From Candidatus Berkelbacteria bacterium (GTDB lineage: Bacteria; Patescibacteriota; UBA1384; CAILIB01), in assembly GCA_043751595.1 (NCBI GenBank), contig JAYUZR010000035.1, forward strand, positions 2,534-66,533: DNA of 64,000 bases, given 5' to 3'. Positions 1-64,000 of this stretch are shown here, one piece after another. Positions within the stretch are counted from its first letter, which is position 1; every line of letters begins with the position of its first letter. The notes beneath the pieces are model-generated. The model did not search any database. It was not told the origin of the DNA and worked only from the letters and a program-made list of their open reading frames with translations. A program made the position numbers and the translations under genes.

Positions 1-8
1 AAAATGGG

Positions 9-662
9 GTGCGGGTGGTAAGTACCGATAGATCTCGTGCCCTCTTCACCCAGACCATCGATAGCCCAACAGGCACTCGCCTGCGCCCTGGCCAAAAAGC
101 ACTCGAGTTCTACACTTCCTTCTCCAATCCAAAAAGCCCTATGTATTCCTGGAATACCAGTATGCCAAGTACCCTGGATGCCTTTGGGCAAGGTAGGGTA
201 GCCATGGTGATTGCCTTCACTGATTTTGGCAAACAACTAAAAGCTAAGTACCCCAAGTTCCAGTACGAGGTAACCAGCGTTCCCCAAATCTCTACCACCC
301 AAGACCAGGTTAACCTTATTAGATTCAACCTAGAGTCGGTTACTCAAGTTGCCGAAAGCAGCAATGCTGCCTTTGCCTTCCTTGGCACCTACGCCAGCGA
401 AAAAAACAGCAAAACTCTTTCTAAAGAAGCTAAGCTTACCAGTCCGTATCTTAAGTCGCTCCAGGCAACTTCCAGTAGTAGCGACTACCTTACTAAACAG
501 GTACTAAGCGGCAAGGCGGTCTTCAAAAAGAGTCATGCCGATTTTGATAAAGCCTTCGAAGAAATGATTTCTGACGTTGTTCAGAACGGACTACCTACCG
601 ATATTACCCTTGATACTGGAGCCGAGAAGGTCAATCAACTTCTTGCCCCGCAAGATGAATAA
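9..662 (+). CDS. C-terminal fragment of an extracellular solute-binding protein (ABC-transporter SBP family 1-like); 5' end outside the window
   Basis: The ORF is open to the window start. The C-terminal stretch FEEMISDVVQNG...VNQLLAP resembles the end of sugar-type SBPs. No ATPase or permease partner is visible. Confidence 0.3.
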   Translation: MRVVSTDRSRALFTQTIDSPTGTRLRPGQKALEFYTSFSNPKSPMYSWNTSMPSTLDAFGQGRVAMVIAFTDFGKQLKAKYPKFQYEVTSVPQISTTQDQVNLIRFNLESVTQVAESSNAAFAFLGTYASEKNSKTLSKEAKLTSPYLKSLQATSSSSDYLTKQVLSGKAVFKKSHADFDKAFEEMISDVVQNGLPTDITLDTGAEKVNQLLAPQDE

Positions 663-1020
663 AGTATTCTGGATTAGTATTGGATGGCTTCTCAGTTTTG
701 CTCCTATTCAGCGGGCCCTTGCCACTAGTTACACCATCCCGGGCAATGTACCCTCTGGTGCAATCGATACCAGGACAGCAGCAGCCGGTGCGCAGACGCT
801 AGTCCAGAGAATCATCGATACGATGACATTCTTTGTCTTCCCCATCGCTTTTATCGGCATTGTGTATATTGGCTACAATCTTATTATGGGGCCAAATAAC
901 CCCGATACTTGGGCAAAATCGAAGAAGCAAATCGGGTACATGGTAATTGGTATCACCCTCATCACCCTTGCCTCAACACTCGTGTATGCCTTCCGTAGTG
1001 TAATTTTTGGAGCTCTTTAA
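655..1020 (+). CDS. T4SS pilin-like small membrane protein (VirB2/TrbC-like), paralog 1
   Basis: Signal or TM segment, then a second TM after a motif (GPNNPDTWAKSKKQIGYMVIGITLI) related to the SGGxPxKxKxARQGIINxVIG core of paralogs 3-8. It is first of four tandem genes. The internal ATG at 655 was chosen over the 577 ORF start, which overlaps the upstream gene. Confidence 0.45.
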   Translation: MNKVFWISIGWLLSFAPIQRALATSYTIPGNVPSGAIDTRTAAAGAQTLVQRIIDTMTFFVFPIAFIGIVYIGYNLIMGPNNPDTWAKSKKQIGYMVIGITLITLASTLVYAFRSVIFGAL

Positions 1021-1581
1021 ATGAACCAGACATTCTCTCGTCTCCTAGTACTAAGTATCGCCCTGGGTGGCTTACTTATGAGTAGCCCAGCATTAGCTGC
1101 ATCAATTCCCAATCCTTGCGCAGCAGTTATTGCTAAGCCAGGCTCCACGCTAAAAACAAGCGCCCTCCCCCTGCTGCCTAAGGAATTATTTACTCCTAAT
1201 ATCATTCCTTCGCCCGCGCCAACACCTGCCCCAGGCGCACCTCCCGCCGCAGTAACGCCAGCCCCCAAGGTTACGCCCCAGTGCAACCCAACCTACTGGA
1301 CTCGCCAGGTCTACAACGTAATTGCCCTTCGTATCCTCAACCTCCTCAACTGGACCGCTGGCAGCCTAGCCGTGGTCATTACGGTATACGCTGGAACCCT
1401 CTACGTAATGGGATTCATGAACGAAGCTAACGTAAAGAAGGCAAAAAGCCTCCTTATTACCGCCTATACCGGCCTTGCCATCGTCTTTCTCTCCCGCGCT
1501 ATCCTGTATGGTACCGTTGCCGTTATTACCGGCGACGATGTTAACCCGACAAGTCCATACAACGTGGATCTAACCCTATGA
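1021..1581 (+). CDS. T4SS pilin-like protein, paralog 2 (signal peptide, Pro/Ala-rich linker, two C-terminal TM helices)
   Basis: Signal peptide LLMSSPALAAS, PAPTPAPGAPP linker, then two hydrophobic helices flanking NEANVKKAKSLLITAYTGL. It sits in tandem with the clearer paralogs and its TGA stop overlaps the next ATG (ATGA). Confidence 0.4.
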   Translation: MNQTFSRLLVLSIALGGLLMSSPALAASIPNPCAAVIAKPGSTLKTSALPLLPKELFTPNIIPSPAPTPAPGAPPAAVTPAPKVTPQCNPTYWTRQVYNVIALRILNLLNWTAGSLAVVITVYAGTLYVMGFMNEANVKKAKSLLITAYTGLAIVFLSRAILYGTVAVITGDDVNPTSPYNVDLTL

Positions 1582-1964
1582 TCGCTTCAATCGTCCTACA
1601 TCTCTTAGGGGTATCCCCCGCTTATGCGGCAGGCGTTATTACTAGTCCGAACGATCCCAACCGAGTAGTTGGCCAGTATAAATACTTTACCGATAAAACT
1701 ACCCCACAGGGGATCGATACCGTTATTGATGGTATCTACGGCAACGCCCTCACTATCGTTTTCCTATTTCTAGGAGTCGCCGCCATCGCCTATCTTATTT
1801 GGGCCGGTATCCGTTACGCCTCTAGCGGAGGCAACCCTGAAGCCGCTAAGCAAGCCCGCCAAAAGATTATCAATGTATTCCTCGGGCTCGTAGTTCTCTT
1901 TGGTGTATATACGATCCTTGCGGCAATTATCTCCCTTGGTGGATGGGTAGGAAGGTTCGTCTAG
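1578..1964 (+). CDS. T4SS pilin-like protein (VirB2/TrbC-type), paralog 3
   Basis: Signal peptide ending AYAAG. Core motif IAYLIWAGIRYASSGGNPEAAKQARQKIINVFLGLVVLF with two TM helices, the family hallmark shared by six paralogs in this window. Confidence 0.55.
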   Translation: MIASIVLHLLGVSPAYAAGVITSPNDPNRVVGQYKYFTDKTTPQGIDTVIDGIYGNALTIVFLFLGVAAIAYLIWAGIRYASSGGNPEAAKQARQKIINVFLGLVVLFGVYTILAAIISLGGWVGRFV

Positions 1965-2034
1965 CTCAACAATAGTTTGACAACACCACCGTCCCTTCTT
2001 TAGAATTAATATAACCTTATTTCTAAAGGAGGAT

Positions 2035-2430
2035 ATGTCAATTAACTTCCGTTCTGCTTACGCACGTCTTGGCGCTGTCGCCGTTGGTGCTAGCCTAGCT
2101 ACTCTTCCAATGGCTGCTCACGCTGCTGTTGGTGCGCTCACCCCTGCTGGTGGCGATATCAATACATCAAGCACCCTAGATGAGCAGATCAGCTCCATCT
2201 CTGGTAGCGTTATTGATACCGTTCTTCTTATCGCTGGCGTCCTAGCTGTTATCTACCTGCTTTACTCTGGTATTCAGTACATCACTTCAGCTGGTAACCC
2301 AGAAAAAGCTAAGGGCGCTCGTCAGGGTATCATCAACGCCGTTATCGGTATCGTTGTTATCATTGCTGCGTTCTTCATCGTTCGTCTTGCAGTTGGTAGC
2401 GGTAACCAAATCAACAGCCTTAACAACTAG
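2035..2430 (+). CDS. T4SS pilin-like protein (VirB2/TrbC-type), paralog 4
   Basis: RBS AAAGGAGG 6 nt upstream of the ATG. Signal peptide ...AAHAAVG. Core YLLYSGIQYITSAGNPEKAKGARQGIINAVIGIVVII. Followed by a terminator. Confidence 0.55.
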   Translation: MSINFRSAYARLGAVAVGASLATLPMAAHAAVGALTPAGGDINTSSTLDEQISSISGSVIDTVLLIAGVLAVIYLLYSGIQYITSAGNPEKAKGARQGIINAVIGIVVIIAAFFIVRLAVGSGNQINSLNN

Positions 2431-2452
2431 TCCCCTAGTTCTAAGCCTGCAA

Positions 2453-2480
2453 AGACCCGGCCTTGGCCGGGTCTTTTTTA
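2453..2480. terminator. Rho-independent terminator, usable in both directions
   Basis: GACCCGGCC-ttgg-CCGGGTC hairpin followed by TTTTTT on the plus strand. It ends the pilin cluster and, on the minus strand, the FtsB-like gene. Confidence 0.6.
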
Positions 2481-2504
2481 ATTAGCGATCTTTCTTTAAT
2501 TTTT

Positions 2505-2568
2505 AGTGATTATTTCTTCCGCGTATCCGAGGCGTACGCCGAGGGCTTAGCGGGAGAAATAAATCACT
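2505..2568. repeat. 64-nt structured element R1 (conserved loop, covarying stems); paired with the copy at 3839..3902
   Basis: Sequence: GTGATTA-tttcttccgc-GTATCCGaGGCGTacGCcGAGGgCTTAG-cgggagaaa-TAaATCAC. The outer stem and 27-nt loop match R2, while the 11-12 bp middle stem has a completely different but still complementary sequence. It lies between the stop of the minus-strand gene 2564..2989 and its terminator. Confidence 0.5.
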
Positions 2569-2989
2569 TACCTTGGATATATCTCCACCACTGCTCCCAG
2601 TTAGGCAGGTTGCGCCTTGGATCGCGGGCAGCCTGAGCGGCAGCTAGCGCCTGGTGGGCCGCCTGCTGCTTGCCTACGCTTGATTCTGGCAGTGCATAGA
2701 CCTTCTCTTCTGGCCGATGTAGTAACGCCACCCTCCGTAACTCCTTTTCTTTAAAGGAGTCGCTTTGGTAATACACCAGCAATGCCTTTAGGCGGTCGCG
2801 CTCACTCTCTAGGTTGGTGAGCTTAGTTTCCAAATCAGTAATCTGCTGCCTGCTGGCTACCGCCGATTTAAGTGAATTCGTGGTAACCACACCTAAATAG
2901 CACACGGCAGCAATCAGCCAGAGGGCCGTGGTTGAACGCTGTGTCCAGCGAAGAATACGTTGCAGAAGAATACGCAAGAGATGCACCAA
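2564..2989 (-). CDS. FtsB/DivIC-like septum formation initiator (single TM plus coiled coil)
   Basis: N-terminal TM (ALWLIAAVCYLGVVTT), then a heptad coiled coil QITDLETKLTNLESERDRLKALL. Size and layout are typical of FtsB/DivIC. Confidence 0.4.
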   Translation of the reverse strand: MVHLLRILLQRILRWTQRSTTALWLIAAVCYLGVVTTNSLKSAVASRQQITDLETKLTNLESERDRLKALLVYYQSDSFKEKELRRVALLHRPEEKVYALPESSVGKQQAAHQALAAAQAARDPRRNLPNWEQWWRYIQGK

Positions 2990-3004
2990 CCAAGTATAGC
3001 AAAC

Positions 3005-3532
3005 TTACTTACTACCAAATAATTGAACAGTAATAAGAGTACGCTCCCCCGATGCATCTACAGACCACACACAAGCGTATCCGACTTCTTTATATTTAGG
3101 AGAAAGAATATTGGCACGGTGACCAGGACTCTTCATCCAACCAGTGGTGATGCCTTCAGGAGTTTTGAATCCCTTAGCCAGGTTCTCCCCTGCGCTACGG
3201 TATGAATACCCTGCCTCCTCAATAAATGACCAAGGAGTCTTACCATCTAGAGGACGAAAGTGCGCCCAATAACCACGAGTAATCATATCGTGCGCCTTAG
3301 CCTGAGCGGCCTGATTTAGTTGCTCATTAATAACAAGCTCAGGAAGGCCGGTCGCTACGCGCTGTGCGTTGGTAAGGATGAGAAGCTCGGCTGGAGAATA
3401 CGCAATTTGCTCAGCAGAAAGCTCGGTTGCTGAAACGCCATTTGCAGCCAAAGCAGTATCGGCCCCAAGCGGAAGAATGGCGCGAATTACTACTACGAGG
3501 ATAAAAAGGCTTTTTGCCCAAAAAGTATTCAT
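3005..3532 (-). CDS. Secreted CAP/SCP/PR-1 domain protein (YkwD-like)
   Basis: Signal peptide, then the CAP motifs GENLA, GWMKSPGHRANIL and YKEVGYAC. Confidence 0.7.
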   Translation of the reverse strand: MNTFWAKSLFILVVVIRAILPLGADTALAANGVSATELSAEQIAYSPAELLILTNAQRVATGLPELVINEQLNQAAQAKAHDMITRGYWAHFRPLDGKTPWSFIEEAGYSYRSAGENLAKGFKTPEGITTGWMKSPGHRANILSPKYKEVGYACVWSVDASGERTLITVQLFGSK

Positions 3533-3798
3533 TTGTGTTGTTTTTGTTTCTCTTTTTGAGATGCACTAAGTATACGACAGAACAGCAGTAATTTCAATCA
3601 GTATTGAAGTCTTTAAGATTACGGACACGTCAGTTTTACGCTCCAGCGATTACTATACGATAGTGTATTACCTTTCCCGTATCAGCTGTTCGGTTTGTTT
3701 TACCACTACTTTTCCACAGGTGGATAACCTCTCAATAAGTGGGCGGTCAGCCCCGGTGGGGCCAGTGACCACATAGCCCTCTCGTAACTTGAGACACT

Positions 3799-3830
3799 AA
3801 AAAAAGCCCCTCCTTTCGGAAGGGCTTTTG
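3799..3830 (-). terminator. Rho-independent terminator of pyk
   Basis: On the minus strand the hairpin AGCCCTTCC-gaaa-GGAGGGGCT is followed by TTTTTTT. Confidence 0.6.
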
Positions 3831-3838
3831 CCTCTGTC

Positions 3839-3902
3839 GGTGATTATTGTACTGGCGTATCCGGAGCGTCAGCGACGGTCTTAGCCAGTACAATAGATCA
3901 CC
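3839..3902. repeat. 64-nt structured element R2 (second copy of the R1 family)
   Basis: Sequence: GTGATTA-ttgtactggc-GTATCCGgaGCGTcaGCgacGGtCTTAG-ccagtacaa-TAgATCAC. A perfect 11-bp middle stem (ATTGTACTGGC/GCCAGTACAAT). Same placement as R1: 4 nt after the pyk stop and before the pyk terminator. Confidence 0.5.
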
Positions 3903-3905
3903 CTC

Positions 3906-4955
3906 TTAGAAGTAGTTCGGGCGGTGATACATAGCTTCTTCAGCGCGCTTAACAATCTTTACCATGGTGGCCAGAGAGTTAATTGGGTCAATACCAGCAG
4001 CTGTTTCTTCGGAAAGCATCACTGCATCGCTACCAGCAAATACTGCGTTCGCCACATCTGAAACTTCAGCGCGGGTTGGGCGAGTATTTTTGGTGATAGA
4101 AAGCATCATCTGAGTAGCGGTGATGACTGCCTTCTTAGACCAGCGGCATCGCTCGGTAATCTCGCGCTGCAGTACTGGAATATCTTCCATAGGCATCTCG
4201 ATACCAAGATCGCCACGGGCAATCATCACGATATCGGAACCATCGATAATCTCCTGAAGGTTAGCAATCGCGCGGCGACGCTCTACCTTAGAAATAAGCT
4301 TAATATCGCGACTGCCGATCATGGCACGTACTTCATCAAGCTCTTTTCGACTATCAACAAAGGAAAGTGCAATCGCATCTACTCCTGGGGCCGTATTAAG
4401 CAAGAAATCAAGATCACGATAATCTTTTTCGGTTAGCGCAGGAGAGCTCAGGTTGGTATCGGGAACATTAATACTCTTGCGTGACATCAAGATACCACCA
4501 GAGGTGATTCGAACAGCGATACGGTGACCCTTCACCCAACTAACAATGCCCTCAATGGCACCATCCATGAAGGTAATATATTCCCCTGCTTTTACATCAT
4601 TATGCAACGTGGAGTCGTTGATCAAAATCTCATCGGAAGATTCTGGCTCACCAACGTTCATGTAGAACGTATATTCCTTATCGGTATCAAGAGGAATGCC
4701 GGCATCTGGCAAAATACCAACGCGGATATTTGGACCCTGAAGATCGGCCTGCATCTTGGTTTCAGCACCATGCTTAGTCTTAATCTCTTGCAGCATGTTG
4801 TAACGAGCGGTGTACTCATCGTACTGGCAGTGCGCAAAGTTATTGCGCAGCATATCGGAGCCGTTGAGAATCAGTCCTTCGATAATTTCGGGACTAGCAC
4901 TAGCAGGACCCACCGTAGTAACAAACTTAGTCCAGGTGCCTGAAAATTGGTTCAT
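3906..4955 (-). CDS. pyk: Pyruvate kinase (short form without the C-terminal regulatory domain)
   Basis: Motifs MIARGDLGIE, TATQMMLS, TRAEVSDVANAV and GSDAVMLSEETA. The start was taken at MNQFSGTWTKF rather than the longer ORF. About 350 aa, so it lacks the allosteric C-terminal domain. Confidence 0.85.
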   Translation of the reverse strand: MNQFSGTWTKFVTTVGPASASPEIIEGLILNGSDMLRNNFAHCQYDEYTARYNMLQEIKTKHGAETKMQADLQGPNIRVGILPDAGIPLDTDKEYTFYMNVGEPESSDEILINDSTLHNDVKAGEYITFMDGAIEGIVSWVKGHRIAVRITSGGILMSRKSINVPDTNLSSPALTEKDYRDLDFLLNTAPGVDAIALSFVDSRKELDEVRAMIGSRDIKLISKVERRRAIANLQEIIDGSDIVMIARGDLGIEMPMEDIPVLQREITERCRWSKKAVITATQMMLSITKNTRPTRAEVSDVANAVFAGSDAVMLSEETAAGIDPINSLATMVKIVKRAEEAMYHRPNYF

Positions 4956-5066
4956 GAATTGTTCTTTTCTTAAGAAATAAAGTCGACTGAACAAGCAGGT
5001 GCTAGTCAGCCGAGAACGGGTCGTACTATACTCTATTTACAGACCTTACGTAAACCTATCATTTTA

Positions 5067-5444
5067 ATGGTCCAACTCTTACTCGCCAAGCTGATTGGCC
5101 TACAAACTGCGTACGCCATCGTATCAGACCAAGCGATCAAACCAGCATCTTCCAGTGTCGGAACTGGGGGCCTTTTTGATCTAGGTAGCGATGCTACTGC
5201 CACGGTAAACAGTCTTACCTCCAGCGCCGTGGATACTATCGGCCTAGTGGCAGGTGCTTTAGCTATTATCTACATCCTTTGGTACGGCATTCAGTATATC
5301 CTCTCTGGCGGTGTACCCGATAAAACTAAGGTTGCACGGCAAGGAATCATCAACGGCGTTATCGGTATTGTTATCATTACAGCAGCCTATGCCGTAATCC
5401 GTTTCGCTGTTGCCATCGGAAATAAGGCTGCATCCGTTATCTAA
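5067..5444 (+). CDS. T4SS pilin-like protein (VirB2/TrbC-type), paralog 5
   Basis: Signal peptide ...LQTAYAIVS. Core IIYILWYGIQYILSGGVPDKTKVARQGIINGVIGIVIITAAYAVIRFAV. Confidence 0.55.
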   Translation: MVQLLLAKLIGLQTAYAIVSDQAIKPASSSVGTGGLFDLGSDATATVNSLTSSAVDTIGLVAGALAIIYILWYGIQYILSGGVPDKTKVARQGIINGVIGIVIITAAYAVIRFAVAIGNKAASVI

Positions 5445-5449
5445 CCATC

Positions 5450-5884
5450 ATGCTCGCTGCACTCCTTCCCCTTTACGCAACACTCCAGACGGCCATTATC
5501 GAGCATGCCTACGCTACTGACGGCATCATTCCCACTCCGGCTAATCAGAAGCTTAACACTTCAACTGTTGTAACCAGTAGTGGAAGTGCTTCCGACCAGG
5601 TAAACCAACTACTCTTTACCGGAAATGGCGGTACTCCCGGTATCGTTGGACAGGCCCTCACTATCGGCACCGCTGTCGCCGGCGGCATTGCTGTACTCTA
5701 CGTAATCTGGGCCGGTGTCCAGTACATTATGGCCGGTGGAAGCCCCGATAAAACCAAGGCAGCCCGAGCAAGAATCGTTGGTGCCGTTGTTGGTATTGTG
5801 CTCATTATGGCCACCTATGCCATTATCCGCTTCGCCATTGCTGCTGGTCGCCTAGTAGATACCGCCAGTACAAAGGCAAACTAA
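5450..5884 (+). CDS. T4SS pilin-like protein (VirB2/TrbC-type), paralog 6
   Basis: Signal peptide ...AYATDG. Core VLYVIWAGVQYIMAGGSPDKTKAARARIVGAVVGIVLIMATYAIIRFAI. Tandem with paralogs 5 and 7. Confidence 0.55.
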   Translation: MLAALLPLYATLQTAIIEHAYATDGIIPTPANQKLNTSTVVTSSGSASDQVNQLLFTGNGGTPGIVGQALTIGTAVAGGIAVLYVIWAGVQYIMAGGSPDKTKAARARIVGAVVGIVLIMATYAIIRFAIAAGRLVDTASTKAN

Positions 5885-5899
5885 TAACCCAGGACCGCC

Positions 5900-6646
5900 G
5901 TGATCACGGTTAATCAAGTACCAGCGGGCACCTTTAACCTGGTAGACAGACTCAATGCCGCTGGGTCAAATATTGATATCATTCTGTACGCTGTCTTAGG
6001 TGGCGTAGCAGTTATCTTTGTTACCCTCGCAGGAGTTCGCTACATTACCTCAGGTGGAAGTGCCGATAAAGCAAAAGTTGCCCGGCAAGGAATTATTAAT
6101 GCCGTGATCGGTGTCGTGATTGGCATGTCTGCCTTTGCCATTATTCGACTTGCTCGCCTCTCCACCACTGTTGGAGCAGACGTTGCCACTGGTAAGTTTG
6201 TGGTTACCACCCCTGCCCCCAAGCCCACTAAAGCGCCAAGCGGATCGAACCCCCGTTCAGACGCTACGCCAAGTTATTCTGGTGTTGGAACCTACTACCA
6301 AGAGGCTCAACGAGTACTCGCGCTATACTCCCTAGTACCTGCCTATACCGACAGCGCCGGCAAGCATCCGGCTAAGATGTGCTACCTAGGAGACCCAACC
6401 CGCTGCTTAGCAGCAAACGCAGATGATGCCGGAGTAACCAATGGCGCAGCCTTTAACGACCTTGACGAGTGTATCCACTTTGCGGAAACAAGGAATGATA
6501 TCTACTCCTGCGTTGATACCGCCGCTAACGGAGGAAATACTAACCACGAAGAATGGATCTGCCGAGCATGGGAAGTCGACGCCTTTAATCATTTTCTCGC
6601 GACTAACGGTGACATGGATTACCCCGCCTGCCCCTTCAAGGATTAA
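5900..6646 (+). CDS. T4SS pilin-like protein, paralog 7, with a 120-aa cysteine-rich C-terminal extension
   Basis: Pilin core VRYITSGGSADKAKVARQGIINAVIGVVIGMSAFAIIRLAR, then a Pro/Thr linker and a domain with six Cys (CYLGDPTRC...ECIHF...SCVDT...ICRAW...ACPF). Confidence 0.5.
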   Translation: MITVNQVPAGTFNLVDRLNAAGSNIDIILYAVLGGVAVIFVTLAGVRYITSGGSADKAKVARQGIINAVIGVVIGMSAFAIIRLARLSTTVGADVATGKFVVTTPAPKPTKAPSGSNPRSDATPSYSGVGTYYQEAQRVLALYSLVPAYTDSAGKHPAKMCYLGDPTRCLAANADDAGVTNGAAFNDLDECIHFAETRNDIYSCVDTAANGGNTNHEEWICRAWEVDAFNHFLATNGDMDYPACPFKD

Positions 6647-6685
6647 TACCTGTCCGTTTCGTTGGTTTCAGGCTACGATCTTGCT

Positions 6686-8029
6686 ATGACGATTCGATCA
6701 TACATCGCGATTGCGGTTGCAAATGTAAGCCGAGCAGGTCTATTACTACTAGGTAGAAATGCCACTACTCTCCCCGGCCTACTAGCAGAGAAAATAGCGC
6801 CCAATTTGTATCCATACCTTTTAGAACAAATACCTAAGGGAGTGGTATTTATTACCGGAACAAATGGAAAAACCACCACCACAGCCATGGCTCGGCATCT
6901 CCTTGCTGAGCAATTTACCATTATTAGCAATGTAGGTGGATCTAATCTTATCCGGGGGCACTTAACCGCCCTAGTAGCTAATTATTCGATTATACAGGGG
7001 TTCAAGGATAACACTCTCGCCCTACTAGAAACCGACGAGCTATTTGTGGCCGAGGCTATTAATTTAGGGGCACGCCCTACCGCCATTGCAGTACTTAATC
7101 TTTTTAGAGACCAGCTGGATAGATTTGGGGAGATCGATAGTATTACCCGCAAATGGGAAAAGGCCCTAGCCAAATCTCCAGGTACTCGCCTATTGATAAA
7201 TAGTAACGACCCTAGGCTAGCCGCCCTTGGTAAGAAGTATTCGGAAAGAACAGAATACTTTGGACTCGATGCTCCTGCCCTACTTTTACCCAAGCCATCT
7301 TCCATGGCAGATACTGGAGACTTGTCCGTAGAGTATTCAGGATACTATGTATCGCACATGGGCAATTACAAAGGTGAGCCAGAAAAAACTACCGCCTTAA
7401 CGTCTGCCAATTGGGGAGAGGAGCACTGGAAGATAACTTTGCAGGTGGATACTGAAACCATTCAGGCTAGTCTTCAGACACCCGGCCGGTATAATCTCTT
7501 TAATGCAGTTGCAGCCTTAGCTATCGCTAAAGAGTTGATGGTCGATACCTATAGCGTAGCCAACAGATTAGAATCATTCACTCCAGCCTTTTCACGTTTC
7601 GAAAAGGTATACATCGATGGTAAACCTATATGGTTAGTACTTGTTAAAAACCCTGTCGCCCTTAGTGAGACCTTGGCCACTATCCAGGAAATGGTGGGTG
7701 GCTCTACCTACAACATTATTCTCGGCAGCAACGATAATATTGCCGACGGCAAGGATGTATCGTGGTATTTTGACGCTGATATTTCTAGCCTTTCTGGCAA
7801 CCCGCCGGCTAATTGCATGTGCTTTGGCACACGAGCACGGGATATGCGCCTCAGACTAAGCTACGGACTAGAGCAAGAAGTATCCCTGATCAACCTGGAC
7901 GAAGTAGCAAAAGCTATTGGCGGCTTGAGTGGCGAGACTTTTATTCTTACCACCTATACTGCCACACTAGAACTAAGAGAAACGCTTACCTCTCAAGGGC
8001 ATATAAAGAAGTGGAGTACCCATGCATAA
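6686..8029 (+). CDS. murT: Lipid II isoglutamine synthase subunit MurT (Mur-ligase-like)
   Basis: Mur ligase P-loop ITGTNGKTTTTAM. Motifs NLFRDQLDRFGEIDSI and SNDNIADGKDVSWYFDAD match the MurT and DUF1727 region recalled from S. aureus MurT. Translationally coupled to gatD with an 8-nt overlap. Confidence 0.75.
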   Translation: MTIRSYIAIAVANVSRAGLLLLGRNATTLPGLLAEKIAPNLYPYLLEQIPKGVVFITGTNGKTTTTAMARHLLAEQFTIISNVGGSNLIRGHLTALVANYSIIQGFKDNTLALLETDELFVAEAINLGARPTAIAVLNLFRDQLDRFGEIDSITRKWEKALAKSPGTRLLINSNDPRLAALGKKYSERTEYFGLDAPALLLPKPSSMADTGDLSVEYSGYYVSHMGNYKGEPEKTTALTSANWGEEHWKITLQVDTETIQASLQTPGRYNLFNAVAALAIAKELMVDTYSVANRLESFTPAFSRFEKVYIDGKPIWLVLVKNPVALSETLATIQEMVGGSTYNIILGSNDNIADGKDVSWYFDADISSLSGNPPANCMCFGTRARDMRLRLSYGLEQEVSLINLDEVAKAIGGLSGETFILTTYTATLELRETLTSQGHIKKWSTHA

Positions 8030-8786
8030 GCTACCCCCCCTTACTATTGTCCACCTCTACCCGGAGCTTATGAACACCTATGGGGACACTGGGAATATTG
8101 CCGCGCTCGAACGGTACGCCAAGCTAGCAGGTAGCGACGTAACGGTTATCGGGTATGCACCTGGTGATGCTGTCCCGAGCTCTGGGGATATCTACTTCTT
8201 TGGTGGTGGGCAAGATGCTGCACAGGGCGTGGTAGGCTCAGACCTTGAGCGCTTACAACCGGTAGTTGATCGCATTCGAGAGAAGCAAATCCCCCTACTA
8301 GCCATCTGCGGAGGCTACCAGCTGCTTGGATCTGCCTACCTCCCATTTGATGCCGATCCGATTAAAGGCCTTTCCCTGTTCCCGGTAACTACTCGTGCGT
8401 CAAACGATAGGATGATCGGAAACTGCATTCTTACCGCTAATCCGGCCCTAGCATTAGAAGATCCATCGACCATCGTTGGCTTCGAGAACCACAGCGGAAA
8501 GACCGAGTACATCGACCATCGTATAAATCCATTAGGCACCGTGGTGGTGGGTAGCGGCAATAACGGTGCGGACAAGACCGAGGGGTGTGTAGTAGACAAC
8601 GCCATTGGCTGCTACTTACATGGGCCCCTCCTCCCTAAAAACCCCCATATTACAAAATGGCTCCTTGGGCACTGGCTTAGGCAGGCAGGAGAAGATGCTA
8701 CATTGTTAAATACCGTAAACAATAGTATTGCCCTAGAGGCCCACCGCTACATTGTAGAGCGGTATGCTCCAACGCTTGCGGCTTGA
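8022..8786 (+). CDS. gatD: Lipid II isoglutamine synthase glutaminase subunit GatD (CobB/CobQ-like GATase)
   Basis: LYPELMNTYGDTGN, ICGGYQLLG, TIVGFENHSGKT, GNNGADKTEG and YLHGPLLPKN align with S. aureus GatD as recalled. Confidence 0.8.
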   Translation: MHKLPPLTIVHLYPELMNTYGDTGNIAALERYAKLAGSDVTVIGYAPGDAVPSSGDIYFFGGGQDAAQGVVGSDLERLQPVVDRIREKQIPLLAICGGYQLLGSAYLPFDADPIKGLSLFPVTTRASNDRMIGNCILTANPALALEDPSTIVGFENHSGKTEYIDHRINPLGTVVVGSGNNGADKTEGCVVDNAIGCYLHGPLLPKNPHITKWLLGHWLRQAGEDATLLNTVNNSIALEAHRYIVERYAPTLAA

Positions 8787-9262
8787 TCGGCAAGCATATA
8801 ACCTCCCCTAGGCTGTTCACTAAGAAGCATTACCGCCTCGTCGATAAATTGGCCGAGGCCCTGACCTTGCTCTCTAACCATTACCGCCGGCGATAGGACG
8901 TTACTTTCGTGTAGTGCCTCCACTGCCGCGCCCGAAGCAAAGAGAGCAATCCCCGCCTGATGAAAGGACCAGATTAGACTACGTGCTCTTGCGCTTTGTT
9001 TAATAGCATCAACTCCCATTTTCCCATCTGGGACAACGAGTGCATCGAAATCGGTAACGGTGATGGAATCGATCGGTAGATCGATAAGGACATCTCTCCC
9101 CCTGGCTGCGCCATCGGTAGTTTCAACCGTTAAGTACTGATGAGGACTGGTTGTATATGTCATGGCGCCTTCGCATTCAAATTGAGTACTAAGTGACTCA
9201 AGCTCAGGCTGGTTAGTGCCATCAGCCACTAAAATGAGCAGTTTCTTTCCGAGTAGTTTCAT
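8747..9262 (-). CDS. DJ-1/PfpI family protein (class I GATase-like fold, Cys-to-Ser at the nucleophile elbow)
   Basis: LLILVADGTNQPE...DFDALVVPDG...IALFASGAAVEAL fits the DJ-1/PfpI pattern but has Ser where the catalytic Cys normally sits. Start taken at MKLLGKK. Confidence 0.45.
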   Translation of the reverse strand: MKLLGKKLLILVADGTNQPELESLSTQFECEGAMTYTTSPHQYLTVETTDGAARGRDVLIDLPIDSITVTDFDALVVPDGKMGVDAIKQSARARSLIWSFHQAGIALFASGAAVEALHESNVLSPAVMVREQGQGLGQFIDEAVMLLSEQPRGGYMLADQAASVGAYRSTM

Positions 9263-9740
9263 TGGGTTCTTTCTTAGTGAGATGATAAACGAATAGCCCG
9301 AGAGTAAGGGTTGAGGTGGTTGCAAAAACAAGGAAGCCAATCCGTGATTGTTGGATATACGCCCCCGCCCCTACCCCCGGGATACAAACCACAACTTTTC
9401 CTAGTACCGCGCCGGGTGTAAGAATCCAGGGATCGCCATTGGGATTGTGATCGCCTTTACTTACGATGGCCTGCGCTGGAAATACTCCGGAGATTGCCGA
9501 TATACGGTGAGTTACTATCTGGCGCTGAGGAGTAGGTGCAATAAAGGTGATAACATCACCCACCTTAAGCTGGCTCTGAATTACTGCTTGCCTTGCTAAA
9601 ACCAGTGAAGTAACGGGACACCTTGGTGCCATACTATTACTAACGAGAGCATACGTTCTGAAGCCAGCCACCCTTAATAAGGTGCCGAGAAAAAGAAACA
9701 CCATAAAGACAGCCCCGACGAAAAGATTGCGGCGAAACAT
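9222..9740 (-). CDS. sipW: SipW-type (S26B, ER/archaeal-type) signal peptidase I
   Basis: N-terminal TM, then the catalytic box LVSNSMAP (compare SGSMEP). Lies directly downstream of a TasA-like gene. Confidence 0.55.
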   Translation of the reverse strand: MFRRNLFVGAVFMVFLFLGTLLRVAGFRTYALVSNSMAPRCPVTSLVLARQAVIQSQLKVGDVITFIAPTPQRQIVTHRISAISGVFPAQAIVSKGDHNPNGDPWILTPGAVLGKVVVCIPGVGAGAYIQQSRIGFLVFATTSTLTLGLFVYHLTKKEPNETTRKETAHFSG

Positions 9741-9745
9741 AGTAG

Positions 9746-10321
9746 CTACGAAGTACTTTGAACTCCGGTAAACAGCAGGCTGTACTGAGCACTCGCCGAT
9801 TGCTGACTATACTGCGGAACGAGACGGGTGCGCATCTTGAAGCGCTGCGCCTTATTAGCTAGTACAACTGGACCCATACTTAGGGGCTGAGTAATAAGAT
9901 CGCTCAGCGTAGAGCGTACCGAGGGGCCCTGTGTTACGCCATCGGAATCGACAGGGATAAACTCTACTTCTACATCGTCCATCAACTCTTGAGAGCTAGC
10001 CCCTGGCGGCGTAACAACCTGGGCCACAAGAGAAAGAGGAACACCATCTGCTCCTACGTTTTTAAGTAGGAAAAAGTGCTCGTCTGTGGCGCCAGGATTA
10101 AGCTGCATAGCAAAACCAGCCCGAGCATCGGCATAGACCGTTGAGCTTCCGTTTTGAGAATTGCTAATCTGGAGATCTGCCGTACCGGTAAGAATGGCGT
10201 TATCGGTGAGGGTGGCAGTATCACTAAAAAGTGCAAAGCTACGATCGCTAAGAATACCAACCCAAATAAGTAGAACGATAGCCACAGCAAGTGGCCGCTG
10301 TATTTTTGACCAAGTGACCAT
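9746..10321 (-). CDS. TasA/camelysin-like (peptidase M73 family) secreted protein with a SipW-cognate signal peptide
   Basis: N-terminus AVAIVLLIWVGILSDRSFALFSDTATLTDNAILTGTADLQIS matches the TasA-family signal region (AAFNDIKSKDATFASGTLDL). Confidence 0.5.
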   Translation of the reverse strand: MVTWSKIQRPLAVAIVLLIWVGILSDRSFALFSDTATLTDNAILTGTADLQISNSQNGSSTVYADARAGFAMQLNPGATDEHFFLLKNVGADGVPLSLVAQVVTPPGASSQELMDDVEVEFIPVDSDGVTQGPSVRSTLSDLITQPLSMGPVVLANKAQRFKMRTRLVPQYSQQSASAQYSLLFTGVQSTS

Positions 10322-10427
10322 AGGTGGGCGTTAGGAATAAATACCGCAGCCCCAATGCCGGCTATTGGCGCTGCAGAGAAACCTTAGCTACCAATCCTGA
10401 CAAACCTATGACAACTTTATGACAGAA

Positions 10428-11396
10428 TCATGTACGGAGAATAAATCCAGTCTGTAAGCCTACTTTTCGAGACTCTTCTTCAAGTTCAACGCTGAGTAAT
10501 GAAATAGGAGTCCCCTCTGGAAGCTGGTCTTGAAGTACTCTTTTCACGCTCCCCGGATATAGTTGAGTAGCATAAAAGTTTAGAAGGATCTTTGGCACCT
10601 TACCCTTAGCGCTGACAGCAACTACTGCACGCAATAATTCACTTAAACCTTGTTCCAGACGCCAGATCTCACCCTTAGTGCCTCGTCCAAATACTGGAGG
10701 ATCGAGCAAAATAATATCGTAGGTAGAGCCGCGACGCTCTTCACGAGCCAAAAACTTCATTGCATCTTCTACAATCCAGCGAACAGGTAGGTCTTTACCG
10801 GATAACTCACTATTGCGACGAGCTGCAGCAATGGCAGGCTTAGAAGCATCCACATGAACAACTTCAGCACCAGCCTGTGCAGCTACAATACTTGCCGCTC
10901 CGGTATACCCAAATAAATTAAGTACACGAGGCTTCTTTACCCCCTGACTAATCAGCGTAGTCAACTCATCACGAAGCCAGCACCAGTTTTCGTATTGCTC
11001 AGGGAAGTAGCCGAGATGCCGAAAAGGAGTAGGGCGTGCATGCACCACCAGCTTTACCTCTGGGTACGAAACATTCCAGCCTTCAAGAAGCGCTTGGTCT
11101 TCTAAGATCCAGGGCTGTTCTTTATCGCCAAGATACCTGGCTTGTGCACCCTGCCACTGCGCCTTGTAAGAATCGGTAATTGGCCAAAGTACGTTAGGAT
11201 CGGGTCTTCGTACTGTTATAGTGCCGACACGCTCAAGACGCTCTCCGTTTCCGGTATCGAGTAATGTATATGAAGGAGAGCCGTGAATAAGTTGTACGTC
11301 GCAGGCGCCTGACATAAGAGGAGTATAATCTAAAAAGAACTGGTGTACCCAAGGTGGATCCCAGAATACGGGCGGACTATACCATCTTCGGGCCAA
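10428..11396 (-). CDS. Class I SAM-dependent methyltransferase (RlmI/YccW-like rRNA m5C MTase family)
   Basis: Motif I LNLFGYTGAASIVAA, then VHVDAS and DPPVFGRG. Confidence 0.55.
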   Translation of the reverse strand: MARRWYSPPVFWDPPWVHQFFLDYTPLMSGACDVQLIHGSPSYTLLDTGNGERLERVGTITVRRPDPNVLWPITDSYKAQWQGAQARYLGDKEQPWILEDQALLEGWNVSYPEVKLVVHARPTPFRHLGYFPEQYENWCWLRDELTTLISQGVKKPRVLNLFGYTGAASIVAAQAGAEVVHVDASKPAIAAARRNSELSGKDLPVRWIVEDAMKFLAREERRGSTYDIILLDPPVFGRGTKGEIWRLEQGLSELLRAVVAVSAKGKVPKILLNFYATQLYPGSVKRVLQDQLPEGTPISLLSVELEEESRKVGLQTGFILRT

Positions 11397-11488
11397 ACAG
11401 GCTATGCAACTAATTAACAGCTTTGAATAGTGCGCTATCTGAGATTTCCGCTAAACTAAGCGAACCTACCAAGTAAATAACTCTGAGT

Positions 11489-12568
11489 ATGCGTACGATT
11501 GGCGTTCTCAATAGTGGTGGCGATGCCGCCGGACTCAATACGGTAATTGCTGCTCTCGTAACCACTGGTGCGCCACTTGGGTATCGCTTCCTCGGATTCG
11601 AAAAGGGCTGGGAGGGCATTCTTGATCCCGTCATGTATCAAGAACTCACTCCTCAAAGCGTAAAAAGAATTGCTCACCTAGGTGGCACCATCCTTCGTAC
11701 TGCTAATAAGGGTCGTTTTGCTGGTAAATCTGGTGGACCAAACCAGGTTAACAGCATCCCTGAAGAAATCCTCGATATGGCCGTCCGCAATCTTAAGGCA
11801 CTCGATGTCGAAGGCCTCATTGTTATCGGTGGCGATGGCACCTTAAGTGCTGCTATGCAGCTTTCAGAGCATGGCGTTCGTATTATCGGTGTTCCAAAAA
11901 CTATCGATAACGATCTCCCTTCCACCGATCAAACCTTTGGCTTTAGCACTGCTGTACAGGTTGCTGTAGATGCCATCGATCGCCTACACACCACAGCCGA
12001 AAGCCACGAGCGTGTCATTTTTGTAGAATGCATGGGTCGCTTTGCTGGCTGGATTGCACTCTACGCAGCCCTGGCTGGTGGGGCTGATTGCGTCATTGTT
12101 CCGGAAGTCTCTTGTAGTAGCGAAGAAATCCTAACGTTCCTGCGTAAGCGCCGAAATGAAGGATACCATCATAGTATCGTAGTCGTTGCCGAAGGCGTTG
12201 CCCTAGAAGACGGCGAACACGTTGGCCGCGATACAGGCACTCCAGAACTTACCCTCGGTGGTATTTCTGAGCAAATAATGCAAACCATAAATAAAATGGC
12301 TCCTGGAGAGTTTGAGATGCGCAATACCGTGCTTGGCCACACCCAGCGCGGAGGCACCCCCAACGCAGAAGACCGTATTCTTGCCAAAAAGTATGCCGTT
12401 GCCGCTATGCATGCGTATCACAACGGAGAAAGCGGCCAGATGGTTGCGCTTCGCGGAAAAGATATTATTCTGCAGCCCATTTCCGATGCTGGCGGGCCTC
12501 TCCGCGGGGTTACCCCAGATTGCATCGAATACCAAACTGCACGGGCACTCGGCATTGTTATTAGGTAG
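11489..12568 (+). CDS. pfkA: 6-phosphofructokinase
   Basis: Motifs GVLNSGGDAAGLN, GGDGTLSAA, PKTIDNDL, MGRFAGW and GHTQRGGTPN. Confidence 0.85.
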   Translation: MRTIGVLNSGGDAAGLNTVIAALVTTGAPLGYRFLGFEKGWEGILDPVMYQELTPQSVKRIAHLGGTILRTANKGRFAGKSGGPNQVNSIPEEILDMAVRNLKALDVEGLIVIGGDGTLSAAMQLSEHGVRIIGVPKTIDNDLPSTDQTFGFSTAVQVAVDAIDRLHTTAESHERVIFVECMGRFAGWIALYAALAGGADCVIVPEVSCSSEEILTFLRKRRNEGYHHSIVVVAEGVALEDGEHVGRDTGTPELTLGGISEQIMQTINKMAPGEFEMRNTVLGHTQRGGTPNAEDRILAKKYAVAAMHAYHNGESGQMVALRGKDIILQPISDAGGPLRGVTPDCIEYQTARALGIVIR

Positions 12569-12575
12569 TAGTCAC

Positions 12576-12607
12576 CAAAAAAAAGACCACCCGAGGGTGG
12601 TCCTTTT
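12576..12607. terminator. Rho-independent terminator between convergent pfkA and the SPFH gene
   Basis: An A-run, the hairpin GACCACCC-gag-GGGTGGTC, then a T-run. Confidence 0.6.
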
Positions 12608-12619
12608 CGTTTACCAAGC

Positions 12620-13411
12620 TTAGTTTGAAGTAGGAATACCAAATACTGTCTGAGCTCCCATATACTGAGGAAGCTTACCATCCCATTTCTCAATTGCCTT
12701 TAGCTGTGCCTCCACCTTACGAAGCTCAATTAGCTCTGGGGAAACATTTTCACGTTGAATCCTTAGACCTTCGGCTTCTGCACGAGCCTTGGTAAGCGCC
12801 TGCTCGGACTCAATCTTTACCTTAGTTAATTCTTGCTCTGCACGAAGTGCTTCTTGCTGAACCACCTGCTTGGACTCAATTGCCTTGTTAAACTCGGCTG
12901 AAAAGCGGAAATCGACCAATGATAGATCATCCACCTCGATACCGAATGTCTTTAATCGATCCTGTAAGCGGCCCTGGGCCAACTGCTTAACTTCGGCCCG
13001 CTTAGTGATTAAATCTTGCGCATTAAACTGAGCGGTAGTTGATTTAAAAGATTCTTGAATCGCTTGATCAATTACTCGATCTTTATAGTCTCGGCCAACG
13101 GTCTGATAAATCTCGGAGATTCTTCCCCGTTCCAGACGATAATTTACTGCAAGGGTAGCGTTCACCTCTTGTAAATCGCTACTAGCAGCACCAGCAACAA
13201 CCTGATCCTTTTGAATCCGTGTATCAAAAATAACTACCGACTGAAAAGGCTTAGGGAAAATAATCGCCAACCCGGGCTGCAGCTCCCTGCCAGTTACGCG
13301 GCCAAACTGAGTAACTACTCCAATTTTTCCAGCGTCGATACTAACAAAGCCGGTTAAGAGCCAAAGAATAGCAGCTACCGGAAGGCCTATGGCGAGAATA
13401 CGTTTATCCAT
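12620..13411 (-). CDS. SPFH/band-7 (prohibitin/HflC-like) membrane protein
   Basis: N-terminal TM, then the SPFH core (GKIGVVTQFGRV...DTRIQ...) and a C-terminal coiled coil. Confidence 0.65.
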   Translation of the reverse strand: MDKRILAIGLPVAAILWLLTGFVSIDAGKIGVVTQFGRVTGRELQPGLAIIFPKPFQSVVIFDTRIQKDQVVAGAASSDLQEVNATLAVNYRLERGRISEIYQTVGRDYKDRVIDQAIQESFKSTTAQFNAQDLITKRAEVKQLAQGRLQDRLKTFGIEVDDLSLVDFRFSAEFNKAIESKQVVQQEALRAEQELTKVKIESEQALTKARAEAEGLRIQRENVSPELIELRKVEAQLKAIEKWDGKLPQYMGAQTVFGIPTSN

Positions 13412-13479
13412 AACCAAGTATTACGAATGAAAGCATGAAGATAGTACCAGATTTTCCATGATGTATAAGGTCGATGTTG

Positions 13480-14097
13480 CTAGAACGAAAGCCGAGCAAC
13501 TTCTTTAGAACTACTCAGATCCTTACTTTTCGACTTATACAAAACCAATTCATCTACAACAATCTCTCCAAAAACCTTTTTGCCATAGGAATTAAGATAG
13601 GTCAGCACCTCGGGCTTTGGCATCTCAGAATATCGCCCCAGAGTTGCCCAGGCCATATGACCACGGTATCCGTTCGGCGGACTACCGAGGTTTGTTGCCC
13701 CAAAAAGTGCCTGACGTAGGGTAAAAAGTGAATCGTTATCTGGAAAGGCACATACGGCAAAAGCAGTATTCATCGCCGTTAACCCGTGCAAAGTAAATGA
13801 AAGCTCTTTACCCGCCATCACTTCCTTGACGGTTTGCATGATCAGCTCCGGTTTATAGGTTACTGAGCAGTGAAAAACTGTAAGGTGCAAAAGATCGACA
13901 GGATTTAAGAGGAGGCTAGGGTCTATTTTCCTTAAGTCATCAAGAATAGGTTGCAGCTGCGCAACGATCTCGGCCGGGAGAAGTGCAACCAAGGTAAGAT
14001 GGGCCGGAGCCTCTACAGAGCTCAGTAGTTCACAGCTTGTGGGCGTCACCGCAGCAGAAAGCCTTGCAATTTCTTCAGTTAGTTCAGTGGTAGTCAT
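13480..14097 (-). CDS. 2H phosphoesterase superfamily protein (LigT-like)
   Basis: Two H-x-T-x motifs (PAHLTLVAL and LLHLTVFH) with the spacing expected for the 2H fold. Confidence 0.4.
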   Translation of the reverse strand: MTTTELTEEIARLSAAVTPTSCELLSSVEAPAHLTLVALLPAEIVAQLQPILDDLRKIDPSLLLNPVDLLHLTVFHCSVTYKPELIMQTVKEVMAGKELSFTLHGLTAMNTAFAVCAFPDNDSLFTLRQALFGATNLGSPPNGYRGHMAWATLGRYSEMPKPEVLTYLNSYGKKVFGEIVVDELVLYKSKSKDLSSSKEVARLSF

Positions 14098-14164
14098 AGC
14101 CGCAGCATATCAGATACTTTCATGTTGCTCGATTCCATCTACCAAGAAATGCTGCAGACATTCC

Positions 14165-14824
14165 TTACCGCCAAATAGGTGTCATGCAAGAGCCGATAGT
14201 ATTTGTTGCTGATCCAGCAGCTGGAAGTGTAACCGATGAATCCACCGAACCCCCAACTTTGGGTCCAGAAGCTGAGGTGCCATTTACCACCCAAGTAAAA
14301 GCATCACTATTTCCAGCCTCAGGAATAAGTGTTGCCGCAAAAGTATACAAACCTGAACCAGAAAGTCCGTAATATGAGTTACCGCCAGCATCAACAAGTG
14401 AGCTAGTCGTACAATCCACTGCATAATAGTAGACCGTGGAACCTAAGGCAGTACCTGCATACTTGGAAGCAGGACGATCTATGCCATAGTTTGCTAGAAA
14501 AAACTTAGTGAGGGGATCGCCAGGACCACCATAAGGTGGTTGGGAAGTTATTCTGAAAGCGTACGTACCCGTTATTCCAATCAAGACGGCGGTTGCGTCA
14601 GCAAAGTCAGGCGAGGGCACAAATCCATCGTGGTCAATTTTAAACTGCTCAATATTCTTCCCCGATTGGGAGACTAGTAATCGTATTTGGGCATTTTTTG
14701 CTCGATTCTTTAACCCCCACAGTTGAGCAGTAACCAATGTTGCAAGCAAACCAACAATAGCAATCACTACAAGTAGCTCGATAAGGGTAAAAGCTCTTCG
14801 GCGAAGGAGTGTACGAAAAATCAT
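14165..14824 (-). CDS. Type IV pilin or pseudopilin (prepilin-type N-terminal methylation domain)
   Basis: Leader MIFRTLLRRRA, then FTLIELLVVIAIVGLLATLV with Glu at +5. Ala rather than Gly at -1. Confidence 0.6.
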   Translation of the reverse strand: MIFRTLLRRRAFTLIELLVVIAIVGLLATLVTAQLWGLKNRAKNAQIRLLVSQSGKNIEQFKIDHDGFVPSPDFADATAVLIGITGTYAFRITSQPPYGGPGDPLTKFFLANYGIDRPASKYAGTALGSTVYYYAVDCTTSSLVDAGGNSYYGLSGSGLYTFAATLIPEAGNSDAFTWVVNGTSASGPKVGGSVDSSVTLPAAGSATNTIGSCMTPIWR

Positions 14825-14902
14825 TTTCTGTGTTCCAAGTATAGCTTAGCATGAGGCTACTAAGTAGTTCTTTCCTCAAAGCAGCGCTATACTTGTTTAC
14901 AC

Positions 14903-15539
14903 ATGTCATCAAGCGTTCATCATCCCCTGCAATATAAGAAACCCTGGCGAGAGTCCTCAGTCTATCTCTCTTTTGTCTCTGTACTACTAGCCGCTGCAGC
15001 CAACGGTGCAGGGAGCGTATTTATTGGGAAAGTCTTCCCAGATAGGCCGCACCTTCCCGATCTTGCCTTCAAGTATCTCCCTTATATTCCACAGGTCCAA
15101 AACCTCACTGACTACGCCAATTTTGGTAGTGGGCTCGTAGTTTTTATCTATCTCTTTTTTTCAACAAGATGCTGCCTGCCGCATGACGCGAGGGTTCTAC
15201 ATCCTCGCCTACGCTTATGCACTTCGGGCAATCCTCATTATCTTAACCCCCTTCGGCAGTTCACTCGACGACCCTACAAAGCAGTACGGCGCCACCAATA
15301 TCCAGCAAAATGGCTCCTTCCCTTCTGGCCATACCATCATGGTAGTAGTTGCTTTTATCTTGCTCGATAAGCGCGATAACCTTTGGGTCCGAGCGCTACT
15401 TGGATTATCAGTAATCGTAGAAGTAGTTTGCCTCCTTATTTCACACGGGCACTATTCTCTCGATATCGCGGGTTCGTTTATGGCCGCCTATATTGCGTGC
15501 TATGAGGTTGATCGGTTGATGAAGAAAAGGGCTCGGTAG
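14903..15539 (+). pseudogene. PAP2-family phosphatase interrupted by a 1-nt frameshift in a T7 homopolymer (15155..15161)
   Basis: Motif 1 KVFPDRP lies in frame A (14903..). Motifs PSGHT and SHGHYSLDIAG lie in frame B (15183..15539). Removing one T from the T7 run gives a continuous ...VVFIYLFFQQDAACRMTRGFYIL... reading frame. Confidence 0.55.
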
Positions 15540-15550
15540 GGCTTTTTGAC

Positions 15551-16348
15551 ATGTCCAATTGCGCGTACGCTGAGGATGTGCGCACCTCACTTAGTCCGAA
15601 AACCATGATCATTCCCCTACTCAGCCTCATTATTCTTTTTCTGATTGGCTACGGGATTCGAGTAGGCATTCTTTACCGAAATACCGGCACACTTACTACT
15701 ACCAGTGAGACTTTTCCACGGGATTACTATGTTGGGGATAAAACCAAACCACCCCTCACCTATCTCGCCCTGGGAGATAGTACCGTACAGGGCGTAGGTG
15801 CCTCATCACCCGAAAAAACACTCGTTGGCCAGATTGCCCAACGGCTATCAGAGAAAGGGAAGTACGTACATGTTATTAATGCAGGCATTACTGGGGCCCG
15901 TATGCACGATGTAAAAATAAACCAATTACAGGCCTTAGTAGATAATAAGCCTGATGTAATCAGCTTGGTTGCCGGCGCAAACGATGCCATCCACCATACA
16001 CCAGAAGCAGATTTTTCTACCTCTCTCACCAAGGTGATGGATAGCCTAATCGCTAGTTCGGCCGCAAGAATTATCATCGCCACCTCTCCAGATGTAGGAC
16101 TGATGCCTGCCCTACCTCACTTTTACGCACAGGGCGCTAAGCGCTATGCCGAGAAGCAGAACATGGTCCTTGCCCTAAAAATTACAGATTCCAGAATAGC
16201 TATTGCCGACCTTTTTACTGAAGGTAAATTGGACCCGAAAGCTGACGCCTCGCTATACGCAAGTGATCAGTTCCATCCTTCTGATAAGGGATATGCAGTG
16301 TGGGGGAAACTTCTAGCAAAAGCTAGCGAGCAAAAGGCTCAGCACTAA
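15551..16348 (+). CDS. SGNH/GDSL hydrolase family protein
   Basis: N-terminal TM. Block I LALGDSTVQG, GANDA, and the block V motif DQFHPSDKG. Confidence 0.65.
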   Translation: MSNCAYAEDVRTSLSPKTMIIPLLSLIILFLIGYGIRVGILYRNTGTLTTTSETFPRDYYVGDKTKPPLTYLALGDSTVQGVGASSPEKTLVGQIAQRLSEKGKYVHVINAGITGARMHDVKINQLQALVDNKPDVISLVAGANDAIHHTPEADFSTSLTKVMDSLIASSAARIIIATSPDVGLMPALPHFYAQGAKRYAEKQNMVLALKITDSRIAIADLFTEGKLDPKADASLYASDQFHPSDKGYAVWGKLLAKASEQKAQH

Positions 16349-16547
16349 CCATAAATCTCAAGCCAACCTACTCCCATACCCACTCCGCACTATCCCAACT
16401 TGAAGTAGATACCTCAACACAATTGCCATCAGCCTTACTGGCCGCCCTCTTGAAAGATTCTACCCATCCCTTTCGAGCAGATGACCTTGAGATACAAGGC
16501 TCTTCCAAGTTAATACTAGTAATAATTGGGATTTTCATAAGTTGTAA

Positions 16548-16814
16548 TTACTTATACACACCCTGCCGGTGGCCAACATCGAGAACTTCTACCACAAGTT
16601 GTTTCTGCACTATCTGATAAATAATTCTATACGGCCAAACCCGCAGTGAATACTTTCCCTCAAGCTCGCCCTTAAGTGCTTTACCCGCGTAGGGGGAGTG
16701 GGCCAGCGATGCTAGTGCCTCCAAAACTCGAGCACGGTAGTTTAGTGGAATCTTGGCAAGCTCCTTGGCGGCAGTGCGGGATACTATAACTGAGAAATCA
16801 GACCCCAAAGCCAT
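16548..16814 (-). CDS. Type II toxin, RelE/ParE family
   Basis: Small basic protein ending ...YSLRVWPYRIIYQIVQKQLVVEVLDVGHRQ. Overlaps the upstream antitoxin gene by 17 nt. Confidence 0.55.
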   Translation of the reverse strand: MALGSDFSVIVSRTAAKELAKIPLNYRARVLEALASLAHSPYAGKALKGELEGKYSLRVWPYRIIYQIVQKQLVVEVLDVGHRQGVYK

Positions 16815-17076
16815 TGGAAACAAACTGATCAAGCGAGATGGTATCTCCGTTTGCAATATCCTTTTCCGCAGCCCGTATTCTTTTCATCGCGTGAGCATCA
16901 CTCAAAATCTCCATCGTCTCCTGTAGAGATTCAAGTTCTTCAGCATTAATAAGCACCGCCTTCGGCTTTCCGTTAACCGTTAAAGTGTAGCGCGCACCAG
17001 TTTTTTCGACACTTTCAATTACCTCAGCAAACTTTTGCCGAGCCTCAGTGGTAGAAATAGTAGTTCGCACATCCAT
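16798..17076 (-). CDS. Type II antitoxin, Phd/YefM family
   Basis: N-terminus MDVRTTISTTEARQKFAEVIESV..YTLTVNGKPKAVLI fits the YefM fold. Confidence 0.55.
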   Translation of the reverse strand: MDVRTTISTTEARQKFAEVIESVEKTGARYTLTVNGKPKAVLINAEELESLQETMEILSDAHAMKRIRAAEKDIANGDTISLDQFVSNGFGV

Positions 17077-17095
17077 GCCAAGAACTTACACTATG

Positions 17096-17109
17096 TACAT
17101 AATTATGTA
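17096..17109. promoter_or_regulatory. Perfect 14-bp palindrome TACATAATTATGTA between two divergent TA operons (candidate shared operator)
   Basis: Read directly from the sequence. It sits in an 86-bp AT-rich divergent intergenic region. Confidence 0.35.
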
Positions 17110-17128
17110 AATAAAAACATCCTAGTTA

Positions 17129-17156
17129 TTTACAAAAAAGGGAATATGTATATAAT
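17129..17156 (+). promoter_or_regulatory. Sigma70-like promoter (TTTACA, 16 nt, TATAAT) only 6 nt upstream of the antitoxin ATG, so the mRNA is probably leaderless
   Basis: -35 at 17129..17134 and -10 at 17151..17156. The ATG is at 17163 with no SD sequence. Confidence 0.35.
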
Positions 17157-17162
17157 GCATAC

Positions 17163-17414
17163 ATGCATTCACTCCAATACACAATACGAAATATTCCCCC
17201 TGCCGTAGATCAGGTTATTCGCAAGCGCGCCAAGCAAACAGGAGCCTCATTTAACCAAACCGTTGTCGATCTTCTTACCCTCCAAGCTTTGGGTACTACT
17301 ACACCAAAAACGGAGGAGTCTTTTGATTGGCTCTTCGATCAAGCCAAATCAGACCCTGGATTTGATCAAGCCATCTTAGAGCTATCTCAAGTAGATAAAG
17401 ACCTGTGGAACTAG
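17163..17414 (+). CDS. Type II antitoxin (VapB-like) partnered with a PIN-domain toxin
   Basis: Small acidic protein. Its stop overlaps the start of the downstream PIN gene. Confidence 0.45.
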   Translation: MHSLQYTIRNIPPAVDQVIRKRAKQTGASFNQTVVDLLTLQALGTTTPKTEESFDWLFDQAKSDPGFDQAILELSQVDKDLWN

Positions 17415-17815
17415 CTTCTAGCTACATCCTCGACACAAGCGCCTATTCTGCCTTCTTTAAGGGTGATCGACGCCTGCGTCCGTGGTTTACACACACCCAT
17501 AAGATCTTCCTACCCTTAGTGGTTATCGGAGAATTGCGTGCAGGCTTTGCAAATGGGAATAGGACTAGCGAGAATGAAACTCTTTTGGGCAGGTTTTTAG
17601 ACACCGCCAATGTAGACACCCTCCCACTTAGTCTTTCCACAACCAAGTTCTTCGCCGATACCTTTTTACAAGTAAAAAAGTCTGGGAAAGCATTAGGTAC
17701 AAATGACCTTTGGATTGCGGCTCTCGCCAAGGAACATAGCCTGCCGATTCTTACGCTTGATGCTGATTTTCAAAGAATTAAAGGGGTAGAATTACTCGCT
17801 ATCCCCCAAACGTAA
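17405..17815 (+). CDS. vapC: PIN-domain toxin VapC
   Basis: YILDTSAY near the N-terminus, an acidic TLDADF, and NDLWIAALA, the PIN catalytic residues. Confidence 0.6.
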   Translation: MELASSYILDTSAYSAFFKGDRRLRPWFTHTHKIFLPLVVIGELRAGFANGNRTSENETLLGRFLDTANVDTLPLSLSTTKFFADTFLQVKKSGKALGTNDLWIAALAKEHSLPILTLDADFQRIKGVELLAIPQT

Positions 17816-19496
17816 ACGCATTCAAGCTAACACCAGCTGACACCTCTAACGTAAGCTCATAATTCTGGGTAAACGAAGGCTGGGCCACTAATCGATAGAG
17901 GCGAGATTCGTTAAAAGTAACCATCCCATCTTTCACATCACTCCCTGCCTTATCAGCCGGAATTGGCTTTCCATCCAGCAATACCCGCACGGCAACCGGA
18001 GAAGAGGCAGCGCCAACCACATACGCCTCTTTGGAAGAAATCCTGAACCTAAGCTTACTATTGGTTACAGAGGCAATCTTCTCACTATCTACCTTCCAAG
18101 TGCCTTCAAGTGCCCACTGATCTGGGTAGAGTTTATCCGGAAAAGCAAAGGTATTTTCATCCTTAGCTCCCAGTGGTGGAGTTCCAGCAAAGTCGCTGGC
18201 GCGCTTTAAGCCCAAATACGTTTCGGGAGTCTGGTTAGCGCTAATGGGCGTGGTAGCATCTTCCTCAACCGTAGTATCAGAAAGGGTAGCACCAGCTTCC
18301 ACCAACAATCCGCGAATGGCCTGCTCACTTTCCTTGTATTCACCCTCTCCATAGTGCACACGGCGGATCATACCTTTAGCATCAATAAGATATCCTGCTG
18401 GCCAGTACTGATTCTTAAACGCACTCCAGGTTGCAAAGTCATTATCAAGCGCAACAGGGTAGGTAATCCCCTGGTCTTTTACCCCCTTCTCTACGTTGGC
18501 CGCCACCTTCTCAAGGGCAAACTCTGGTGCGTGCACACCAATAATAACCAAGCCTTTATCTGAGTATGCTTTATATAATCCCTCTAGATGTGGATTGTTT
18601 CGGATGCAGTTAATGCAGGTGTAGGTCCAGAAATCGACAAGCACTACCTTACCGCGTAACTCTTGTAGGGTAAGGGGCTTACTATTAATCCAGTTGGTAA
18701 GACCAATAAGCTCGGGAGCCGCCTGCGGAGTAATGTTATACACCTTTCCCTTAGCAATAGGGGGCTGAGTACTGGGAATAAGCTTGGCCGAAAGAGCATC
18801 AAAATTGAAAGGGGTATGGACCGAAACCCAGGTCTGCACCTTTTTATCGTAGCCAGTCACAATAAGAAGTCCGACAATAATAAAGATAACGGCCAAGGTG
18901 CGCTGGAACCAACCACCTGGGTTAGCCGCAAACTTTAACCTGGAAATTAAGGCCCGACCATAGTGACTAATGAGCAGCAAGATGCTGCTCAAGCCAATAA
19001 TATAGGCCGCCATATAGGCCAGCGCCTCGCCAAAACTTACCGGAAGTACGGTTGCCAGGATATAGACATAGAGCGGGCTGCAGCTAGAAAAAACTGGACC
19101 CAGTGCCGCACCCATAATAATGGGACCAAGAAGCGATTGCTTACTATCAGCTCCCTTGTTAAGCGCCTCCTGAGCCTTAGTTTCAATCCCTAATCGGTAC
19201 ATTAAGGTGCTGTAAGCAAGGGGGAAGAAGGTAACAATACCCAGGGCGATGATCAGACCACCAGAAATACTAGTTAACACAACCGGTGGAACCGCAATAA
19301 ATAAGGTAGTTGCCTTAAGTAAAAGGGTGAATAAAGCGAGAGAAACAGCCAGCGAAGCAATGATCACCAACGGTCGTCGCTTATCACTGGCAGAACCCGT
19401 CACCGATCCCCCAATAATTACCGGGAGTAGGGGAAGGACACAGGGAGCAAGTACGGTGAGGATACCGGCCAAGAATGAACCTAAAAGAAGTAGCAT
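17799..19496 (-). CDS. DipZ-like thiol:disulfide interchange protein (CcdA/DsbD membrane domain, TlpA-like thioredoxin, C-terminal beta domain)
   Basis: N-terminal CcdA motif LAPCVLPLLP with multiple TM helices. Redoxin domain VLVDFWTYTCINCIRNNPHL (CxxC). A 150-aa C-terminal domain. The architecture resembles mycobacterial DipZ. Confidence 0.65.
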   Translation of the reverse strand: MLLLLGSFLAGILTVLAPCVLPLLPVIIGGSVTGSASDKRRPLVIIASLAVSLALFTLLLKATTLFIAVPPVVLTSISGGLIIALGIVTFFPLAYSTLMYRLGIETKAQEALNKGADSKQSLLGPIIMGAALGPVFSSCSPLYVYILATVLPVSFGEALAYMAAYIIGLSSILLLISHYGRALISRLKFAANPGGWFQRTLAVIFIIVGLLIVTGYDKKVQTWVSVHTPFNFDALSAKLIPSTQPPIAKGKVYNITPQAAPELIGLTNWINSKPLTLQELRGKVVLVDFWTYTCINCIRNNPHLEGLYKAYSDKGLVIIGVHAPEFALEKVAANVEKGVKDQGITYPVALDNDFATWSAFKNQYWPAGYLIDAKGMIRRVHYGEGEYKESEQAIRGLLVEAGATLSDTTVEEDATTPISANQTPETYLGLKRASDFAGTPPLGAKDENTFAFPDKLYPDQWALEGTWKVDSEKIASVTNSKLRFRISSKEAYVVGAASSPVAVRVLLDGKPIPADKAGSDVKDGMVTFNESRLYRLVAQPSFTQNYELTLEVSAGVSLNAFTFGG

Positions 19497-19588
19497 AATG
19501 ATTTCCTAATCTAGTGAATCCTATTTCTCTGCCACCGGGGAGGGAGTAGAGAAATAGGCTGGAACCGAAGCTCCAGCCCAGTATATGC

Positions 19589-20233
19589 CTACTGAGGCAT
19601 AAGTACGCTCTCGATAACGTGAGTTACTCCGTTGCTGGAGATAACATCAGATGTCTCGATCGCTGCAGTCTGACCAGTAACATCCTTGATCATCAGCATG
19701 CCGTTTTCCATAACAGGCATCAGCTTAGCACCTTGAACAGTGGTAAGAGATTCACCCTTGGTAGCCATCACGCGAAGTGCTGCCGTGGTGTAGGTACCAG
19801 GAACTACGTGGTAGGTAAGAATGCCGGTAAGAGTAGCCTTGTTTTCTGGCTTCTGAACCGCCTCTACGGTTGCGGTAGGAAGCTTAGCAAACGCTGCGTT
19901 GTTAGGAGCAAAGACAGTAAAAGGACCAGCGCTCTTGAGCGTATCAACAAGGCCAGCAAGCTTAACAAGACTTACTACGGTAGTAACGTTGCTCGCGTTT
20001 ACTGCGTTATCAACGATATCCTTGGTCATTACCATCTTAGCACCACCAACGGTTACGCCGTCGGTATCAGACATCATTTTAGAAGAATCTTCCATCATAG
20101 CTGTTTCGTTAGTAGGTGAGTTAGTTTGAGCGCGACTTACGCCGTACCCTACCGCCAAACCGATGATCAGACTGATCACCACTCCTACAATTGTCATAGT
20201 CATGGCGCTGTTTGAGCGTTCGTATTCCTGCAT
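19589..20233 (-). CDS. Fasciclin (FAS1) domain protein, membrane-anchored or secreted
   Basis: FTVFAPNNAAFAKLP, LTYHVVPG and VTHVIESVLMP. Start taken at MQEYERSNS because the longer ORF begins at a TTG. Confidence 0.65.
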   Translation of the reverse strand: MQEYERSNSAMTMTIVGVVISLIIGLAVGYGVSRAQTNSPTNETAMMEDSSKMMSDTDGVTVGGAKMVMTKDIVDNAVNASNVTTVVSLVKLAGLVDTLKSAGPFTVFAPNNAAFAKLPTATVEAVQKPENKATLTGILTYHVVPGTYTTAALRVMATKGESLTTVQGAKLMPVMENGMLMIKDVTGQTAAIETSDVISSNGVTHVIESVLMPQ

Positions 20234-20318
20234 AGAATGTCTTTCGTTATTAGTTGGTAAGGTAATTAGTTTACTATGCAAAGTAAACGTAAAATGATAG
20301 TAATGATACTATTACAGC

Positions 20319-20780
20319 ATGTCAACAACTGAGCCATCGTCGTTTTCGCTTTCCGAAATAACCACCTACCAAGCCGGGGTGGCTCAATCTGCGGTGCACC
20401 GCCTCCTACAGAAGGTATGTGACGATTACCTACAGCGCTATGGGATTAGCAAAATGCACTGGCTGATTATCGGCACCGTGCTCGATGCTGGCGAAGAAGG
20501 AATGCGCCTCACCGAGCTTGCTGAGAAGATGCAGACGGGTATGCCCTACCTCACCACAACCATTAATTTGCTGGAATCTAAAGGAATGCTTAATCGGGTA
20601 GTCAGTGAGCACGATGCCCGCGCCAAGGCAGTTACCGTAAGCAAGAGCTTTGCTAAAAAATGCCCCGAGATTGAACTGGAGCTGAGAAAGCGCCTACGCG
20701 AAACGGTATACGCCAAGGTATCTACCCAAGATTTTACTACCTACATGCGCGTACTCTACTCGCTGCGCGAGGTAGATTAA
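20319..20780 (+). CDS. MarR family transcriptional regulator
   Basis: Winged-HTH pattern (MRLTELAEKMQTGMPYLTTTINLLESKGMLNRVVSEHDARAKAV). Confidence 0.65.
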   Translation: MSTTEPSSFSLSEITTYQAGVAQSAVHRLLQKVCDDYLQRYGISKMHWLIIGTVLDAGEEGMRLTELAEKMQTGMPYLTTTINLLESKGMLNRVVSEHDARAKAVTVSKSFAKKCPEIELELRKRLRETVYAKVSTQDFTTYMRVLYSLREVD

Positions 20781-21865
20781 TCGCTTAGTTTTTGGGTAAT
20801 GAGTAGGCCGTTATCCAGCGGCAGTAGTTTTGAGCGGACTCGCTTATCCAACAGAGAACCTGGAGGGTTATCGCCTAGTACTTTATCTAGGTAGGGCTGC
20901 ATCAGGTGGCCGTAATCAAGTACATTATCGGCGATAATAAAGCCCCCTACTTTAAGGCGCGGCAGGATTAGATCAAAGTAGTGCGTATAATTTTCTTTAT
21001 CGGCGTCCATAAATACAAGGTCGTAGGTGCCTGAATCTTGCTGAAGAATATCAAGGGCATTCCCCTCTCTCTGAGTAATCGAGGTAATTTCCGCTTCAGC
21101 GAATACCTTCTGTGAAATGGAAATCTTTTTGGCCAAGCGCTCGATTGTCATAATCTGACCACCCGTATACGCAGCACCCATGGCAAGATGAAGACCCGAG
21201 TATCCAGCCGAGGTACCAATCTCGAGAATTGAGGTACTGCCAGTTGCCATCACAAAATACCGTAAAAACTCAGCCGTCGTTTTAGGTACCGACCATAACT
21301 TTGCCTGGTCCATTCTTCCCGCCTTACTGCCTGGTGTGTACGCCCAGCCATCTTCGGAAAAGGCTAGCGATTCGGCTACTTTTTGGATTTGAGAGATATC
21401 CACTTCTTCACCAGAGGACTGAATAGGTACTTGGCCAAAACCCTTAAGCACTTCGCCTACCAAATTTTCAGCATCATTTAGATTCCACTGAGTAAGAAAA
21501 AATTGCTGATACAAGGCAACCAGTCCAGCATCTTTTTCTTCTACCAAAAATGGCTCTGGAGTCATCCCGATCTGGACAATTCGGTCATTTAAGATAATGA
21601 GGCCGACTGGCATCGTAAGCTCGCGGTACTTTAGCTTGGTATTAGTAATCTGTGCAAAGGTGCGGCTAGCCATACTCTGTACACCCGCAGAAAAGATGAG
21701 GCGATCGTCCACCCCTTGCTGAACGAAGCTAGCATGAAAGTCTTGAAAAGCCTTCTTTAGCCAACCAAGCTGATACTCGGTGAAGTAGGAAATGGTGTAA
21801 CAAAAATCGGTAGGCGCCAAGGTGCCCAAGTACGCTACAATTTCTTCCTGACCCGTAACCTTCAT
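20777..21865 (-). CDS. Two-domain protein: N-terminal TrmB-C-like domain and C-terminal class I SAM-dependent O-methyltransferase (family 3)
   Basis: C-terminal motifs ILEIGTSAGYSGLHLA, LVFMDADKENY and VGGFIIADNVL. The N-terminal 180 aa resemble the C-terminal domain of the TrmB-like regulator at 23930. Confidence 0.5.
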   Translation of the reverse strand: MKVTGQEEIVAYLGTLAPTDFCYTISYFTEYQLGWLKKAFQDFHASFVQQGVDDRLIFSAGVQSMASRTFAQITNTKLKYRELTMPVGLIILNDRIVQIGMTPEPFLVEEKDAGLVALYQQFFLTQWNLNDAENLVGEVLKGFGQVPIQSSGEEVDISQIQKVAESLAFSEDGWAYTPGSKAGRMDQAKLWSVPKTTAEFLRYFVMATGSTSILEIGTSAGYSGLHLAMGAAYTGGQIMTIERLAKKISISQKVFAEAEITSITQREGNALDILQQDSGTYDLVFMDADKENYTHYFDLILPRLKVGGFIIADNVLDYGHLMQPYLDKVLGDNPPGSLLDKRVRSKLLPLDNGLLITQKLSD

Positions 21866-21874
21866 GCTAACTAA

Positions 21875-22441
21875 TTATTCCTGATACTGGCTCTGCACCT
21901 GTTTTAAGATCTCGCTTGGATCTTCTGTGCCGAAGGTGCTGGTAAAAGTGGTGTACACGTATTGTGAGACAAAATAAAGGAGCGTAAGCGAAAAGGCGCC
22001 GGCAATAATTCCTGTTTTATCCCACTGTTTCTGGGTTTTCATAAAAGCCTCCTCACTTTCCCAAGTCTTTTTATGCCATGCGCGGCGGCGGGCAAAGAAG
22101 GCGAGTGGAATAAGCAGGGGAATAGTGTACACAAACACGCTGGCCAGAGCGCTAAAAATCATGAAGGGCCAGTCTTTCATGGCCGCGTAATACACTGGAC
22201 CATATACCAGGGCTGCCCAAGAAAACCCGCCGGGTTCAGCACCAGAAGTTTGTGCACCAGCTACCGCCCTAATTTGTGCCAAGACTTCTGGTGGGAGCTC
22301 GGAAGCTATCGGCCCTGCCTGGGTTGGGACTGCTTCTGGGACAAGATGAAGTTTTGCCCGAAGCTCTGGAGGAATGGTAGCGAGCTCTTCTGGAGAAAGA
22401 GTTACGGGTTGCGGATTGGGAGAAAGCGGTTCAGGTTGCAC
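21875..22441 (-). CDS. Hypothetical membrane protein with a Pro-rich N-terminus and 2-3 TM helices
   Basis: ORF with hydrophobic helices. No recognisable domain. Confidence 0.3.
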   Translation of the reverse strand: MQPEPLSPNPQPVTLSPEELATIPPELRAKLHLVPEAVPTQAGPIASELPPEVLAQIRAVAGAQTSGAEPGGFSWAALVYGPVYYAAMKDWPFMIFSALASVFVYTIPLLIPLAFFARRRAWHKKTWESEEAFMKTQKQWDKTGIIAGAFSLTLLYFVSQYVYTTFTSTFGTEDPSEILKQVQSQYQE

Positions 22442-22464
22442 GGGATAAGTGTAGCAGAGAAAGT

Positions 22465-22806
22465 CTACACCTCTTCAATAAGGACTCTTACAAAGCTTGC
22501 CGCTTTAGCCACAAGTTTGCTCGGGGCTTTTTCAATAAACACCATTTTGCGAGCTCCGCTATCAACACTACGTACGTGAATAGGAAGTAACACTCCCTGC
22601 GTCTGACAGCCTTCTAGAGTAATTTCGTAGGGAAGGTTTTTTACCTTAGAAGTAATCGGACAAATAACCGCAAGCCCGGTATGGCGAGTAAAGACCTTGG
22701 GTGATAGCACCAGCGCCGGCCTTCTTCCGGATTGCTCATGCCCCACGCGAGGGTCGAGCAGTAGCCAGACAATATCTCCCCTCTCAGGAATGTAGAGCTC
22801 ATTCAT
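22465..22806 (-). CDS. mazF: MazF/PemK family endoribonuclease toxin
   Basis: ERGDIVWLLLDPRVGHEQSGRRPALVLSP matches the MazF signature (GDLIWVDFDPTKGSEQAGHRPAVVLSP). Confidence 0.7.
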   Translation of the reverse strand: MNELYIPERGDIVWLLLDPRVGHEQSGRRPALVLSPKVFTRHTGLAVICPITSKVKNLPYEITLEGCQTQGVLLPIHVRSVDSGARKMVFIEKAPSKLVAKAASFVRVLIEEV

Positions 22807-23050
22807 AGTTTTCGGCGCCAAGATCGAGCCCCCAATCCAGTTCGCCGGCAACAAGTTCAGGCGTAACGCCCGCTAACATATCGCCAAGAGAAGGCACATC
22901 CTCCTTGAGTGGACTAAGGATAACCGAGCCCCCCTTTACCGTAATCTCGAGGCGCTGATTAAGCTGCAGGTGAGCCGCAAGGAGCACTTGCTTGGGTAGG
23001 CGAATACCGGCGCTATTACCCCAAGATTGTAGGGTTTGGATGATGGTCAT
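22799..23050 (-). CDS. mazE: MazE-like antitoxin (SpoVT/AbrB swapped-hairpin domain)
   Basis: SWGNSAGIRLPKQVL motif. 8-nt overlap with mazF. Confidence 0.55.
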   Translation of the reverse strand: MTIIQTLQSWGNSAGIRLPKQVLLAAHLQLNQRLEITVKGGSVILSPLKEDVPSLGDMLAGVTPELVAGELDWGLDLGAENYE

Positions 23051-23062
23051 ATGTATACATAT
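23049..23062. promoter_or_regulatory. Perfect 14-bp palindrome ATATGTATACATAT spanning the mazE start codon (candidate autoregulatory operator)
   Basis: Read directly from the sequence. AbrB-fold antitoxins usually bind palindromes overlapping their own promoter or start. Confidence 0.3.
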
Positions 23063-23126
23063 ATATACTTTTAATTGAGTGTCAAGTATGAAGAAGGCGC
23101 CCACCCTCGCAAGCACTATGGATTAG

Positions 23127-23168
23127 CTAGGAATACAAAAAGTCACCTCCGCCGAAATTCGGCAGAGG
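23127..23168 (-). terminator. Rho-independent terminator of gene 23195..23815
   Basis: On the minus strand the hairpin TCACCTCTGCCGAA-t-TTCGGCGGAGGTGA is followed by CTTTTT. Confidence 0.5.
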
Positions 23169-23194
23169 TGATGATATGAGTAGCGTAGGCACAC

Positions 23195-23815
23195 TTACCT
23201 TGAGTACCTTACAACTTTTAGAAAAAGGGGCTCTCCGGTGATTGCCGACGTACCAACCTGACCACTGAAAAGGTCTTCCGCCTGCCAGCTTGCCATACTA
23301 GCCTTAACCAAGGGAGTATGATCAAACAATTCAATCCCTTTCAGCGAAACCTGCTCGATGTAGTCCGTATCGAACAGGTCAAGGCTAATGACAGCTTCAT
23401 TCGCCCCTGAAGACTGAACAATAGCCAACACTTCCGCTACGCTCTCTGGTTGCATTTGGGCAAAAACACTTGAGAAGATAATCATGCAGGGTCCCGGACC
23501 GATAATCTTCAGCGCCTCAGCAAGTCCTTCGGGACCAGGTGTTGCCACAACCTGTTCATAAAGAGGTAATGTGATTTCGCGCGCTAGCGACAAGGGCTCG
23601 ACACCGATTCCTCGCGGAATACGCAAGGAGTGTTGAGATAGCCTACGGGGCAGACTACCGATGAGACACCCGTAATCGATGAAGGGTAGCTGCAGCTCTC
23701 CTACTAAGCCGCAAACAGCATCCAGGTCTCTCCTCGGCATACGAAGGTAGCGCCGTAGCGCCTCCTCCGAATAGAAGTCGTTCAGACTTCCTAGTTGTTT
23801 TGTACTTTCCGACAT
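23195..23815 (-). CDS. Hypothetical protein
   Basis: A 206-aa ORF with its own terminator. No domain recognised. Confidence 0.3.
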   Translation of the reverse strand: MSESTKQLGSLNDFYSEEALRRYLRMPRRDLDAVCGLVGELQLPFIDYGCLIGSLPRRLSQHSLRIPRGIGVEPLSLAREITLPLYEQVVATPGPEGLAEALKIIGPGPCMIIFSSVFAQMQPESVAEVLAIVQSSGANEAVISLDLFDTDYIEQVSLKGIELFDHTPLVKASMASWQAEDLFSGQVGTSAITGEPLFLKVVRYSR

Positions 23816-23929
23816 ACTACCTCCCTTTTCTTTTTCTTAGATCAGGGCGCCCAAGAAGTATCAACTACCTAGTAAGATGCTTGTTATTTACTTTTTGATT
23901 AACTGATTAAGTTATGGTATTTACATCTT

Positions 23930-24703
23930 ATGACGACAAACCTCGACAAATCTTCTTTAGCTGCCTTATCGCTATTTGAACTCCGCCCAACGGAAGAAAA
24001 GGTTTACCTAACGTGCCTTATACATGGCTCACTTAGTGCGCAAGCTATCGCTAAAATAAGCGGACTCAAGCGAACAACTGTTTATGGCTTGTGTGACTAC
24101 TTGCAACAAAAAGGGCTCCTTAAATTCTACCAACAGCGCAGTCACCGACTATTCTACGCAGAGCATCCTTCTGTTCTTGTTAAGAAAGCCCAAGAAAATG
24201 CAAGGGAAGCAGCTACCAAGGCTGCGGACTTGGAGCGCAACTTACCTGTTCTTAGTATGCTGTATCAGCGGGGAGATCATCAGCCATATGTCCAAGTCTT
24301 CACAGGACAAGAGCAGATTCGCCAAGCTGTTGAAGGAGTACTAGAGCAAAGCCCCGACGAGGTACTTTTTGTTGCAACACCCTCTATACTTGAAGATGTT
24401 TTGGGGAAAAGCCATCTCGAACGGTATTTAGACAGAAGGGTAAAGCTGAAGATTGCAACACGCGGCATTTATACAAGGGATCAATTACCAAATGAGACCT
24501 ATCTAGGAACAACTCAAAACCTTAGGGAAGTTAGAATTGCGCTGCCTGACTTTACAGCACCGACCTATACGGGAATTTATAATAATACGGTATTGCTTAT
24601 ATCTAATCAGGTAGAGGCTACCGCTGTGCGCATTACCTCTAAAGCCTATGCCGACACAGTGAGGAGTTGGTTTGAAGTCTTATGGAAGAGTCTTGAGCAA
24701 TAG
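23930..24703 (+). CDS. TrmB-like HTH transcriptional regulator
   Basis: N-terminal winged HTH (EEKVYLTCLIHGSLSAQAIAKISGLKRTTVYGLCDYLQQKGLL) plus a C-terminal TrmB-type domain. Confidence 0.5.
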   Translation: MTTNLDKSSLAALSLFELRPTEEKVYLTCLIHGSLSAQAIAKISGLKRTTVYGLCDYLQQKGLLKFYQQRSHRLFYAEHPSVLVKKAQENAREAATKAADLERNLPVLSMLYQRGDHQPYVQVFTGQEQIRQAVEGVLEQSPDEVLFVATPSILEDVLGKSHLERYLDRRVKLKIATRGIYTRDQLPNETYLGTTQNLREVRIALPDFTAPTYTGIYNNTVLLISNQVEATAVRITSKAYADTVRSWFEVLWKSLEQ

Positions 24704-24781
24704 AACAACTTCGCACTGCGGCGCGCTCAACTTATATTGAGCAGAACGAACCAATGGTTTCGAGCTCAGGCGGGCATAAAC

Positions 24782-24820
24782 AAAAAAGAAGAGAAGAGCA
24801 GCAGCTCTTCTCTTCTTTTT
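24782..24820. terminator. Rho-independent terminator, usable in both directions (12-bp perfect stem)
   Basis: AAAAAA-GAAGAGAAGAGC-agca-GCTCTTCTCTTC-TTTTT. It ends the TrmB-like gene on the plus strand and tRNA-Asn on the minus strand. Confidence 0.65.
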
Positions 24821-24894
24821 GGCTCCCCCGGCTGGGCTCGAACCAGCGACATCCTCGTTAACAGCGAGGCGCTCTACCACTGAGCTACAGGGGA
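24820..24894 (-). tRNA. tRNA-Asn (GTT), CCA encoded
   Basis: Cloverleaf read by eye: acceptor UCCCCUG/CGGGGGA with U1-A72 as in E. coli tRNA-Asn, anticodon loop CUGUUAA, T-loop TTCGAGC. Confidence 0.85.
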
Positions 24895-24930
24895 CTAAAC
24901 GAGTGGAAAGCGAGAGCTTGCTCTCAGCTT

Positions 24931-25091
24931 TATCGCGAGCGACGTCCCCTGTATTGCGAAGCAATACACCAGGAGCCTCTACGCGTACTCTAGTTTCTCC
25001 GAACGGAGTGAACCCTGTATCGCGAAGCGATACAGGAGACACAAGACTATCGCGAGTGACGTCCCCTGTCTTGCGAAGCAAGACTAGGAGT
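24931..25091. repeat. Array of three covarying stem-loops, each built around the GCGAAGC mini-hairpin heptamer
   Basis: Units: CCTGTATTGC-GAA-GCAATACA, CCTGTATCGC-GAA-GCGATACAGG (10-bp perfect stem), CCTGTCTTGC-GAA-GCAAGAC. Units 1 and 3 are preceded by TATCGCGAG(C/T)GACGTCC. Located between the PEP-utilizing gene stop and the tRNA-Asn 5' end. Confidence 0.5.
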
Positions 25092-25154
25092 CACAACACC
25101 TCCTAACAAACACCCTCGAACCTTAGCAAAGCTTCGCCAACAGATCAAGACCTA

Positions 25155-27293
25155 CTAATTCTGAAGGAAATGCTCCAGAACCACTCTTCGCTCAATTGAA
25201 GCTAGAAGCTCAGCTGTTTGCACCTGATTACTCTGGGAGCAAACCACACCCATCGCGCCAGCAGAAATTGCAGCCTGTACCAAGGCAGGATCAGGGTCAA
25301 CTCCTTCAAATAAAATATAGGCCGGGACACCATATGCATCCGCCAAACTAATGGCCTCAGAAACTTGTCCAGCCAAAAGTACCGGATAATGGACATACTT
25401 AGTCATCCCTCCGTGCTCTCTATCTATACCAAGCATCAGCTCTGCCAAGGCAGGAAGATCCAGGTACACGCCATCAATCCCGTGCTCAAGCATTGTCTCC
25501 AGCTCATGCAGGGCCGCTGGCGTTTCAATCCGTACCCAAATCGGAAGTTCCGCGTAGGCGCGTAGTCGTGTATGCAAAGCAATCGCTTCTTTAGCATGGC
25601 GGATCATTGGCAGAACGGCTGCCACCCGGCCATCTCCCAACTGTTTTACCATCTCCTTTAGGATAGCAACCTCGGCCTCAAGCAACTCCGGTTCATGTAA
25701 TAACCGATGCGCTCCCCTATTACCCATCGTCGGATTAATCTCGTGGCGCATCGCGCCGCGGGTGTGCAACAGCTTGTGACTATGCAAATCGTGCAACTGA
25801 TACTGCACCTGAGGCACCCCAGCCGCTAGCTCTACCATTTGATTAGCAACTAGCTGCTGATATTCCTCGGCCCGCTTTCCGGCCAATAACCGCTCAGGGT
25901 GATCACGCAAAACAGCCGCAACAGATTCTGGGCGAAGCAAGATTTGAGAAGGTGCTACAGCAGCAGGCGCATACAACAGTGCATCATCAACCAAGACCGC
26001 CACATTGGAGATGGGATGAGAGGCTGCCGTACCCGTTGAGCCGGTTTGCAAAAGCTGAGGATGCACTCCGTGAAGCACCTGTCCTTGCAGAGCATCCAAG
26101 GTAACCATCTCAGACTGCTTAAAATCAGCTAGACCGGTCACACCACCTAAAAGTGGTATATGATGGCGCTTTGCGCTTACACGCACCTGCTGCGAAGCGT
26201 GAGCAGAAACAATGCCGGCACACATCGGTAGCTTACCCATGCGAGTAGATAGGTGCTGAACAAAGACAATATGCTCGGGACGAACCTTGCGCCAATCATG
26301 CGGACGATGCACATGAAAGACTGGGCCTATTGCAAATCCCATGTGCAGTACCTCGCCTGGAGTACCCTGAAGCATGGCCGGCACCAAAGCATGCTCATAA
26401 GCATCTACACCAACCAGCTGCATGCCGGTATCAGTCCAGATCCATCTTGCAACTACCTCATCACTAAATTGCTGCTGAATTGCACGGCCGGCGCGCGCAA
26501 GCATTACTGCTTGCTCATCGGTGATAGTAGAGAAGCTACTGGTGAGTTTTTTAGGAGAATGATGTACACCCGATTGATCAGCTGCCACCCAATGACGCTC
26601 AAGTTTACGATCTAGCAAAATCAGGCGCTTAGCGTCGAACCGATAGGTATCATCTTGGGCAAACCCCTGCATACCAGGGCGGGCGGTAACCGTAAGTACG
26701 GTGGCATCATGAGTACGGGTATCCATCTGGATAACCTCGCCACTCATGGCAGCCTTGGGGTAGTACTGCACCAAGATTGGGGCAGGGTGCGGTGCAATCT
26801 GATTATCTTTAACTAGTCTTGCGTATACCCGAGTATCTGTAAGCTGCAGACTAAGTAAATCGAGGATAAAGGGGAGAAGCGGCTGATCTTTTCCTAGCAC
26901 AATACTAAGCTCATCCCCTGCACAGGAAAGCTTAAGTGGAAGATCGGTAACCAACATTTGCTCTCGCAGATCGGTGACCATGGCCTCTAGCGCAGTAATG
27001 GTCCTATTAGCAGGTTTAGCCTCGCGCAAGCGCATCCGCAGCTCAGCCGCAAGCAATGGAATCTGCTCAGGTGAGCGGTGATGCAGGTGTGTGCCTACAT
27101 CCTTAAGCGCACGCTTAACGCCAGCATCTTCCCAGATACTAGCCGCAACCAGAGTGGATAAAGCAAAACCAGGCAAAAGCGGAACACCACTACGATGCGC
27201 CCTCGCCAAGCGTGCTACCGCGGCGCCAAAAAGTGGGGCATCAGTTTCTTCATCAATCAGAGAGACCCACTTGGCGGTACGGCTGAAATCCAT
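25155..27293 (-). CDS. PEP-utilizing enzyme family protein (pyruvate,water dikinase/PPDK-like) with degenerate catalytic motifs
   Basis: C-terminal PEP-utilizers motif INPTMGNRGAHR. Central mobile-domain-like SAHAS...GGVTG. N-terminal LFGAAVARLA in place of the GGK ATP-grasp motif. Start placed at MDFSRTAKW because the longer ORF overlaps recX. Confidence 0.45.
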   Translation of the reverse strand: MDFSRTAKWVSLIDEETDAPLFGAAVARLARAHRSGVPLLPGFALSTLVAASIWEDAGVKRALKDVGTHLHHRSPEQIPLLAAELRMRLREAKPANRTITALEAMVTDLREQMLVTDLPLKLSCAGDELSIVLGKDQPLLPFILDLLSLQLTDTRVYARLVKDNQIAPHPAPILVQYYPKAAMSGEVIQMDTRTHDATVLTVTARPGMQGFAQDDTYRFDAKRLILLDRKLERHWVAADQSGVHHSPKKLTSSFSTITDEQAVMLARAGRAIQQQFSDEVVARWIWTDTGMQLVGVDAYEHALVPAMLQGTPGEVLHMGFAIGPVFHVHRPHDWRKVRPEHIVFVQHLSTRMGKLPMCAGIVSAHASQQVRVSAKRHHIPLLGGVTGLADFKQSEMVTLDALQGQVLHGVHPQLLQTGSTGTAASHPISNVAVLVDDALLYAPAAVAPSQILLRPESVAAVLRDHPERLLAGKRAEEYQQLVANQMVELAAGVPQVQYQLHDLHSHKLLHTRGAMRHEINPTMGNRGAHRLLHEPELLEAEVAILKEMVKQLGDGRVAAVLPMIRHAKEAIALHTRLRAYAELPIWVRIETPAALHELETMLEHGIDGVYLDLPALAELMLGIDREHGGMTKYVHYPVLLAGQVSEAISLADAYGVPAYILFEGVDPDPALVQAAISAGAMGVVCSQSNQVQTAELLASIERRVVLEHFLQN

Positions 27294-27753
27294 ATGTACG
27301 CAGTATACGGCCGATTGCTCCGGGAGAGAAACCCCTCCGAAGCAAGGCGCCTTCTGCCCGCCTCCAGGCAACTTCGTGCGGGAGTGAGCTATAGCGAGCA
27401 GTAATCTGCTCAGCCGCAAGAATAAGCCGCTGCTCATCGCTTTCGGATTCTCCTAGGGCTTCACTTGCAACCGGTGCAGCAATCCCCTTTTTACGAAGCT
27501 CCAAGGTAACCACTCGGCGGGATTTTGCCTTATTACGCAAGCCGCTCGCTACCACCGTAGCCACTTGTTTGTCGTCCAAAAGTTTTACCTGCTGCAACTT
27601 TTCCATAGTCTGGTTAATAAGATCACTGGAAGCACCCCTTCTGGCTAGGCGACTACGCATCTCGTATTCGCTAAACTGCCGCATAGCAAGCAGCCGCACA
27701 CAGTAGGTGTATGCGGCTGCGAGTTCTGCAATGGGCTTACTTGGTTGCCTCAT
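27253..27753 (-). CDS. recX: Regulatory protein RecX
   Basis: RecX-like three-helix repeats ([32 protein letters not shown]...). Immediately downstream of recA with a 17-nt overlap. Confidence 0.7.
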
Positions 27754-28825
27754 CTACTACTGGAACTGGGAGGGGCTCTTCTTCGGTTTCTTCTACCTCG
27801 GCCTTGGCTGAACCAGGCTTAATACCCACTTTGGCCCGAATAGCTTTTTCGATGGTATCGGAAAGGGCAGGATGCGCCTTAAGGTATTCTCGAGCACCCT
27901 CTTTACCTTGACCAAGTTTTTCTTCGCCGAGGTAATACCAGGCACCAGACTTGCGGACGATATCCATAGAGACACCGGTCTCGATAAGATCGCCTTCGCG
28001 CGAGATACCTTCTCCGTAAATAAGATCGAAAAGAGCAGTACGGAAAGGTGGAGCAATCTTGTTCTTTACCACCTTTACGCCGGTAACTACGCCAACCACG
28101 GTATCCCCTTCTTTAATTTGCTCTTTGCGGCGGATTTCGAGGCGAAGCGATGCGTAGAACTTGAGAGCGTTTCCACCGCTGGTAGTCTCTGGGTTACCAA
28201 ACATAACACCGATCTTCATACGGATTTGGTTGATGAAGATGACGGTAGTTTTGGATTTAGAGATGGCACCAGTAAGCTTGCGCAAAGCTTGTGACATAAG
28301 GCGAGCCTGTACACCAACCATAGCGTCTCCCATTTCTCCTTCGATTTCTGCACGGGGAACCAAGGCGGCGACGGAATCGATTACGATAATATCGACAGCA
28401 TTAGAGCGCACCAAGGTTTCGCAGATTTCCAGTGCTTGCTCTCCGGTATCTGGCTGAGAAACAAGAAGATCTTGCAGCTGAACACCGAGGGTTTTAGCGT
28501 ACTCGGGATCGAACGCGTGCTCAGCATCAATGAATGCGGCGAGACCACCGGTGCGCTGAACGGCGCCAAGGATGTAACTGGAGAGACTGGTCTTACCAGA
28601 TGACTCTGGCCCGTAGATTTCGATGATGCGACCGCGAGGAATACCGCCACCAAGAGCGACATCGAGTGAGGCGATACCAGTGGGGATGATTTCTACATTG
28701 GCGATGGCGTTGCCGGCGCCCATTGTCATGATGGCGCCCTTGCCAAATTGTTTCTCGATAGAAGCAATAGCGATATCGAGGGCTTGTTTTTTACCGGCTG
28801 CGGGATCTGTGTGTGCTGCTGCCAT
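27737..28825 (-). CDS. recA: Recombinase RecA
   Basis: [11 protein letters not shown], Walker [12 protein letters not shown], and [37 protein letters not shown]. Start taken at MAAAHTD. Confidence 0.9.
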
Positions 28826-28967
28826 AAGAGTAATTAAGGAGTGACGGACTGGCTTCCACAAGTAGTGTAGCCTAGCCCAAGAAACCGAACAACCCCCGCA
28901 CATCGATCTTGCCAATCTATTCAAGAATCACTAGTATTTGCATAGATTTGCTGGTAGACCATCGGTC

Positions 28968-30116
28968 ATGCATCCTTCTTCAAAAAAACTCGCCCTCTCC
29001 CTGGTCTCTCTTGTGGGTACCCTAGCTATTACGGTGCCTCATCCTGCTTTTGCCGTTTCACTCCTCGATCAAGATTTTTTGCCCTTTAGTTCTCGCTGGC
29101 AGGCTCCCCTTATTACTACCCGAACAAAAACAAGTGCATCCGCTGGAATTACCAGAGAAGAAAGCTTCAGCGATAAGCTGCGCGCCGATGCCGCTAATGC
29201 CGCTGCTAATCGAGAATCTGAAACTAGCTTTGCCGCCCGCTTGCGCGAACAAGCCTCCCAAATGGCAACCGCCCGTGCCACTCCAACCCCTGCGGCTACG
29301 GTAAAGCCAACGAGCACCCCAAGACCTACCAGCACACCAGTTGCCACCGCCACTCCACGTCCAAGCGCCACTCCAACCCCGGGTGGAACTACACAGTGTG
29401 TCACCGATTTCGTCGCTCAAGCCGAAGGTAATCAGTTTGTAACCACAAGTGATCGTCTTTTTAGGCAGCAGGCTCCCTGGAATACGCCAAAAGACGCTGG
29501 ATCCCGCCTTCGCACTGCGCTTGATGCACAGCGATTTGGTACTGGTGGTAAAATTCGCGATATCTACACTAGTGGAGGTGATCAGCGCACAATGCAAGCC
29601 GATCTTGAAGAATACTTTGCCAATCTCATTCCAGGCCTCGAACAGCAGCTAGCTGGCCAGGCTAATGATCAGGCGACTAGGCTAGCTGGTCAGATTGACC
29701 AAACACTTGCCTTTTACCCCACCGAGCAAGCCAACTCAGTTGGTAGCGTAAACGCAACTCGCACCTCCTACAGTTGGAGTGATTCTGGAACCTATGCCCG
29801 CTCGTTTAATCTGCAAAAAAGAGGTTCACTCGGGCTTAATTTTGTCACTATCGCTCGAGCTGATATCAGAATTACCGCCAAGAGCACGGTGTCCCATAAC
29901 GGCATCTCGTACCAGGCCAATTACAACAATTGCAACGGCAAGAATACCGCCTCGTTCAATTACAATTCTTCAGTGGTAGTGCGCCCAGAGATTATCGTTG
30001 AATACTCGATTGAGCCACGCGGCGACAGTACACGGTACCTTTCCGGAAGCTTTACCGTGGTAGATCCTCAGATTGCCAGCGCAAACGAGCAGGTTACCGG
30101 CGGAGCACAGCGCTAA
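28968..30116 (+). CDS. Secreted hypothetical protein with a Pro/Thr-rich linker
   Basis: Signal peptide (LALSLVSLVGTLAITVPHPAFA), a PT-rich segment (ATPTPAATVKPTSTPRPTSTPVATATPRP), then a 260-aa domain of unknown function. Confidence 0.4.
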   Translation: MHPSSKKLALSLVSLVGTLAITVPHPAFAVSLLDQDFLPFSSRWQAPLITTRTKTSASAGITREESFSDKLRADAANAAANRESETSFAARLREQASQMATARATPTPAATVKPTSTPRPTSTPVATATPRPSATPTPGGTTQCVTDFVAQAEGNQFVTTSDRLFRQQAPWNTPKDAGSRLRTALDAQRFGTGGKIRDIYTSGGDQRTMQADLEEYFANLIPGLEQQLAGQANDQATRLAGQIDQTLAFYPTEQANSVGSVNATRTSYSWSDSGTYARSFNLQKRGSLGLNFVTIARADIRITAKSTVSHNGISYQANYNNCNGKNTASFNYNSSVVVRPEIIVEYSIEPRGDSTRYLSGSFTVVDPQIASANEQVTGGAQR

Positions 30117-30134
30117 GCCTGATTAGAAGGCAAC

Positions 30135-30162
30135 AAAAGACCGCCTCGTTGGGCGGTTTTTT
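30135..30162. terminator. Rho-independent terminator
   Basis: GACCGCC-tcgttg-GGCGGTT followed by TTTTT. Lies between convergent genes. Confidence 0.55.
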
Positions 30163-30181
30163 AGTAGCTTACTTCTAGTGA

Positions 30182-30847
30182 TTAAGGAACTCGTACGGCA
30201 AATGTTTCGTTATTCTTGCGGCCATTGGGTGCAGTAACCGATACCACCACAGCATTAATTCCGGGGTATAAGGAAGGGGAAGCCTCAAAGGCACCGTCTT
30301 CTTTAACCTGAACCGCTGCTCCATTTACTACTACATGTGAACCTGGAACAGTTGAACCTTTAAAGGCAAAAGATTCCCCTGCGGCCACCGCAAGCAACTC
30401 TCCTTGCTCTCCGCGCTGTTGATTGGCAAACTCTAAATTGAGAGCAGGGACGGAAGAAAAGGCTGATACCTGGGAAGCCACCGTAAAGGCAGCGCCCACC
30501 AAGGTGCAGCACACTAAAATAGCGGCTGCCATACTCGGGGTAACTAGCAATCGCTGAATCCTAATCGAGTTTTTCGGTGAAAAAGAAACCTGAGAGCCCT
30601 TACTTGAGAAATCGTAGGTGGAGCGGGCTTTATCGTACTGACACATAAGCTCGTCCACCGGCAACTCCAAAAAGAGGGCGTATTGCTCAAGGTAGCCGCG
30701 GCCGTACACCGCCGAAGGCAATTCAGACCAAGCATCGGCCTCTAGTGCGGTAAGAAAACGGCCACGAATATGGGTAGATTCTTCTACTTCGGCAATCGTA
30801 AGTTTCTTGCGGATGCGAGCACGCTTAAGCTTGTCCCCTATAGACAT
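30182..30847 (-). CDS. RodZ-like cytoskeleton protein (HTH-XRE N-terminus, TM, C-terminal domain)
   Basis: LKRARIRKKLTIAEVEESTHIRGRFLTALEADAWSELPSAVYGRGYLEQYALFLEL matches the RodZ N-terminal HTH. A central TM helix. Confidence 0.5.
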   Translation of the reverse strand: MSIGDKLKRARIRKKLTIAEVEESTHIRGRFLTALEADAWSELPSAVYGRGYLEQYALFLELPVDELMCQYDKARSTYDFSSKGSQVSFSPKNSIRIQRLLVTPSMAAAILVCCTLVGAAFTVASQVSAFSSVPALNLEFANQQRGEQGELLAVAAGESFAFKGSTVPGSHVVVNGAAVQVKEDGAFEASPSLYPGINAVVVSVTAPNGRKNNETFAVRVP

Positions 30848-30899
30848 ATCAGCTGAACGCACTTTACGTACTCTAAATCCTGCTGCCACGCTCTATATA

Positions 30900-33053
30900 T
30901 TACTCATCTTCACCATAGTCGACAACGTCATCTCCATGCGCTGAGCCGCCATACACCTCACGAGGCTTAGAACCCTTTGCAGGACCCACTAATCCCCTGT
31001 CTTCCATAATTTGAATCAAGCGAGCGGCGCGGGCATACCCTACACTTAGGCGAGTCTGCAGCATGGTGGTAGAAGCCTTCCCAGCCTGACGAACCACTTC
31101 GTAGGCCTCACCAAAGAGCTCATCATCAATCTCTCCCCCATCACGGCTACTACCTAGGCGAGATTCAACTCGCGTCTCTAATACTGAGGAATCGTAGCGA
31201 TCACCTGCCTCTTGCTGCTTAATATGAGCAACCACCGCGGTAATTTCTTTCTCTGAACACCAGACACCCTGCACGCGCTTAGGCTTGCCCGTATCGGTGC
31301 CGATATACAGCATATCTCCTTGCCCAAGTAACTTCTCTGCGCCGGCCATATCCAGAATAGTACGTGAATCAATCTGACTCGCTACCGCAAAGGCAATACG
31401 AGTTGGGATATTTGCCTTAATAAGGCCGGTGATTACATCAACCGAAGGACGCTGAGTAGCAAGAATAAGGTGAATACCGGTAGCACGGGCTTTTTGTGCA
31501 ATGCGGACAATCAAGTTTTCCACTTCTTTTCCAGCCACCATCATCATGTCTGCCAACTCGTCGATTACCACTACGATAAACGGTAACTTTCCTTCACCAA
31601 GATCTGGCTCTTGATTGTATTGTTCAATATTACGCTTGCCGAGTGAGCCAAAGAGCTTGTAGCGGCGCTCCATCTCTTTTACACACCAACTAAGGGCAGC
31701 AACCGTTTCTTTAGGATCAGTAATAACCGGCGTAAGGAGGTGAGGAAGGCCATTATAGCCGACCAATTCTACATGCTTAGGATCCACCAAAATTAGGCGG
31801 CACTCGTCTGGCGAGTTGTTCATCAACAGGGCCAGAATAATCGAGTTAATCGCCACCGATTTACCAGAACCGGTCGCACCGGCGATAAGCGCATGCGGCA
31901 TGCGAGCAATATCAATAATTGATGGCTCACCATCTGCCCCACGACCAAGTACGATACCTAGTTGCGTACGCGTCTGACGGAAGGTTTTAGATTCTAAGAT
32001 ATCGCGCAGGCCAACCACCGCCTTTTTCTCGTTTGGAATCTCTACCCCAACCAAGCCCTTACCAGGGATAGGCGCCTCTACACGAAGCGATTGTGCGGCT
32101 AAGGCCAAGGCAAGATCATCCTGGCGAGCGGTAATTTGATTAAGCTTGACTCCTTCGGCGGGCTTTAGGGTGTACTGAGTAACGGTTGGACCCACATTTA
32201 CCTCCGCCATACTTACCTCAATACTGAAATCTCGAAGTGTTTTCTGGATAGTCTCCATCTTTTTCTGGATATTGCCCGCCTGTGGCTTCATATCAACTTT
32301 TTCAAGCAAGGCTGTAGAAGGATAATTCCAGTTTGAATTACGCAGTGGAACCCGAACCGCATCTACCTGAGGCTTCTGACGAGCAGCTTCTGTCGGTTCA
32401 GGTTGATTACTCATCTTACCCCTTAGCTTAGCCAGCGGACTTACCTTAATTTCTCCAAGTACGCGTACGCGACTACTCAACTGTTCATCCTCCTCATCGT
32501 CCTCCCTATCTTCTTTACCTTCAGAAACTTCACCACCGTTTAAGAATGGGATAAGGGCACGATTAGCAACCAGAAGCAGTGAACAAAGGAAGAGTACTAC
32601 CAAGAGCATCTTACCTGGAACCTCTCCAATTGCCTGAGTAATAGTAGAGGCCAGAGTAAAGCCAAGGTATCCGCCGCCATTACCTGCCACAGCTGCAGCC
32701 TCGGCTTGATCACCCAAAAATGAATGCACTACCGCCGCTAACGTAACCAGTGCAAGTACTAATCCAAGCAGACTTGTACTACCAATAGAGAGCCTTTCGG
32801 GTAGGCGCTTGCGCAACACCATCCAAATAAGCACAACAGCAACCACTGGTGTAAAAATACCGATGGACTGCCTGAAGAAGATAAAGAGCCCGTGACCAAG
32901 ACTACCAGCTGCGTCAAAAACAGCAGCCAGCAAAAAGAAGATGACTAGATACCCAAGGAGCCTAGTAATTTGAGATAAAGCACCGCGATTTACACCCTGC
33001 TTACGTACGCGGGCACCGCTAGAGGCCCCTCCGGAGCGTTTTTTCTTAGCCAT
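30900..33053 (-). CDS. ftsK: DNA translocase FtsK/SpoIIIE
   Basis: N-terminal TM helices. Walker A GATGSGKSVAINS, Walker B VVVIDELADMMM, and a C-terminal gamma winged helix. The longer ORF begins at a TTG, so the start was set at MAKKKR. Confidence 0.85.
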   Translation of the reverse strand: MAKKKRSGGASSGARVRKQGVNRGALSQITRLLGYLVIFFLLAAVFDAAGSLGHGLFIFFRQSIGIFTPVVAVVLIWMVLRKRLPERLSIGSTSLLGLVLALVTLAAVVHSFLGDQAEAAAVAGNGGGYLGFTLASTITQAIGEVPGKMLLVVLFLCSLLLVANRALIPFLNGGEVSEGKEDREDDEEDEQLSSRVRVLGEIKVSPLAKLRGKMSNQPEPTEAARQKPQVDAVRVPLRNSNWNYPSTALLEKVDMKPQAGNIQKKMETIQKTLRDFSIEVSMAEVNVGPTVTQYTLKPAEGVKLNQITARQDDLALALAAQSLRVEAPIPGKGLVGVEIPNEKKAVVGLRDILESKTFRQTRTQLGIVLGRGADGEPSIIDIARMPHALIAGATGSGKSVAINSIILALLMNNSPDECRLILVDPKHVELVGYNGLPHLLTPVITDPKETVAALSWCVKEMERRYKLFGSLGKRNIEQYNQEPDLGEGKLPFIVVVIDELADMMMVAGKEVENLIVRIAQKARATGIHLILATQRPSVDVITGLIKANIPTRIAFAVASQIDSRTILDMAGAEKLLGQGDMLYIGTDTGKPKRVQGVWCSEKEITAVVAHIKQQEAGDRYDSSVLETRVESRLGSSRDGGEIDDELFGEAYEVVRQAGKASTTMLQTRLSVGYARAARLIQIMEDRGLVGPAKGSKPREVYGGSAHGDDVVDYGEDE

Positions 33054-33136
33054 AGAAAAGGAAAACAATTGATACTAATATACGATATCACAGGCACTAC
33101 CCTGGCTGATAGCAATCTTTCTGCTACCATGCGGCA

Positions 33137-34240
33137 ATGTCACTCTCTATTGGAATCGTCGGCCTACCCAACGTCGGCAAATCAACCCTATTTAATGCAC
33201 TGGTAAAAAATGCTCAGGCTGCGGCCAGCAATTACCCGTTCTGCACCATCGAACCTAATGTAGGTATTGTTCCCGTACCCGATCCTCGCCTCGAGAAGCT
33301 AGCGAGTATTGTTACAACCGAGCAAATTATCCCTGCCACGGTCGAGTTTGTGGATATTGCCGGCATTATCCGTGGCGCGTCCAAGGGAGAGGGTTTAGGA
33401 AATCAGTTCCTGGCCACTATTCGGGAGTGCAGTGCTCTGATTATGCTGAGTCGCTTTTTTGAAGGTGATGTTATTCATGTTTCTGGCAAAGTTGATCCGG
33501 TTGATGATTTAGAAACCGTACAACTTGAGCTCGCCCTGGCCGATCTTCAAACCGTAGAAAAAGCCCTTGATCGGTATCGTCGTGCAGCGCGTGGAGCAGG
33601 AGTCGAGGCCGCCGAGCTAGTTACCGTTACTGAAACACTCTACGCCACACTAGAGAAGGGAATCCCAGTTCGCACCCTCAACCTTACTTCCGATGCAGCC
33701 AAGATTGTTCTTCGAGAACTTCAACTCCTTACTGCAAAGCCGATTATTATCGTGGCTAACGTAGCCGAAGACTCAATTACCACCTCTGCCGAAAGCCTCT
33801 TTGTTGAATATAGGCTCGATCGCTTTGTTTCCAGTAGCGATTTTGTTCTGCCCTTATGTGCACAGGTAGAAGCTGAACTCGCCCAGGTGGAGGGTGCCGA
33901 CCAGCTAGACCTTCTTGGCGCCTACGGCATGCAAGAACCTGGCCTGAACCGTCTTATTCGTGGCGCCTACGCACTCTTAGGGCTCCAGACATACTTTACC
34001 TGTGGACCAAAAGAAATCCGCGCTTGGACGATCCAGCGTGGTTTAAACGCACAACTTGCAGCAGGGGTGATTCATACCGATTTTATCAAGCACTTTATTC
34101 GGGCTGAAACGATTGCCTACAACGATTATGTCAGCCTTGGTGGGGAGCAGGGAGCAAAAGAGGGCGGTAAGCTTCGTCTAGAAGGAAAAGAATACATCGT
34201 CCAGGATGGGGATGTACTCCATTTTAGAGTTTCGGTTTAA
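33137..34240 (+). CDS. ychF: Ribosome-binding ATPase YchF
   Basis: GIVGLPNVGKSTLFNALV, NYPFCTIEPNVG, and a C-terminal TGS domain. Confidence 0.9.
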   Translation: MSLSIGIVGLPNVGKSTLFNALVKNAQAAASNYPFCTIEPNVGIVPVPDPRLEKLASIVTTEQIIPATVEFVDIAGIIRGASKGEGLGNQFLATIRECSALIMLSRFFEGDVIHVSGKVDPVDDLETVQLELALADLQTVEKALDRYRRAARGAGVEAAELVTVTETLYATLEKGIPVRTLNLTSDAAKIVLRELQLLTAKPIIIVANVAEDSITTSAESLFVEYRLDRFVSSSDFVLPLCAQVEAELAQVEGADQLDLLGAYGMQEPGLNRLIRGAYALLGLQTYFTCGPKEIRAWTIQRGLNAQLAAGVIHTDFIKHFIRAETIAYNDYVSLGGEQGAKEGGKLRLEGKEYIVQDGDVLHFRVSV

Positions 34241-34260
34241 GGGCGTCACGCCTGGAGATT

Positions 34261-34292
34261 AAAAAAAGAAGCCCTAACCGGGCTTCTTTTTA
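34261..34292. terminator. Rho-independent terminator, usable in both directions
   Basis: An A7 run, GAAGCCC-taacc-GGGCTTC, then T5. Confidence 0.6.
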
Positions 34293-34314
34293 TAAAAGAT
34301 CTAATCAGACCTCA

Positions 34315-34512
34315 TTAGGCCATGATACCAGCTACACCAAGGGTAGAAAGGTGACCAGCAGTTACCGCAAGCATTAGCGCAAGACTCAAGGTTACAGACT
34401 CGAAAGCGGTAAGGTTTTCGAAATCGATATGCTTGGTACTAATGAGCGTAATAGGACGCTTCATTACGTGTACTTGTGCAGCAGCCTCGGTAGTTGAAGA
34501 AGTATTCTTCAT
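34315..34512 (-). CDS. Small hypothetical protein (65 aa) with a hydrophobic C-terminal half
   Basis: AAAGGGA RBS 7 nt upstream of the ATG. Confidence 0.35.
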   Translation of the reverse strand: MKNTSSTTEAAAQVHVMKRPITLISTKHIDFENLTAFESVTLSLALMLAVTAGHLSTLGVAGIMA

Positions 34513-34597
34513 ATAAATCCCTTTCAGTTCTAAGCGATATTATTTTTATATTTGTTTTGCTTGAACGAGACAATTATACGTGCCCGCTCTATTTATT

Positions 34598-34834
34598 TCA
34601 AGTACCAAGAAGCTTATCGGCCAGCTTAAGATTCATGAGGAAGCTAGTTTGTGCCTCTAGGAAGTAGATTCCTACGAGAATTATCCCAAGAATAGCTAAG
34701 ATGAGAAGAACCCCTGCCACTTCTTTTGAGACCGAGGTAGGGTGGAGAACGATCTCTACCTTCTTAGCACTGCGTACAGTGGAAGGGATGTGAGAACCAG
34801 AAAGTGCAGAAAGTTTTCGGGAGGGCGCTTGCAT
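34598..34834 (-). CDS. Small hypothetical membrane protein (78 aa, single TM)
   Basis: ORF with the TM helix GVLLILAILGIILVGIYFL. Tandem with the 65-aa ORF. Confidence 0.3.
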   Translation of the reverse strand: MQAPSRKLSALSGSHIPSTVRSAKKVEIVLHPTSVSKEVAGVLLILAILGIILVGIYFLEAQTSFLMNLKLADKLLGT

Positions 34835-34945
34835 GCTGTTACACTAGCCAAAGCCCCTTCTTAGCACAAGTGAGGCAAATGCCCATTTACAGATTCACTA
34901 AACTTCGCTACTTTACGAATCGCAGCTGTACCACAGTTTGCATGT

Positions 34946-35020
34946 GCGGGTATCGTATAATGGTCATTATGCCACCTTGCCAAGGTGGAGAAACGGGTTC
35001 GATTCCCGTTACCCGCTCCA
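34946..35020 (+). tRNA. tRNA-Gly (GCC), CCA encoded
   Basis: GCGGGTA...anticodon loop TTGCCAA...TTCGATT...TACCCGC-T-CCA. Confidence 0.85.
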
Positions 35021-35042
35021 TTTGTTTTTAAGCCGGCTACCC

Positions 35043-35117
<75 letters not shown>

Positions 35118-35131
35118 CCTAGTACACTTTT

Positions 35132-35353
35132 ATGCTTCCACTCCAAATCGTACACGCCATTATTGCCCTTCTCCTTGCTGGTAGTATTTTGCTGCAGCAG
35201 CGCTCAAGTGGTCTTGGTGATGCCTTCGGAGGAGACACATCTGTGTATACCAGCCGCCGCGGAGCAGAGCGCATTCTGTTCTATCTTACCATTGTGTTTG
35301 GGGTTTCATTCGTTCTCCTTTCACTTCTCCAATTGTTCCTTGCCAAGCGCTAG
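35132..35353 (+). CDS. secG: Preprotein translocase subunit SecG
   Basis: Two TM helices with LLQQRSSGLGDAFGG in between. Embedded in the tRNA cluster and followed by tRNA-Leu, like E. coli secG-leuU. Confidence 0.8.
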   Translation: MLPLQIVHAIIALLLAGSILLQQRSSGLGDAFGGDTSVYTSRRGAERILFYLTIVFGVSFVLLSLLQLFLAKR

Positions 35354-35359
35354 ATTCAC

Positions 35360-35445
35360 GCCGGGATGGTGAAATGGTAGACACGCTAGATTCAGGTTCT
35401 AGTGATCGCAAGATCGTGGAGGTTCGAGTCCTCTTCCCGGCACCA
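35360..35445 (+). tRNA. tRNA-Leu (CAG), class II, CCA encoded
   Basis: GCCGGGA...anticodon loop TTCAGGT, long variable arm GATCGcaaGATCG, TCCCGGC-A-CCA. Confidence 0.85.
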
Positions 35446-35446
35446 T

Positions 35447-35524
35447 TTTCTTTGCGGAGAAAGCAGTCGAAAAGGAAACAACATTCCTTAAGCAACTTTG
35501 TTGCTGCTCCAATGCTTTCTCCGC
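35447..35524 (+). repeat. Long imperfect inverted repeat in the tRNA-Leu/tRNA-Phe spacer (TTCTTTGCGGAGAAAGCA ... TGCTTTCTCCGCAAAGAA) with an internal GCAAC-tttg-TTGC hairpin
   Basis: About 18-bp arms separated by 41 nt, read directly from the sequence. A candidate processing structure or small RNA. Confidence 0.3.
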
Positions 35525-35556
35525 AAAGAAAATAGGCTAAATGCAAGGAAAACAAG

Positions 35557-35630
35557 CCGGGGTAGCTCAGTGGTAGAGCAGGGGCCTGAAGAGCCTCGTG
35601 TCGACAGTTCGATTCTGTCCCTCGGCACCA
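35557..35630 (+). tRNA. tRNA-Phe (GAA), CCA encoded
   Basis: GCCGGGGTAGCTCAGTGGTAGAGC...anticodon loop CTGAAGA...CCTCGGC-A-CCA. Confidence 0.85.
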
Positions 35631-35686
35631 TTTTCTTCTGGGAAAAGTTTTGGTATAGTCCGAGCCAGATTCGTTAAGAATCGTTC

Positions 35687-35762
35687 GGGCTCTTAGCTCA
35701 GTTGGTAGAGCGCTTCGTTTACACCGAAGATGTCAGAGGTTCGAGTCCTCTAGGGCCCACCA
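35687..35762 (+). tRNA. tRNA-Val (TAC), CCA encoded
   Basis: GGGCTCTTAGCTCAGTTGGTAGAGC...anticodon loop TTTACAC...AGGGCCC-A-CCA. Confidence 0.85.
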
Positions 35763-35765
35763 TTA

Positions 35766-35793
35766 TAAAAAGCTTCCGCAAGGAGGCTTTTTA
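35766..35793 (+). terminator. Rho-independent terminator of the tRNA-secG operon
   Basis: AAGCTTCC-gcaa-GGAGGCTT followed by TTTTAT. Confidence 0.5.
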
Positions 35794-36018
35794 TAATGGT
35801 CTGCTTTTAGCTGGATGAGAACCGTAGGTTCGCTCTGCTCAATTCCACTTGAGCGCTTTGGCGCGAAGAGCAGCTAAGGCAACAACGATATTGTTGCCGC
35901 CGTCCTCTAGGACAACTGATCGGAGTGTTAGGCAACTACCCTGTAATCGCCTCGTCCACCCTTTACTGCACTCCTCCTTGCTATAGACTACATGTAACTC
36001 GTTGGCCGAATAATCGTC

Positions 36019-36690
36019 ATGAAATCAATTCCCAGAAAGTCATTATTTTTATACATAGCCTGTGTAGTAATTCTACTCACAGCTGGTGGGTATGCTTTTT
36101 TCAGCTCTAATAAAAAGACAAATAATCCAATAATAGAATTAGTGAAGCCTGCGGCCCAATTAACAACACAAACTACCAGCTCCGCACCCCCTACAACCAC
36201 ACCGCAACCTGTAAAGCCTGAGGTTATTTCAACCGCCGCTCCAGCGAACCACATGCTAACAATGAAGGAATATTCTAATGCTAATCTTGGATTTGCCATT
36301 TCGTATTCCGACTTCTTCCTTGCAGAGTTAAATAGGGACGCTTCATCAGTAACCACCACCCTTTCCTTGACGAATCCGGATGGTACACAGAATGGCTCAG
36401 CCCTAATTGAAGTCTCTCCCACTGAAATGAATCTTGACCAATACATTTCTGATCTTACCAGCAGTAAACTAATCAGCGATCAACATAAGACCACCATTGC
36501 CGGCATCCCAGCTTACGAGGGGGTCTCGAATGGCTTAGTCTCTCGGTACGGCCTGTTTTTTATTGCTAATGAAAAAGCTTACCGACTCACCTTTTATACG
36601 GGCAACGACTTCGATACCGTTGAAAAGATGAAATCAAACCTATCGGGAAGTCAGAAGGAAGTTATCGCCACATTCGCGCTAATAAAGTAA
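36019..36690 (+). CDS. Hypothetical secreted or membrane-anchored protein
   Basis: N-terminal TM or signal sequence (LFLYIACVVILLTAGGYAFF), a Thr/Pro linker, then a 130-aa domain of unknown function. Confidence 0.4.
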   Translation: MKSIPRKSLFLYIACVVILLTAGGYAFFSSNKKTNNPIIELVKPAAQLTTQTTSSAPPTTTPQPVKPEVISTAAPANHMLTMKEYSNANLGFAISYSDFFLAELNRDASSVTTTLSLTNPDGTQNGSALIEVSPTEMNLDQYISDLTSSKLISDQHKTTIAGIPAYEGVSNGLVSRYGLFFIANEKAYRLTFYTGNDFDTVEKMKSNLSGSQKEVIATFALIK

Positions 36691-36711
36691 CCAGCCGGAT
36701 CACCTCTAGAT

Positions 36712-37056
36712 TTGTCCCCGCCTCCCTTCTCACAGTACAATACAGGCGTGAAGACATCTCTCTATTTTTGGTTTGTCACTATGACAAGCTGGTTCTGGCA
36801 CAGAGCCGGCGATTCAATAGGTGCCTTCGATTCCACCCTTGCCCTCGGTCCTACGCTTCGAAACATCACCAAGCCGCTCTTTCAAGACTTTACCCTACAA
36901 GGAAGAATGGTTGGGTTGCTTTTACGAATCTGTCGTATTTTATTGGCCCTTCTTTTGTACAGCGTTATCAGCATCTTTTGGCTCATTCTCTACACGGCTT
37001 GGATTGGCATTCCAATTATTGCCACTTTCGCATTGGTTAGCGTCTTCCGATCATGA
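36712..37056 (+). CDS. Small hypothetical membrane protein, possibly translationally coupled to the downstream AAA+ gene (ATGA overlap)
   Basis: Two C-terminal TM helices. Alternative frames in this interval encode Cys/His/Arg-rich low-complexity peptides. Confidence 0.3.
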   Translation: MSPPPFSQYNTGVKTSLYFWFVTMTSWFWHRAGDSIGAFDSTLALGPTLRNITKPLFQDFTLQGRMVGLLLRICRILLALLLYSVISIFWLILYTAWIGIPIIATFALVSVFRS

Positions 37057-39668
37057 GCGCAACATTACAATGGTGCGCCACTTGCAACGGCACGGGAGTA
37101 GAGGCAAAAACCGGTATGGTTCATTCCTGCCCTGTTTGCAACGGAACAGGAGGGACCGTCTTTATTTTGAACAAGCGCTTTGTCATCGATCCTCCGCTTT
37201 TGCATACCCGACACAGTGCGAGCAACGAGAGCTTTAAGCGAACACTCACTACGGGCCTAGCTGCATTCTTCTTTGTACTCATGGTAGCCGGACTGGTTGC
37301 CTGGGTAATCACTCAAGAAAAGTACGCAGCTGTCATCTTTAGCCTAGGCAGCTATGCATCACTCTTTTGGGCAGGTGGCCACTTGGCAAATATCCGTCCG
37401 CCCCACCTTAGCTTGCAGGCATTAGGTTCCACCGATAAGCCGGCTAGTTTTATTCGGTACTGCGATGACAGAGTAATTACCATTCTTGAGGGTGCAGCAC
37501 AGCAAGCACTCTCAGAAAACTCTGCCGAGATTACCCCGTTCCACATGCTGGAAGCACTTCTAGAAGATAGTAGAATCCAGAACGTACTCCTTCGTGGAGA
37601 GTGCGATCTTAACGCCTTTACTCAATATATTGCCAGCCTCAAAACTAAAGCAGAGGCGCCTGTGCAGGTTACTCATTTTTCTTCTGCATCCAAAGAGGTA
37701 CTAGCCAACTCTCTGGCCATCGCCCTAGAAAACGAGCTTCCTCATGTAGATGGCGAAGATATATTGCTAGCAATTGTTAATTACTATCCCGAACTTGCAC
37801 AGCTTGTTAAACAGTTCTCAATTACACCAGAGCAACTCTACGATTTAGCCCGCTGGATGGGGTGGGAAGATGCCCAGCGCGATTGGTGGGTACAATGGGG
37901 CAAGGGAGGACGCGGAAAGCCTAAGGGTAAGATGAATAAGGCCTGGAGTGCGCTTCCCACACCGACTCTTGATCACTTCGGGAACGATCTAACCAGCCAT
38001 ATCCCAAGAGAAAACCTTGCCCTCTTAAAGGCGCGCGATAAAGAACTCCTAGAAACCCTTGGTATTTTGGGGCGAAGTGGCCGCAATAGCATGCTAATTA
38101 GAAGTGAAGATGCTTTGGGTTCTCGCGCTATCATTTCTGCCATCGCTCTCAGAATGCTCGAAGAAAATGTTCCGGAGCCCCTTTTGGATAAGCGACTAGT
38201 CGAGGTGGATATCGCCGCCCTTCTAACTAGTAGCGCACACCCAGAACAACTACTTCAATCTCTATTAGTTGAGATTTCTAATGCCGGCAATGTTGTCTTG
38301 GTACTTCCGAGTATTCAGCTACTAGCGCCAAGTAGTAAGCAAAGCCTAGATGCCTCTGCCGTCCTTGTTTCAGCCATTACTCAAGGAAATATTCAGGTAC
38401 TGAGTACCTGCAATCATGGTGACTACCGCCGCTACATTGAAGGAAATCCCAACCTTAAAGATGCGCTCTCAGTTGTTACCCTAGCCGAACTTACCCCAGC
38501 CGAAGCCCTTCCAGTGCTAGAGCTTGAGGTTCCTCGCCTTGAAAGCAAGTACAACGTTGGCATAACCTATCCAGCCCTTATGCGTGCCGTCACGCTGGCT
38601 AGTCGCCTTATCAGCGATCCACCCCTTCCGCGCAGTGCCCTAGACCTATTAGAGGAGCTTGCTAGTGCACAGTCTCAGAAGGGCGGCGGGGTTATCGACC
38701 AATCTTCTATCGATGCCCTGGTTCAGCAAAAAACTGGAGTGCCCGTTGGTATGGTTGATGGCCAGGAAAAAGACCGTCTCCTGCATATTGAAGAGGAGTT
38801 GAGTAATCGAGTAATCGGCCAGAGCCTGGCTACCCACCTTGTTGCTCAAGCCATTCAACGTTCGCGAGCTGGTCTCCACCAGAGCAACCGTCCGGTGAGT
38901 AGCTTCTTATTTGTTGGACCTACTGGTGTAGGCAAAACCGAAACCGCTAAAGCCCTAGCTGCCATCTATTTTGGGTCGGAAGAACGAATGGTGCGCATAG
39001 ATATGAGTGAGTACCAGGAGCCGCAATCGGTGTATCGCCTAATTGGAGCACCCGCCCAGAGCAGCGATGCCCTTACCGAGGGTGGCATGCTTACCACCCC
39101 TATTCGAGAACACCCCTTTAGTCTCATTCTGCTCGATGAGTTTGAAAAGGCCCACCCCGATGTTCTTAACCTGTTCCTACAACTCTTAGATGATGGCCGC
39201 CTAACCGATAACGCCGGAAGGACCGTTAAGTACAGTAATACGATTGTGATCGCCACCTCCAATGCTGGAGTAAAAGAAATGGTAGAACTTAGCCTACGCG
39301 GGTTATCACCCGAAGAGTTTGAAAAGGAAAGTATGGCCGTGCTTAAGAACTATTATAAGCCCGAGCTTATCAACCGTTTTGATGCCGTAATTCCGTTCTC
39401 AGCACTACGAAGGGAGGAGGTACTCACCATCACCCAGAATCAGCTTAAGCACCTTATCAATTCTACTCGCGATCAAGGGTATGAAATTAGCTTTAGCGAG
39501 GATGCTGTCCAGTATATTGCTGATCGCGGATATAACCCTGAGTTTGGTGCGCGCCCGATTCGCCGGGCGGTTCAAGATATTGCCGAGAGCCGCGTAGCCT
39601 CACTCCTCCTTAGTGACCAACTTCCCAAGGATCGACCGCTGGAAATTACAGCAGACATGTTACGATAA
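37053..39668 (+). CDS. Membrane-anchored ClpB/ClpC-like AAA+ protein: DnaJ-type CxxCxGxG zinc finger, two TM helices, Clp_N repeats, degenerate D1, intact D2
   Basis: CATCNGTG and CPVCNGTG zinc-finger repeats. TM helix LAAFFFVLMVAGLVAWVI. Clp N-domain. A D1 region without a Walker A. D2 with FVGPTGVGKTE, LILLDEFEKAH, sensor and ClpB_D2-small motifs. No IGF or VGF ClpP-docking loop. Confidence 0.65.
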   Translation: MSATLQWCATCNGTGVEAKTGMVHSCPVCNGTGGTVFILNKRFVIDPPLLHTRHSASNESFKRTLTTGLAAFFFVLMVAGLVAWVITQEKYAAVIFSLGSYASLFWAGGHLANIRPPHLSLQALGSTDKPASFIRYCDDRVITILEGAAQQALSENSAEITPFHMLEALLEDSRIQNVLLRGECDLNAFTQYIASLKTKAEAPVQVTHFSSASKEVLANSLAIALENELPHVDGEDILLAIVNYYPELAQLVKQFSITPEQLYDLARWMGWEDAQRDWWVQWGKGGRGKPKGKMNKAWSALPTPTLDHFGNDLTSHIPRENLALLKARDKELLETLGILGRSGRNSMLIRSEDALGSRAIISAIALRMLEENVPEPLLDKRLVEVDIAALLTSSAHPEQLLQSLLVEISNAGNVVLVLPSIQLLAPSSKQSLDASAVLVSAITQGNIQVLSTCNHGDYRRYIEGNPNLKDALSVVTLAELTPAEALPVLELEVPRLESKYNVGITYPALMRAVTLASRLISDPPLPRSALDLLEELASAQSQKGGGVIDQSSIDALVQQKTGVPVGMVDGQEKDRLLHIEEELSNRVIGQSLATHLVAQAIQRSRAGLHQSNRPVSSFLFVGPTGVGKTETAKALAAIYFGSEERMVRIDMSEYQEPQSVYRLIGAPAQSSDALTEGGMLTTPIREHPFSLILLDEFEKAHPDVLNLFLQLLDDGRLTDNAGRTVKYSNTIVIATSNAGVKEMVELSLRGLSPEEFEKESMAVLKNYYKPELINRFDAVIPFSALRREEVLTITQNQLKHLINSTRDQGYEISFSEDAVQYIADRGYNPEFGARPIRRAVQDIAESRVASLLLSDQLPKDRPLEITADMLR

Positions 39669-39672
39669 CACT

Positions 39673-40461
39673 ATGAGAATTACTCACACGATAGCAACGA
39701 GAAAAAGGGCGTTCACCCTCATCGAGCTCATGGTAGCCGTGCTTATCATTGCCTTAATTAGTGCGTTCGCCACCACCAACTTCTTGGCCGCACAGCGCAA
39801 CGCTCGTGATAACGCTCGTAAAGCAACAGTAAATGCTATAGCAACAGCTGTAGAAAGCTACTATGCCGCCAAGCGCACCTTCCCAGGGCGGACCGATGCA
39901 GCTGCTGATGTAGGTGGAGCGCCAACCAATATTACTCAATACAACGACGCCGCCCGCGGATGCCAGTTTATTCTTGATTACGGCGTCACTGGCGAATATC
40001 CTTACCTTTACAGCTACGTACCTTACACTCAAGGACAGGATTGTGATAACCCGCCTACGCCAGTACCACCTCTGGCTGGGCCAAGTGGCAGCCTTACCGT
40101 ATATGGTAATAGCTTATACCTGCCTACCAGAAGCTGGATTCCAGGCCTAGGTGATTACCTAAGCCCTACTCCGATTGAGCGTCGCTTTTCAGATGTTACC
40201 GGTAGTGGAATCGAACCCTACGCCAATCCTCCGGCAGCAGATCTTCTTGGCACCACCTACCTGCGCACCCTCCAGTATCGCCGCCTTGATGGGGGCTATA
40301 TGGTGTCTGCCAAGCTTGAAAATAGTGCCATCGACCAAGATGCAATTCCTACTGGAACCAACGATGCACAGCCTTATTTACCAAAGCGGTTCAGAAGCGC
40401 TGCTACAGGTGGAACCGGCACCGGAATTACCAACACCAATGTCTATATCATTCGTAAATAA
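39673..40461 (+). CDS. Type IV pilin-like protein (prepilin N-terminal domain)
   Basis: Leader MRITHTIATRKRA, then FTLIELMVAVLIIALISAF. Start taken at the internal ATG because the longer ORF overlaps the AAA+ gene. Confidence 0.55.
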   Translation: MRITHTIATRKRAFTLIELMVAVLIIALISAFATTNFLAAQRNARDNARKATVNAIATAVESYYAAKRTFPGRTDAAADVGGAPTNITQYNDAARGCQFILDYGVTGEYPYLYSYVPYTQGQDCDNPPTPVPPLAGPSGSLTVYGNSLYLPTRSWIPGLGDYLSPTPIERRFSDVTGSGIEPYANPPAADLLGTTYLRTLQYRRLDGGYMVSAKLENSAIDQDAIPTGTNDAQPYLPKRFRSAATGGTGTGITNTNVYIIRK

Positions 40462-41035
40462 GTATAGGCGCCTAAGCGCCTTTACTATTATCGAGCTGTT
40501 AGTGGTACTGATTATTATCGGCATCATTCTTTCGCTCAGTGGAATCCAATATAGCGTTAGCCGAAAGCATGCTCGCGACGCTCTTCGCGTTTCTCATCTT
40601 CAACAGTACGCTGCAGTACTTGAACAATCCGCCCTCCTAAGCCAGGGGCGCTATCCCAAGTCTGGTGGGGCGGGAGATATTTCCTGCGCCGATCAAATTG
40701 TCTTTCCTTCTGGAATCACGCTTTCTCAGTTTACAAACGGCATCGCCCCAAAAGACCCGTTCCCGTTTTCTACCACCATCTCTTGCAATGCAGATGCACA
40801 GGGTGGCTACAGGTACCACACCCAGTACCAACTTTCTGCCGCCAGCCAGGCCGTAGTAACTAAGCATACTTATATTCTTGAGACTCTTCTCGAGCTTGAG
40901 CGTGATACTGACACCAACATCCTACAAACCCCTGCCGAGCTAGGTGGCAACCTACCTGCCGTAGACGCTACAAGTGGCCGCTCACGCTACTTTTTGGCTG
41001 GAATCTACTGCAGCACCATGCCCTGCTACAAGTAG
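40439..41035 (+). CDS. Type IV pilin-like protein (prepilin N-terminal domain), possibly a minor pilin
   Basis: Leader MSISFVNKYRRLSA, then FTIIELLVVLIIIGIIL. 23-nt overlap with the upstream pilin gene. Confidence 0.5.
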   Translation: MSISFVNKYRRLSAFTIIELLVVLIIIGIILSLSGIQYSVSRKHARDALRVSHLQQYAAVLEQSALLSQGRYPKSGGAGDISCADQIVFPSGITLSQFTNGIAPKDPFPFSTTISCNADAQGGYRYHTQYQLSAASQAVVTKHTYILETLLELERDTDTNILQTPAELGGNLPAVDATSGRSRYFLAGIYCSTMPCYK

Positions 41036-41083
41036 CCAGATCAAGCCTTGCTTAGGCCTAACAAATTGGGTATAGCAGAGTGT

Positions 41084-42250
41084 ATGACTACTACCGAGCT
41101 CACCCCCAAGCAGCAGCTCTCAGAGCTAATCCGTACAAGTAAGAGTATTCTCTTAATCACCCACGAACACCCCGATGGTGACGCACTCGGATCGCTCCTT
41201 GCCTTGCATCATGCGCTCACTAAAATGGGCAAGAAGGTTACTTCTGCAGTAGACGGCGACATTGCCGATTACTATCAGTTCCTTCCTGGAATCAATCAAA
41301 TCGAGCGCGAGTTTAGTAGCAACAAAGACCTTCTCATCATGGTTGATGAGTCACAGGCCAAGGTTGGCAATGTTTCGCTTAAGCGCCTAGGCGAGAATAA
41401 GCTAATGATCGTCGTCACGCCAAAGGATGGCATTCTTGTTCCAGAGAACTTCTTAATAGAGGACGGCTCCTTCGATTTTGATGCCATTATTGCCGTAGAT
41501 TGCTCCAGCAAAGAGCGACTAGGCGCCTTAGCAGACCGCTGCGCCGATCTCTTCTACGAGGTTCCCTTAGTTAATATCGATCACCACCCCGGTAATACCA
41601 ACTTCGGCAAGATCAATCTGGTAGATATTGCTGCTTCATCAACTGCCGAGTTACTCGTGGCCATTCTCGAGATGGTCGGGCGCGATCAAGGCCTTATCAC
41701 CGAACAAGTTGCTACCTGCCTTCTAGCTGGAATTATCTCCGATACCAGCAGCTTCCAAAACTCCAACACCACACCGAAGTCTCTTACTGTTGCTGCACAA
41801 CTAGTAGCTGCTGGCGGAAAGCAGCAAGAAATTGTCCGAGAGCTCTTTAAGAACCGCTCTCTTGCCATGCTTCGTCTTTGGGGCCGCGCCCTTTCGTACA
41901 TCAAAGAAGATGCCCCCCACCGCTTTGCCTGGTCCACCCTTAGTAAGGCAGATTTTGTCGCTTCTCAGGCCACGCCAGATATGGCTCGCAGCCTGATTGA
42001 TGAACTCCTCAAAACCGCTCAGGGTGTAGATTTTGTCCTACTTCTCACCGAAGAAGATGGTTCAGTAGTAGGAAATCTCCGCAGTGTTAAACCCACCGCC
42101 GATGTTCGCCAACTAGCCGTTAGCTTTGGTGGCGCAGGCCATGCTCAAGCAGCCGGATTTACCCTTGAAGATGCAAAGATTCAAGAGAAAGAACAAGAAA
42201 TCATTTCTCAGATTCGCCAACTTCTTACCGACGGCCTTTCGGCAGTCTAG
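41084..42250 (+). CDS. nrnA: DHH/DHHA1 phosphoesterase, NrnA-like (oligoribonuclease / pAp phosphatase)
   Basis: HEHPDGDALGS, NIDHHPGN and the DHHA1 motif GGAGHAQAAGF. Confidence 0.6.
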   Translation: MTTTELTPKQQLSELIRTSKSILLITHEHPDGDALGSLLALHHALTKMGKKVTSAVDGDIADYYQFLPGINQIEREFSSNKDLLIMVDESQAKVGNVSLKRLGENKLMIVVTPKDGILVPENFLIEDGSFDFDAIIAVDCSSKERLGALADRCADLFYEVPLVNIDHHPGNTNFGKINLVDIAASSTAELLVAILEMVGRDQGLITEQVATCLLAGIISDTSSFQNSNTTPKSLTVAAQLVAAGGKQQEIVRELFKNRSLAMLRLWGRALSYIKEDAPHRFAWSTLSKADFVASQATPDMARSLIDELLKTAQGVDFVLLLTEEDGSVVGNLRSVKPTADVRQLAVSFGGAGHAQAAGFTLEDAKIQEKEQEIISQIRQLLTDGLSAV

Positions 42251-42328
42251 CAATTGGTTGAATCTCGGCGGAAATTAAGATATAGTCACCACGTTTTACA
42301 GCGCCCTAGCGCATTTCATCTACCTCGT

Positions 42329-42580
42329 ATGTCAACAGTCCAGGTTACCCAATTCCAAACCCACCCTAACGACACCGGTTCTGTACAGGTACAGATCGCG
42401 CGTCTTAGCCAAACTATCACCGAGCTCACCGAGCACCTTAAGCTTCACCGCAAAGATCACAGCTCACGCGCTGGTCTTCTTAAAATGGTTGGCCGCCGCC
42501 GCCGTCTACTTAATTACCTATCGAACAACAGCCAGAGTTCCTACGCGGATCTCATCAAAGAGCTAGGGCTTCGTAAGTAA
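42329..42580 (+). CDS. rpsO: 30S ribosomal protein S15
   Basis: [48 protein letters not shown]. Sits immediately upstream of pnp, the classic rpsO-pnp arrangement. Confidence 0.85.
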
Positions 42581-44685
42581 TGGCGCTTCAGCGCTATACC
42601 AGTCTACTAGGAGAGACCAAGCTCACATTCGAGTTTGGTCGCTTTGCTGAACAGGCCCACGCAGCTGTCACCGTACAGGCTGGTGAGACCGTAGTACTGG
42701 CCACCGTTGTGGTTGCTAAACAAGAGCGCGAAGGTATCGATTACTTCCCTCTTATGGTTGATTACGAGGAGCGTCTCTACGCTGCTGGTAAGATTTCTGG
42801 CTCTCGCTTTATTAAGCGCGAAGGCCGTCCATCTGAAGAAGCCATTCTTACCGCCCGCCTCGTCGATCGTCCGCTCCGTCCCCTCTTCGATAAAAAGTTT
42901 CGCCGCGATGTTCAGGTAATTATTACCGTTCTTTCGGTAGATACCGAGTACGACCCAGATGTTTTGGCGATTATCGCCGCTTCTGCCGCTCTAAGCAAAG
43001 CTGGCAAGGCTCCTTTTGCCGGACCAGTTGCCGCTTGCCGCATTGGTATGATCGACGGAAAACTCGTGGTACACCCTACCCGCCTTCAGATGGAAGCATC
43101 CGATCTCGATTTGGTTGTAGCTGGTACTGCTGACCGCATCATGATGGTTGAAGCTGGCGCTAACGAAGTTCCTGAAGATGTAATGCTTGAGGCACTTAAA
43201 CTCGCACAGAGCTCGATGCAAGATGTGATCAAGACTCAAAAAGAGTTCTTCGTCCCCTATTCTTCTGAAGAAGCTATCAAGGCTGGGCCAACTGCCGAAG
43301 ATACTATTATCGAGCAATACGGATCAGCCATTAAGGCCGCTTACGCTACTGGCGCAGATCGTCGCGAAAAGCTTGATGCCCTTCTGGCCACTATCTTGGT
43401 TGAGCTTGATGGCAAGTTTAAGCAAAGTGAGATTAAGACTGTTTTCGGCAAGTTGTTCGATAAAGAAGTACGCACCGCTATTCTCGATCGCAAAGAACGC
43501 CCAGATGGTCGCGCCATTACCGAGGTTCGCCCAATCACTATTGAGGTCGGCCTCCTGCCCCGCACTCACGGATCTGGTTTGTTCACTCGCGGACAGACAC
43601 AGGCTCTTACCATTGCCACCCTTGGCGCACCTGGTGATGAGCAGATGATTGACACTATGGAGACCGAAGGTACCAAGCGCTACATGCACCACTACAACTT
43701 CCCTCCGTTTTCAACCGGAGAGACCTCCCCTGTTCGTGGCGCATCCCGCCGCGAGATTGGGCACGGAGCCCTCGCTGAACGCGCCCTGGTGCCCGTTTTG
43801 CCGGATAAGGATACTTTCCCCTACACCATTCGTTTAGTGTCCGAGATTCTGTCCTCAAACGGTTCTTCGTCGATGGCTGCAACCTGCGGCTCTACCCTCG
43901 CCCTTATGGACGCTGGTGTGCCCATTAAAAAGCCAGTTGCCGGTGTTGCTATGGGATTGGTTACCAACCACGACTCTAGTGTGTTCGAGGTCTTAACCGA
44001 TCTACAGGGACAAGAAGACTTCTCTGGCGATATGGACTTCAAGATTGCTGGAACAAGAGATGGTATTACTGCTATCCAGATGGATACCAAGATTGCCGGT
44101 CTTAGCTGGCCCATTATTGAGCAGACGCTTACTCAGGCCTACACCGGGCGTATGCACATTATGGATAAGATGCTCGAAGCTCTTCCTGAGCCTCGTGCCG
44201 ATATCTCTGCCTATGCACCGCGCATTGTGGCGATCAAGATTGCTCCCGAGAAAATTGGTGAGCTTATCGGACCTGGTGGGAAAAACATCAATAGAATTAT
44301 TGATGCAGCTGGTGGAAAGTCTGTTACCTCAATTGATATTGAAGAGGACGGAACGGTTCTTATTTCTTCAACCGACGCTGAGTTAGCCCAACACGCTATC
44401 TCTGAGATTCAGGCCATTGGCCGCGTAATCGAGGTTGGTGAGGTGTTCGATGGCTACGTTGCCGGTATCGTGCGTGATCGTAACGATCCTACTAAGGAAA
44501 TTGGAGCAATCGTTGAGTTCTTGCCTGGCAAGGATGGTATGGTCCATATTTCTCAAGTTAGCAACGAGCGTATCGCCAATATTTCATCTTTGTTGAATGT
44601 TGGTGACACCGTACGCGTTAAGGTGATTGCCATTGATCCAGAGAAGGGACGCTTCTCCCTCTCGATCAAAGATGTGACCGACTAG
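42580..44685 (+). CDS. pnp: Polyribonucleotide nucleotidyltransferase (PNPase)
   Basis: Two RNase PH domains, a KH domain (IGELIGPGGKNINRI) and a C-terminal S1 domain. Its ATG overlaps the rpsO stop. Confidence 0.9.
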   Translation: MALQRYTSLLGETKLTFEFGRFAEQAHAAVTVQAGETVVLATVVVAKQEREGIDYFPLMVDYEERLYAAGKISGSRFIKREGRPSEEAILTARLVDRPLRPLFDKKFRRDVQVIITVLSVDTEYDPDVLAIIAASAALSKAGKAPFAGPVAACRIGMIDGKLVVHPTRLQMEASDLDLVVAGTADRIMMVEAGANEVPEDVMLEALKLAQSSMQDVIKTQKEFFVPYSSEEAIKAGPTAEDTIIEQYGSAIKAAYATGADRREKLDALLATILVELDGKFKQSEIKTVFGKLFDKEVRTAILDRKERPDGRAITEVRPITIEVGLLPRTHGSGLFTRGQTQALTIATLGAPGDEQMIDTMETEGTKRYMHHYNFPPFSTGETSPVRGASRREIGHGALAERALVPVLPDKDTFPYTIRLVSEILSSNGSSSMAATCGSTLALMDAGVPIKKPVAGVAMGLVTNHDSSVFEVLTDLQGQEDFSGDMDFKIAGTRDGITAIQMDTKIAGLSWPIIEQTLTQAYTGRMHIMDKMLEALPEPRADISAYAPRIVAIKIAPEKIGELIGPGGKNINRIIDAAGGKSVTSIDIEEDGTVLISSTDAELAQHAISEIQAIGRVIEVGEVFDGYVAGIVRDRNDPTKEIGAIVEFLPGKDGMVHISQVSNERIANISSLLNVGDTVRVKVIAIDPEKGRFSLSIKDVTD

Positions 44686-44704
44686 GCGAGTAGTCGCTTG
44701 TACT

Positions 44705-44732
44705 AAAAAAGAACGGGAAACCGTTCTTTTTT
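44705..44732. terminator. Rho-independent terminator, usable in both directions
   Basis: An A6 run, GAACGG-gaaa-CCGTTC, then T6. Confidence 0.6.
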
Positions 44733-44734
44733 AG

Positions 44735-44811
44735 TGGTCGGCTTGATGGGACTTGAACCCATGACCGGCGCCTTATAAGAGCGCTGCTCTAACCAGCTGA
44801 GCTACAAGCCG
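44735..44811 (-). tRNA. tRNA-Ile with a UAU (TAT) anticodon, CCA encoded
   Basis: Reverse complement is CGGCTTG-TA-GCTC-AGCTGGTTA-GAGC-A-GCGCT-CTTATAA-GGCGC-CGGTC-ATGGG-TTCAAGT-CCCAT-CAAGCCG-A-CCA. U33 and A37 flank the TAT anticodon. Confidence 0.75.
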
Positions 44812-44936
44812 AGAGAAGGAGGGAATAAACAAGTTTACTTGTTTATTCGTGACTGAACGAGGCGTGTATCCGGCAAGGCCGGATACCAGGAGACACAAGA
44901 CACCCAAAAACCTGTCTCACTATGCCAGAATCTCTC

Positions 44937-46094
44937 CTACTTTCCAGGCCCATCTACCCGATAGAACAATGCTTCATCCTCCTGCTGCCTCCCACACTTA
45001 ACAGCATCAATCGCTGCGATAACTTGCGCAATGGATGAATCCCCCACAAGCTCACCCTTAAGCTTCTTCATTTTTTTCTGAAGTTGATCAGTTGATACCG
45101 TCTTAGTTTGATCATCTTCATATACATACTTCAAAGCATAATGACCTTTGTAGGTATTTAGCTTTTTGCGATGCACCTGAAGCTCACCATTGGTGCATCT
45201 ACATGTATTATGCAGTCTTAAGCAGCTGCAACTAGATTCTAAGCCAATAACCCAAGGTGAATCCGTACTAAGTCTTTCGTGTAAAGCATGTTGAAAAGAT
45301 GTACCAACACTGGATAACTGGCTAAGCAGAAGAGTTTCGTGGGAACCTGCAGACCGAACACTTTTAACCAGAGTAGTAACTGCACCGAATTGGGAAAGCT
45401 CTATTGTAGGCTGATCAGCCAATGCCTGCACCAGTTGTTTAAGTACTGATCTTTGTGGGAAGGGGAGATCTATGATTAGGATAGGCTGCTTAGCCAAGTA
45501 TGCAATCTGCAGCGCGCGAAACAACCCGACTGGAACTTCAATCAACTCACCACTGGAACTTATGACTGGATCGCTAGGCTTCTCTAAATAACCTAAAGCT
45601 TCGGACAAGGCTGATACTTGCTTTCCAAGTTTTAGTGAGCCCCTAACCTTAGGTAGTACAACTTTTTTTGAGGTGGTTAGTTGACCCAGCGCTTGCTCAA
45701 AAGCCGGCTCTAGGTAGACTGAGCCGTTCAAATGCAGTGAGCCAAGCAAGGCGGGGGAACTAGATGGTAGTTTTTTATTCTGAACCAGATACCACAGGGC
45801 AACCGCAATGGGCAGCTCCAAAGAAGTAGTATGTTCAAGCGAGTACTCAGAATACACACTTACGGTAACTCGAACCAAAGGAAGGGCTAATCCTAAGGTG
45901 CGCAGCGTGGCCCGCACCTTTTCTCGTATATTCCTGCCTTGCCCGGGGCTTATCCCAATCACATTAAACACTGGCATTCCGGGATTAATAACCACCTCAA
46001 TTGATACCGGAACCAGCCCCTGAGAGGCCAGCGCATAACTACTTAGTTGAATATACTTTTGCATAGGCAGGTTATACAGTTGCTGCCTTTTCAC
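44937..46094 (-). CDS. YifB/ComM-like protein with a Lon-like N-terminal domain but no Walker A (probable pseudo-ATPase), plus a C-terminal Cys cluster
   Basis: N-terminus VSIEVVINPGMPVFNVIGISPGQGRNIREKVRATLRTLGL...LPIAVAL matches the ChlI/YifB N-domain. No GxxGxGKT motif. C-terminal CSCLRLHNTCRC. Flanked by two tRNA genes. Confidence 0.4.
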   Translation of the reverse strand: MKRQQLYNLPMQKYIQLSSYALASQGLVPVSIEVVINPGMPVFNVIGISPGQGRNIREKVRATLRTLGLALPLVRVTVSVYSEYSLEHTTSLELPIAVALWYLVQNKKLPSSSPALLGSLHLNGSVYLEPAFEQALGQLTTSKKVVLPKVRGSLKLGKQVSALSEALGYLEKPSDPVISSSGELIEVPVGLFRALQIAYLAKQPILIIDLPFPQRSVLKQLVQALADQPTIELSQFGAVTTLVKSVRSAGSHETLLLSQLSSVGTSFQHALHERLSTDSPWVIGLESSCSCLRLHNTCRCTNGELQVHRKKLNTYKGHYALKYVYEDDQTKTVSTDQLQKKMKKLKGELVGDSSIAQVIAAIDAVKCGRQQEDEALFYRVDGPGK

Positions 46095-46178
46095 TTTCCA
46101 GGCTATGCAAGGATTCTGGCCGTTTGCATAGCCCTCGACACCCTCATCCCAATCTGGTAAGGTCTCTCTCGACTGGCG

Positions 46179-46263
46179 AGCCGCGATGGCGGAATGGTAT
46201 ACGCACTAGGTTGAGGGCCTAGCCCAGCAATGGGGTGAGGGTTCGAGTCCCTCTCGCGGCACC
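46179..46263 (+). tRNA. tRNA-Leu (GAG), class II, CCA encoded
   Basis: GCCGCGA...anticodon loop TTGAGGG, long variable arm, TCGCGGC-A-CCA. Confidence 0.85.
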
Positions 46264-46280
46264 AGTATTTTAGTTACACC

Positions 46281-46679
46281 ATGACACTTAGCAATTATTG
46301 GTCGTTTCAAAATCTGTTTGCGTACCGACCACTTCTTCAGTGGCCGTTGCAGTGGTGGTATGTTGGCATGCTGGCACTTCTCCTCGTTGTGCTCGTAGTT
46401 AGCTTTATCATCCGCAAAAAGATTGGCCAAGAAGTTGCTTCGCTCCTTATCAATTTTTGTCTTACCAATCTCTTCTGGGGAGGTATTCTCTACTTCTTCA
46501 GAGTCCAGCGTATTCCACTCTTCGGAATGGATATCTGGCGCCTCTTGCAAGAACTAAGCATGGCTATCTACCTTGGTGTTGCACTTCCTGCTACCATCAG
46601 AGCAGCTCGAATTAACAAACAAGAGCAGAAGCAGGTTGCAGCTAAAGAAAAGTACCTACCCAAGCCAAAGAAAGCCTAA
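46281..46679 (+). CDS. Small hypothetical membrane protein (3 TM helices, Lys-rich tail)
   Basis: ORF with hydrophobic helices upstream of rpsA. Confidence 0.35.
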   Translation: MTLSNYWSFQNLFAYRPLLQWPLQWWYVGMLALLLVVLVVSFIIRKKIGQEVASLLINFCLTNLFWGGILYFFRVQRIPLFGMDIWRLLQELSMAIYLGVALPATIRAARINKQEQKQVAAKEKYLPKPKKA

Positions 46680-46773
46680 GTCGGTCTGCATACATTGATC
46701 ACTCGCCTACTCGAGTCATTGCGTATGCCGATCGCCCTCAGGGCGGCGCAGAAGAAAGGGTTATTTATAACCT

Positions 46774-48006
46774 ATGGCCCAATCAGCCAAAACAACTGAT
46801 GTCTCTATGGCATCCCTCCTCAAGGAACTAGGAGGTAAAGCAGTACCATTCGTTCCCGGTGCAGTCGTCGAAGGCACCGTTATGTCATCCTCCGCAAACC
46901 GAGTCTGGGTAGATATCGGTGGCGTTGCTGTTGGTGTTATTCCTGAGCGTGAGCTTTCGGTCCTTTCGTCCGATCTCAAGCCAGGTGATCCCATCACCGC
47001 TTCAGTCCTCGTACTAGAAGACAACCGTGGAAACATGGTTCTTTCTCTACGCCGTGCTGATCGCGAGCGCATCGTCAACGAGCTTACCTCTCGCGCTAAG
47101 GATGGTGAATCTATGCAGGTTAAGGTTTCCGATGTTAACAAGGGCGGCCTCTTGATCGAACTTGGTGACTTCACTGGATTCCTACCTGTATCTCAGCTTG
47201 CTACCGAACACTATCCACGTGTTGAAAACGGTAACACGGATGAAATCTATGCTCGCCTCAAAGAGTTGCATGGCCAAATGCTTACGGTTAAGGTTCTTAC
47301 CTTCGATCAACAGCAGGGCAAGCTTATCTTCTCCGAGAAGGCAGCTGGAGACGCTATTCAGGAAGCTAAGCTTACCAAGATCAAAGAAGGCGATATCCTT
47401 GAAGGAAACATCACTGGTATTGTCGATTTCGGTATCTTTGTTCGCCTTGGCGATCCAGAGAACTCCCTTGAGGGATTGGTTCACATCTCCGAAATTGCTT
47501 GGGGACGTGTCACCGATATCTCATCTCTCTACAATGTGGCAGACACCGTTAAGGTATTGGTAGTTTCTACCGCCGATAACCGCGTATCGCTCTCCATCAA
47601 GCGTTTGCAGCCAGATCCTTGGCAGCAAGCCGCTCAGAAGTACTCAGTAGACGATACTGTTTCTGGTCAGGTAACTCGCATCACTCCATTCGGAGTATTC
47701 GTTCGCCTCGACGCTGAGATCGATGGATTGGTTCACATTTCCGAGATCTCAAGTGAGCGCATTACCGATCCAGGTAGCGTACTGCACATCGGCGAAACCT
47801 TTGAGTTCAAGATCATCTCGATCGATCCTCAACAGCACCGCCTTGGTCTTTCTTACAAGCGCCTACACGAACCAGAAGCACCTAAGGGTGAAGATGGCGA
47901 AGCTAAGCCAAAGAAGAAAGCTAAGCGCAAGCTAGCCGAGACGGCAGAAGTTACTGAAGTGGCAGAACCTGCCGCTGAAACTCCTGAAGAAGTTGTAGCT
48001 GCCTAG
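46774..48006 (+). CDS. rpsA: 30S ribosomal protein S1 (four S1 domains, Lys/Glu-rich tail)
   Basis: Repeated S1 OB folds (GAVVEGTV..VWVDIGG, GDILEGNITGIVDFGIFVRL, DTVSGQVTRITPFGVFVRL). Confidence 0.85.
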   Translation: MAQSAKTTDVSMASLLKELGGKAVPFVPGAVVEGTVMSSSANRVWVDIGGVAVGVIPERELSVLSSDLKPGDPITASVLVLEDNRGNMVLSLRRADRERIVNELTSRAKDGESMQVKVSDVNKGGLLIELGDFTGFLPVSQLATEHYPRVENGNTDEIYARLKELHGQMLTVKVLTFDQQQGKLIFSEKAAGDAIQEAKLTKIKEGDILEGNITGIVDFGIFVRLGDPENSLEGLVHISEIAWGRVTDISSLYNVADTVKVLVVSTADNRVSLSIKRLQPDPWQQAAQKYSVDDTVSGQVTRITPFGVFVRLDAEIDGLVHISEISSERITDPGSVLHIGETFEFKIISIDPQQHRLGLSYKRLHEPEAPKGEDGEAKPKKKAKRKLAETAEVTEVAEPAAETPEEVVAA

Positions 48007-48007
48007 T

Positions 48008-48475
48008 ATGCAGATTACACGCACCCCTGATGGGTCCGTACGCCTTGAGAGTAAGCCAACTTGGCTTACTCTCGGCGTTTCTGTCACCCTTCACGACCAA
48101 GATCTTCATGGGCCTGGTGAATACGATATCACCGGCATTCAGTGCCAGCAGTTGTACCTTGGCAAAGGAAAGATCAGCATCATTCGTCTCGAAGATCTGA
48201 TTATTTCTTACGTTGAAGGTTACGACACCGCTATCGCTAAGGCCGAGGGAGTATCCAACACCCATCTCCTCGTTGTTCGTACCGATGCTCTTACCAGTAT
48301 CGATCAGCTACGTGCCCTTATTAAGGAGCTCGACCCTGGATACGTACTCTTAACTGGTAGTAACCACAAAGAGTTTGAAGAGGCGGCTGGTCTTTCTCTT
48401 CAGACTGGTTCTACCCTTAAGGTAACCAATGCTAGCCTTCCTCAAGAAGGCTGCCTTCTGGCTACTCTCGCGTAG
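48008..48475 (+). CDS. Hypothetical protein
   Basis: A 155-aa ORF tightly packed between rpsA and the DHH gene. Confidence 0.35.
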   Translation: MQITRTPDGSVRLESKPTWLTLGVSVTLHDQDLHGPGEYDITGIQCQQLYLGKGKISIIRLEDLIISYVEGYDTAIAKAEGVSNTHLLVVRTDALTSIDQLRALIKELDPGYVLLTGSNHKEFEEAAGLSLQTGSTLKVTNASLPQEGCLLATLA

Positions 48476-48481
48476 GCGATT

Positions 48482-49435
48482 ATGCAGCTTCCATTACGCC
48501 TGCTCACCCCTGGTGAGCAGGTTGTGTTAATTTCCCACATCAACCCCGATGGCGACGCAGTAGGTTCTTTGCTCGCCCTTGCTTTGGTCCTTAAAAACCT
48601 AGGGTGGAAGGAAGTTATCCCGGTACTGAGTGATGGCGTGCCAAGTAGCTTTAACTACCTCCCGCTTAGTAAGGCGGTTATCCGAGAAGTCCCGCTCCAC
48701 GCTGATTACTGCATACTTCTTGATGCCAACGAAACAAGTCGATCTGGCCAGCATGATGCTCTGCAGCAGTACCTGGCTACCGACCGTCTTATCGTGATTG
48801 ATCATCACCCGCCTACGCAGCTTATCAATCGAGCAGTTGATCACCTTCACCAGGTAGATATTTCCTCAACCTGCGAAATACTGTACACCGCCTTTCGCGC
48901 ATCTAAGATTAAGATTACTGCAGAGATTGCCACCTGCCTCCTCACTGGCATCTTTACTGATACTGGTGGATACCATCACAGCAACACTCGCAATGAGACC
49001 CTTGAAGCCTGTGGCTTTTTGATGCGCTGTGGGGGGCGACTTGATCAAGTAGTAAGTAACTTAGTACAAGGTAAAACCTTAAGTAGTTTACGCCTCCTCG
49101 GGATTGCCCTTGAGCGAGTCACTATTACCTCCAAGGGGCGCTGTGCAGTAACCGCGCTTACTCAAGCAGACATCGAGGGTACCCAGGCTACAGCTGCTGA
49201 TATTAGCGGTATCGTGGGCCATCTCGCCATGCTGCCAGGGGTTAAGTGCGCACTCCTCATTAGTGAGTTTACACCGGGGATTGTACGCGGCTCCCTACGT
49301 ACCACAGAAGGCTCTACAGCCGACGTTGAGCGTCTAGCTAAGTTACTAGGAGGTGGAGGCCATAAGAAGGCGGCTGGATTCTCTGTGTATGGCCATATTG
49401 AAGTAAGGGGGCAAACCTGGAAGGTGGTTGCCTAA
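48482..49435 (+). CDS. DHH/DHHA1 phosphoesterase (second NrnA-like paralog)
   Basis: ISHINPDGDAVGS, VIDHHPPTQ and GGGGHKKAAGF. Confidence 0.6.
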   Translation: MQLPLRLLTPGEQVVLISHINPDGDAVGSLLALALVLKNLGWKEVIPVLSDGVPSSFNYLPLSKAVIREVPLHADYCILLDANETSRSGQHDALQQYLATDRLIVIDHHPPTQLINRAVDHLHQVDISSTCEILYTAFRASKIKITAEIATCLLTGIFTDTGGYHHSNTRNETLEACGFLMRCGGRLDQVVSNLVQGKTLSSLRLLGIALERVTITSKGRCAVTALTQADIEGTQATAADISGIVGHLAMLPGVKCALLISEFTPGIVRGSLRTTEGSTADVERLAKLLGGGGHKKAAGFSVYGHIEVRGQTWKVVA

Positions 49436-49478
49436 CCTAAGGCAAATCGCTAGTATTCCAGTCGGTATCGGTTTATGT

Positions 49479-49564
49479 GCCACGGTGGTGGAACGGTTAT
49501 ACACGGCGGACTTAAAATCCGCTGAGCCTAGCTCTTGCGGGTTCGAATCCCGCCCGTGGTACCA
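49479..49564 (+). tRNA. tRNA-Leu (TAA), class II, CCA encoded
   Basis: GCCACGG...anticodon loop CTTAAAA, variable arm GAGCctaGCTC, T-loop TTCGAAT, CCGTGGT-A-CCA with a G1-U72 wobble. Confidence 0.8.
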
Positions 49565-49592
49565 GCCAAGTCCTTTGGGACTTGGCTTTTTT
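49565..49592 (+). terminator. Rho-independent terminator after tRNA-Leu
   Basis: GCCAAGTCC-tttg-GGACTTGGC followed by TTTTTT. Confidence 0.65.
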
Positions 49593-49605
49593 AGTATCAA
49601 CGTAT

Positions 49606-49634
49606 TTGTTGGAAGACTTCACCCGCGGTATACT
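49606..49634 (+). promoter_or_regulatory. Candidate sigma70-like promoter of the T4SS-like operon (TTGTTG, 17 nt, TATACT)
   Basis: Read from the sequence between the terminator and the first operon gene. No SD sequence ahead of the first ATG. Confidence 0.3.
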
Positions 49635-49670
49635 ATTCGTGTGCAATTCCAGGTCCCCCAGAACATCACG

Positions 49671-50102
49671 ATGGAAGATAAAATCATCGGGCCACTCAGC
49701 CCGATCCAGTTTGGTATCGTCACCATTGGGGGCTTAGCCGCTTTTGTTATCTTTAGTTCAGATGGCCTGCCCAGTCCCATTAACAAAATAATCGGATTTT
49801 TTCTGGCCATGATCACCCTAGCCCTAGCAATGGGTAAGTTTAACGATCAACCACTCTACTCGTTCACTAAGTACATTATCCTTTTTGTTACCTCACCCAA
49901 GACCAGGGTTTGGAAAAAGAATGGGGGAATGGAGCCCGTTCTTGTTAAGCCTACACAGCGCTCTGGAGCAGCTGATCAAGCCAAGGTGATCAAGCACGTA
50001 CGCAAAAACGATATTGCCCAACTTGCCACTATTCTTGATAGCCGCGGTACGGTAGGGAAGAGCCCCACCATCGCAACCAGTAGAGGGACGACAAAATCAT
50101 GA
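49671..50102 (+). CDS. VirB3-like small membrane protein (PrgI/ConD-like) of a Gram-positive-type T4SS
   Basis: Two TM helices (PIQFGIVTIGGLAAFVIF; IIGFFLAMITLALAM). Lies immediately upstream of, and overlaps (ATGA), the VirB4 N-domain gene. The longer ORF start overlaps tRNA-Leu and was rejected. Confidence 0.4.
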   Translation: MEDKIIGPLSPIQFGIVTIGGLAAFVIFSSDGLPSPINKIIGFFLAMITLALAMGKFNDQPLYSFTKYIILFVTSPKTRVWKKNGGMEPVLVKPTQRSGAADQAKVIKHVRKNDIAQLATILDSRGTVGKSPTIATSRGTTKS

Positions 50103-50887
50103 GCGCAGCTGGAGCCTCCACCCAAGACCACCTACCTGTCGCAGGTATCCAGGATGGGGTAGTAATCATGAACGACACTTCAGTACGCGCCATCTTACGG
50201 GTGCAACCGATTAACTTTGAACTAAAGTCAGAGGCCGAGCAAAACGCCATCATCTACAGCTACCAATCCTTCCTCAACTCACTCGATTTCCCGGTTGAGA
50301 TTGTTATTAATTCTAAGAAGCTCGATCTTGAGCGCTACCTACGCAAACTGGAAGAGCAAAAGAAAAATCTTTCAAGCGATCTTCTTAGAATCCAGATCGA
50401 AGATTACGTAAACTTTGTCAGGCGCCTTATCACGATTGCCAACATTATGGCTAAGCGCTTCTACGTAGTAGTAAGTTACGCTGCAGTTACAGGCGCCAAG
50501 GCATCGAGTGGATTCTCTCTTAGTACGGTACTAGGTATTGGTGGCGGAAATACTCAGGCAACTCTCTATCAAGACCAGTTTGATCGCTACAAGGCAGAGC
50601 TAGGCAATAGGGCTAACATTGTTTCTGCCGGGCTTACTCGCGTAGGTTTAAGGGTTGAACCCCTTACCACTCAAGAGATTATCGAGCTCCTCTATGGTGC
50701 TTATAACCCCGACATTGCCCAAGAAGAGCGGCTTACTGATGTGTCTGCCCTTAGTGCTGGTATCGTATCATCCGAGAACGTTGCACCACCCTTGGAACAA
50801 GCTGCAGAAGTTCCTCCAGTAGCCGTGCCAGAGGCTGCCCCTGCTCAACCAACCGCCAATCCACCACAACAGCCACCAGCTGTATAG
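50099..50887 (+). CDS. VirB4/TraC-like N-terminal domain, ending at an in-frame TAG 6 nt before the ATPase ORF
   Basis: VAGIQDGVVIMNDTSVRAILRVQPINFELKSEAEQNAIIYSYQSFLNSL matches the CagE/TrbE/VirB4 N-domain. It ends in a Pro-rich linker, and the next ORF is in the same frame. Confidence 0.55.
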   Translation: MSAAGASTQDHLPVAGIQDGVVIMNDTSVRAILRVQPINFELKSEAEQNAIIYSYQSFLNSLDFPVEIVINSKKLDLERYLRKLEEQKKNLSSDLLRIQIEDYVNFVRRLITIANIMAKRFYVVVSYAAVTGAKASSGFSLSTVLGIGGGNTQATLYQDQFDRYKAELGNRANIVSAGLTRVGLRVEPLTTQEIIELLYGAYNPDIAQEERLTDVSALSAGIVSSENVAPPLEQAAEVPPVAVPEAAPAQPTANPPQQPPAV

Positions 50888-50893
50888 CCGACT

Positions 50894-52693
50894 ATGCGCC
50901 TACTCTCCTTTCTTCACCCCGATTCCAGCGATTCTAACGCGCAGGCTGCCGAGCAGGCGGCTATGGCTACGTATCAGCAGGGACTCACTACCACGCGTGA
51001 TATTATTGCCCCCTCTGATTTCATTGTAACTTCCAACTATCTTCAGCTTGGAAGCTACTATGTGCGCACCCTGTTTGTGTACACCTACCCAAGGTTCTTA
51101 AACACCAACTGGCTCTCCCCAATCATCAACTACGATCTTACGATGGATATTGGGATGTATATTCATCCTCAGAATGTCCAGGAGGTAATGGGATCACTAC
51201 GCCGTAAGCTTTCTCAGCTAGAATCTACCCGCCAGATCAACGAAGAAAAGGGACAAGTTCGTGATCCAGAAATTGATCTCGCCATCAGCAACATTGATCA
51301 ACTCCGCGATAGCCTGGCCCAGGGGACTAATCGCCTATTCCAATACGGCCTCTACTTCACTATTTACGCAAAAAGCGTAGACGAGTTATCAACCTTATCA
51401 AAGCAGATCTCATCTACCCTTGGTGGAATGCTTATCTATACCAAAGAGGCACTTGTACAGATGGAACAGGGTTTTACCGCCACTCTCCCACTGGCTAAAG
51501 ACGAGCTTAACATTCAGAGAAACCTGGACACTGGCTCACTCTCTACCACCTTCCCATTCACAACAGCCGAGCTGACCTCCGACGAAGGAATCTTGTACGG
51601 CATTAACCGCCACAACGACTCATTAATTCTGTTCGATCGGTTCAATCTTAATAACGCAAACTCGGTAGTATTCGCTACGTCTGGTGCAGGAAAATCCTAC
51701 TTTATTAAGCTAGAGATTCTGCGTTACATGATGCTTGGCACCGATGTAATCGTTATCGACCCAGAGAACGAATACAAAGCCTTAGTAGACGCAGTAGGTG
51801 GAAGCTACCTAGAAATTAGCCTTAATGCACCCAAGCGCATTAATCCTTTCGATCTTCCGACCACGGTGCATCCAGAAGATGCAAACGAAGATGTCCTTAG
51901 AAGCAATATCACCAGCCTCCACGGCCTGATCAGACTAATGGCTGGGGGATTAACCCCGGAAGAAGATTCAGTCCTGGATAAAGCCCTGTACGAGGTATAC
52001 GCCCTTAAAGATATTACCTCCGATCCTTCTACCTATAAGAATCCACCGCCACTTCTTACTGATCTTATTTCCGTACTGGGTAATCTGCGTGGTGCCGATG
52101 GCCTTGTTCTTCGCCTAGGTAAGTTTGTCGATGGAAGTTATGCCGGTCTCTTTAACCAACCGACCAACTTTAGCCTGAGCGGCGGACTTGTTGTATTCTC
52201 GGTTCGTGATCTAGAAGAAGCACTTCGCCCTATCGCCATCTTCACCATTCTTAACTACATCTGGAATGTAGTGCGCTCCGATCTTAAGCGACGCATCATG
52301 GTAGTAGATGAGGCCTGGTGGATGATGCAATACGAAGACTCTGCCCGCTTCTTGTACGGACTAGCTAAGCGCGCCCGTAAGTACTTCTTGGGTCTTACTA
52401 TTATTTCTCAGGACGTTGAAGACTTCCTCTCAAATAAATACGGAAAGGCGGTAGTGTCTAACTCGGCCATGCAGATCCTCCTAAAGCAATCTACTTCTTC
52501 GATTGAATCAATTGCGGCGGTGTTTAATCTGACCGAGCAAGAAAAGTATTTGCTGATTAACGCTGGAGTGGGCGAAGGCCTTTTCTTTGCCGGGCTGAAC
52601 CATGTAGCCATTAAGGTTACCGCCTCGTATACCGAAGATCAGATTATGACTACTGATCCGAAGCAATTACTCGCAATGCGTGGCTCGCTTTAG
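50894..52693 (+). CDS. VirB4/TrbE/CagE-like T4SS ATPase domain
   Basis: Walker A ATSGAGKSYF, Walker B IMVVDEAWWMM, and the conserved ISQDVEDFL and NSAMQILLKQ blocks. Confidence 0.75.
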   Translation: MRLLSFLHPDSSDSNAQAAEQAAMATYQQGLTTTRDIIAPSDFIVTSNYLQLGSYYVRTLFVYTYPRFLNTNWLSPIINYDLTMDIGMYIHPQNVQEVMGSLRRKLSQLESTRQINEEKGQVRDPEIDLAISNIDQLRDSLAQGTNRLFQYGLYFTIYAKSVDELSTLSKQISSTLGGMLIYTKEALVQMEQGFTATLPLAKDELNIQRNLDTGSLSTTFPFTTAELTSDEGILYGINRHNDSLILFDRFNLNNANSVVFATSGAGKSYFIKLEILRYMMLGTDVIVIDPENEYKALVDAVGGSYLEISLNAPKRINPFDLPTTVHPEDANEDVLRSNITSLHGLIRLMAGGLTPEEDSVLDKALYEVYALKDITSDPSTYKNPPPLLTDLISVLGNLRGADGLVLRLGKFVDGSYAGLFNQPTNFSLSGGLVVFSVRDLEEALRPIAIFTILNYIWNVVRSDLKRRIMVVDEAWWMMQYEDSARFLYGLAKRARKYFLGLTIISQDVEDFLSNKYGKAVVSNSAMQILLKQSTSSIESIAAVFNLTEQEKYLLINAGVGEGLFFAGLNHVAIKVTASYTEDQIMTTDPKQLLAMRGSL

Positions 52694-52712
52694 CGTAGTC
52701 GCCTAGTCAACT

Positions 52713-54662
52713 ATGCAAGAAAACGATCCGCTCAACTTGCAAGAGCCGATCAACCCTGATCAGCAGGGTTTTGATACTGAAGATTATCTCTCTCAACAAA
52801 ACCAAACCGTCTCAGACGGTGAGTTAAATGAGGGACTCGGCCAAGAATATATTCAACCGGCCTCTGGTATAGGTACGCAGCCCCATAAGCCTGGTAATGT
52901 GAGTGTAAATCCAGCTAATCAACCCAGGCGCTTTGGCTTATTTGGGGCACGCAAGACAAGTGATAAGGCGGATGCTCAAAAGCCGGATTCCAAGAGTAAA
53001 GATGAAAAAGTAGAGGGTCCCAAGACCGATCTTCCGGGAGCTAAGTCTGCAACGCAAGATAAAAAGAAAGAAGAAAAAGAAGGTGGGAGCGCAGTAGGAG
53101 CAGCCGGGCGTACTGCCGCAGAGATGAAAAAGATTGCTGCAACCTCCGGTGGTAACGGATGGGTGGCTGCAGGGCAATACCTAAATAAGCTTCGCACCAG
53201 CTCCCAGTTTAGAAAGGATCAGCTTAAGACAATGGGTACGGTGCGCAAAGTGCAGCTTGTGCTCCTTTGCCTTGCCTTAGTTATTCCACTTTTTGTTGGG
53301 ATGCTCTTCTTTGGTCTAGGCGGTGTAAGCGGGGACAATGTAGGGAGATTGGCGGATACCACTGGAACGGTTGGAACTGCTTCTGGGGATGGGACTTTTA
53401 ATGCAGGTGGAATATTTACTTGTGAACTACGAAGCTTCCTGGATACTATCGCCTCTCACGAAACAGGTGAGACAATGACACGCGAGCATTATGGCTGGTC
53501 TCAAAATGGCCACAAACAATTTGATGCCCTGGATCCCAAATGGGATACCGCGTTTCCACCAGGAGAATCTAGTGGAAGAAACATCGGCAGATATCAGATT
53601 GATCCTGATCCAGGAAAAGATGGAGATATCCAAGATGCCCAAGCGGGCCTAGATAAAGCCAAGATCCCCTTTAAAATCACTGGGTACAGTGCTAAGCAAC
53701 AGGATTATGTAGCATTGGGTAGGTGGTACTTTGGTACGTACAGAAAAACAAGAGGAGGAGTCAATATGCGCACTAATTATGGCCAATATGCGTCGCCTGA
53801 GTATCCTCAAAAACTACTTGAAAATGGCGAGGAGGGATTCAAAACTGCGGTCGTTATCGCATCTACAGACTTCGCTAGCACACCTGTAGTTATTCCCGCT
53901 ATCCATGCCGATCCGGGGCAGTCCCATGTAACATTTGAGGCATACTTTGCCTTCTATCAAAAGCGCCTTCAGTACTGCGGAACCCAGTCGCAAGGGGGAG
54001 CCGTCTCCAAGCCAGGTACCACCATACTTGCAGATGTTGCCGGAGCACACAGAATCCCGAATGTCCCGGGCGTTCAGCAGGCAGACAAGAGTAAGAGTAC
54101 CCGCCCAGATAAAACCGCAGGTGGTGGCCAGTGCGGAACAGCATCAACCCTAATGGTAACGCTATTCTATAAGCCAAGCTTCACCGATGGAGCCAAATTA
54201 GATACTGGCAATACAGCAGGCAGCAGCAGACTGAGCGTTAAGCCATATCAGTTTATCCCTAACCTTATTAACTATTTAAATGAAAAGTCAGGGGTTACCT
54301 GGACAATGATTGAGCAAAAACAAAAAACCAAAGCAGAGCTTCTCTCGATTATGACAAAGTCGATCGATGGCGGTGATCCCATGATCGTATACACCGGAGC
54401 GATTATTTACCCTATGGCACACATCTATGTTGTAATGGGCTATGACGCAACAAGTTTTTATGTAAATAATCCGCACCCTGGTGGGGTAGATATGGCCACA
54501 AATAAAGCTCACAATGGTGCTGCGCCAACTATCGATACCGTACTGAGTGCAGGTGCCAAAGACGCAAACCCCGTAGAATACGCAAAGTACAACTACCGTA
54601 ATGCAGAGCATGGTAGCCATAATAATAATTTCCTTATTGTCCGCTCTAAGTACGTAAAGTAA
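52713..54662 (+). CDS. T4SS-associated cell-wall hydrolase (CwlT/VirB1-like): cytoplasmic K/E-rich N-terminus, TM, lysozyme-like domain, C-terminal CHAP-like Cys/His peptidase
   Basis: TM helix VQLVLLCLALVIPLFVGMLFFGL. Muramidase-like region IASHETGETMTREHYGW...GRYQIDP. CHAP-like region GGGQCGTASTLMV and MAHIYVVMGYD. Confidence 0.45.
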   Translation: MQENDPLNLQEPINPDQQGFDTEDYLSQQNQTVSDGELNEGLGQEYIQPASGIGTQPHKPGNVSVNPANQPRRFGLFGARKTSDKADAQKPDSKSKDEKVEGPKTDLPGAKSATQDKKKEEKEGGSAVGAAGRTAAEMKKIAATSGGNGWVAAGQYLNKLRTSSQFRKDQLKTMGTVRKVQLVLLCLALVIPLFVGMLFFGLGGVSGDNVGRLADTTGTVGTASGDGTFNAGGIFTCELRSFLDTIASHETGETMTREHYGWSQNGHKQFDALDPKWDTAFPPGESSGRNIGRYQIDPDPGKDGDIQDAQAGLDKAKIPFKITGYSAKQQDYVALGRWYFGTYRKTRGGVNMRTNYGQYASPEYPQKLLENGEEGFKTAVVIASTDFASTPVVIPAIHADPGQSHVTFEAYFAFYQKRLQYCGTQSQGGAVSKPGTTILADVAGAHRIPNVPGVQQADKSKSTRPDKTAGGGQCGTASTLMVTLFYKPSFTDGAKLDTGNTAGSSRLSVKPYQFIPNLINYLNEKSGVTWTMIEQKQKTKAELLSIMTKSIDGGDPMIVYTGAIIYPMAHIYVVMGYDATSFYVNNPHPGGVDMATNKAHNGAAPTIDTVLSAGAKDANPVEYAKYNYRNAEHGSHNNNFLIVRSKYVK

Positions 54663-54964
54663 TGCCCTCTCCAACCCCTTGTCCTAACCCAGGAGTCCTT
54701 ACCAACTGCTCTCAGAGCACGCTACAGGGGTATGCTCAGGCTATTATCAACGATAATATCGGATACATTTTTACGATTGCTTTAATCATGATCATCTACT
54801 CAGGGGTTGAGTATATGTACTCCGGTTTCTCTCCTGATAAACAAAAATCTGCCAAGCAGCGCATCATTGGTATTATTACCGGACTTGTATTCTTCCTCTT
54901 GCTTCAGGTAATCCTCAATCAGATTACCGATATTAAGGGCCTTCCCACCGTTAGAAGTCATTAA
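54662..54964 (+). CDS. T4SS pilin-like protein (VirB2/TrbC-type), paralog 8, inside the T4SS-like operon
   Basis: Core IIYSGVEYMYSGFSPDKQKSAKQRIIGIITGLVFFLLL. Its ATG overlaps the upstream stop. Confidence 0.5.
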   Translation: MPSPTPCPNPGVLTNCSQSTLQGYAQAIINDNIGYIFTIALIMIIYSGVEYMYSGFSPDKQKSAKQRIIGIITGLVFFLLLQVILNQITDIKGLPTVRSH

Positions 54965-54966
54965 TT

Positions 54967-56304
54967 ATGGCCGAATTACCTGAGCAGGCACCAGTTCCGG
55001 CTATCCCACCTCCCCATCCTTTTAGCACACCACCATCGTTTGCTCAGGCGCCTAGGCAGGGTATCCGAGGAAGGCTTGATTCTATTCTCGAGCGTGTCCC
55101 GCGCCAGACCTGGCTTGGCCTTGGGGTACTAGCCGGGGTTCTCATTATTGGGGCCATTATCCTTCTCGCTTATGCAGCAAACAGGGGAGGAATCTTAGTA
55201 AAATCAGCCGCAGATCAGCCGCTTACTATCCAACTAAACGGCGCCACTACCAAACCTACCAAGCAAGGTACTGATTACTTCTTGCGCACGTATACCGGCC
55301 GATACAATGTAGTAGTTAAGCGAGATGGCTACGAGCCATATTCCCAAGATATTACCGTGGGTAGCAAACAGACAGTAGTTATTCGCCCCATCTTTAGCCT
55401 TTTGCCACCCGAAGGAAGTGCCGACCCAATAGTTTCGGTAGACCACGTACGGGCAGATCCCGCCAACAATAAGCTCTTCTTTGTGGGAGATAGGAAAAGT
55501 GGTCTCTACGAACTACCTCTGGCAACCCGCATTCCTCGCAAAATTAGTACCAAGGCAATGCCTGGTATCTATGATATTGAGTGGTCTAAAGATCCTAATG
55601 TAGCCATTATTCTTGCTAACCAGGGGACATTCCTGCAAGAGATTCCAACCTTCGATTTTCAGAATCAGCTTACCGCCCAGATCTCTGGACCAGAGGTAGA
55701 AAGCGCTGCTTGGGATCCTAATGACCAGAGTAGATTAGCGGTAAGTATTACTCGCACCAATGGCGAACACTCACTTATTTTTACCGATAAAAAGCTAGTA
55801 AAGCTGGACCGCAAGGCCGATCTTACCGGCATCGAGAATCCGCACCTTACCTGGAGCGCCGATTCGCGGGTAATCCTTTTGGTTAGTCGCAGCAAGGACC
55901 CTAACCAGAACAATATCTGGAAGTACACCACAGCAGATGGAACCCTGAGCCAAGTAACCACCGATGGTGCGTGGGGTGGGGTAGAGATTTCTCCCAATGG
56001 CGATAAAGTGATCGCCGAACAGGATGGCAAACTTTACGCGCTTTCACTTAGTGACGGTAGTAAAACCGATATAAAGATTGTTGGTAACACCCGCCTTATT
56101 GCTTGGCGCGATAACGATAGTTTCTTTGTGCCAGACGTGGGCCGCAACAGGTTACTTTTAGCAAATCTTGATGGCACCAGAATCGAACTTTCCTTCAGCT
56201 TTACCAACCCGCACGAGATTCAAGGTCTATTGTACTTCCCAGAGCAGAAAATGATTGTTTTCTATACTTCCAGGGCCTTATACACCCTGTCGGTGGGTGT
56301 ATAA
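54967..56304 (+). CDS. Membrane-anchored TolB-like beta-propeller (PD40/WD40-like repeat) protein
   Basis: Pro-rich cytoplasmic N-terminus, a TM (LGLGVLAGVLIIGAIILLAY), then repeats with SPNGDKV, SADSRVI and DGT motifs. Confidence 0.45.
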   Translation: MAELPEQAPVPAIPPPHPFSTPPSFAQAPRQGIRGRLDSILERVPRQTWLGLGVLAGVLIIGAIILLAYAANRGGILVKSAADQPLTIQLNGATTKPTKQGTDYFLRTYTGRYNVVVKRDGYEPYSQDITVGSKQTVVIRPIFSLLPPEGSADPIVSVDHVRADPANNKLFFVGDRKSGLYELPLATRIPRKISTKAMPGIYDIEWSKDPNVAIILANQGTFLQEIPTFDFQNQLTAQISGPEVESAAWDPNDQSRLAVSITRTNGEHSLIFTDKKLVKLDRKADLTGIENPHLTWSADSRVILLVSRSKDPNQNNIWKYTTADGTLSQVTTDGAWGGVEISPNGDKVIAEQDGKLYALSLSDGSKTDIKIVGNTRLIAWRDNDSFFVPDVGRNRLLLANLDGTRIELSFSFTNPHEIQGLLYFPEQKMIVFYTSRALYTLSVGV

Positions 56305-56311
56305 TAAATCC

Positions 56312-57355
56312 ATGGCTGACTCCAGAAATACCACCATCCTCCTGACTGGAGCCATTGCTACCGTTTTTTTGATGAGCTTCCTGGCATCAGCAAGTATTGC
56401 TGGCACCAGAATCGGCTCCAGTAGCTCGCAGAGTGACGGCCCCAACCAGTTGGGTGCCACCAACACCAGCGCAGCTGTCCCTACCGATCCCCGCATCGCC
56501 AGCCTTACTCAGGCAATCACTCGCTTGGCAGACCCTAAAGCAACAGCTGCCGATAAAGCCTCTTCACTTACCTCAACCTCCAATAGCCTACTCGAGTTAA
56601 AAAAAGGTCTTGCTACTAATACAAAACTGACTCAAGAAAAAAAGACTGAGTACGGCACTAAAATTGATGAAGCCCTCACCCTGGTAAACCAGGCAAGTGC
56701 AGCTGCCAAGGCTGGTAATGGGGGAGCACAGTCTGCTGAGATCATGAAAAAGCTTCTCGCCAAGCTTGATGAACTCCCCGATAAAGACCGCAAGGCAATT
56801 TATGGAATTGAAACTGGTGGTGCCGCTGCGGCAGTAGCCTTTGCTATTGCGGCCGTAAATGCCAACGGCAATGGAGCCGCTGGTGGTATTTACCCTTACT
56901 CACACACTCGCCCTATCAACCCAACAGCATCCAACCCAGCCCAACGCGGCTTCGATTGCTCTGGCTTTGTGGGTTGGGTATTAAGCTCAGTCGGAGTTAT
57001 CACCCTCACCAATGGCCAGGTAGATACTCAGTTACTCTACGATAAAGCGGAGGCTGGCAAAGAGATAACTTCAGTACGTAAGGGCAAGCTCAGCTATTCT
57101 GATGCTCAGAATATGTACAAGTCTGGAGAGCTTAAACCTGGTGATATTCTCTTGAGTGGAATGTATAAGGGGCAGCGGGTTGAAGGAGTTTCTCACGTTG
57201 TACTCTTTTTGGGTGAAGTTGATGGAAAATTAATGGTGGCTGAATCTCAAGACCGAGACGGCAAACACGGCGTTCACTTTACTACCCTAGAAACACGCCT
57301 AAGTGGCGGAAGAGCTGGTGTAAGCCTACTAGCTAGACCCAACTATGCTGGATAA
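56312..57355 (+). CDS. NlpC/P60 family cell-wall peptidase, membrane-anchored
   Basis: TM near the N-terminus. Catalytic GFDCSGFVGWV (Cys) and VSHVVLFLG (His). Confidence 0.65.
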   Translation: MADSRNTTILLTGAIATVFLMSFLASASIAGTRIGSSSSQSDGPNQLGATNTSAAVPTDPRIASLTQAITRLADPKATAADKASSLTSTSNSLLELKKGLATNTKLTQEKKTEYGTKIDEALTLVNQASAAAKAGNGGAQSAEIMKKLLAKLDELPDKDRKAIYGIETGGAAAAVAFAIAAVNANGNGAAGGIYPYSHTRPINPTASNPAQRGFDCSGFVGWVLSSVGVITLTNGQVDTQLLYDKAEAGKEITSVRKGKLSYSDAQNMYKSGELKPGDILLSGMYKGQRVEGVSHVVLFLGEVDGKLMVAESQDRDGKHGVHFTTLETRLSGGRAGVSLLARPNYAG

Positions 57356-60300
57356 CCTGCGTAGTCGCCTAGTCGGGTTATCGTTAGCTGCACTTCTTAT
57401 TCAGCCAATTTTCCCATTGGTGGCGCAGGCAGCAGATGAGCAGACCGCAGCACAAACCATTCGTACCTGTTCAGAGCAAGTTGCAGACTACTACGAACGT
57501 GGCATTGATCCCGAGGGACTAGGGGAAGCTGTAGATACTGTGGCCTTTGAAGCTAATGATCCAGATAATCCACCAACCCCCGAGGAGTTGGCCGAGTACG
57601 AAGACTTCCAGAACATTACCGAGTTTGATAACGGTGAGGGAGTTAACGTCTTCAACCAAATTATCGACCTAAACGTTGTAAAAAATACCCCTGGTGCCCT
57701 CCCTGAAACCATCTCCCTCATCACCAGCGACGAATACGTAGCCAGCGTCATTGCCCTCTATGGTGACAATATTACTCACTACAAAACCAGTTTCTACGAT
57801 CTTATTGTGGTCTGTAAGGCATCGAGCGCGGTAATTGATGAAAGAATCTTCGACCCTTACGTTCCGATCACTCCAGACTTCTTAAGCCTGAGCGAGGCCA
57901 TCCAGCTTTCTTCTGCCAAGATTGCCTTTGCCCGAGCAGAGGATAAATACTACCTCCTAGGAGAACACTGCGAAGGTGGCCTTATTAGTACGCCAGCTAG
58001 CCAGTGGACCGCCGACACCAACCCCTGCCCAGGTTTTAAGCCAGAGGACGATATTATCCGAACCGGAAAATCACTAGGTAGATGGGATGCGCCCAAGGTC
58101 GATCCGCGTGTTCTCTATACCCTTCTCTACTTAGTTACTCCAACCGAAGAAGGTGGCGCTGGTCGTGAGTACATTAAAGTAGCTCGCTTAGTAGACCCCA
58201 TTTCAAGCAATATTCTTACCAACGCCGTTGCCAGCCCTTCGCCAGAAGCTAGTCCTTCTCCATCTCCTTCCGCCAGCCCTTCGCCATCCGCCTCGCCCAG
58301 CGACGAGCTAAAGTTTTCTAAAAGTAGTCAAGATGATACCGCCAAACAACCCGATCTTACTGGGTATCAAATTAATCCGGACGATGAACCTCACTTACCT
58401 ACCAAGGTAGCCAGCGCGGTTTCTATTAGTGAGATTGATAAAATCCGCTCGACTATTAAGATCACCAAGTATATTGGTATTTTTAGAAAGAAGTCGCGCG
58501 AGTATAACTACTACGCCCCATACCCAGTAAAGGTAGCCTGGCAAACTGAGGCTGGCTCGGCTGCTCAATCTATCCCAACCTTTGCCCAACCCCAGCTCAA
58601 CCTTTTGGCTAATGGCCGCTTCTTGGCGAACCAAGGCATCGTTGAGATGCTCAACCAGAACGGACTTGGCGATCTTAAGCTTGATGCCAATAGTGTAGAA
58701 ATTAATTCCTTTGAGGACGTTGGTCGCTTGGTGGGAACGTCGCTAATCGAGCAATTACTAGGCACCCCTAATAACTCACTCAAGGGCTGGGATCTTACCT
58801 CTACCCTCGAGCAAATTGGTCGTGCTTACGCTGAGCAGCAAATCGGCCTTACCGCCGGGTCATTAGCAGAGGGTGACGATTTCCAGTCACTGGTTCGAAA
58901 TATTGGCCGTAGAACGATCGAGAAAAACTTAAACCTACCAGAACGCTCCTTGGCCGATGCCGGTGGGGATTCTTCGGTGTTACTTGAGAACCTTGGTAAG
59001 CGCTGGCTAGAGACCGAAGTACTTAAAATTAGCCCCGGATCCCTCGACGGTACTTCCGAGTTTCCAACCACCAAGGTCTCAGACCTCTTAGCCAGGGTGG
59101 GCGAGGGAAGAATAGAGGCGGTTATGAAGCTCCCGCGCCAGAGTATGCGCAAGAAGATCTACAGCGATAGTGATCCACAAAAAAGCTTACGCGATAGCAG
59201 TGTTAAGGCTCGCCTTACCTTCCCAGATGTTAAAGGGAGTCCTAAAGACGAAGATTATCTAACCGCCGATTATCTTAACTCGCTCCTAAGCCTTTCCTAC
59301 GTTGAATACAACGGTAGCGGGGCAAATATGTACGGCTTCACCAAAAATGACCTGCGTGACGCGGTTATTAACTTCTTTAAGGCTGGCAGCAACCAGAATG
59401 CCGTTGATACTTTTAAGCAGATTGTAGGAAGTAGAGTACTCGAGACATCGCTTGGAAGCTTCCAGTTGGGTGGAACGAGCACTCCAGTAACGAAGGAAAA
59501 GAAGCGTACGGTTGATATTACCAATTTAGGGCTTTTCACTTATGCAAAGGAGAAGGATGATAAGGGTAATCCTATCGCTTACGATTCCAACACCAAGTTC
59601 TATCCGTATTCTTGGTATCAAAAAATCCCATTTGGCGATCACGATACATTGGGCCAAGGAACACTTTGCGGCGCACTAGGGGAAGAGCCTTCAAACGATA
59701 GACTTCAGTTTGAAACCCCTGGAGGTGACAAATATACCGTGAAGTGTAATGAGCGAGATGAAGTAGCAAGTGATACCGCAGATACCAGCTTCTTTAAAGA
59801 TTTGCAGGAGTATCTTCTTTCGCCAGATCTTGTTACTCAAACCGAGTTTAGACCAGATGAAAGCATTCATAAGGCACCAGTATATGCCGACTACCTTAAG
59901 GCAACTCCCGATAACGAATCCTTCGCCAAGCGCAGGTACAACCACGACTACGTTGCCTACATTAATGACCCAAGGCTCAATGTTGCCGTACCTCGCAACG
60001 GAGTAACTGGCGCAGATAGAGCAAGTCTTAGCGCCAAGCCAGTTGCCAGCGCAAGCGATCTCAAGCCAGACGATGCCGCTGGCCTCGCGGCACTTTCTGC
60101 TATCGCACCAATTTCTAGTGCACGAGCCTTTATTAATCAGACTCCTGAGTTAGCTAATAGCGCGCCACTCCAGGCAACGCTTAATATGATTAGCGCACTC
60201 TATAGTACGCAGCAGTCGGTTGTGGTTAATGGGAAAACCGTTCCTCTCTTTGATCTCACCCCCGTAATGAATCAAGCAGGGGAAGAGCTACAGTATTCGC

Positions 60301-63300
60301 TTGCACTTCGCCTTAACGCCCTTCGTGCCCACCCAAGCTATAACGGAAACAAAGAGCAGTACCTTAGGGAGTATAATGATATTTCTATACCTACCGCCAC
60401 TTCCAGCAACCCGTATAAGGGCTGGGATTTCCTATTAAGCGATCTTAAGGGCCAAGTAGCCTGCTTCCAGCGAAGTGGAGTTTGGCAGTATTCAGATGCC
60501 GCCCAAGGATTTGGCTGCGTTGCTGGTACAACTAAAAAGGTTATTAGCGCCGATGCCTCAACCGCATCCAACCAGGTAATCACCTACATCGATCGCCTTC
60601 GCGAGCAGGTTACCAGTCTTTCCGATGCCCTAAGTTTTATGCTGGGAACTGGCGGCAACTGCCAGGGTGATGATGCCTCGAGTGAAGAGCTTTGTGGTCA
60701 GAGTGGAGCCAGTCAGGCAGTGGAGATTTACGGCTCCCTATACGAAACCGATGATAATGGAAGGATCGATACCGCTAAAATTGCTTACTCCAAAGACCCA
60801 CTGCGTGATTTGTTTATGCCTGTCATCAAAAAGCAGAATGGCAAAGCTAAAGGAGTAGACCGTGGAGCTGTAGTACAAATTAACGGGGCTGTTACCAACG
60901 GAAGTATCAACACTGCACTCGTGGCGAGCACCCAAAAATCGTACTGGAAACAAATTGGCCTCCAGGTAGCGAGTAAGCAATTTACCAATGGTAATAGCCA
61001 GCGCCAGACCATGGCCACCACCCTACAAACAGGGTTTGGCGACTTTACCGCTGCCCTCAAGAACCTCGGTGCCTTCTCGATGGATGATAGCAAGTTGAAG
61101 GCAGCCGGCATGACTATTGAAGACTTTGCTCGTATCTTCCAGCTTGGATTAGAGGACGATGTCTTTGAGCGATACGGCCGAGAAGAATTGCTGCGGGCCT
61201 TATGGACCAAGACCGGCGCCACGGCAAGTATTAAAAAATCGACTGAGTATCAGAGCTTCATGAAAGAGCTGAACGACGTTGCGCAAGATGTCGGCTTCTA
61301 TCGAACCCGAATTGTCCGACTGACTGCGAATGATGGCGTCGTGGCGCAACTATCAGATACCCTCAACACCTTAAGCACCAAACTTAAGGCCGATGGCAAA
61401 ATGACTGATGCCGAGTTTGATGCAATGAAGGCCGAGTACAACCAATCTCAGGCTGTTGCCGCTATTCAGCGAAGTGTCGATCCATCCCAGCGAGGTGCCC
61501 TCTCGCAACTAGAAGCAACTGCTAAGGGTTTGCAAACCGCTGGTCGCGATCACGAGCGTCCACTTCGTCGCATCTATCAACAGCTCCTCACTATTAAGAC
61601 TCGCTTCCCAACTGTGGGCACCGAGCCAAGCTATGGTGGATTGATGACAAAAGCAGAAGATCTTGCCGAAGAGGGGGTCCAGCTTGTTCAGGAAATTGCC
61701 GCCGGCAAGCAACTACCTCGTCCGGTATACGACGGAACCCTAAGTGGTGGAATTGATAAAAAAGCTGGTGGCCTAGCCGAGAAGAGTTATTCCAATAACC
61801 AGTGCTTCCCTCAGGGCAACCTGATTCAAGTATTAATGCGGGATAAGAAGCTTCTTGATACCACCAGCATTGATCAAACCGGATCTTTCAAGGCGCAACT
61901 TGCCAGCTTTGCCATCTACACCGGAGCCTGCCGGCTCGATACCGCCCTTGGCATGCCAAAGGGGAGTGTCTTTGGTTGGTATAGTCTGGGCAAAAAAGCC
62001 TTCCCACCCAAGAAAGATCTTGCCGCCAAGCCACCAATTGATCCAAACCCAACGCTCACCAACCCAGATGGAAGCCCAGCTCCTGGTGTACCTAGTTGGA
62101 AGGCTGGTGAAATGGGAACAGAAAATCTTGCCCTTGCAGCTGGTATTGGTGATGCCATCGCCAACAACGACACCACGGTTAGCTACACCAATATTCACAC
62201 CCAAAGCGCGACCAAGATTAAGGCACTAATGGACCGTGGGAAAAATGTCTTAATTGCTTCAGTAACCCTGCAACTCGCCAAGCAGTTCCCAGGAATTGAA
62301 GCTGCTCTGCGCAAAGCCAACCTTAGCCTGGACGATGTATCTCACATATTGCAGGGAGACCTGCGGCCACTGGCTCTTAAGTTGGGTGGGCCTGTTCTTG
62401 ATAAAGCGCTCGATCTCCCCAAGGGCACTGGATATGCCTTAATGTTCCCAACCTGCCGATCCGAAACCGGGGCCACAACTGCCTGTATCAACGACCCTAA
62501 CCACCCTGGAACTGACCCTGATAATATCCGCCTCCAGACCATGGCTCGGGTTGGCTTTAAAAAGATTGGGGCCCAGATTCCCGATTTCCCGGCAGACTTC
62601 GATCTACTTAGCGGAGGTAACCTAGCCGCTTCGTGGGGTACTTCTCGCATTAGTAGTGTCCTCGGCCTTGAGAGTAATAGCTTTGGCGGAGTACTTGCCA
62701 GCAAGACCAGCCTTACCACCTCACAGCTCAATACTATTTCTAGCGTCGTATCAGGCAACTGTCCAAAATCACTCGACGCAACCAGCCAGCCAAACCAATG
62801 TTCGGCCGAGGCTACTGCCAGAATTGCACAGGCGTTTAGGGTAGAAAATCCTAAAAAGTCGAATTACATCGAGTTAAGTAAGAAGCTTACAGCAAGCCTC
62901 AAGAACACCACTCCTCTAGCAAAGGGAGCGTTAGCGACTATTACTGATAGTGACCCCGTAAACCAAGCACTCGACTGGTACCTCTACCATACCAGCCTTG
63001 GTATGTTCCAAACCCAACTTGCCCCTGATCTTATTACCAAAGAAGATACCATTGCCGCAGGTAAAAATATCGCCAGCGCAGCCTACTATTATTACCTATA
63101 CGAACCCTACGTAGCACCTGCTCAAAAAGGTCTTATTTCCAGGCTCTGGGATGCCGTGGCCGATCCAAGCCTGCATGTAGGAATTGCCGATCCTAAAGAG
63201 AGAATCCGAGCTGCCCGCCGTATTATTGTTCAAAGCTTTTACTCATCCGATACCTTTAGAGACATCACCCCCGATCAACTAGATCAGGCAACACCACCAG

Positions 63301-64000
63301 GTGGAGGTAAGCCAACCCTGACGGCCTTTGTAAATGAGAATACCGCATCCGCAACGGGTGTAGTACTTGCTTTGCGCAACCAAGTAAAGCAGACCACTAC
63401 CGCCCTTCGCTTAAGTGATAGCGACAAAGAACTAAAAGACGGCTCTGCTGTATTCTACAAGTTCCTTCGCTCTGAAATTGACGGAGAGAAAATTTCCACC
63501 AACATTGGTCAGATTGACGCCGTTGGTGGAATTATCACCAATCTTTTCGATAAATACATTGGTGGAAACGATGCACCCACTTGGCTTAAAGAGGGGAATG
63601 ATATCTTTAAAACATTCTCTAAGGGGGTTTGTGGAAAAGATATTAATATTGGCCAGTTTATCTCAAGCTCCATGGTAAATGGCGGCGATGGCTCCTGCTT
63701 CAGTAATAATATTGGCACCGCCAATATGAGCAATGTGCTCTATGGATCTGGATTTACCCAGTTTAGAGACGTTCTCTTTGATAAGTTTCTTGCCCGCACC
63801 TTTAGCGCACAGCTAGAGCAGGAGATAGGACTTGATAAAGGAACCTTCCGCAGTATTGTCACCACTCCTTCTAATGGGCGACAGATCTTACTTAGTCAGG
63901 GTGTACGCCACTTTGCCGACCAGCTCTTCGGCAGAAACACTAGTAGCACCTGCTACATCACCGAGGGAGATAGTACTTCTTGTGCAGAATCAAAGTTACG
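57345..64000 (+). CDS. Giant secreted or surface protein (more than 2218 aa inside the window, 3' end beyond it); last gene seen in the T4SS-like operon
   Basis: ATG at 57345 overlaps the NlpC/P60 stop (ATGCTGGATAA). Signal peptide MLDNLRSRLVGLSLAALLIQPIFPLVAQA. An SPSPEASPSPSPSASPSPSASPS linker around aa 290. The frame was checked codon by codon at 57345-57760, 58200, 60000, 62001 and 63900 with no stop. No competing ORF of 60 aa or more appears on the plus strand in the 6.6 kb. Confidence 0.65.
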   Translation, partial: MLDNLRSRLVGLSLAALLIQPIFPLVAQAADEQTAAQTIRTCSEQVADYYERGIDPEGLGEAVDTVAFEANDPDNPPTPEELAEYEDFQNITEFDNGEGVNVFNQIIDLNVVKNTPGALPETISLITSDEYVASVIALYGDNITHYKTSFYDLIVVCKASSAVIDERIFDPYVPITPDFLSLSEAIQLSSAKIAFARAEDKYYLLGEHCEGGLISTPASQWTADTNPCPGFKPEDDIIRTGKSLGRWDAPKVDPRVLYTLLYLVTPTEEGGAGREYIKVARLVDPISSNILTNAVASPSPEASPSPSPSASPSPSASPSDELKFSKSSQDDTAKQPDLTGYQINPDDEPHLPTKVASAVSISEIDKIRSTIKITKYIGIFRKKSREYNYYAPYPVKVAWQTEAGSAAQSIPTFAQPQLNLLANGRFLANQGIVEMLNQNGLGDLKLDANSVEINSFEDVGRLVGTSLIEQLLGTPNNSLKGWDLTSTLEQIGRAYAEQQIGLTAGSLAEGDDFQSLVRNIGRRTIEKNLNLPERSLADAGGDSSVLLENLGKRWLETEVLKISPGSLDGTSEFPTTKVSDLLARVGEGRIEAVMKLPRQSMRKKIYSDSDPQKSLRDSSVKARLTFPDVKGSPKDEDYLTADYLNSLLSLSYVEYNGSGANMYGFTKNDLRDAVINFFKAGSNQNAVDTFKQIVGSRVLETSLGSFQLGGTSTPVTKEKKRTVDITNLGLFTYAKEKDDKGNPIAYDSNTKFYPYSWYQKIPFGDHDTLGQGTLCGALGEEPSNDRLQFETPGGDKYTVKCNERDEVASDTADTSFFKDLQEYLLSPDLVTQTEFRPDESIHKAPVYADYLKATPDNESFAKRRYNHDYVAYINDPRLNVAVPRNGVTGADRASLSAKPVASASDLKPDDAAGLAALSAIAPISSARAFINQTPELANSAPLQATLNMISALYSTQQSVVVNGKTVPLFDLTPVMNQAGEELQYSLALRLNALRAHPSYNGNKEQYLREYNDISIPTATSSNPYKGWDFLLSDLKGQVACFQRSGVWQYSDAAQGFGCVAGTTKKVISADASTASNQVITYIDRLREQVTSLSDALSFMLGTGGNCQGDDASSEELCGQSGASQAVEIYGSLYETDDNGRIDTAKIAYSKDPLRDLFMPVIKKQNGKAKGVDRGAVVQINGAVTNGSINTALVASTQKSYWKQIGLQVASKQFTNGNSQRQTMATTLQTGFGDFTAALKNLGAFSMDDSKLKAAGMTIEDFARIFQLGLEDDVFERYGREELLRALWTKTGATASIKKSTEYQSFMKELNDVAQDVGFYRTRIVRLTANDGVVAQLSDTLNTLSTKLKADGKMTDAEFDAMKAEYNQSQAVAAIQRSVDPSQRGALSQLEATAKGLQTAGRDHERPLRRIYQQLLTIKTRFPTVGTEPSYGGLMTKAEDLAEEGVQLVQEIAAGKQLPRPVYDGTLSGGIDKKAGGLAEKSYSNNQCFPQGNLIQVLMRDKKLLDTTSIDQTGSFKAQLASFAIYTGACRLDTALGMPKGSVFGWYSLGKKAFPPKKDLAAKPPIDPNPTLTNPDGSPAPGVPSWKAGEMGTENLALAAGIGDAIANNDTTVSYTNIHTQSATKIKALMDRGKNVLIASVTLQLAKQFPGIEAALRKANLSLDDVSHILQGDLRPLALKLGGPVLDKALDLPKGTGYALMFPTCRSETGATTACINDPNHPGTDPDNIRLQTMARVGFKKIGAQIPDFPADFDLLSGGNLAASWGTSRISSVLGLESNSFGGVLASKTSLTTSQLNTISSVVSGNCPKSLDATSQPNQCSAEATARIAQAFRVENPKKSNYIELSKKLTASLKNTTPLAKGALATITDSDPVNQALDWYLYHTSLGMFQTQLAPDLITKEDTIAAGKNIASAAYYYYLYEPYVAPAQKGLISRLWDAVADPSLHVGIADPKERIRAARRIIVQSFYSSDTFRDITPDQLDQATPPGGGKPTLTAFVNENTASATGVVLALRNQVKQTTTALRLSDSDKELKDGSAVFYKFLRSEIDGEKISTNIGQIDAVGGIITNLFDKYIGGNDAPTWLKEGNDIFKTFSKGVCGKDINIGQFISSSMVNGGDGSCFSNNIGTANMSNVLYGSGFTQFRDVLFDKFLARTFSAQLEQEIGLDKGTFRSIVTTPSNGRQILLSQGVRHFADQLFGRNTSSTCYITEGDSTSCAESKL

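Follow-up and report, generated by a model that had tools for sequence, protein, structure and literature searches.

A chromosomal type IV secretion locus in a Candidatus Berkelbacteria genome, probably derived from conjugation machinery and repurposed for an epibiotic lifestyle

Introduction

A 64,000-nucleotide stretch of contig JAYUZR010000035.1 from a Candidatus Berkelbacteria genome (hereafter the window) ends in a string of genes that opens like a conjugation apparatus, and the question that this locus raises is whether it belongs to a mobile element or to a resident machine of the cell. A first-pass annotation, made from the sequence, had proposed a chromosomal, non-conjugative secretion or surface apparatus of a CPR-like organism. 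Such an apparatus is already published (Wang 2023 Cell, PMC10633639; Quinonero-Coronel 2025 Microb Genom, PMC12102498) and reviewed (FEMS Microbiol Rev 2025, PMC12857230): a relaxase-free chromosomal T4SS cluster is carried by most ultra-small CPR/Patescibacteria, and one cultivated species cannot grow epibiotically without it.

Results

The eight co-directional genes that had been read at first are all found on the + strand, tightly packed from 49671 to the window end, with an ATGA overlap at 50099–50102, overlaps of 1 nt at 54662 and 11 nt at 57345–57355, and otherwise gaps of 2–19 nt. The operon had been drawn to the window end, but the string continues beyond it on the public contig, where the last of the eight genes ends at window-equivalent 66272 and a gene for a PilB/GspE-type ATPase starts at 66310. 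With this gene included, junctions across the operon are 2–38 nt or overlapping, and no convincing internal terminator was found within it. The flank is of housekeeping type, as had been noted, with an S1-domain rpsA-like gene, a DHH/DHHA1 nrnA-like gene and a tRNA-Leu (49479–49564). The upstream boundary (49564–49635, + strand) consists of a terminator-like hairpin and T-run immediately 3′ of the tRNA (49564–49587), followed by a weak sigma-70-like match (TTGTTG-17 nt-TATACT, about 49607–49635). The promoter-like site originally placed at 49606 has to be given up as functional evidence, since this 8/12 match does not reach the scan threshold and is of a quality expected by chance. The first gene starts at the ATG at 49671; a longer frame from 49428 was rejected as it would read through the tRNA.

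This first gene (49671–50102, + strand) encodes a PrgI/VirB3-like small membrane protein of 143 aa with two predicted TM helices. Its Pfam match (E 8.4e-5, 23.5 bits) is below the GA of 27, and its homologues hold the same slot before TrsD-VirB4 in most of 80 related loci. The second (50099–50887, +) encodes a soluble TrsD-like protein of 262 aa, the equivalent of the VirB4 N-terminal domain in a gene of its own, likewise separate before virB4 in most related loci. It matches the NCBIfam models VirB4_plasma (N-terminus, E 8e-11), CD1110 (positions 11–132, E 4e-7) and TrsD (E 2e-6), and carries a precomputed PF26593 (TraC-like) annotation. The third (50894–52693, +) encodes a VirB4-family ATPase of 599 aa, with 355.4 bits to NCBIfam conju_CD1110 against a curated cutoff of 325 (E 6e-106, profile positions 181–735), 99.5 bits to Pfam P-loop_TraG, a Walker A motif ATSGAGKS at 261–268 and a Walker B motif IMVVDE at 468–473. 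The CD1110 matches of the two proteins jointly span the full-length model. Profile scores place the ATPase with VirB4 (E 1e-106 for the family, versus 0.003 for HerA) and not with HerA/FtsK, the grouping raised beforehand. The order VirB3-like protein, VirB4 N-domain and VirB4 ATPase is borne out by Pfam and NCBIfam matches and by conserved synteny. Family matches across the operon exceed chance expectation by a wide margin. Judged from these matches, the operon core is monoderm (MPF-FATA-like) T4SS machinery, in agreement with the first reading: among VirB4 models, CD1110 (Clostridioides CTn-type) and Mbov_0397 (mollicute ICE) score highest, and the TrsD-like protein has its counterpart in TrsD of pGO1, the small membrane protein in PrgI of pCF10.

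A VirB2-like pilin of 100 aa with two hydrophobic helices (54662–54964, +) was also called correctly, with 31.2 bits to Pfam T4SS_pilin (GA 26.6), E 5e-3 to TrbC/VirB2 and E 5e-7 to the NCBIfam Mbov_0395 pilin-like model. Seven more VirB2-like pilin genes, overlooked in the first reading, lie 43–49 kb upstream in two arrays on the + strand. Array 1 holds genes at 655–1020 (Pfam TrbC 33.6 bits, T4SS_pilin 27.1 bits), 1021–1581 (weak T4SS_pilin), 1578–1964 and 2035–2430 (both precomputed PF18895), matched at E 1e-5 to 1e-9 with the operon pilin as phmmer query. Array 2 (5067–5444, 5450–5884 and 5900–6646) is likewise assigned by precomputed PF18895 and phmmer matches to the operon pilin. Type IV pilin-like genes are also present elsewhere in the window.

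The operon encodes two predicted cell-wall hydrolases. The larger, a candidate membrane-anchored enzyme of 649 aa (52713–54662, +), has a disordered N-terminus, a TM helix at 182–200, a domain A at about 214–425 and a papain-like cysteine peptidase domain at 450–610 with Cys 473 in GGGQCG. It had been described as lysozyme plus CHAP; the two-domain wall hydrolase stands, but the supposed CHAP domain is of C39_2 type (Pfam Peptidase_C39_2, 29.3 bits, GA 24), and the "lysozyme" part (214–425) has no Pfam model. Domain A is similar to the chain labelled "hub" in PDB 8kea (E 9e-6) and to representative proteins with VanY, M23, DPBB, NlpC/P60 or phage baseplate-hub (GPD, gp44-like) domains. The second is an NlpC/P60 peptidoglycan endopeptidase of 347 aa (56312–57355, +), as first proposed, with an N-terminal signal/anchor, a catalytic Cys 215 in FDCSGF, 28.2 bits to Pfam NLPC_P60 (GA 23) and a match to the PHROG "tail protein with lysin activity" (E 6.5e-8).

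Between pilin and NlpC/P60 peptidase lies a gene (54967–56304, +) for a single-pass membrane protein of 445 aa, with a TM helix at 51–71, a PEGA-like beta-sandwich at 73–146 and a beta-propeller at 158–442. A propeller had been expected, and of TolB type; fold comparison instead gives seven-bladed WD40-type folds as best matches, with TolB absent from the top matches, and the TolB-like identity is rejected. The last gene of the window (57345–64000, +, cut by the window end) encodes a giant protein whose full length on the public contig is 2,975 aa (L007 11034–19961). It had been called secreted, and a signal peptide is indeed predicted, followed by a non-repetitive, largely helical body in which no internal repeats were found, a C-terminal TM hairpin at 2753–2791 and a tail of about 180 aa. 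No match was found in Pfam, NCBIfam, PHROG or PDB, and structure prediction gave a low-confidence model (pLDDT 65) for the N-terminal segment. Thirteen collinear homologues (1,788–3,039 aa) were found. In each of the four homologues whose surroundings were examined, the giant gene stands at the downstream end of the gene string that contains virB4, and in 11 related loci it likewise follows virB4 within one string. Conservation of the giant and propeller proteins as part of the operon is confined to the clade closest to this genome. In three genomes the operon is accompanied by the PilB-type ATPase, whose gene lies within it in L092 and at the 3′ end in L009 and here; the accessory genes stay with the operon while changing order. 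Neither pilC, pilM nor a prepilin gene lies beside the ATPase gene. In TM7x, PilB-type ATPases belong to T4P loci with pilC/M/N/O.

VirB4 relatives in Patescibacteria species genomes amount to at least 576 tblastn matches. The 80 best-matching species loci, all from Patescibacteria MAGs, share 50–81% VirB4 identity and a conserved gene order, and most of them contain the PrgI-TrsD-VirB4 triad, which provides the synteny comparison that had been called for. Relatives retain the rpsA-nrnA-prgI flank or else a location close to dnaA, and in three the operon adjoins dnaA/dnaN on the chromosome.

The initial observation that mobility genes are out of view holds over a wider range. No relaxase, VirD4/TcpA-type coupling protein or integrase was found in the window (1–64000) ± 10 kb, that is, in 76 kb of the 144.6-kb contig, and the 10 kb on each side hold housekeeping genes only. 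No 14-mer of the tRNA-Leu recurs in the window and the 3.3 kb downstream, and G+C is uniform over the region. An HMM built from the VirB6-like proteins of 43 relatives, in which the gene lies directly upstream of prgI, found no homologue in the window ± 10 kb, and the gene is absent from that place in this genome. A T4SS would not normally lack VirB6.

Discussion

We consider it very likely that the locus is a Patescibacteria-type chromosomal T4SS, derived from monoderm (MPF-FATA) conjugation machinery and repurposed for an epibiotic lifestyle instead of conjugation. The chromosomal, non-conjugative CPR reading of the first-pass annotation is upheld because 80/80 loci come from Patescibacteria MAGs and the operons of three relatives lie next to dnaA/dnaN; the lack of mobility genes within the range searched also supports it. 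A published counterpart is the homologous cluster SEML1_0006-0019 of S. epibionticum, without which this organism cannot grow epibiotically. It has no relaxase gene and no coupling protein close by; pilin arrays, a PEGA protein and large hydrolase-like proteins are among its essential components, and it also encodes a lysozyme/Cys-peptidase protein (PMC10633639). Its essential SEML1_0006, with two lysozyme-like domains and a Cys proteinase, has the same architecture as our 649-aa hydrolase. A phylum-wide survey gives the same picture of T4SS clusters (PMC12102498).

An ordinary ICE, with relaxase, coupling protein and integrase just outside the window and the tRNA-Leu as integration site, would fit the tRNA gene immediately before the operon and the origin of the VirB4, TrsD and PrgI models in conjugative elements. 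It is largely refuted, and we hold it to be very improbable, by the housekeeping flanks, the non-recurring tRNA 14-mers, the flat G+C, the genomic position kept in relatives and the mere 15 relaxase genes close to virB4 in a survey of 3,035 genomes (PMC12102498). Decay of an ancient conjugative element into a non-functional remnant would explain why VirB6, relaxase and coupling protein are not in view within 10 kb of the window, but every ORF is intact with its catalytic motifs, VirB4 and gene order are conserved across the 80 loci, and the S. epibionticum cluster is essential; moreover, a 2,975-codon ORF that stays open in a reduced genome implies selection. We give this idea hardly any credence. 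Somewhat less remote, yet still improbable, is a reversed T4SS for DNA or nucleotide uptake, like archaeal Ced or Helicobacter ComB, importing host DNA for a nucleotide-auxotrophic cell. Nucleotide synthesis is missing from CPR cells, and uptake from the host has been a matter of speculation in reviews (PMC12857230); in class ABY1 the T4SS adjoins competence genes (PMC12102498); and the ATPase has weak NCBIfam matches to CedB and CedD (E 6.5e-12 and 9e-4). However, the CedB score of 44.9 bits is far under the family cutoff of 700, the operon holds no ComEC or DNA-processing gene, and deletion of comEC in S. epibionticum ended competence but not viability, while the T4SS stayed essential (PMC12857230). 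The two wall hydrolases and the pilins are compatible with either direction of transport.

It is also possible, although we find it unlikely, that the apparatus consists of PrgI, TrsD, VirB4, hydrolase and pilin only, and that the propeller, NlpC/P60, giant and PilB-type proteins are unrelated same-strand envelope genes, with PilB serving a type IV pilus and the giant protein an independent adhesin. None of these four is a recognised T4SS component by Pfam or NCBIfam, as the first reading had held for the first three. The T4P setting of the TM7x ATPases, the type IV pilin-like genes in the window and the two distant giant-containing operons without a PilB gene (L093 and L094) point the same way, and the PilB-type ATPase could be a type IV pilus motor that merely adjoins the operon. 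Against this stand the tight junctions with no convincing terminator, the persistence of the extra genes in or beside the operon through changes of order (L092, L009 and the window), the giant homologue that follows virB4 in 15/15 visible contexts, the PilB-type ATPase without accompanying pilC, pilM or prepilin gene, and the essential PEGA and large hydrolase-like proteins of S. epibionticum (PMC10633639). For the giant protein, the propeller protein and the PilB-type ATPase, it is synteny that argues for a role in the operon.

If the locus is indeed a repurposed chromosomal T4SS, PrgI/VirB3 and the separate TrsD-like N-domain would tether and complete VirB4 at the membrane, as suggested by homology and the intact Walker motifs, and VirB4 would power the assembly of VirB2-like pilins, one from the operon and seven from upstream, into a pilus or conduit. 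The two anchored or exported peptidoglycan hydrolases may open the wall, the cell's own or that of the host, with the single-pass PEGA-sandwich/propeller protein as a putative scaffold in the wall zone. The protein of about 3,000 residues, probably Sec-exported and anchored by its C-terminal hairpin, could reach out from the surface as a host-contact element, and the PilB-type ATPase at the operon end may be a second motor. A VirB6-like channel subunit would be encoded elsewhere in the genome or replaced. As cargo we envisage proteins or other molecules, taken from the host or sent to it, and not relaxase-led DNA.

In conclusion, what this copy adds to the published clusters is the missing VirB6-like gene upstream of prgI, the seven extra upstream pilin genes and three lineage-specific components, namely a predicted surface protein of about 3,000 residues, a PilB-type ATPase and a propeller protein.

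Results

From 49.4 kb to the end of the window the plus strand carries eight successive ORFs, which encode, in order, a PrgI/VirB3-like protein (ORF1), a TrsD-like protein (ORF2), VirB4 (ORF3), a wall hydrolase (ORF4), a VirB2-like pilin (ORF5), a propeller protein (ORF6), an NlpC/P60 peptidase (ORF7) and a giant protein (ORF8). Neighboring genes either overlap, by 4, 1 and 11 nt, or are separated by gaps of 2–19 nt, and our junction check bore out what the first-pass annotation reported, an ATGA at 50099 and stop/start overlaps at positions 54662 and 57345. As listed, ORF1 (49428–50102) passes through a tRNA-Leu gene (49479–49564), and we therefore place its true start at the ATG at 49671, which gives a protein of 143 aa. 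[quoted passage not shown] The promoter that had been placed at about 49606 did not fare as well: TTGTTG-17-TATACT is an 8/12 match and lies under the threshold of the scan, and promoter-like matches were fewer than in shuffles of the region. A real promoter at this site is plausible, and we do not count it as evidence. An Rfam scan of the window returned tRNAs only, with no riboswitch or leader ahead of the operon. ARAGORN places a tRNA-Ile with anticodon TAT (UAU) on the minus strand at 44735–44811; such a tRNA is uncommon in bacteria, where AUA is usually read by a lysidine-modified CAU tRNA.

ORF3 matches the NCBIfam model conju_CD1110 with 355.4 bits (cutoff 325) over profile positions 181–735, and ORF2 aligns to positions 11–132 of the same profile, so that the two genes jointly correspond to one VirB4. 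ORF2 also matches the N-terminal regions of VirB4 models (E 8e-11) and NCBIfam TrsD (E 2e-6), and as a separate TrsD-like ORF is present in most related species, the split is ancient. The motifs of the ATPase are intact, with Walker A (ATSGAGKS) at residues 261–268 and Walker B (IMVVDE) at 468–473. That this ATPase is a VirB4, and does not group with FtsK or HerA, is upheld by a HerA match of only E 0.003 and negligible matches to FtsK-type models. ORF1 matches Pfam PrgI at E 8.4e-5, under the Pfam gathering score; it has two predicted transmembrane (TM) helices and a position that is conserved among relatives. With this VirB4 we scanned one genome per species and confirmed at least 576 relatives; the 80 best of them (50–81% identity) were examined. 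All 80 of these tblastn loci are in MAGs of Patescibacteria (CPR), which is consistent with membership of the protein in the Patescibacteria clade of VirB4. The closest relatives carry the labels Patescibacteria, Berkelbacteria or, generically, Saccharibacteria, and most of the 80 loci have the order PrgI, TrsD, VirB4.

ORF4 encodes a 649-aa protein that has a single TM helix and, in its C-terminal part, a papain-like domain of the Peptidase_C39_2 family (29.3 bits against a gathering score of 24), with the cysteine at 473 in a conserved QCG. In the earlier description as a lysozyme plus CHAP hydrolase, the peptidase half is thus of C39_2 type; a lysozyme, as the glycosidase half of a VirB1-type bifunctional wall hydrolase, is at most putative here, and residues 214–425 have no Pfam model. 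Nor did these residues match anything in NCBIfam or PHROG. They are homologous to a domain of PDB 8kea (the chain named 'hub'), and the same domain recurs in representative proteins together with VanY, M23, DPBB, NlpC/P60 or phage baseplate-hub (GPD, gp44-like) domains. A muralytic role is likely, and residues 214–425 may constitute an undescribed muralytic domain family. The middle domain of ORF4 (52713–54662) was also found in proteins of 1,800–3,100 aa, and the sole large protein that was scanned for domains, P0058, has VanY and beta-lactamase-like domains alongside it. ORF7 is an NlpC/P60 peptidase carrying the DCSGF cysteine motif.

The pilin of the operon, ORF5, matches PF18895 with 31.2 bits (gathering score 26.6). 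Seven further divergent VirB2/TrbC-like paralogues are found 43–49 kb upstream of the T4SS core in two arrays on the plus strand (655–2430 and 5067–6646), both missing from the first-pass annotation. An Hsp20 gene lies just 5′ of the window start, near the arrays, and mirrors the pilin array/Hsp20 neighborhood of Ca. Southlakia epibionticum ML1. Type IV pilin-like genes with a prepilin N-methylation motif are scattered apart from the T4SS, at 14165–14824 (minus strand), 39673–40461 (plus) and 40439–41035 (plus).

ORF8, at 2,975 codons, encodes a protein with a signal peptide and, by predicted topology, a C-terminal two-helix hairpin at residues 2753–2791, after which about 180 residues remain as a tail. 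Nearly the whole protein is thus predicted to be extracellular and should be anchored at its C-terminal end. Internal repeats were not found in it, nor were matches in Pfam, NCBIfam, PHROGs or the PDB. A structural model of residues 170–740 reached a pLDDT of 65 and a pTM of 0.41, and Foldseek gave nothing below E 0.29. By analogy with SEML1_0007 of S. epibionticum we considered a LAS/VanY-type peptidase for the N-terminal domain, and rejected it because there is no His among the invariant columns and Pfam and PDB profiles do not match. Among the 80 loci, the giant protein is seen only, and the propeller protein mostly, where VirB4 shares about 60% identity or more with the one described here. 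We examined the surroundings of four giant homologues and each time found a T4SS operon in which the virB4 gene string has the giant gene as its downstream end; three of these operons adjoin dnaA/dnaN, and the wall hydrolases ahead of the giant gene vary among the four (C39_2, NlpC/P60, M23/SLT, Amidase_3). In one relative (L092, 18986–21229) the giant gene is followed by a gene for a secreted protein with a HELGH zinc-metalloprotease motif and apparent tandem repeats, which the contig end cuts short. For the propeller protein, ORF6, we drop the label TolB-like, as the N-terminal alpha/beta domain and six-bladed PD40 propeller of TolB were not found in it.

A T2SSE-family ATPase gene begins 38 nt after the giant gene, on the part of the contig beyond the 3′ end of the window (L007, 19999–21044; window-equivalent 66310 onward), with a Pfam score of 199.6 bits. 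The copy on this contig is partial, and its N-domain gives a weak MshEN match. A close relative, L009, carries an orthologue of about 505 aa whose Walker A motif reads GPTGSGKS. VirB11 and the T2SSE-family hexameric ATPases form one superfamily, and a VirB11-type traffic ATPase has about 330 aa. We rejected VirB11 as the identity of the downstream gene on account of this difference in length and of phmmer searches of the PDB with the L009 orthologue, in which PilB/GspE was matched at E 1e-88 to 3e-90 and VirB11/Cag-alpha at 2e-7. The PilB-type gene stands at the 3′ end of the operon both here and in L009 (18787–20304), where it overlaps the stop of the giant gene, and mid-operon in L092 (4803–6323). 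This shift of place within the operon is the best evidence that, in this clade, the gene forms part of the unit. No pilC platform gene was found beside it.

In 43 of the 80 loci, a protein of about 600–1,700 aa (mostly 700–1,200) with 4–10 predicted TM helices is encoded upstream of prgI, as for example in L017 (4231–6876) and L026 (2982–6080). These proteins form one VirB6-like family, with the L026 member matching Pfam TrbL at 31 bits and homologues carrying PF19590. An HMM built from the 43 proteins was run against six-frame translations of the window, of the contig stretch that reaches beyond its 3′ end (L007), of the upstream extension with the pilin arrays (L011) and of L009, and matched none of them at E ≤ 10; the earlier observation that no VirB6 was in view therefore stands for the window, the 10-kb extensions and L009. 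When the VirB6 of a relative was searched against a large protein database, none of the 35 matches was placed on contigs carrying this locus. The absence of VirB6 from the locus, shared by the loci of its closest relatives, is a peculiarity of this sub-lineage. We considered that the giant protein could be an extended VirB6, and reject this since the VirB6-family HMM does not match it and its signal peptide and C-terminal hairpin are the only such features it has; moreover, some relatives have both VirB6 and the giant protein, so the latter is not simply a replacement of the former.

An ordinary integrative and conjugative element (ICE) would be expected to carry mobility genes. Our search for these covered the Pfam annotation of all called genes at positions 30828–107162 (76 kb) of a 144.6-kb ENA metagenome record, in which exact protein matches put the window at about 39808–103807, as well as scans of unannotated ORFs. 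Within the 76 kb no MOB relaxase, VirD4/TcpA-type coupling protein, oriT, integrase or att sites were found, which confirms, also beyond the window ends, that relaxase, coupling protein and integrase are missing; the sole member of the FtsK family has the 4TM, alpha and gamma domains of an ordinary FtsK. Repeats of tRNA-Leu 14-mers that could serve as att sites are absent from the window and the downstream tail, and the G+C profile is flat, and we accordingly reject the ICE reading. Toxin–antitoxin pairs (ParE/PhD and FitA-like/PIN) and a PemK-type toxin gene are present at about 16548–17815 and 22465, in an otherwise housekeeping region.

Discussion

Core homology, the lack of mobility genes in 76 kb and conserved synteny support the view, already put forward in the first-pass annotation, that this is a chromosomal, non-conjugative apparatus of a CPR organism. 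We consider it highly probable that the locus is a T4SS of the Patescibacteria type, in identity and general role, on the basis of homology with intact motifs, of the packing of the operon, of predicted topology and of synteny conserved among relatives. In one cultivated relative, S. epibionticum, this type of system is essential, independently of ComEC (PMC10633639, PMC12857230).

The VirB3-like, (TrsD), VirB4 and bifunctional-hydrolase core is shared, also in its gene order, with pGO1 (TrsC/TrsD/TrsE/TrsG), pCF10 (PrgI/PrgJ/PrgK) and CTn2/CD1110, whose CD1110 is the best VirB4 model here, and outer-membrane core proteins are absent both from monoderm MPF-FATA systems and from this locus. The conjugative MPF-FATA systems of monoderms have a relaxase, VirD4/TcpA, VirB6 (PrgH), a VirB8-like protein and surface adhesins, and no VirB2 pilin, whereas here none of the former were found and pilins are present. 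The mollicute T4SS is another that belongs to wall-less or monoderm cells and includes a small pilin-like protein; it is carried on a mobile conjugative ICE with a DDE recombinase. NCBIfam VirB4_plasma, the family of the mollicute ICE protein Mbov_0397, matches our ATPase with 257.8 bits, under the equivalog cutoff of 590, and the TrsD-like protein at E 8e-11; the Mbov_0395 pilin-like family matches the operon pilin at E 5e-7, under its equivalog cutoff of 40.

The closest described counterpart is the T4SS of S. epibionticum (Wang et al. 2023), which is Gram-positive-like, essential by Tn-seq together with its pilin arrays, and without a recognisable relaxase or coupling protein (PMC10633639). 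According to the supplement, its cluster (SEML1_0004/0006-0019) encodes a PEGA exported protein, a lysozyme-lysozyme-Cys-peptidase protein, VirB4, a TrsD-like protein, PrgI and two VirB6-like proteins (PMC10633639). Drawing on gene descriptions, we find in both a chromosomal, origin-proximal location, PrgI, TrsD-like protein and VirB4 in a row, a lysozyme-like and cysteine-peptidase multidomain protein of about 645 aa, a PEGA-domain exported protein, divergent VirB2-like pilin arrays with Hsp20 beside an array, and neither a relaxase nor an adjacent coupling protein. S. epibionticum, however, keeps a pilin array inside its cluster, together with the genes of two polytopic, VirB6-like proteins (about 1,000 aa), whereas here there is no VirB6 within ±10 kb and the arrays are 43–49 kb away; it has a 1,113-aa DD-peptidase-like protein where we find a 2,975-aa protein without a recognisable domain; and the fusion of PEGA to a propeller, and an NlpC/P60 gene and PilB-type ATPase in the operon, are seen only here.

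Quinonero-Coronel et al. (2025) surveyed 3,035 genomes and described a monophyletic Patescibacteria VirB4 clade inside MPF-FATA, with TrsD as the commonest partner, PrgI-type VirB3 and VirB2-like pilins or arrays, located close to dnaA/dnaN/rnpA, with few relaxases and with T4CP (coupling protein) genes seldom near virB4 (148/5,713 detected) (PMC12102498). TrsD, PrgI, pilin arrays, dnaA proximity and the lack of a relaxase and of a T4CP gene near virB4 are all seen here or in the nearest relatives. VirB6 was variable and detected in only 480 cases (PMC12102498); in comparison, we find one VirB6-like family (TrbL, PF19590) upstream of prgI in 43/80 loci and absent from this sub-lineage. A 2025 FEMS review treats these systems as a recognised T4SS type (PMC12857230). 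The conclusion of the first-pass annotation is thus already in the literature (PMC10633639, PMC12102498, PMC12857230), and what the locus adds to the described system is its lineage-specific accessories, as giant proteins, PEGA-propeller fusions and PilB-type ATPases in the cluster are not mentioned in PMC10633639, PMC12102498 or PMC12857230.

In the mechanism that we propose, PrgI and TrsD would dock VirB4 at the membrane, VirB4 would power the building of a pilus or conduit from VirB2-like pilins, and the two hydrolases would breach the peptidoglycan. As the parts in the wall zone and at the host contact we propose the PEGA-propeller protein and the anchored giant protein; a PilB-type ATPase would act as a second motor, and the cargo would be something other than relaxase-bound DNA. 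Accessory roles of the giant and propeller proteins seem to us reasonably probable, and that of the PilB-type ATPase is suggested more tentatively. One could go further and envisage, for the clade that this genome shares with its nearest relatives (labelled Berkelbacteria or unclassified Patescibacteria), a distinct hybrid apparatus in which VirB6 has been moved or lost, a PilB/GspE-type ATPase has replaced the VirB11 or coupling ATPase, and the giant protein (about 3,000 residues) and the PEGA-propeller protein span the wall or touch the host; taken as a whole, we regard this as rather unlikely.

CPR bacteria form a very large and mostly uncultured branch, and their T4SS is one of a small number of machines on which the epibiotic way of life is known to depend. 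This locus leaves the general picture of the system unchanged. It shows that the VirB6-like gene is separable from the core, and for one lineage it suggests which proteins may be the extracellular and energising parts still missing from that picture: the giant protein, the PEGA-propeller protein and, moving with the operon, the PilB-type ATPase. These could be of use in defining a minimal CPR T4SS and in picking targets for cryo-ET, proteomics and genetics.

Follow-up and report, generated by a model that had tools for sequence, protein, structure and literature searches.

A TrsD-like gene followed by a short virB4 gene in the T4SS locus of a Berkelbacteria bacterium: one more member of a known two-gene layout

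VirB4 in most systems is a single chain of about 750-900 aa, and in the R388 system its N-terminal domains link the protomers to one another and, at the membrane, make contacts with VirB3 and VirB8. Within the Patescibacteria a cultivated representative exists in Ca. Southlakia epibionticum ML1, which is reportedly the subject of work by Wang and colleagues in Cell in 2023. In the T4SS of the Patescibacteria a layout with two genes, one for TrsD and one for VirB4, is standard and has already been published (Quinonero-Coronel et al., Microb Genom 2025, PMC12102498). Its authors describe a remote homology between TrsD and the N-terminal part of VirB4 and count 2,272 TrsD homologues in 2,221 Patescibacteria assemblies, with an association to virB4 in 1,664 cases. 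Moreover, the same source lists the TrsD homologue of strain ML1 as essential. The Patescibacteria T4SS is reported to be essential for epibiotic growth and lifestyle. A second counterpart is the staphylococcal trs operon of the pGO1/pSK41 type, which resembles the locus described here in the order PrgI (VirB3-like)-TrsD-VirB4 and in the position of the break. In S. aureus pRM27 (NZ_KT780704.1), for example, the gene for a small membrane protein is followed by trsD (227 aa) and then directly by a 672-aa DUF87/VirB4 gene. The staphylococcal trs systems are plasmid-borne and conjugative, whereas the Patescibacteria systems are chromosomal, have VirB2-like pilins and are the ones reported as essential for epibiotic growth.

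How does the present locus compare with these systems? The window, i.e. the whole stretch of 64,000 nucleotides that was analysed, contains a block of T4SS genes, all on the + strand, whose upstream limit is marked at 49479..49587 by a tRNA-Leu(UAA) gene (49479-49564, + strand; ARAGORN) and a terminator-like hairpin with a T-run on its 3' side (49564-49587, + strand; terminator scan). Since the tRNA-Leu lies inside a listed ORF of 49428..50102, the 5' part of this ORF is not coding. The probable start of the first gene of the block, prgI, is the GTG at 49641, as judged from its own sequence and from the genes at the same position in relatives, which encode 131-152 aa. The resulting product of 153 aa (49641..50102) is a PrgI-family, VirB3-like membrane protein with two hydrophobic segments (PF12666 PrgI, E 5e-7). 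Its stop codon overlaps in ATGA with the start of the gene for a TrsD-like protein of 262 aa (50099..50887), and this gene is in turn followed by that for a short-form VirB4 ATPase of 599 aa (50894..52693). Further downstream lie genes for a 649-aa protein with a peptidase C39-like domain (52713..54662; PF13529, E 1.5e-6), which is a candidate for a cell-wall hydrolase of the locus and has counterparts near the VirB4 gene in two relatives (L005 and L006); for a VirB2-like T4SS pilin of 100 aa with two hydrophobic segments (54662..54964; PF18895 T4SS_pilin, E 2.3e-7; NCBIfam Mbov_0395 pilin-like); for a 445-aa protein with one hydrophobic segment and no family match (54967..56304), close in size to a 421-435 aa gene that relatives have on the downstream side of VirB4; and for an NlpC/P60-domain protein (56312..57355; PF00877, E 2e-6; 347 aa according to the gene call for the identical contig L001), a candidate VirB1-like peptidoglycan hydrolase. 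The ORF-poor part at 57.4-64 kb had been considered as a possible rRNA operon; Rfam gave no match there, and this part is taken up by one giant ORF that is still open at the end of the window. A PrgI/VirB3-like protein, a TrsD homologue next to virB4, a VirB2-like pilin and cell-wall hydrolases are also the components described for the Patescibacteria T4SS (PMC12102498); measured against that description of the TrsD and VirB4 pair the window shows no substantive difference and is one more member.

According to alignment and AF2 model (pLDDT 77), the TrsD-like protein has a globular, conserved module of about 220 aa and behind it a 40-aa tail rich in Pro, Gln and Ala, which is variable in length and of low confidence. 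Hydrophobic segments were not detected in the protein. In precomputed Pfam annotation the identical protein carries PF26593 (TraC-like), as do its 120 best homologues without exception, and a search of the ORF itself against a Pfam set without this model gave a sub-threshold match to TraC_F_IV only. The NCBIfam model NF041427 (TrsD/TraD) is hit with E 2e-6 and 27.8 bits, far under its cut-off of 200. Alignment of the profile of the protein with S. aureus TrsD by hhalign yielded E 2.3e-5 over 179 columns at 21% identity, with a probability of only 76%, and tblastn against the trsD region E 1.9e-4. In addition, the protein aligns with the N-terminal positions of four VirB4 models of NCBIfam. In a Foldseek search of the PDB with the AF2 model R388 TrwK/VirB4 took all 14 top places (E 5e-4 to 8e-3), and the match that followed had E 0.25; a sequence search against PDB chains gave chance matches only (E 0.49). 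Alignment to the VirB4 models, predicted fold and a naturally fused relative described below all show homology of the TrsD-like protein with the extreme VirB4 N-terminus, and its strict assignment to the TrsD family would rest on remote homology and synteny. Compared with staphylococcal TrsD, to which the homology is very remote, the protein has an extra Pro-rich tail. That it is encoded by a separate gene between those of the VirB3-like protein and the VirB4 ATPase is found in the window, in its relatives and in S. aureus pRM27 alike.

The protein encoded by 50894..52693 exceeds the curated threshold for a VirB4/TraC/CagE-type Walker A/B ATPase, as it scores 355.4 bits with NF045971 (CD1110 family, cut-off 325) over positions 181-735 of 752. 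Pfam reports P-loop_TraG (99.5 bits), AAA_10, DUF87 and CagE_TrbE_VirB, PDB entry 4AG5 is matched with E 2e-47 and TrwK is matched too, and the Walker A motif ATSGAGKSY sits in this ORF, in agreement with an earlier note on this DNA, made from the letters alone, that had placed a Walker A/B ATPase there. A complete N-terminal domain is not carried by this polypeptide, the matches to single-chain VirB4 models beginning at 181 of 752 (CD1110), 292 of 894 (VirB4_plasma) and 218 of 792 (TIGR00929), and about the first 180 positions of such models are missing. This absent part of VirB4 is encoded by the upstream gene. In the CD1110 model residues 17-138 of the TrsD-like protein cover positions 11-132 and residues 27-574 of the ATPase positions 181-735; in VirB4_plasma residues 8-125 cover 104-233 and residues 23-584 cover 292-892; in TIGR00929 residues 6-74 of the TrsD-like protein cover 6-76. 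Together the pair covers the models of single-chain VirB4 proteins (R388 TrwK, PDB 7O41/8RTB; CD1110-family Firmicutes ICEs; mycoplasma ICE) from around position 10 onwards as far as the C-terminus, and R388 TrwK matches the predicted fold of the first protein while 4AG5 and TrwK match the ATPase domain of the second. Unlike in these single-chain proteins, the chain is split into two genes in the window, at about model position 135-180 and with disordered ends flanking the break. Where in the domain structure does this break lie? The earlier note had put the stop exactly at a domain boundary. However, some 220 residues of the ATPase ORF precede the C-terminal ATPase domain as defined by crystallography (the alignment with the 4AG5 chain spans residues 228-586), and PF03135 matches residues 33-199. 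The two genes are thus divided within the classical N-terminal domain of VirB4, near positions 135-180 of the 752 in the CD1110 model, and not at the border of the ATPase domain. Residue 32 of the ATPase aligns with residue 32 of TrsE, indicating the same break point in the staphylococcal system. The complementary, non-overlapping coverage of VirB4 models by the two proteins and the rare fused forms are small additions to what the published account (PMC12102498) says of the pair.

At the junction (50885..50893, + strand) the TAG of the TrsD-like gene at 50885-50887 is followed by the 6-nt spacer CCGACT and the ATG of virB4 at 50894, in the context CCA CCA GCT GTA TAG CCG ACT ATG CGC. Coordinates and translation agree with the earlier description of two ORFs in the same frame (both starts ≡ 2 mod 3) that are split by TAG-CCG-ACT only, and uninterrupted translation through the junction would read NPPQQPPAV*PTMRLLSF (asterisk, stop). 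Disordered segments are predicted on both sides. No Shine-Dalgarno-like motif is visible before the ATG at 50894, so that initiation would have to use coupling or a Shine-Dalgarno-independent route; a scan for terminator- and promoter-like sites on the + strand of 50100-52700 found none.

Is this arrangement found elsewhere? One search with the TrsD-like ORF gave 607 homologues, of which the top 120, with 46-100% identity, all measure 187-406 aa, many of them on contigs of 0.2-0.9 Mb. An exhaustive HMMER search gave 2,656 relatives, and among their 150 best cluster representatives all but one (149) stand alone as proteins of 161-478 aa. For the ATPase ORF, too, the top 120 homologues (66-100% identity) are without exception short, with 516-685 aa. 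Among 61 distinct junctions in related Patescibacteria loci none is fused, and the frame of the N gene relative to the ATPase gene is distributed 17/27/17 over the three possibilities, with 17 junctions (28%) in frame and the rest in +1 or +2, including 4-nt overlaps. The N gene ends in TAA in 38 cases, in TAG in 14 and in TGA in nine; the geometries include ATGA overlap, TAAATG, TAG plus 3 nt and TAA plus 6 nt, and the spacing ranges from the 4-nt ATGA overlap up to a gap of more than 100 nt. As the survey let each open frame begin at its first possible start codon, some overlaps are inflated (-20 to -122 nt), and for these loci only the frame, the stop codon and the absence of a fusion were relied on. 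In four relatives (L004-L007) the gene order is PrgI or a small ORF, a TraC-like N gene and an ATPase gene of 596-671 aa, and a similar sequence M-x-[LF]-P-F stands at the N-terminus of the ATPase in the four relatives read at their start codon (L004, L005, L006 and L008).

The comparison with orthologues, which the earlier note had named as a check, thus places the split at this point in the relatives as well. That note had called an authentic two-polypeptide VirB4 unusual; the authenticity stands, as the relatives are split, while the rarity does not, since this layout is the rule in Patescibacteria and in the monoderm T4SS of the pGO1/pSK41 type. The observation is real but ordinary and already known. 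Nor can the meaning that was read into an in-frame TAG with an ATG two codons on be upheld, because frames, stops and gaps all vary in the relatives. The chance that two adjacent genes share a frame is one third, and since the junctions of the relatives spread over the frames in near agreement with this value, the shared frame of the two genes here is a coincidence. Of two conserved genes, one very probably ends at 50885-50887 with a true TAG stop and the other begins at 50894 with a true ATG start.

One natural fusion was found. P0167, the only fused protein among the 150 best cluster representatives, is a TrsD-VirB4 protein of 898 aa that occurs on five contigs at the same position after PrgI and carries the TrsD-like module at its N-terminus, with 36% identity to the TrsD-like ORF and 58% to the ATPase ORF of the window. 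It shares with the window the place in the locus and the order of domains and has a Pro-rich linker where the window has the stop, but it is one continuous ORF and belongs to a related Patescibacteria lineage.

Could some fused VirB4 nevertheless be made besides the two separate products, by programmed or leaky readthrough of the TAG? An in-frame junction whose stop and start are only two sense codons apart, with predicted disorder on both flanks, would suit such an event, and the fused relative shows that a covalent link is tolerated. However, 17 of 61 junctions in frame is about the one third due to chance, which argues against selection for the in-frame arrangement, and the closest relatives have ATGA overlaps in another frame. 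Furthermore, TAG is, as the earlier note had held, a genuine stop in the window, where it ends 16 of the 44 long non-overlapping ORFs, pnp (42580..44685) and the ATPase ORF being among them. None of the nine tRNAs found in the window by ARAGORN has the CUA anticodon of a suppressor, so that within the window nothing indicates reassignment or suppression of TAG, and a consensus scan, in which the junction itself was not folded, found no hairpin there. Readthrough as put forward in the earlier note is therefore very unlikely, and basal readthrough, if any, would be of the ordinary low-level kind. The further idea, based on the geometry of the junction, that such low-level readthrough provides a minor fused isoform like the 898-aa relative with a distinct role in assembly of the machine is even less probable.

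The other alternative of the earlier note, a recent nonsense mutation that broke a continuous virB4 of about 860 aa in a decaying locus, could draw on the two ORFs being in frame and only two codons apart and on the existence of the fused 898-aa relative. Yet all relatives examined, close and distant, have two genes with differing stops, frames and spacings, and single-ORF orthologues, as expected for a pseudogene, are not what is found (149 of 150 N proteins free-standing, 120 of 120 ATPases short). Both ORFs are intact, full-length and conserved, with 54-73% identity to relatives for the TrsD-like and 66-85% for the ATPase ORF, the ATPase start codon and N-terminal motif recur in relatives, the neighbouring T4SS genes are intact, and the TrsD homologue of the cultivated relative is among the genes given as essential (PMC12102498). 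Inactivation by mutation has a negligible probability. A false stop due to an assembly or sequencing error is just as improbable, for beyond the general fact that metagenome-assembled genomes can carry errors nothing specific speaks for it, whereas three further public assemblies from two pipelines, two of them MEGAHIT contigs from ENA and the third a Logan contig, carry the same DNA over 3.1-12.8 kb without a single mismatch, and every relative has a stop there too.

If the two genes are taken as what they appear to be, the VirB4 of the chromosomal Patescibacteria T4SS would be made as two polypeptides, a TrsD-like protein that corresponds to the extreme VirB4 N-terminus and a partner of about 600 aa that comprises the ATPase domain and what remains of the N-terminal domain. 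The tight packing by ATGA overlap and 6-nt gap suggests that prgI, trsD and virB4 are probably co-transcribed and translationally coupled. By analogy with the VirB4 of R388, the TrsD-like protein most likely binds to the short VirB4 and to the PrgI/VirB3-like protein and would thus supply the N-terminal module in trans. Complementarity of the two chains, synteny and the fused relative are consistent with a complex of TrsD-like protein, short VirB4 and PrgI, in which the TrsD-like protein may contribute to membrane anchoring.

For annotation it follows that the junction should not be flagged as pseudogene, frameshift or recoding event and that the upstream "hypothetical protein" is better named TrsD-like VirB4 N-terminal module. 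A VirB4 that is divided where staphylococcal plasmids of the pGO1 type divide it, together with rare natural fusions, also offers a natural system for the role of the extreme VirB4 N-terminus. In some Peregrinibacteria and Gracilibacteria loci a TrsD-like gene occurs without a following VirB4 gene, showing that the two are not always genetically linked. For this Patescibacteria (CPR) genome the nearest named species representative is a Candidatus Saccharibacteria MAG (L008), and other relatives carry the labels "Patescibacteria group" and "Berkelbacteria".

The ORFs 50099..50887 (262 residues; N-ORF) and 50894..52693 (599 residues; ATPase ORF), both on the forward strand and in a common frame, cover one VirB4 complementarily and without overlap, as they match opposite ends of the same models and the structural model of the N-ORF has the fold of TrwK/VirB4. 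By its sequence the ATPase ORF encodes a VirB4-type ATPase. It scores 355 bits against NCBIfam NF045971 (VirB4-like, CD1110 family; cut-off 325 bits), matching only model positions 181-735 of 752, and covers positions 292-892 of 894 in VirB4_plasma and 218-726 of 792 in TIGR00929. Pfam matches are P-loop_TraG, AAA_10 and DUF87, with a weak match to CagE_TrbE_VirB at residues 33-199. Thermoanaerobacter VirB4, whose C-terminal domain has been crystallised (4AG5), aligns in that domain with residues 228-586 (E 2e-47); R388 TrwK aligns through its residues 445-740 with residues 255-560. The Walker A motif ATSGAGKSY lies within this ORF, 3' of the TAG. Most tblastn alignments to relatives start only at residue 30, indicating that the first 30 or so residues are poorly conserved.

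The N-ORF matches the N-terminal end of VirB4 models (CD1110 positions 11-132, VirB4_plasma 104-233, TIGR00929 6-76, PRK13853 11-65) and positions 14-142 of 201 of the TrsD/TraD family model NF041427 (E 2e-6), all with scores under the family cut-offs; the precomputed Pfam family of an identical protein is PF26593 "TraC-like". An AlphaFold2 model based on 41 homologues (mean pLDDT 77) has a well-defined alpha/beta core at residues 8-221; from residue 222 onward the tail is modelled with low confidence. When this model was compared with the PDB using Foldseek, the top 14 matches were all R388 TrwK/VirB4 (E 5e-4 to 8e-3, about 190-200 aligned columns) and the 15th had an E of 0.25. In an alignment of homologues 28 core positions are invariant, and the Pro/Gln/Ala-rich C-terminal tail has anything from 0 to about 150 residues; the window's PPQQPPAV forms its end. 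Neither the N-ORF protein nor the ATPase ORF protein contains a hydrophobic segment; the PrgI-like protein and the pilin contain two each. The earlier note placed the stop exactly at the border between N-domain and ATPase domain. This placement does not hold, since the ATPase ORF retains about 220 residues 5' of its ATPase domain and the break thus falls inside the classical VirB4 N-terminal domain.

Is VirB4 broken here or built from two genes? The split into two genes is ancient. A word-indexed search found 607 homologues of the N-ORF, the best 120 of which are all 187-406 residues long (46-100% identity), many of them on contigs of 0.2-0.9 Mb. HMMER, run exhaustively over 1.84 billion cluster representatives, retrieved 2,656 relatives, with 149 of the best 150 between 161 and 478 residues. 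The best 120 homologues of the ATPase ORF are all 516-685 residues long (66-100% identity). Gene calls in L004-L007, four relatives at growing distance from the window, give the order PrgI-family (or similar small) gene, TraC-like gene, ATPase gene of 596-671 residues. Among the 61 distinct junctions in all loci fetched from genome and metagenome collections, none is fused. The two-gene reading, a separate TrsD-like gene followed by a short VirB4 gene, is therefore held with high confidence; the functional split favoured in the earlier note proved right, as relatives keep two separate genes.

At 50870-50900 the window reads CCA CCA GCT GTA TAG CCG ACT ATG CGC, translated through as ...ANPPQQPPAV*PTMRLLSFLHP..., and sequence, ORF listing and translation bear out the earlier description of two same-frame ORFs parted by TAG-CCG-ACT. 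This shared frame and the Pro-rich stretch before the stop could suggest readthrough of the TAG into a single chain, which we consider improbable. TAG is an ordinary stop codon in the window, as had been claimed from pnp (42580..44685): it terminates 16 of 44 long non-overlapping ORFs, including pnp and the ATPase ORF itself, and the window's nine tRNA genes include none with a CUA anticodon. Moreover, of the 61 junctions 17 place the ATPase gene in frame 0 relative to the N gene, 27 in +1 and 17 in +2, and the N gene ends with TAA (38), TAG (14) or TGA (9). In closer relatives the junction is a caATGA overlap (L004, L006, L018, L019, L022, L023), TGAttATG (L005), TAAATG (L007) or TAGcacATG (L008, a Ca. 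Saccharibacteria MAG); L020 has TAA, 6 nt and ATG, the spacing of the window with another stop codon. As relatives vary in frame, stop codon and geometry, the in-frame junction is one of several equivalent arrangements, found near chance frequency, and the shared frame is coincidental. An M-x-[LF]-P-F-like motif stands right at the ATPase start codon in the four relatives read there (L004, L005, L006, L008). A nonsense mutation recently inactivating a single gene would also leave two ORFs in one frame; with separate genes at every surveyed junction, it is extremely unlikely. An assembly error is likewise very unlikely, since the window DNA recurs without mismatch over 3.1, 7.6 and 12.8 kb in three other public assemblies from two pipelines.

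A natural fusion does exist in a related lineage. P0167, a cluster representative of 898 residues and the sole fused form among the best 150 N-ORF representatives, carries a Pro-rich linker at the position of the window's stop. Five contigs encode it behind PrgI; L100 3001-5697 and L101 1431-4127, the two places given here, are from different sequencing runs. P0167 shows that the TrsD-like and VirB4 polypeptides go together and tolerate being joined covalently; such a fusion is the exception, not the rule.

Two conserved, intact and tightly linked genes thus encode products that together make up one VirB4. In R388 structures the VirB4 N-terminal module links the protomers to one another and, at the membrane, touches VirB3 and VirB8 (review PMC12857230). 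The TrsD-like protein would supply this module in trans, associating with the short VirB4 and the PrgI/VirB3-like protein. The PrgI-like gene end overlaps the TrsD-like start as ATGA, and no promoter-like or terminator-like site was found on the forward strand at 50100-52700. The PrgI-like, TrsD-like and VirB4 genes are most likely co-transcribed and translationally coupled. No Shine-Dalgarno motif is visible 5' of the ATG at 50894; some relatives (L007, L008) have GGAG or GGAGG ahead of the ATPase start.

Among precedents, the best known is the staphylococcal trs operon, found on conjugative plasmids. Its annotated order in pRM27 is trsA, a CagC-family pilin-like protein, a small ORF, trsD (227 residues, "TrsD/TraD family conjugative transfer protein"), a DUF87 ATPase (672 residues), a membrane protein and a CHAP-domain protein. 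The N-ORF profile aligns with pRM27 TrsD over 179 columns (hhalign, E 2.3e-5, probability 76%). The window ATPase aligns from residue 32 with the staphylococcal ATPase from residue 32 onward (E 3e-45), so the break is at the same place in both systems. Quinonero-Coronel et al. (Microb Genom 2025, PMC12102498) already cover TrsD and VirB4 in Patescibacteria, and the split is both published and usual in this T4SS class. According to that study, TrsD is a remote homologue of the N-terminal part of VirB4, is confined within MPF_FATA to the pGO1 subclass, has no assigned function, outnumbers every other T4SS component retrieved, with 2,272 homologues from 2,221 assemblies, is VirB4-associated in 1,664 of the 2,272 cases with Gracilibacteria as a notable exception, and is listed as essential in Southlakia epibionticum ML1. 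In our loci L010, L015 and L016, labelled Peregrinibacteria or Gracilibacteria, and in L012, labelled only "bacterium", the first 4 kb or so 3' of the TrsD-like gene contain no ATPase match, in agreement with that published exception. These loci suggest that the TrsD-like module need not be encoded next to the ATPase. A PrgI gene just 5' of the TrsD-like gene was confirmed in the two loci scanned, L010 and L012; the genes upstream there have housekeeping roles (LepA, a class II tRNA synthetase).

The mechanical PrgI-like ORF (49428-50102, 224 residues from a TTG) spans a tRNA-Leu(UAA) gene (49479-49564) and a strong terminator-like hairpin with a T-run (49564-49587), and a 205-residue gene call in an identical contig likewise overlaps this tRNA. 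The real start is most likely GTG 49641 (153 residues), so that the T4SS block begins right after the tRNA gene; genes called at this position in relatives have 131-152 residues. Upstream, rpsA (S1), an ORF of 155-156 residues without family and an nrnA-like DHH/DHHA1 gene share their order between the window (46774-49435) and the three closest relatives, L004-L006 (57-64% identity), indicating a stable chromosomal position and not a mobile element. Directly 3' of the T4SS genes a giant forward-strand ORF (57345-64000, >2,218 residues) overlaps the end of the NlpC/P60 gene and runs past the window end. It has one N-terminal hydrophobic segment, a SPSPSPSASPSP low-complexity stretch and, in the part within the window, no Pfam match; its product may be secreted or sit at the cell surface, in connection with the T4SS.

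The best plasmid-collection match of the window VirB4 is at 2103-5079 of L099, a stretch of NZ_CP045273.1 ('Priestia megaterium plasmid pFDU301A'), a 1.08 Mb record with a single annotated feature and 32% GC in the fetched stretch, whose nature as a plasmid looks doubtful. Here the VirB4 gene comes immediately after a TrsD-like gene of 272 residues and is broken up within its Walker A motif, the sequence reading ATSGAG before the insert and GRTKSYFVKLE after it. The intron-like insert (3674-3960, about 290 nt) matches the full Rfam RF00028 group I intron model with 36.2 bits (E 1.7e-7), under the gathering score of 50. The window also encodes a tRNA-Ile with anticodon UAU (44735-44811, reverse strand); most bacteria read AUA with a lysidine-modified CAU tRNA, and tRNA-Ile(UAU) is thus uncommon.

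Follow-up and report, generated by a model that had tools for sequence, protein, structure and literature searches.

A family of giant exported proteins encoded in an origin-proximal T4SS-like operon of Patescibacteria: candidate envelope scaffolds of the secretion system

Background

The T4SSs of monoderm bacteria include VirB1-like wall hydrolases (PrgK of pCF10, TraG of pIP501, CwlT of ICEBs1 and TcpG of pCW3), of which PrgK has a LytM domain (LAS-type) together with SLT and CHAP. The degenerate LytM/LAS regulators EnvC and NlpD, as well as the hedgehog N-domains, have lost catalysis and bind or activate other hydrolases or ligands. Phage tape-measure/ejection proteins (e.g., Pb2 of T5) join a muralytic domain to a hydrophobic hairpin and function at another cell's envelope.

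In Southlakia epibionticum, the one species tested, the T4SS is essential (PMC10633639). The 1,113-aa protein SEML1_0007, encoded directly after VirB4 in this epibiont, is required for epibiotic growth (PMC10633639 Tables S1, S2) and carries, by structure-based annotation, a Hedgehog/DD-peptidase (LAS) domain at aa 951-1105 (PMC10633639). A 2025 survey, in which genes that matched no profile stayed unassigned, found no adhesin in Patescibacteria (PMC12102498). Membrane-localised proteins of 1,392-4,163 aa were proposed to serve host recognition in Vampirococcus lugosii (PMC8080830), and a 'lance' or feeding tube was seen by cryo-ET in Patescibacteria (PMC11880426).

Here, we analyse a giant gene in 64,000 nucleotides of Candidatus Berkelbacteria DNA (GCA_043751595.1, JAYUZR010000035.1:2534-66533; the whole stretch is hereafter called the window). 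The original prediction, made from the sequence alone, had guessed at a host-associated or epibiotic lineage, which fits the titles of the GTDB matches (Candidatus Saccharibacteria and Patescibacteria group).

Operon context and synteny

The giant gene closes a run of co-oriented genes with the following content (coordinates in the window, strand, product):

49671..50102, +, PrgI/VirB3-like protein (Pfam PrgI, E=5.3e-7; first ATG at 49671)
50099..50887, +, TraC-like/TrsD-like protein, 262 aa (weak Pfam TraC_F_IV match)
50894..52693, +, VirB4-type ATPase, 599 aa (Pfam P-loop_TraG, E=2.2e-28; also AAA_10, DUF87 and CagE_TrbE_VirB)
52713..54662, +, membrane-anchored Peptidase_C39_2-like protein, 649 aa (Pfam E=1.5e-6; kept in related loci)
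54662..54964, +, VirB2-like T4SS pilin, 100 aa (Pfam T4SS_pilin, E=2.3e-7)
54967..56304, +, membrane-anchored protein, 445 aa, PEGA/beta-propeller-like (conserved operon member)
56312..57355, +, NlpC/P60 peptidoglycan endopeptidase (Pfam NLPC_P60, E=2.1e-6)
57345..64000, +, giant ORF, 2218 codons, stop-free in frame and open to the window end

The PrgI/VirB3-like start lies downstream of a tRNA-Leu (49479-49564), and the position homologous to the TraC-like/TrsD-like gene is annotated in related loci as PF26593 TraC-like. The 445-aa protein matched Pfam PEGA (E=4.8e-4) with 20.4 bits, just under the cut-off of 20.8 bits, and its propeller match was sub-threshold; a PEGA/propeller protein holds the same position in L001, L003, L005, L007, L009 and L012. 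The NlpC/P60 gene likely starts at the ATG at 56312 (the longest ORF runs from 56255) and ends with the TAA at 57353-57355, so that, as first read, the giant's ATG at 57345 overlaps its end by 11 nt.

The link to the T4SS operon, proposed on this single locus, proved to be strongly conserved: in 11 of 11 related loci the giant gene lies next to T4SS genes or the replication origin, or next to both, and the giant start overlaps or abuts the upstream gene in eight. Synteny with PrgI, TraC-like, VirB4, pilin and hydrolase genes and with dnaA/yidC was recovered in L001, L003, L004, L005 and L007-L012. In the window and in L001, L003, L005, L007, L008 and L009, the giant gene terminates the PrgI-TrsD-VirB4 operon and immediately follows the hydrolase gene(s); part of this order is present in L004 and L012. 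While the type of the upstream hydrolase varies (NlpC/P60, C39_2, Amidase_3, SLT/M23), a hydrolase gene is constant wherever the flank suffices; 3' of the giant, the relatives carry genes for a T2SSE ATPase, dciA, a pilin or rpmH. As read from gene order, the giant is the last or next-to-last gene of a chromosomal, origin-proximal T4SS-like operon of Patescibacteria, which in the window's branch runs PrgI/VirB3, TrsD-like, VirB4, pilin, propeller, wall hydrolases, giant and VirB11-like ATPase.

Extent of the reading frame and the protein family

Translation from 57345 yielded 2218 codons without a stop, which bears out the single unbroken frame of more than 2200 aa that had been spot-checked; a stop inside 57345..64000, which would have refuted it, was not found, and no other ORF longer than 145 aa overlaps the frame on either strand. 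Chance falls far short of explaining an open frame of 6.6 kb at 49% GC, and hundreds of homologues exist: the giant ORF is a real gene, cut by the window end. By BLAST mapping, residue 2218 aligns near residue 2200 of relatives that are 2,917-3,039 aa long, hence about 700-800 residues are missing and the window is predicted to hold the 5' ~75% of a gene for a product of ~2,900-3,000 aa.

An exhaustive HMMER search with a profile of the N-terminal core (profile A1) retrieved 257 cluster representatives at E<=1e-3 (154 at E<=1e-30). As the reference sequence of this profile is the window's own aa 185-715, the window's match to it is circular, and independent support for membership comes from BLAST homology of the core to 13 giant proteins; among the A1 matches listed, 144 of 150 are not in A1 itself. 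Nearly all family members measure 1,400-3,300 aa, with length classes of about 2,300 and 2,900 aa (full-length close relatives: about 2,900-3,040 aa), and the core is always N-terminal. No Pfam or NCBIfam match was obtained for any of the 257 representatives. The giant proteins are thus a large, uniformly giant and conserved family, so far unannotated, which keeps a three-part architecture of N-terminal core, variable middle and C-terminal hairpin module.

Export features, repeats and the middle region

The part of the protein encoded in the window comprises (coordinates, strand, feature):

57345..57431, +, Sec-type signal peptide, aa 1-29 (predicted cleavage between AQA and AD, read from the sequence)
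57897..59489, +, family-wide conserved N-terminal core, aa 185-715 (BLAST mapping, profile A1)
58083..58580, +, alpha/beta module, aa 247-412 (D-x-R...YLVTP...GGAG[H/R] and ...AWQ motifs, interrupted by a linker)
58230..58301, +, SP-rich low-complexity linker, aa 296-319 (insertion within the alpha/beta module)
58392..58439, +, degenerate counterpart of SxHxxGQAxD-ISEID, HLPTKVASAVSISEID (Ser360 in place of the family's Asp)
58731..59168, +, five ~30-aa helix-loop repeats, aa 463-608 (consensus IGRxxlEqxLgLPxGSL, iterated HMM)
59490..63998, +, variable middle region without known domain, aa 716-2218

The signal peptide (MLDNLRSRLVGLSLAALLIQPIFPLVAQA, followed by ADE) was read from sequence and hydropathy, with a basic n-region, a hydrophobic core (KD 2.13) and an AQA-A cleavage motif, and agrees with the original reading; an N-terminal hydrophobic segment is present in 106 of 129 long relatives. 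The short SP-rich linker was likewise confirmed and coincides with a low-confidence stretch of the structural model (about aa 288-337, pLDDT 33-45, i.e. below 50). The cysteines are indeed paired: the window protein has 20, which form 10 close pairs, 8 of them in the variable middle region (aa 716-2218), and 12 of the 20 are invariant among the four closest proteins. Past the signal peptide, no transmembrane segment was found in the window's 2218 residues.

The remark that the protein has no internal repeats was mistaken, as it contains both five ~30-aa repeats and a dispersed loop motif. An iterated HMM detected five copies of the former in the window protein, one to five in every relative and none in shuffled sequences, and AF2 modelled them as evenly spaced helices (pLDDT 80-94). 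The LGLPxGS-like loop motif is enriched ~40-fold against the shuffle and recurs in the middle region at aa 1535, 1689, 1773 and 2161. At the DNA level, tandem repeats were not found. BLAST mapping delimited conserved blocks inside the middle region (aa ~1120-1800 and ~1990-2200). The middle region returned no match to Pfam, NCBIfam or PHROGs, and no fold could be assigned to its 1,500 residues.

A LAS-like motif in the N-terminal core

The AF2 model of the core reached a mean pLDDT of 73.7. In its alpha/beta module the best-kept columns are D253 (147 of 157 members), R255 (145 of 157), G271 (151 of 157, the other six being alignment gaps) and Q400 (157 of 157). Of 157 family members, 92 carry the complete motif SxHxxG[QE]AxD. 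In the window copy, HLPTKVASAVSISEID, the His is out of register and the Asp is replaced by Ser360, hence it does not match the first zinc-site motif (SxHxxGxAxD). The Asp column holds Asp in 138 of 157 members overall, in 3 of 13 within the window's subclade versus 135 of 144 elsewhere, and the GGAGH His column, with His in 86 of 157 members, has Arg in 13 of 13 members of that subclade. Judging from these columns, the putative metal ligands are lost in the window's subclade, in a clade-specific manner.

The second motif of M15 peptidases supplies the catalytic Glu and the third zinc ligand, a His (ExxH or HxH). The only conserved downstream motif of the giant family is [KV]-V-A-W-Q-[TS], in which the Gln, invariant in 157 of 157 members, stands where we presume an M15 ExxH motif would be expected; this motif has no conserved His or Glu, and the family lacks both the third His and the catalytic Glu usual in M15.

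Profile searches gave no match of the core to any LAS family at curated thresholds, and no LAS-family HMM match at all for the window's own segment. The best sub-threshold matches of the core were DUF5715 (E=0.0023) and VanY (E=0.0046; 16.6 bits, below the cut-off of 25 bits), followed by Peptidase_M15_4 (E=0.037) and HH_signal (E=0.049), and the weak matches fall on related families (VanY, Peptidase_M15_4, M15_2, DUF5715, Extensin-like_C and HH_signal). Hedgehog N-domains account for 12 of 14 weak PDB matches, with the alignment falling on the zinc-site motif and E of about 1.3-1.7. Since the HMM matches stay sub-threshold and two fold searches were negative, the core resembles LAS/VanY at the level of motifs only, and is at most a putative member of the superfamily.

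The C-terminal module and tethering

The C-terminal module lies beyond the window, and all figures given for it come from relatives. It spans ~475 aa up to the C-terminus, with a transmembrane hairpin (2-3 predicted hydrophobic helices) and an ...ADGYYP... tail, and is, after the N-terminal core, the most widely kept part of the family, present in 126 of 129 long relatives, including the four closest full-length proteins (P0001, P0002, P0003 and the L005 protein). A transmembrane block falls within the last 450 residues in 112 of 129. The protein had been described as secreted: the signal peptide agrees with export, while the C-terminal block and module argue against release, and we consider the giant protein to be probably tethered. 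Hydropathy and the cysteine pairs suggest an ectodomain outside and a hairpin in the cell's own membrane. The advised check for C-terminal sorting signals came out negative, as LPXTG is absent from the last 80 aa of all 129 relatives and neither S-layer homology nor adhesin domains were found.

Proposed role

We reason that the giant is an exported, tethered and surface-exposed envelope scaffold of the Patescibacterial T4SS that works together with the neighbouring wall hydrolases, a reading to which we assign a probability of roughly 0.55. In such a scheme, Sec export would be followed by tethering to the cell's own membrane through the C-terminal helical hairpin, and an ectodomain of ~2,700 residues, built of helix-loop repeats and disulfides, would act as an envelope/host-interface scaffold for the T4SS. 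It may position or regulate the co-translated wall hydrolases (NlpC/P60, C39-like), and also the pilus, at the contact between the epibiont and a cell wall. The membrane-distal N-terminal module may derive from, or mimic, a LAS-type (VanY/hedgehog-like) metal-binding peptidoglycan peptidase; as the putative ligands are lost in the window's subclade, the module would there bind or regulate rather than cut, like degenerate LytM factors acting on amidases. From gene order we infer a physical association with the T4SS. In this secretion machine, essential in S. epibionticum, the giant is a good candidate for a component not yet accounted for.

A bolder extension, which we regard as improbable, would cast the giant as the so far missing structural component by which a conjugation-type T4SS becomes a host-penetrating 'lance' or feeding tube. 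Its helical repeats would form a shaft or molecular ruler, its wall-peptidase-derived N-terminal tip would engage or open host peptidoglycan with the co-translated hydrolases, and its hydrophobic hairpin would insert in a membrane, possibly that of the host, and complete the conduit. If so, the discrete length classes (about 2,300 and 2,900 aa) would correspond to how thick the envelopes to be crossed are.

Alternative readings

The giant could instead be a host-attachment adhesin, expressed alongside the T4SS but not belonging to it, in the manner of PrgB-type aggregation substances or of the giant fibrous surface proteins of Vampirococcus. It is exported, disulfide-rich and membrane-tethered, with a variable middle region and distinct length classes; monoderm T4SSs depend on adhesins, of which none was found in Patescibacteria (PMC12102498), and an attachment role was proposed for the giant membrane proteins of a CPR predator (PMC8080830). 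Against this, no Ig, FN3, VCBS, PKD or similar domain and no beta-rich tandem repeats were detected, LPXTG is lacking, the gene invariably adjoins wall hydrolases, and the best-conserved part is the membrane-distal N-terminus with its hydrolase-like motif, whereas host-specific binding would predict a variable tip. The conservation pattern (both ends kept, middle varying) does not point to the host attachment proposed earlier, and we deem the adhesin reading rather unlikely.

For a VirB6 substitute, in which the C-terminal membrane module would serve as translocon in a VirB4 operon without recognisable VirB6, the analogy is provided by the giant VirB6 paralogues of Rickettsiales. Within the window, the 57 kb preceding the giant gene contain no polytopic VirB6-like ORF, nor is one seen in the flanks of L001, L004, L005, L008 and L009, and the wide conservation of the C-terminal membrane module is in line with such a function. 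The 2-3 predicted hydrophobic helices, however, compare with at least five in VirB6/TrbL/PrgH, similarity to TrbL or PrgH is absent at any threshold (as is a Pfam match), most of the protein mass is predicted to be extracytoplasmic, and VirB6 may be encoded elsewhere in these genomes, all of which leaves this function doubtful in our view.

That the T4SS delivers the giant to the host as an effector or toxin, either secreted or contact-dependent (the original prediction had contemplated a contact-dependent effector), is very improbable: although the gene adjoins secretion machinery and the T4SS of Saccharibacteria was speculated to deliver effectors (PMC11665869), the protein combines a Sec signal peptide with a C-terminal membrane hairpin, shows no toxin or enzyme domain beyond the hydrolase-like motif, has no small immunity-like gene 3' in relatives and is conserved at both termini across 257 clusters, which is atypical of polymorphic toxins. 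A chance open frame or assembly chimera, for which the lack of database annotation is the sole support, is refuted by the homology data (an architecture collinear in homologues down to 23-28% identity, with cysteine pairs kept) and runs counter to the 2218 stop-free codons and to the conserved operon position and start/stop coupling.

Comparison with known systems

With the VirB1-like hydrolases, as generally known and as surveyed (PMC12102498), the giant shares its place in a VirB4 operon, export and membrane anchoring, and it carries or accompanies peptidoglycan-cleaving modules (NlpC/P60, C39-like, SLT/M23 or Amidase_3 encoded immediately upstream). Unlike them, it is 3-4 times larger, is predicted to be anchored by a C-terminal hairpin instead of an N-terminal helix, and has neither SLT nor CHAP, only a motif-level LAS resemblance that is degenerate in the window copy. 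SEML1_0007, by its published description, is likewise a large hypothetical protein in a T4SS cluster by dnaA, with lysozyme/cysteine-peptidase and PEGA genes as neighbours, but its LAS domain is C-terminal, in contrast to the N-terminal motif of the giant, and it is shorter by more than half.

The PrgB-type aggregation substances and LPXTG adhesins of Gram-positive conjugation systems are, like the giant, surface proteins of large size whose genes accompany a monoderm-type T4SS, and the giant could fill the 'missing adhesin' slot of Patescibacteria (PMC12102498); it differs in lacking LPXTG (0 of 129) and adhesin or polymer-adhesin domains, and in being predicted as rich in helical repeats rather than in beta-structure. 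The giant membrane proteins of Vampirococcus lugosii are similar in being very large, membrane-localised and from a CPR epibiont, but carry WD40, PKD, integrin and fibronectin domains and were not linked to a T4SS operon (PMC8080830).

Two further likenesses are analogies. As in EnvC, NlpD and the hedgehog N-domains, the window's subclade appears to have lost putative ligands while keeping the rest of the module; in contrast to them, the giant is only a putative LAS protein, and even its motif-intact members lack the third His and catalytic Glu and have an invariant Gln instead. With T5 Pb2-type proteins the giant has in common great length, richness in helices, a wall-hydrolase-like module and a hydrophobic hairpin near the C-terminus; no sequence similarity to PHROG families or phage records was found, and the giant stands apart from such proteins by its Sec signal peptide, its chromosomal location and its place in a T4SS operon.

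Reading frame and predicted topology

The frame at 57345-64000 (+) translates into 2218 stop-free codons, encloses no rival ORF above 145 aa on either strand, and represents a real gene for a giant exported protein that is cut by the window end. The original prediction had read here a single open frame reaching the window end, a classical signal peptide, a short SP-repeat linker, many paired cysteines and an ATG overlapping the NlpC/P60 stop, and in all these respects it was borne out. By sequence and hydropathy, the N-terminus (MLDNLRSRLVGLSLAALLIQPIFPLVAQA, followed by ADE) has the tripartite n-, h- and c-region layout of a Sec signal peptide, and the start codon (ATG, 57345) falls 11 nt within the NlpC/P60 gene (TAA at 57353-57355). 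The 20 cysteines fall into 10 close pairs; 12 cysteines do not vary when the protein is aligned with P0001-P0003, its three nearest full-length relatives from the first search.

Linker and cysteine pairs of the giant protein (aa numbering)
296-319, SP-rich linker
42/157, wider cysteine pair
209/228, 775/801, 1040/1058, 1106/1117, 1487/1529, cysteine pairs
1704/1714, 1806/1819, 2096/2118, 2203/2213, cysteine pairs

Since the window protein is collinear with the 2,917-3,039-aa proteins as far as their residue ~2200, we expect ~700-800 residues past the window end. In 126 of the 129 long relatives this part holds a conserved ~475-aa module at the C-terminal end, made up of 2-3 hydrophobic helices (as a hairpin) and a cysteine-bearing tail (...ADGYYP...IPQIFTYG...). 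A transmembrane block was located within the last 450 residues of 112 of these 129 proteins, with a median of 148 residues beyond it. The most economical topology would place a cleaved signal peptide and a disulfide-stabilised ectodomain of ~2,700 residues ahead of a membrane hairpin, with the tail external.

Family size and distribution

A word-indexed search recovered 13 relatives (all 1,788-3,039 aa and without Pfam domains), designated 'hypothetical protein' wherever named. By using a profile built on the family-wide core (A1) in an exhaustive HMMER search, we obtained 257 cluster representatives at E<=1e-3 (154 at E<=1e-30), nearly all family members being 1,400-3,300 aa long, with the core always close to the N-terminus. 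GTDB species representatives were scanned with a four-sequence alignment as query, and the genomes harbouring the window subclade were titled 'uncultured Candidatus Saccharibacteria bacterium' or 'Patescibacteria group bacterium'. The family is large, restricted to Patescibacteria and conserved at both ends. One member (HSI21364.1 / MEZ0286892.1; locus L012, GCA_041287945.1, JBGGMR010000044.1) is labelled Verrucomicrobiae bacterium in NCBI; as its 11-kb contig shows the window-like Patescibacterial T4SS operon order, it was probably mis-binned. No relatives were found on plasmids, in phages (tblastn) or in IMG/VR contigs (scan), which leaves a mobile-element or phage origin unsupported. The window itself is chromosomal (PNPase, RecA, FtsK, ClpB, YchF, S1 and nine tRNAs).

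Position within VirB4 operons

In the window, the giant gene closes a T4SS-like operon composed as follows.

Gene order in the window
49479-49564, tRNA-Leu(taa), 5' of the T4SS operon
49671-50102, PrgI/VirB3-like
50099-50887, TraC/TrsD-like
50894-52693, VirB4
52713-54662 (+), C39_2-like peptidase
54662-54964, VirB2-like pilin
54967-56304, PEGA/propeller protein
to 57355, NlpC/P60, then the giant gene

The longest 'PrgI' ORF (TTG at 49428) crosses both the tRNA-Leu and a terminator-like hairpin with a T-run (49564-49587), so its real start must lie downstream, at the first ATG (49671), and the operon probably begins directly after the tRNA-Leu.

The surroundings of the relatives were compared at the loci listed below (L006, the second GTDB match, on a 9-kb contig, was left out of the flank comparison).

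Gene order at related loci (relative in brackets)
L001 (P0002): window gene set, order slightly changed; then T2SSE/VirB11-like ATPase, yidC, rnpA, dnaA
L003 (P0001): window gene set; T2SSE within the operon
L004 (P0003): partial operon upstream; then T2SSE, yidC, dnaA
L005 (2,917 aa): ORF sizes and order as in L001 (by size only); 506-aa ORF at the T2SSE position
L007 (P0011): VirB4, propeller, Amidase_3, C39_2, giant, dciA ... dnaA
L008 (P0012): PrgI, TraC-like, VirB4, SLT/M23 hydrolase, 344-aa gene, giant, dciA, recF, dnaN, dnaA
L009 (P0006): window order; then T2SSE
L010 (P0010): giant adjoins T4SS pilin and origin region
L011 (P0008): giant adjoins rpmH, rnpA, yidC
L012 (P0004): pilin-sized gene, propeller, 385-aa gene, giant

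In 8 related loci the giant begins within the preceding gene or right at its end (with an identical 11-nt overlap in L007). The type of the upstream hydrolase changes by lineage, and a hydrolase gene is always present where enough flank is visible. Judged by gene order, the giant gene has a constant place at the 3' end of VirB4 operons, with wall hydrolase genes as its neighbours, and this conserved linkage provides the strongest evidence that it belongs functionally to the T4SS-like system.

A gene for a ~505-aa T2SSE-family (VirB11/PilB-like) ATPase lies directly 3' of the giant in L001 (18787-20304), L004 (13395-14912) and L009 (17006-18526), as identified by Pfam; it is found within the operon in L003 (4803-6323), and L005 has its 506-aa ORF at 18395-19915. 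The ATPase is absent from the branch in which dciA follows the giant (L007, L008, L010). As a 2025 survey recorded VirB11 in only one MPF-T-type genome (PMC12102498), the ATPase may be a component that has so far been missed in the branch that carries it. Wherever the origin is visible (L001, L004, L007, L008, L010), transcription of the VirB4-giant operon runs towards dnaA/rnpA, and the GC skew is negative along nearly all of the + strand of the window (1-64000); thus a gene of ~9 kb, belonging to an operon reported to be essential, appears to be oriented head-on to replication.

Anatomy of the protein

Pfam, NCBIfam and PHROGs gave no meaningful match for the whole protein or its relatives. 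The family-wide conserved core spans aa 185-715, further blocks (aa ~1120-1800 and ~1990-2200) are conserved in nearer relatives, and the rest is variable. The core opens with a small alpha/beta module (aa 247-412, split by the SP-rich linker) and includes, at aa 463-608, five helix-loop repeats of ~30 aa (consensus IGRxxlEqxLgLPxGSL), where the original prediction had seen no obvious internal repeats. By iterated HMM these were present in every relative and in 0 shuffled sequences, and AlphaFold models them as evenly spaced helices (pLDDT 80-94). Large internal duplications were not found by self-BLAST or Tandem Repeats Finder. The loop motif recurs at aa 1535, 1689, 1773 and 2161 of the window protein and, family-wide, along the entire protein length (398 occurrences vs 10 in the shuffle), an enrichment that is only indicative because the motif was defined after inspection of the sequences.

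In both AlphaFold models, the conserved ISEID...AWQ segment (aa 360-400, nt ~58422-58544) forms an unusually long two-stranded beta-hairpin (strands of ~12-18 residues). Long two-stranded hairpins are often part of oligomeric sheets or barrels, which makes oligomerisation of the N-terminal module conceivable.

A hydrolase-like motif and its loss

Most family members bear N-[ILV]-S-[AS]-H-x-x-G-Q-A-[VI]-D-I-S-E-[IV]-D, and 92 of 157 contain S.H..G.[AG].D, the pattern that marks the first zinc site in the LAS group (VanY/M15 peptidases, hedgehog N-domains). When 28 compact domains were scanned singly against Pfam, only sub-threshold matches were obtained, most of them in related families: DUF5715 (5 members, best E=0.0023), VanY (4 members, best E=0.0046), Peptidase_M15_4 (4 members), Peptidase_M15_2, Extensin-like_C and HH_signal. 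Against PDB sequences the domain profile gave 14 weak matches, 12 of them Sonic or Indian hedgehog N-domains aligned on S-x-H-x-x-G-R-A-V-D-I (E ~1.3-1.7), and the core profile A1 a single chance match (E=0.58). This convergence on related families is suggestive, with none of the matches individually significant. The family has an invariant Gln (AWQ, 157/157) where M15 enzymes presumably have their ExxH motif. Given this substitution and the lack of a significant match, the resemblance to LAS peptidases would hold at the level of the motif, not of membership; the motif, the only recognisable one in the protein, drew no support from the fold-level searches.

The putative metal ligands are distributed unevenly between the window subclade (the 13 members of ~2,900-3,300 aa closest to the window protein) and the other members.

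Putative metal ligands in the family, the window subclade and the other members
Asp of AxD, column 360: Asp in 138/157 of the family, 3/13 of the subclade and 135/144 others; Ser360 in the window protein
His of GGAGH, column 274: His in 86/157 of the family; Arg in 13/13 of the subclade; His in 86/144 others; Arg274 in the window protein
His of SxH, column 353: His in at least 53/157 of the family, none in the subclade and 53/144 others; Thr353 in the window protein

The window copy has lost these putative ligands, and the rest of the module remains conserved. Any catalytic activity that the module may once have had is most likely gone in the window lineage. On the scaffold reading given below, the N-terminal module of the family would derive from a metal-dependent peptidase and serve in wall binding or regulation.

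Other features of the window

At 17799-19496 (-), a DsbD/CcdA-type membrane domain is fused with AhpC/thioredoxin-like domains (565 aa); it looks like an extracytoplasmic thiol-redox system, which would fit the many paired cysteines of the giant. The C39_2-like protein (52713-54662, +) has a low-complexity Lys/Gln/Gly-rich N-terminus of ~180 residues, one transmembrane helix and a ~250-residue middle without Pfam match before its peptidase domain (aa 450-588); this middle region could hide a further wall-hydrolase domain. Two DHH/DHHA1 paralogues (NrnA-like nanoRNase or phosphoesterase) occur at 41048-42250 (+) and 48482-49435 (+), the second directly 5' of the T4SS operon, where L001 and L009 show the same synteny (S1, ~155-aa gene, DHH, PrgI). 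An ORF at 40175-41035 (+), adjoining the ClpB and DHH genes, contains, at aa 100-121 of its longest frame, a type IV pilin-like motif for prokaryotic N-terminal methylation; read from a later start, it may encode a pilin or pseudopilin.

Five tRNA genes lie within ~800 nt at 34946-35762 (+): Gly-GCC, Cys-GCA, Leu-CAG, Phe-GAA and Val-TAC. ARAGORN detected a tRNA-Ile with anticodon TAT (UAU) at 44735-44811 (-). Most bacteria read AUA with a lysidine-modified CAU tRNA, and the lineage may have an unusual AUA-decoding strategy.

Inferred role and alternatives

We favour, at a probability of roughly 0.55, a giant that would act as a surface-exposed scaffold of the T4SS, tethered to the membrane of the cell that makes it and working at a cell wall with the co-translated hydrolases. 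A dedicated adhesin seems rather unlikely, its sortase-anchored form being rejected: LPXTG, one of the C-terminal sorting signals named for checking in the original prediction, is present in 0 of the 129 C-termini of long relatives. It is improbable that the giant stands in for VirB6. A search of the window for a VirB6-like polytopic ORF yielded only the DsbD-like protein and FtsK. A VirB6 homologue was rejected, the giant having too few transmembrane helices. An effector or toxin is very improbable and was discarded on the grounds of the Sec signal, the conserved anchor and the lack of an immunity gene. An artefact is hardly conceivable.

As a candidate T4SS scaffold, the giant family offers a very large surface-accessible target for deletion, truncation and tagging in genetically tractable Saccharibacteria. 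Family clades keeping and clades losing the putative metal ligands form a natural comparison. A new family model would be justified and would end the 'hypothetical protein' annotation of these genes.

Comparison with known systems

The Patescibacterial T4SS is kin to monoderm conjugation systems, has no relaxase, is often located near dnaA, and has unusual VirB2-like pilins and no detected adhesin (PMC12102498). VirB3, VirB4, TrsD, VirB6, pilins and hydrolases appear in the published inventories, which report no adhesin and assign no gene that lacks a profile match (PMC12102498). In Saccharibacteria the system is essential for epibiotic growth (PMC10633639), and a recent perspective calls its role 'completely unknown' (PMC11665869). 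Cryo-ET of another patescibacterium revealed a structure resembling a lance or tube, so far unexplained, that passes through the envelope in the direction of the host (PMC11880426); the giant is a candidate for densities at the host interface, and that it forms or measures a host-penetrating tube would be a long shot. We found no description of the giant family in the accessible literature. Giant membrane proteins of a CPR predator were noted without a link to the T4SS (PMC8080830), and the essential cluster of S. epibionticum (SEML1_0004-0019) includes, directly after VirB4, an essential hypothetical protein of 1,113 aa (PMC10633639), to which structure-based annotation assigned a C-terminal Hedgehog/DD-peptidase domain (PMC10633639). 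The finding adds more than 'a big surface protein': next to these systems, the giant stands as a genuine conserved and so far unannotated component of a known, functionally enigmatic secretion system, with a mechanism that we infer.
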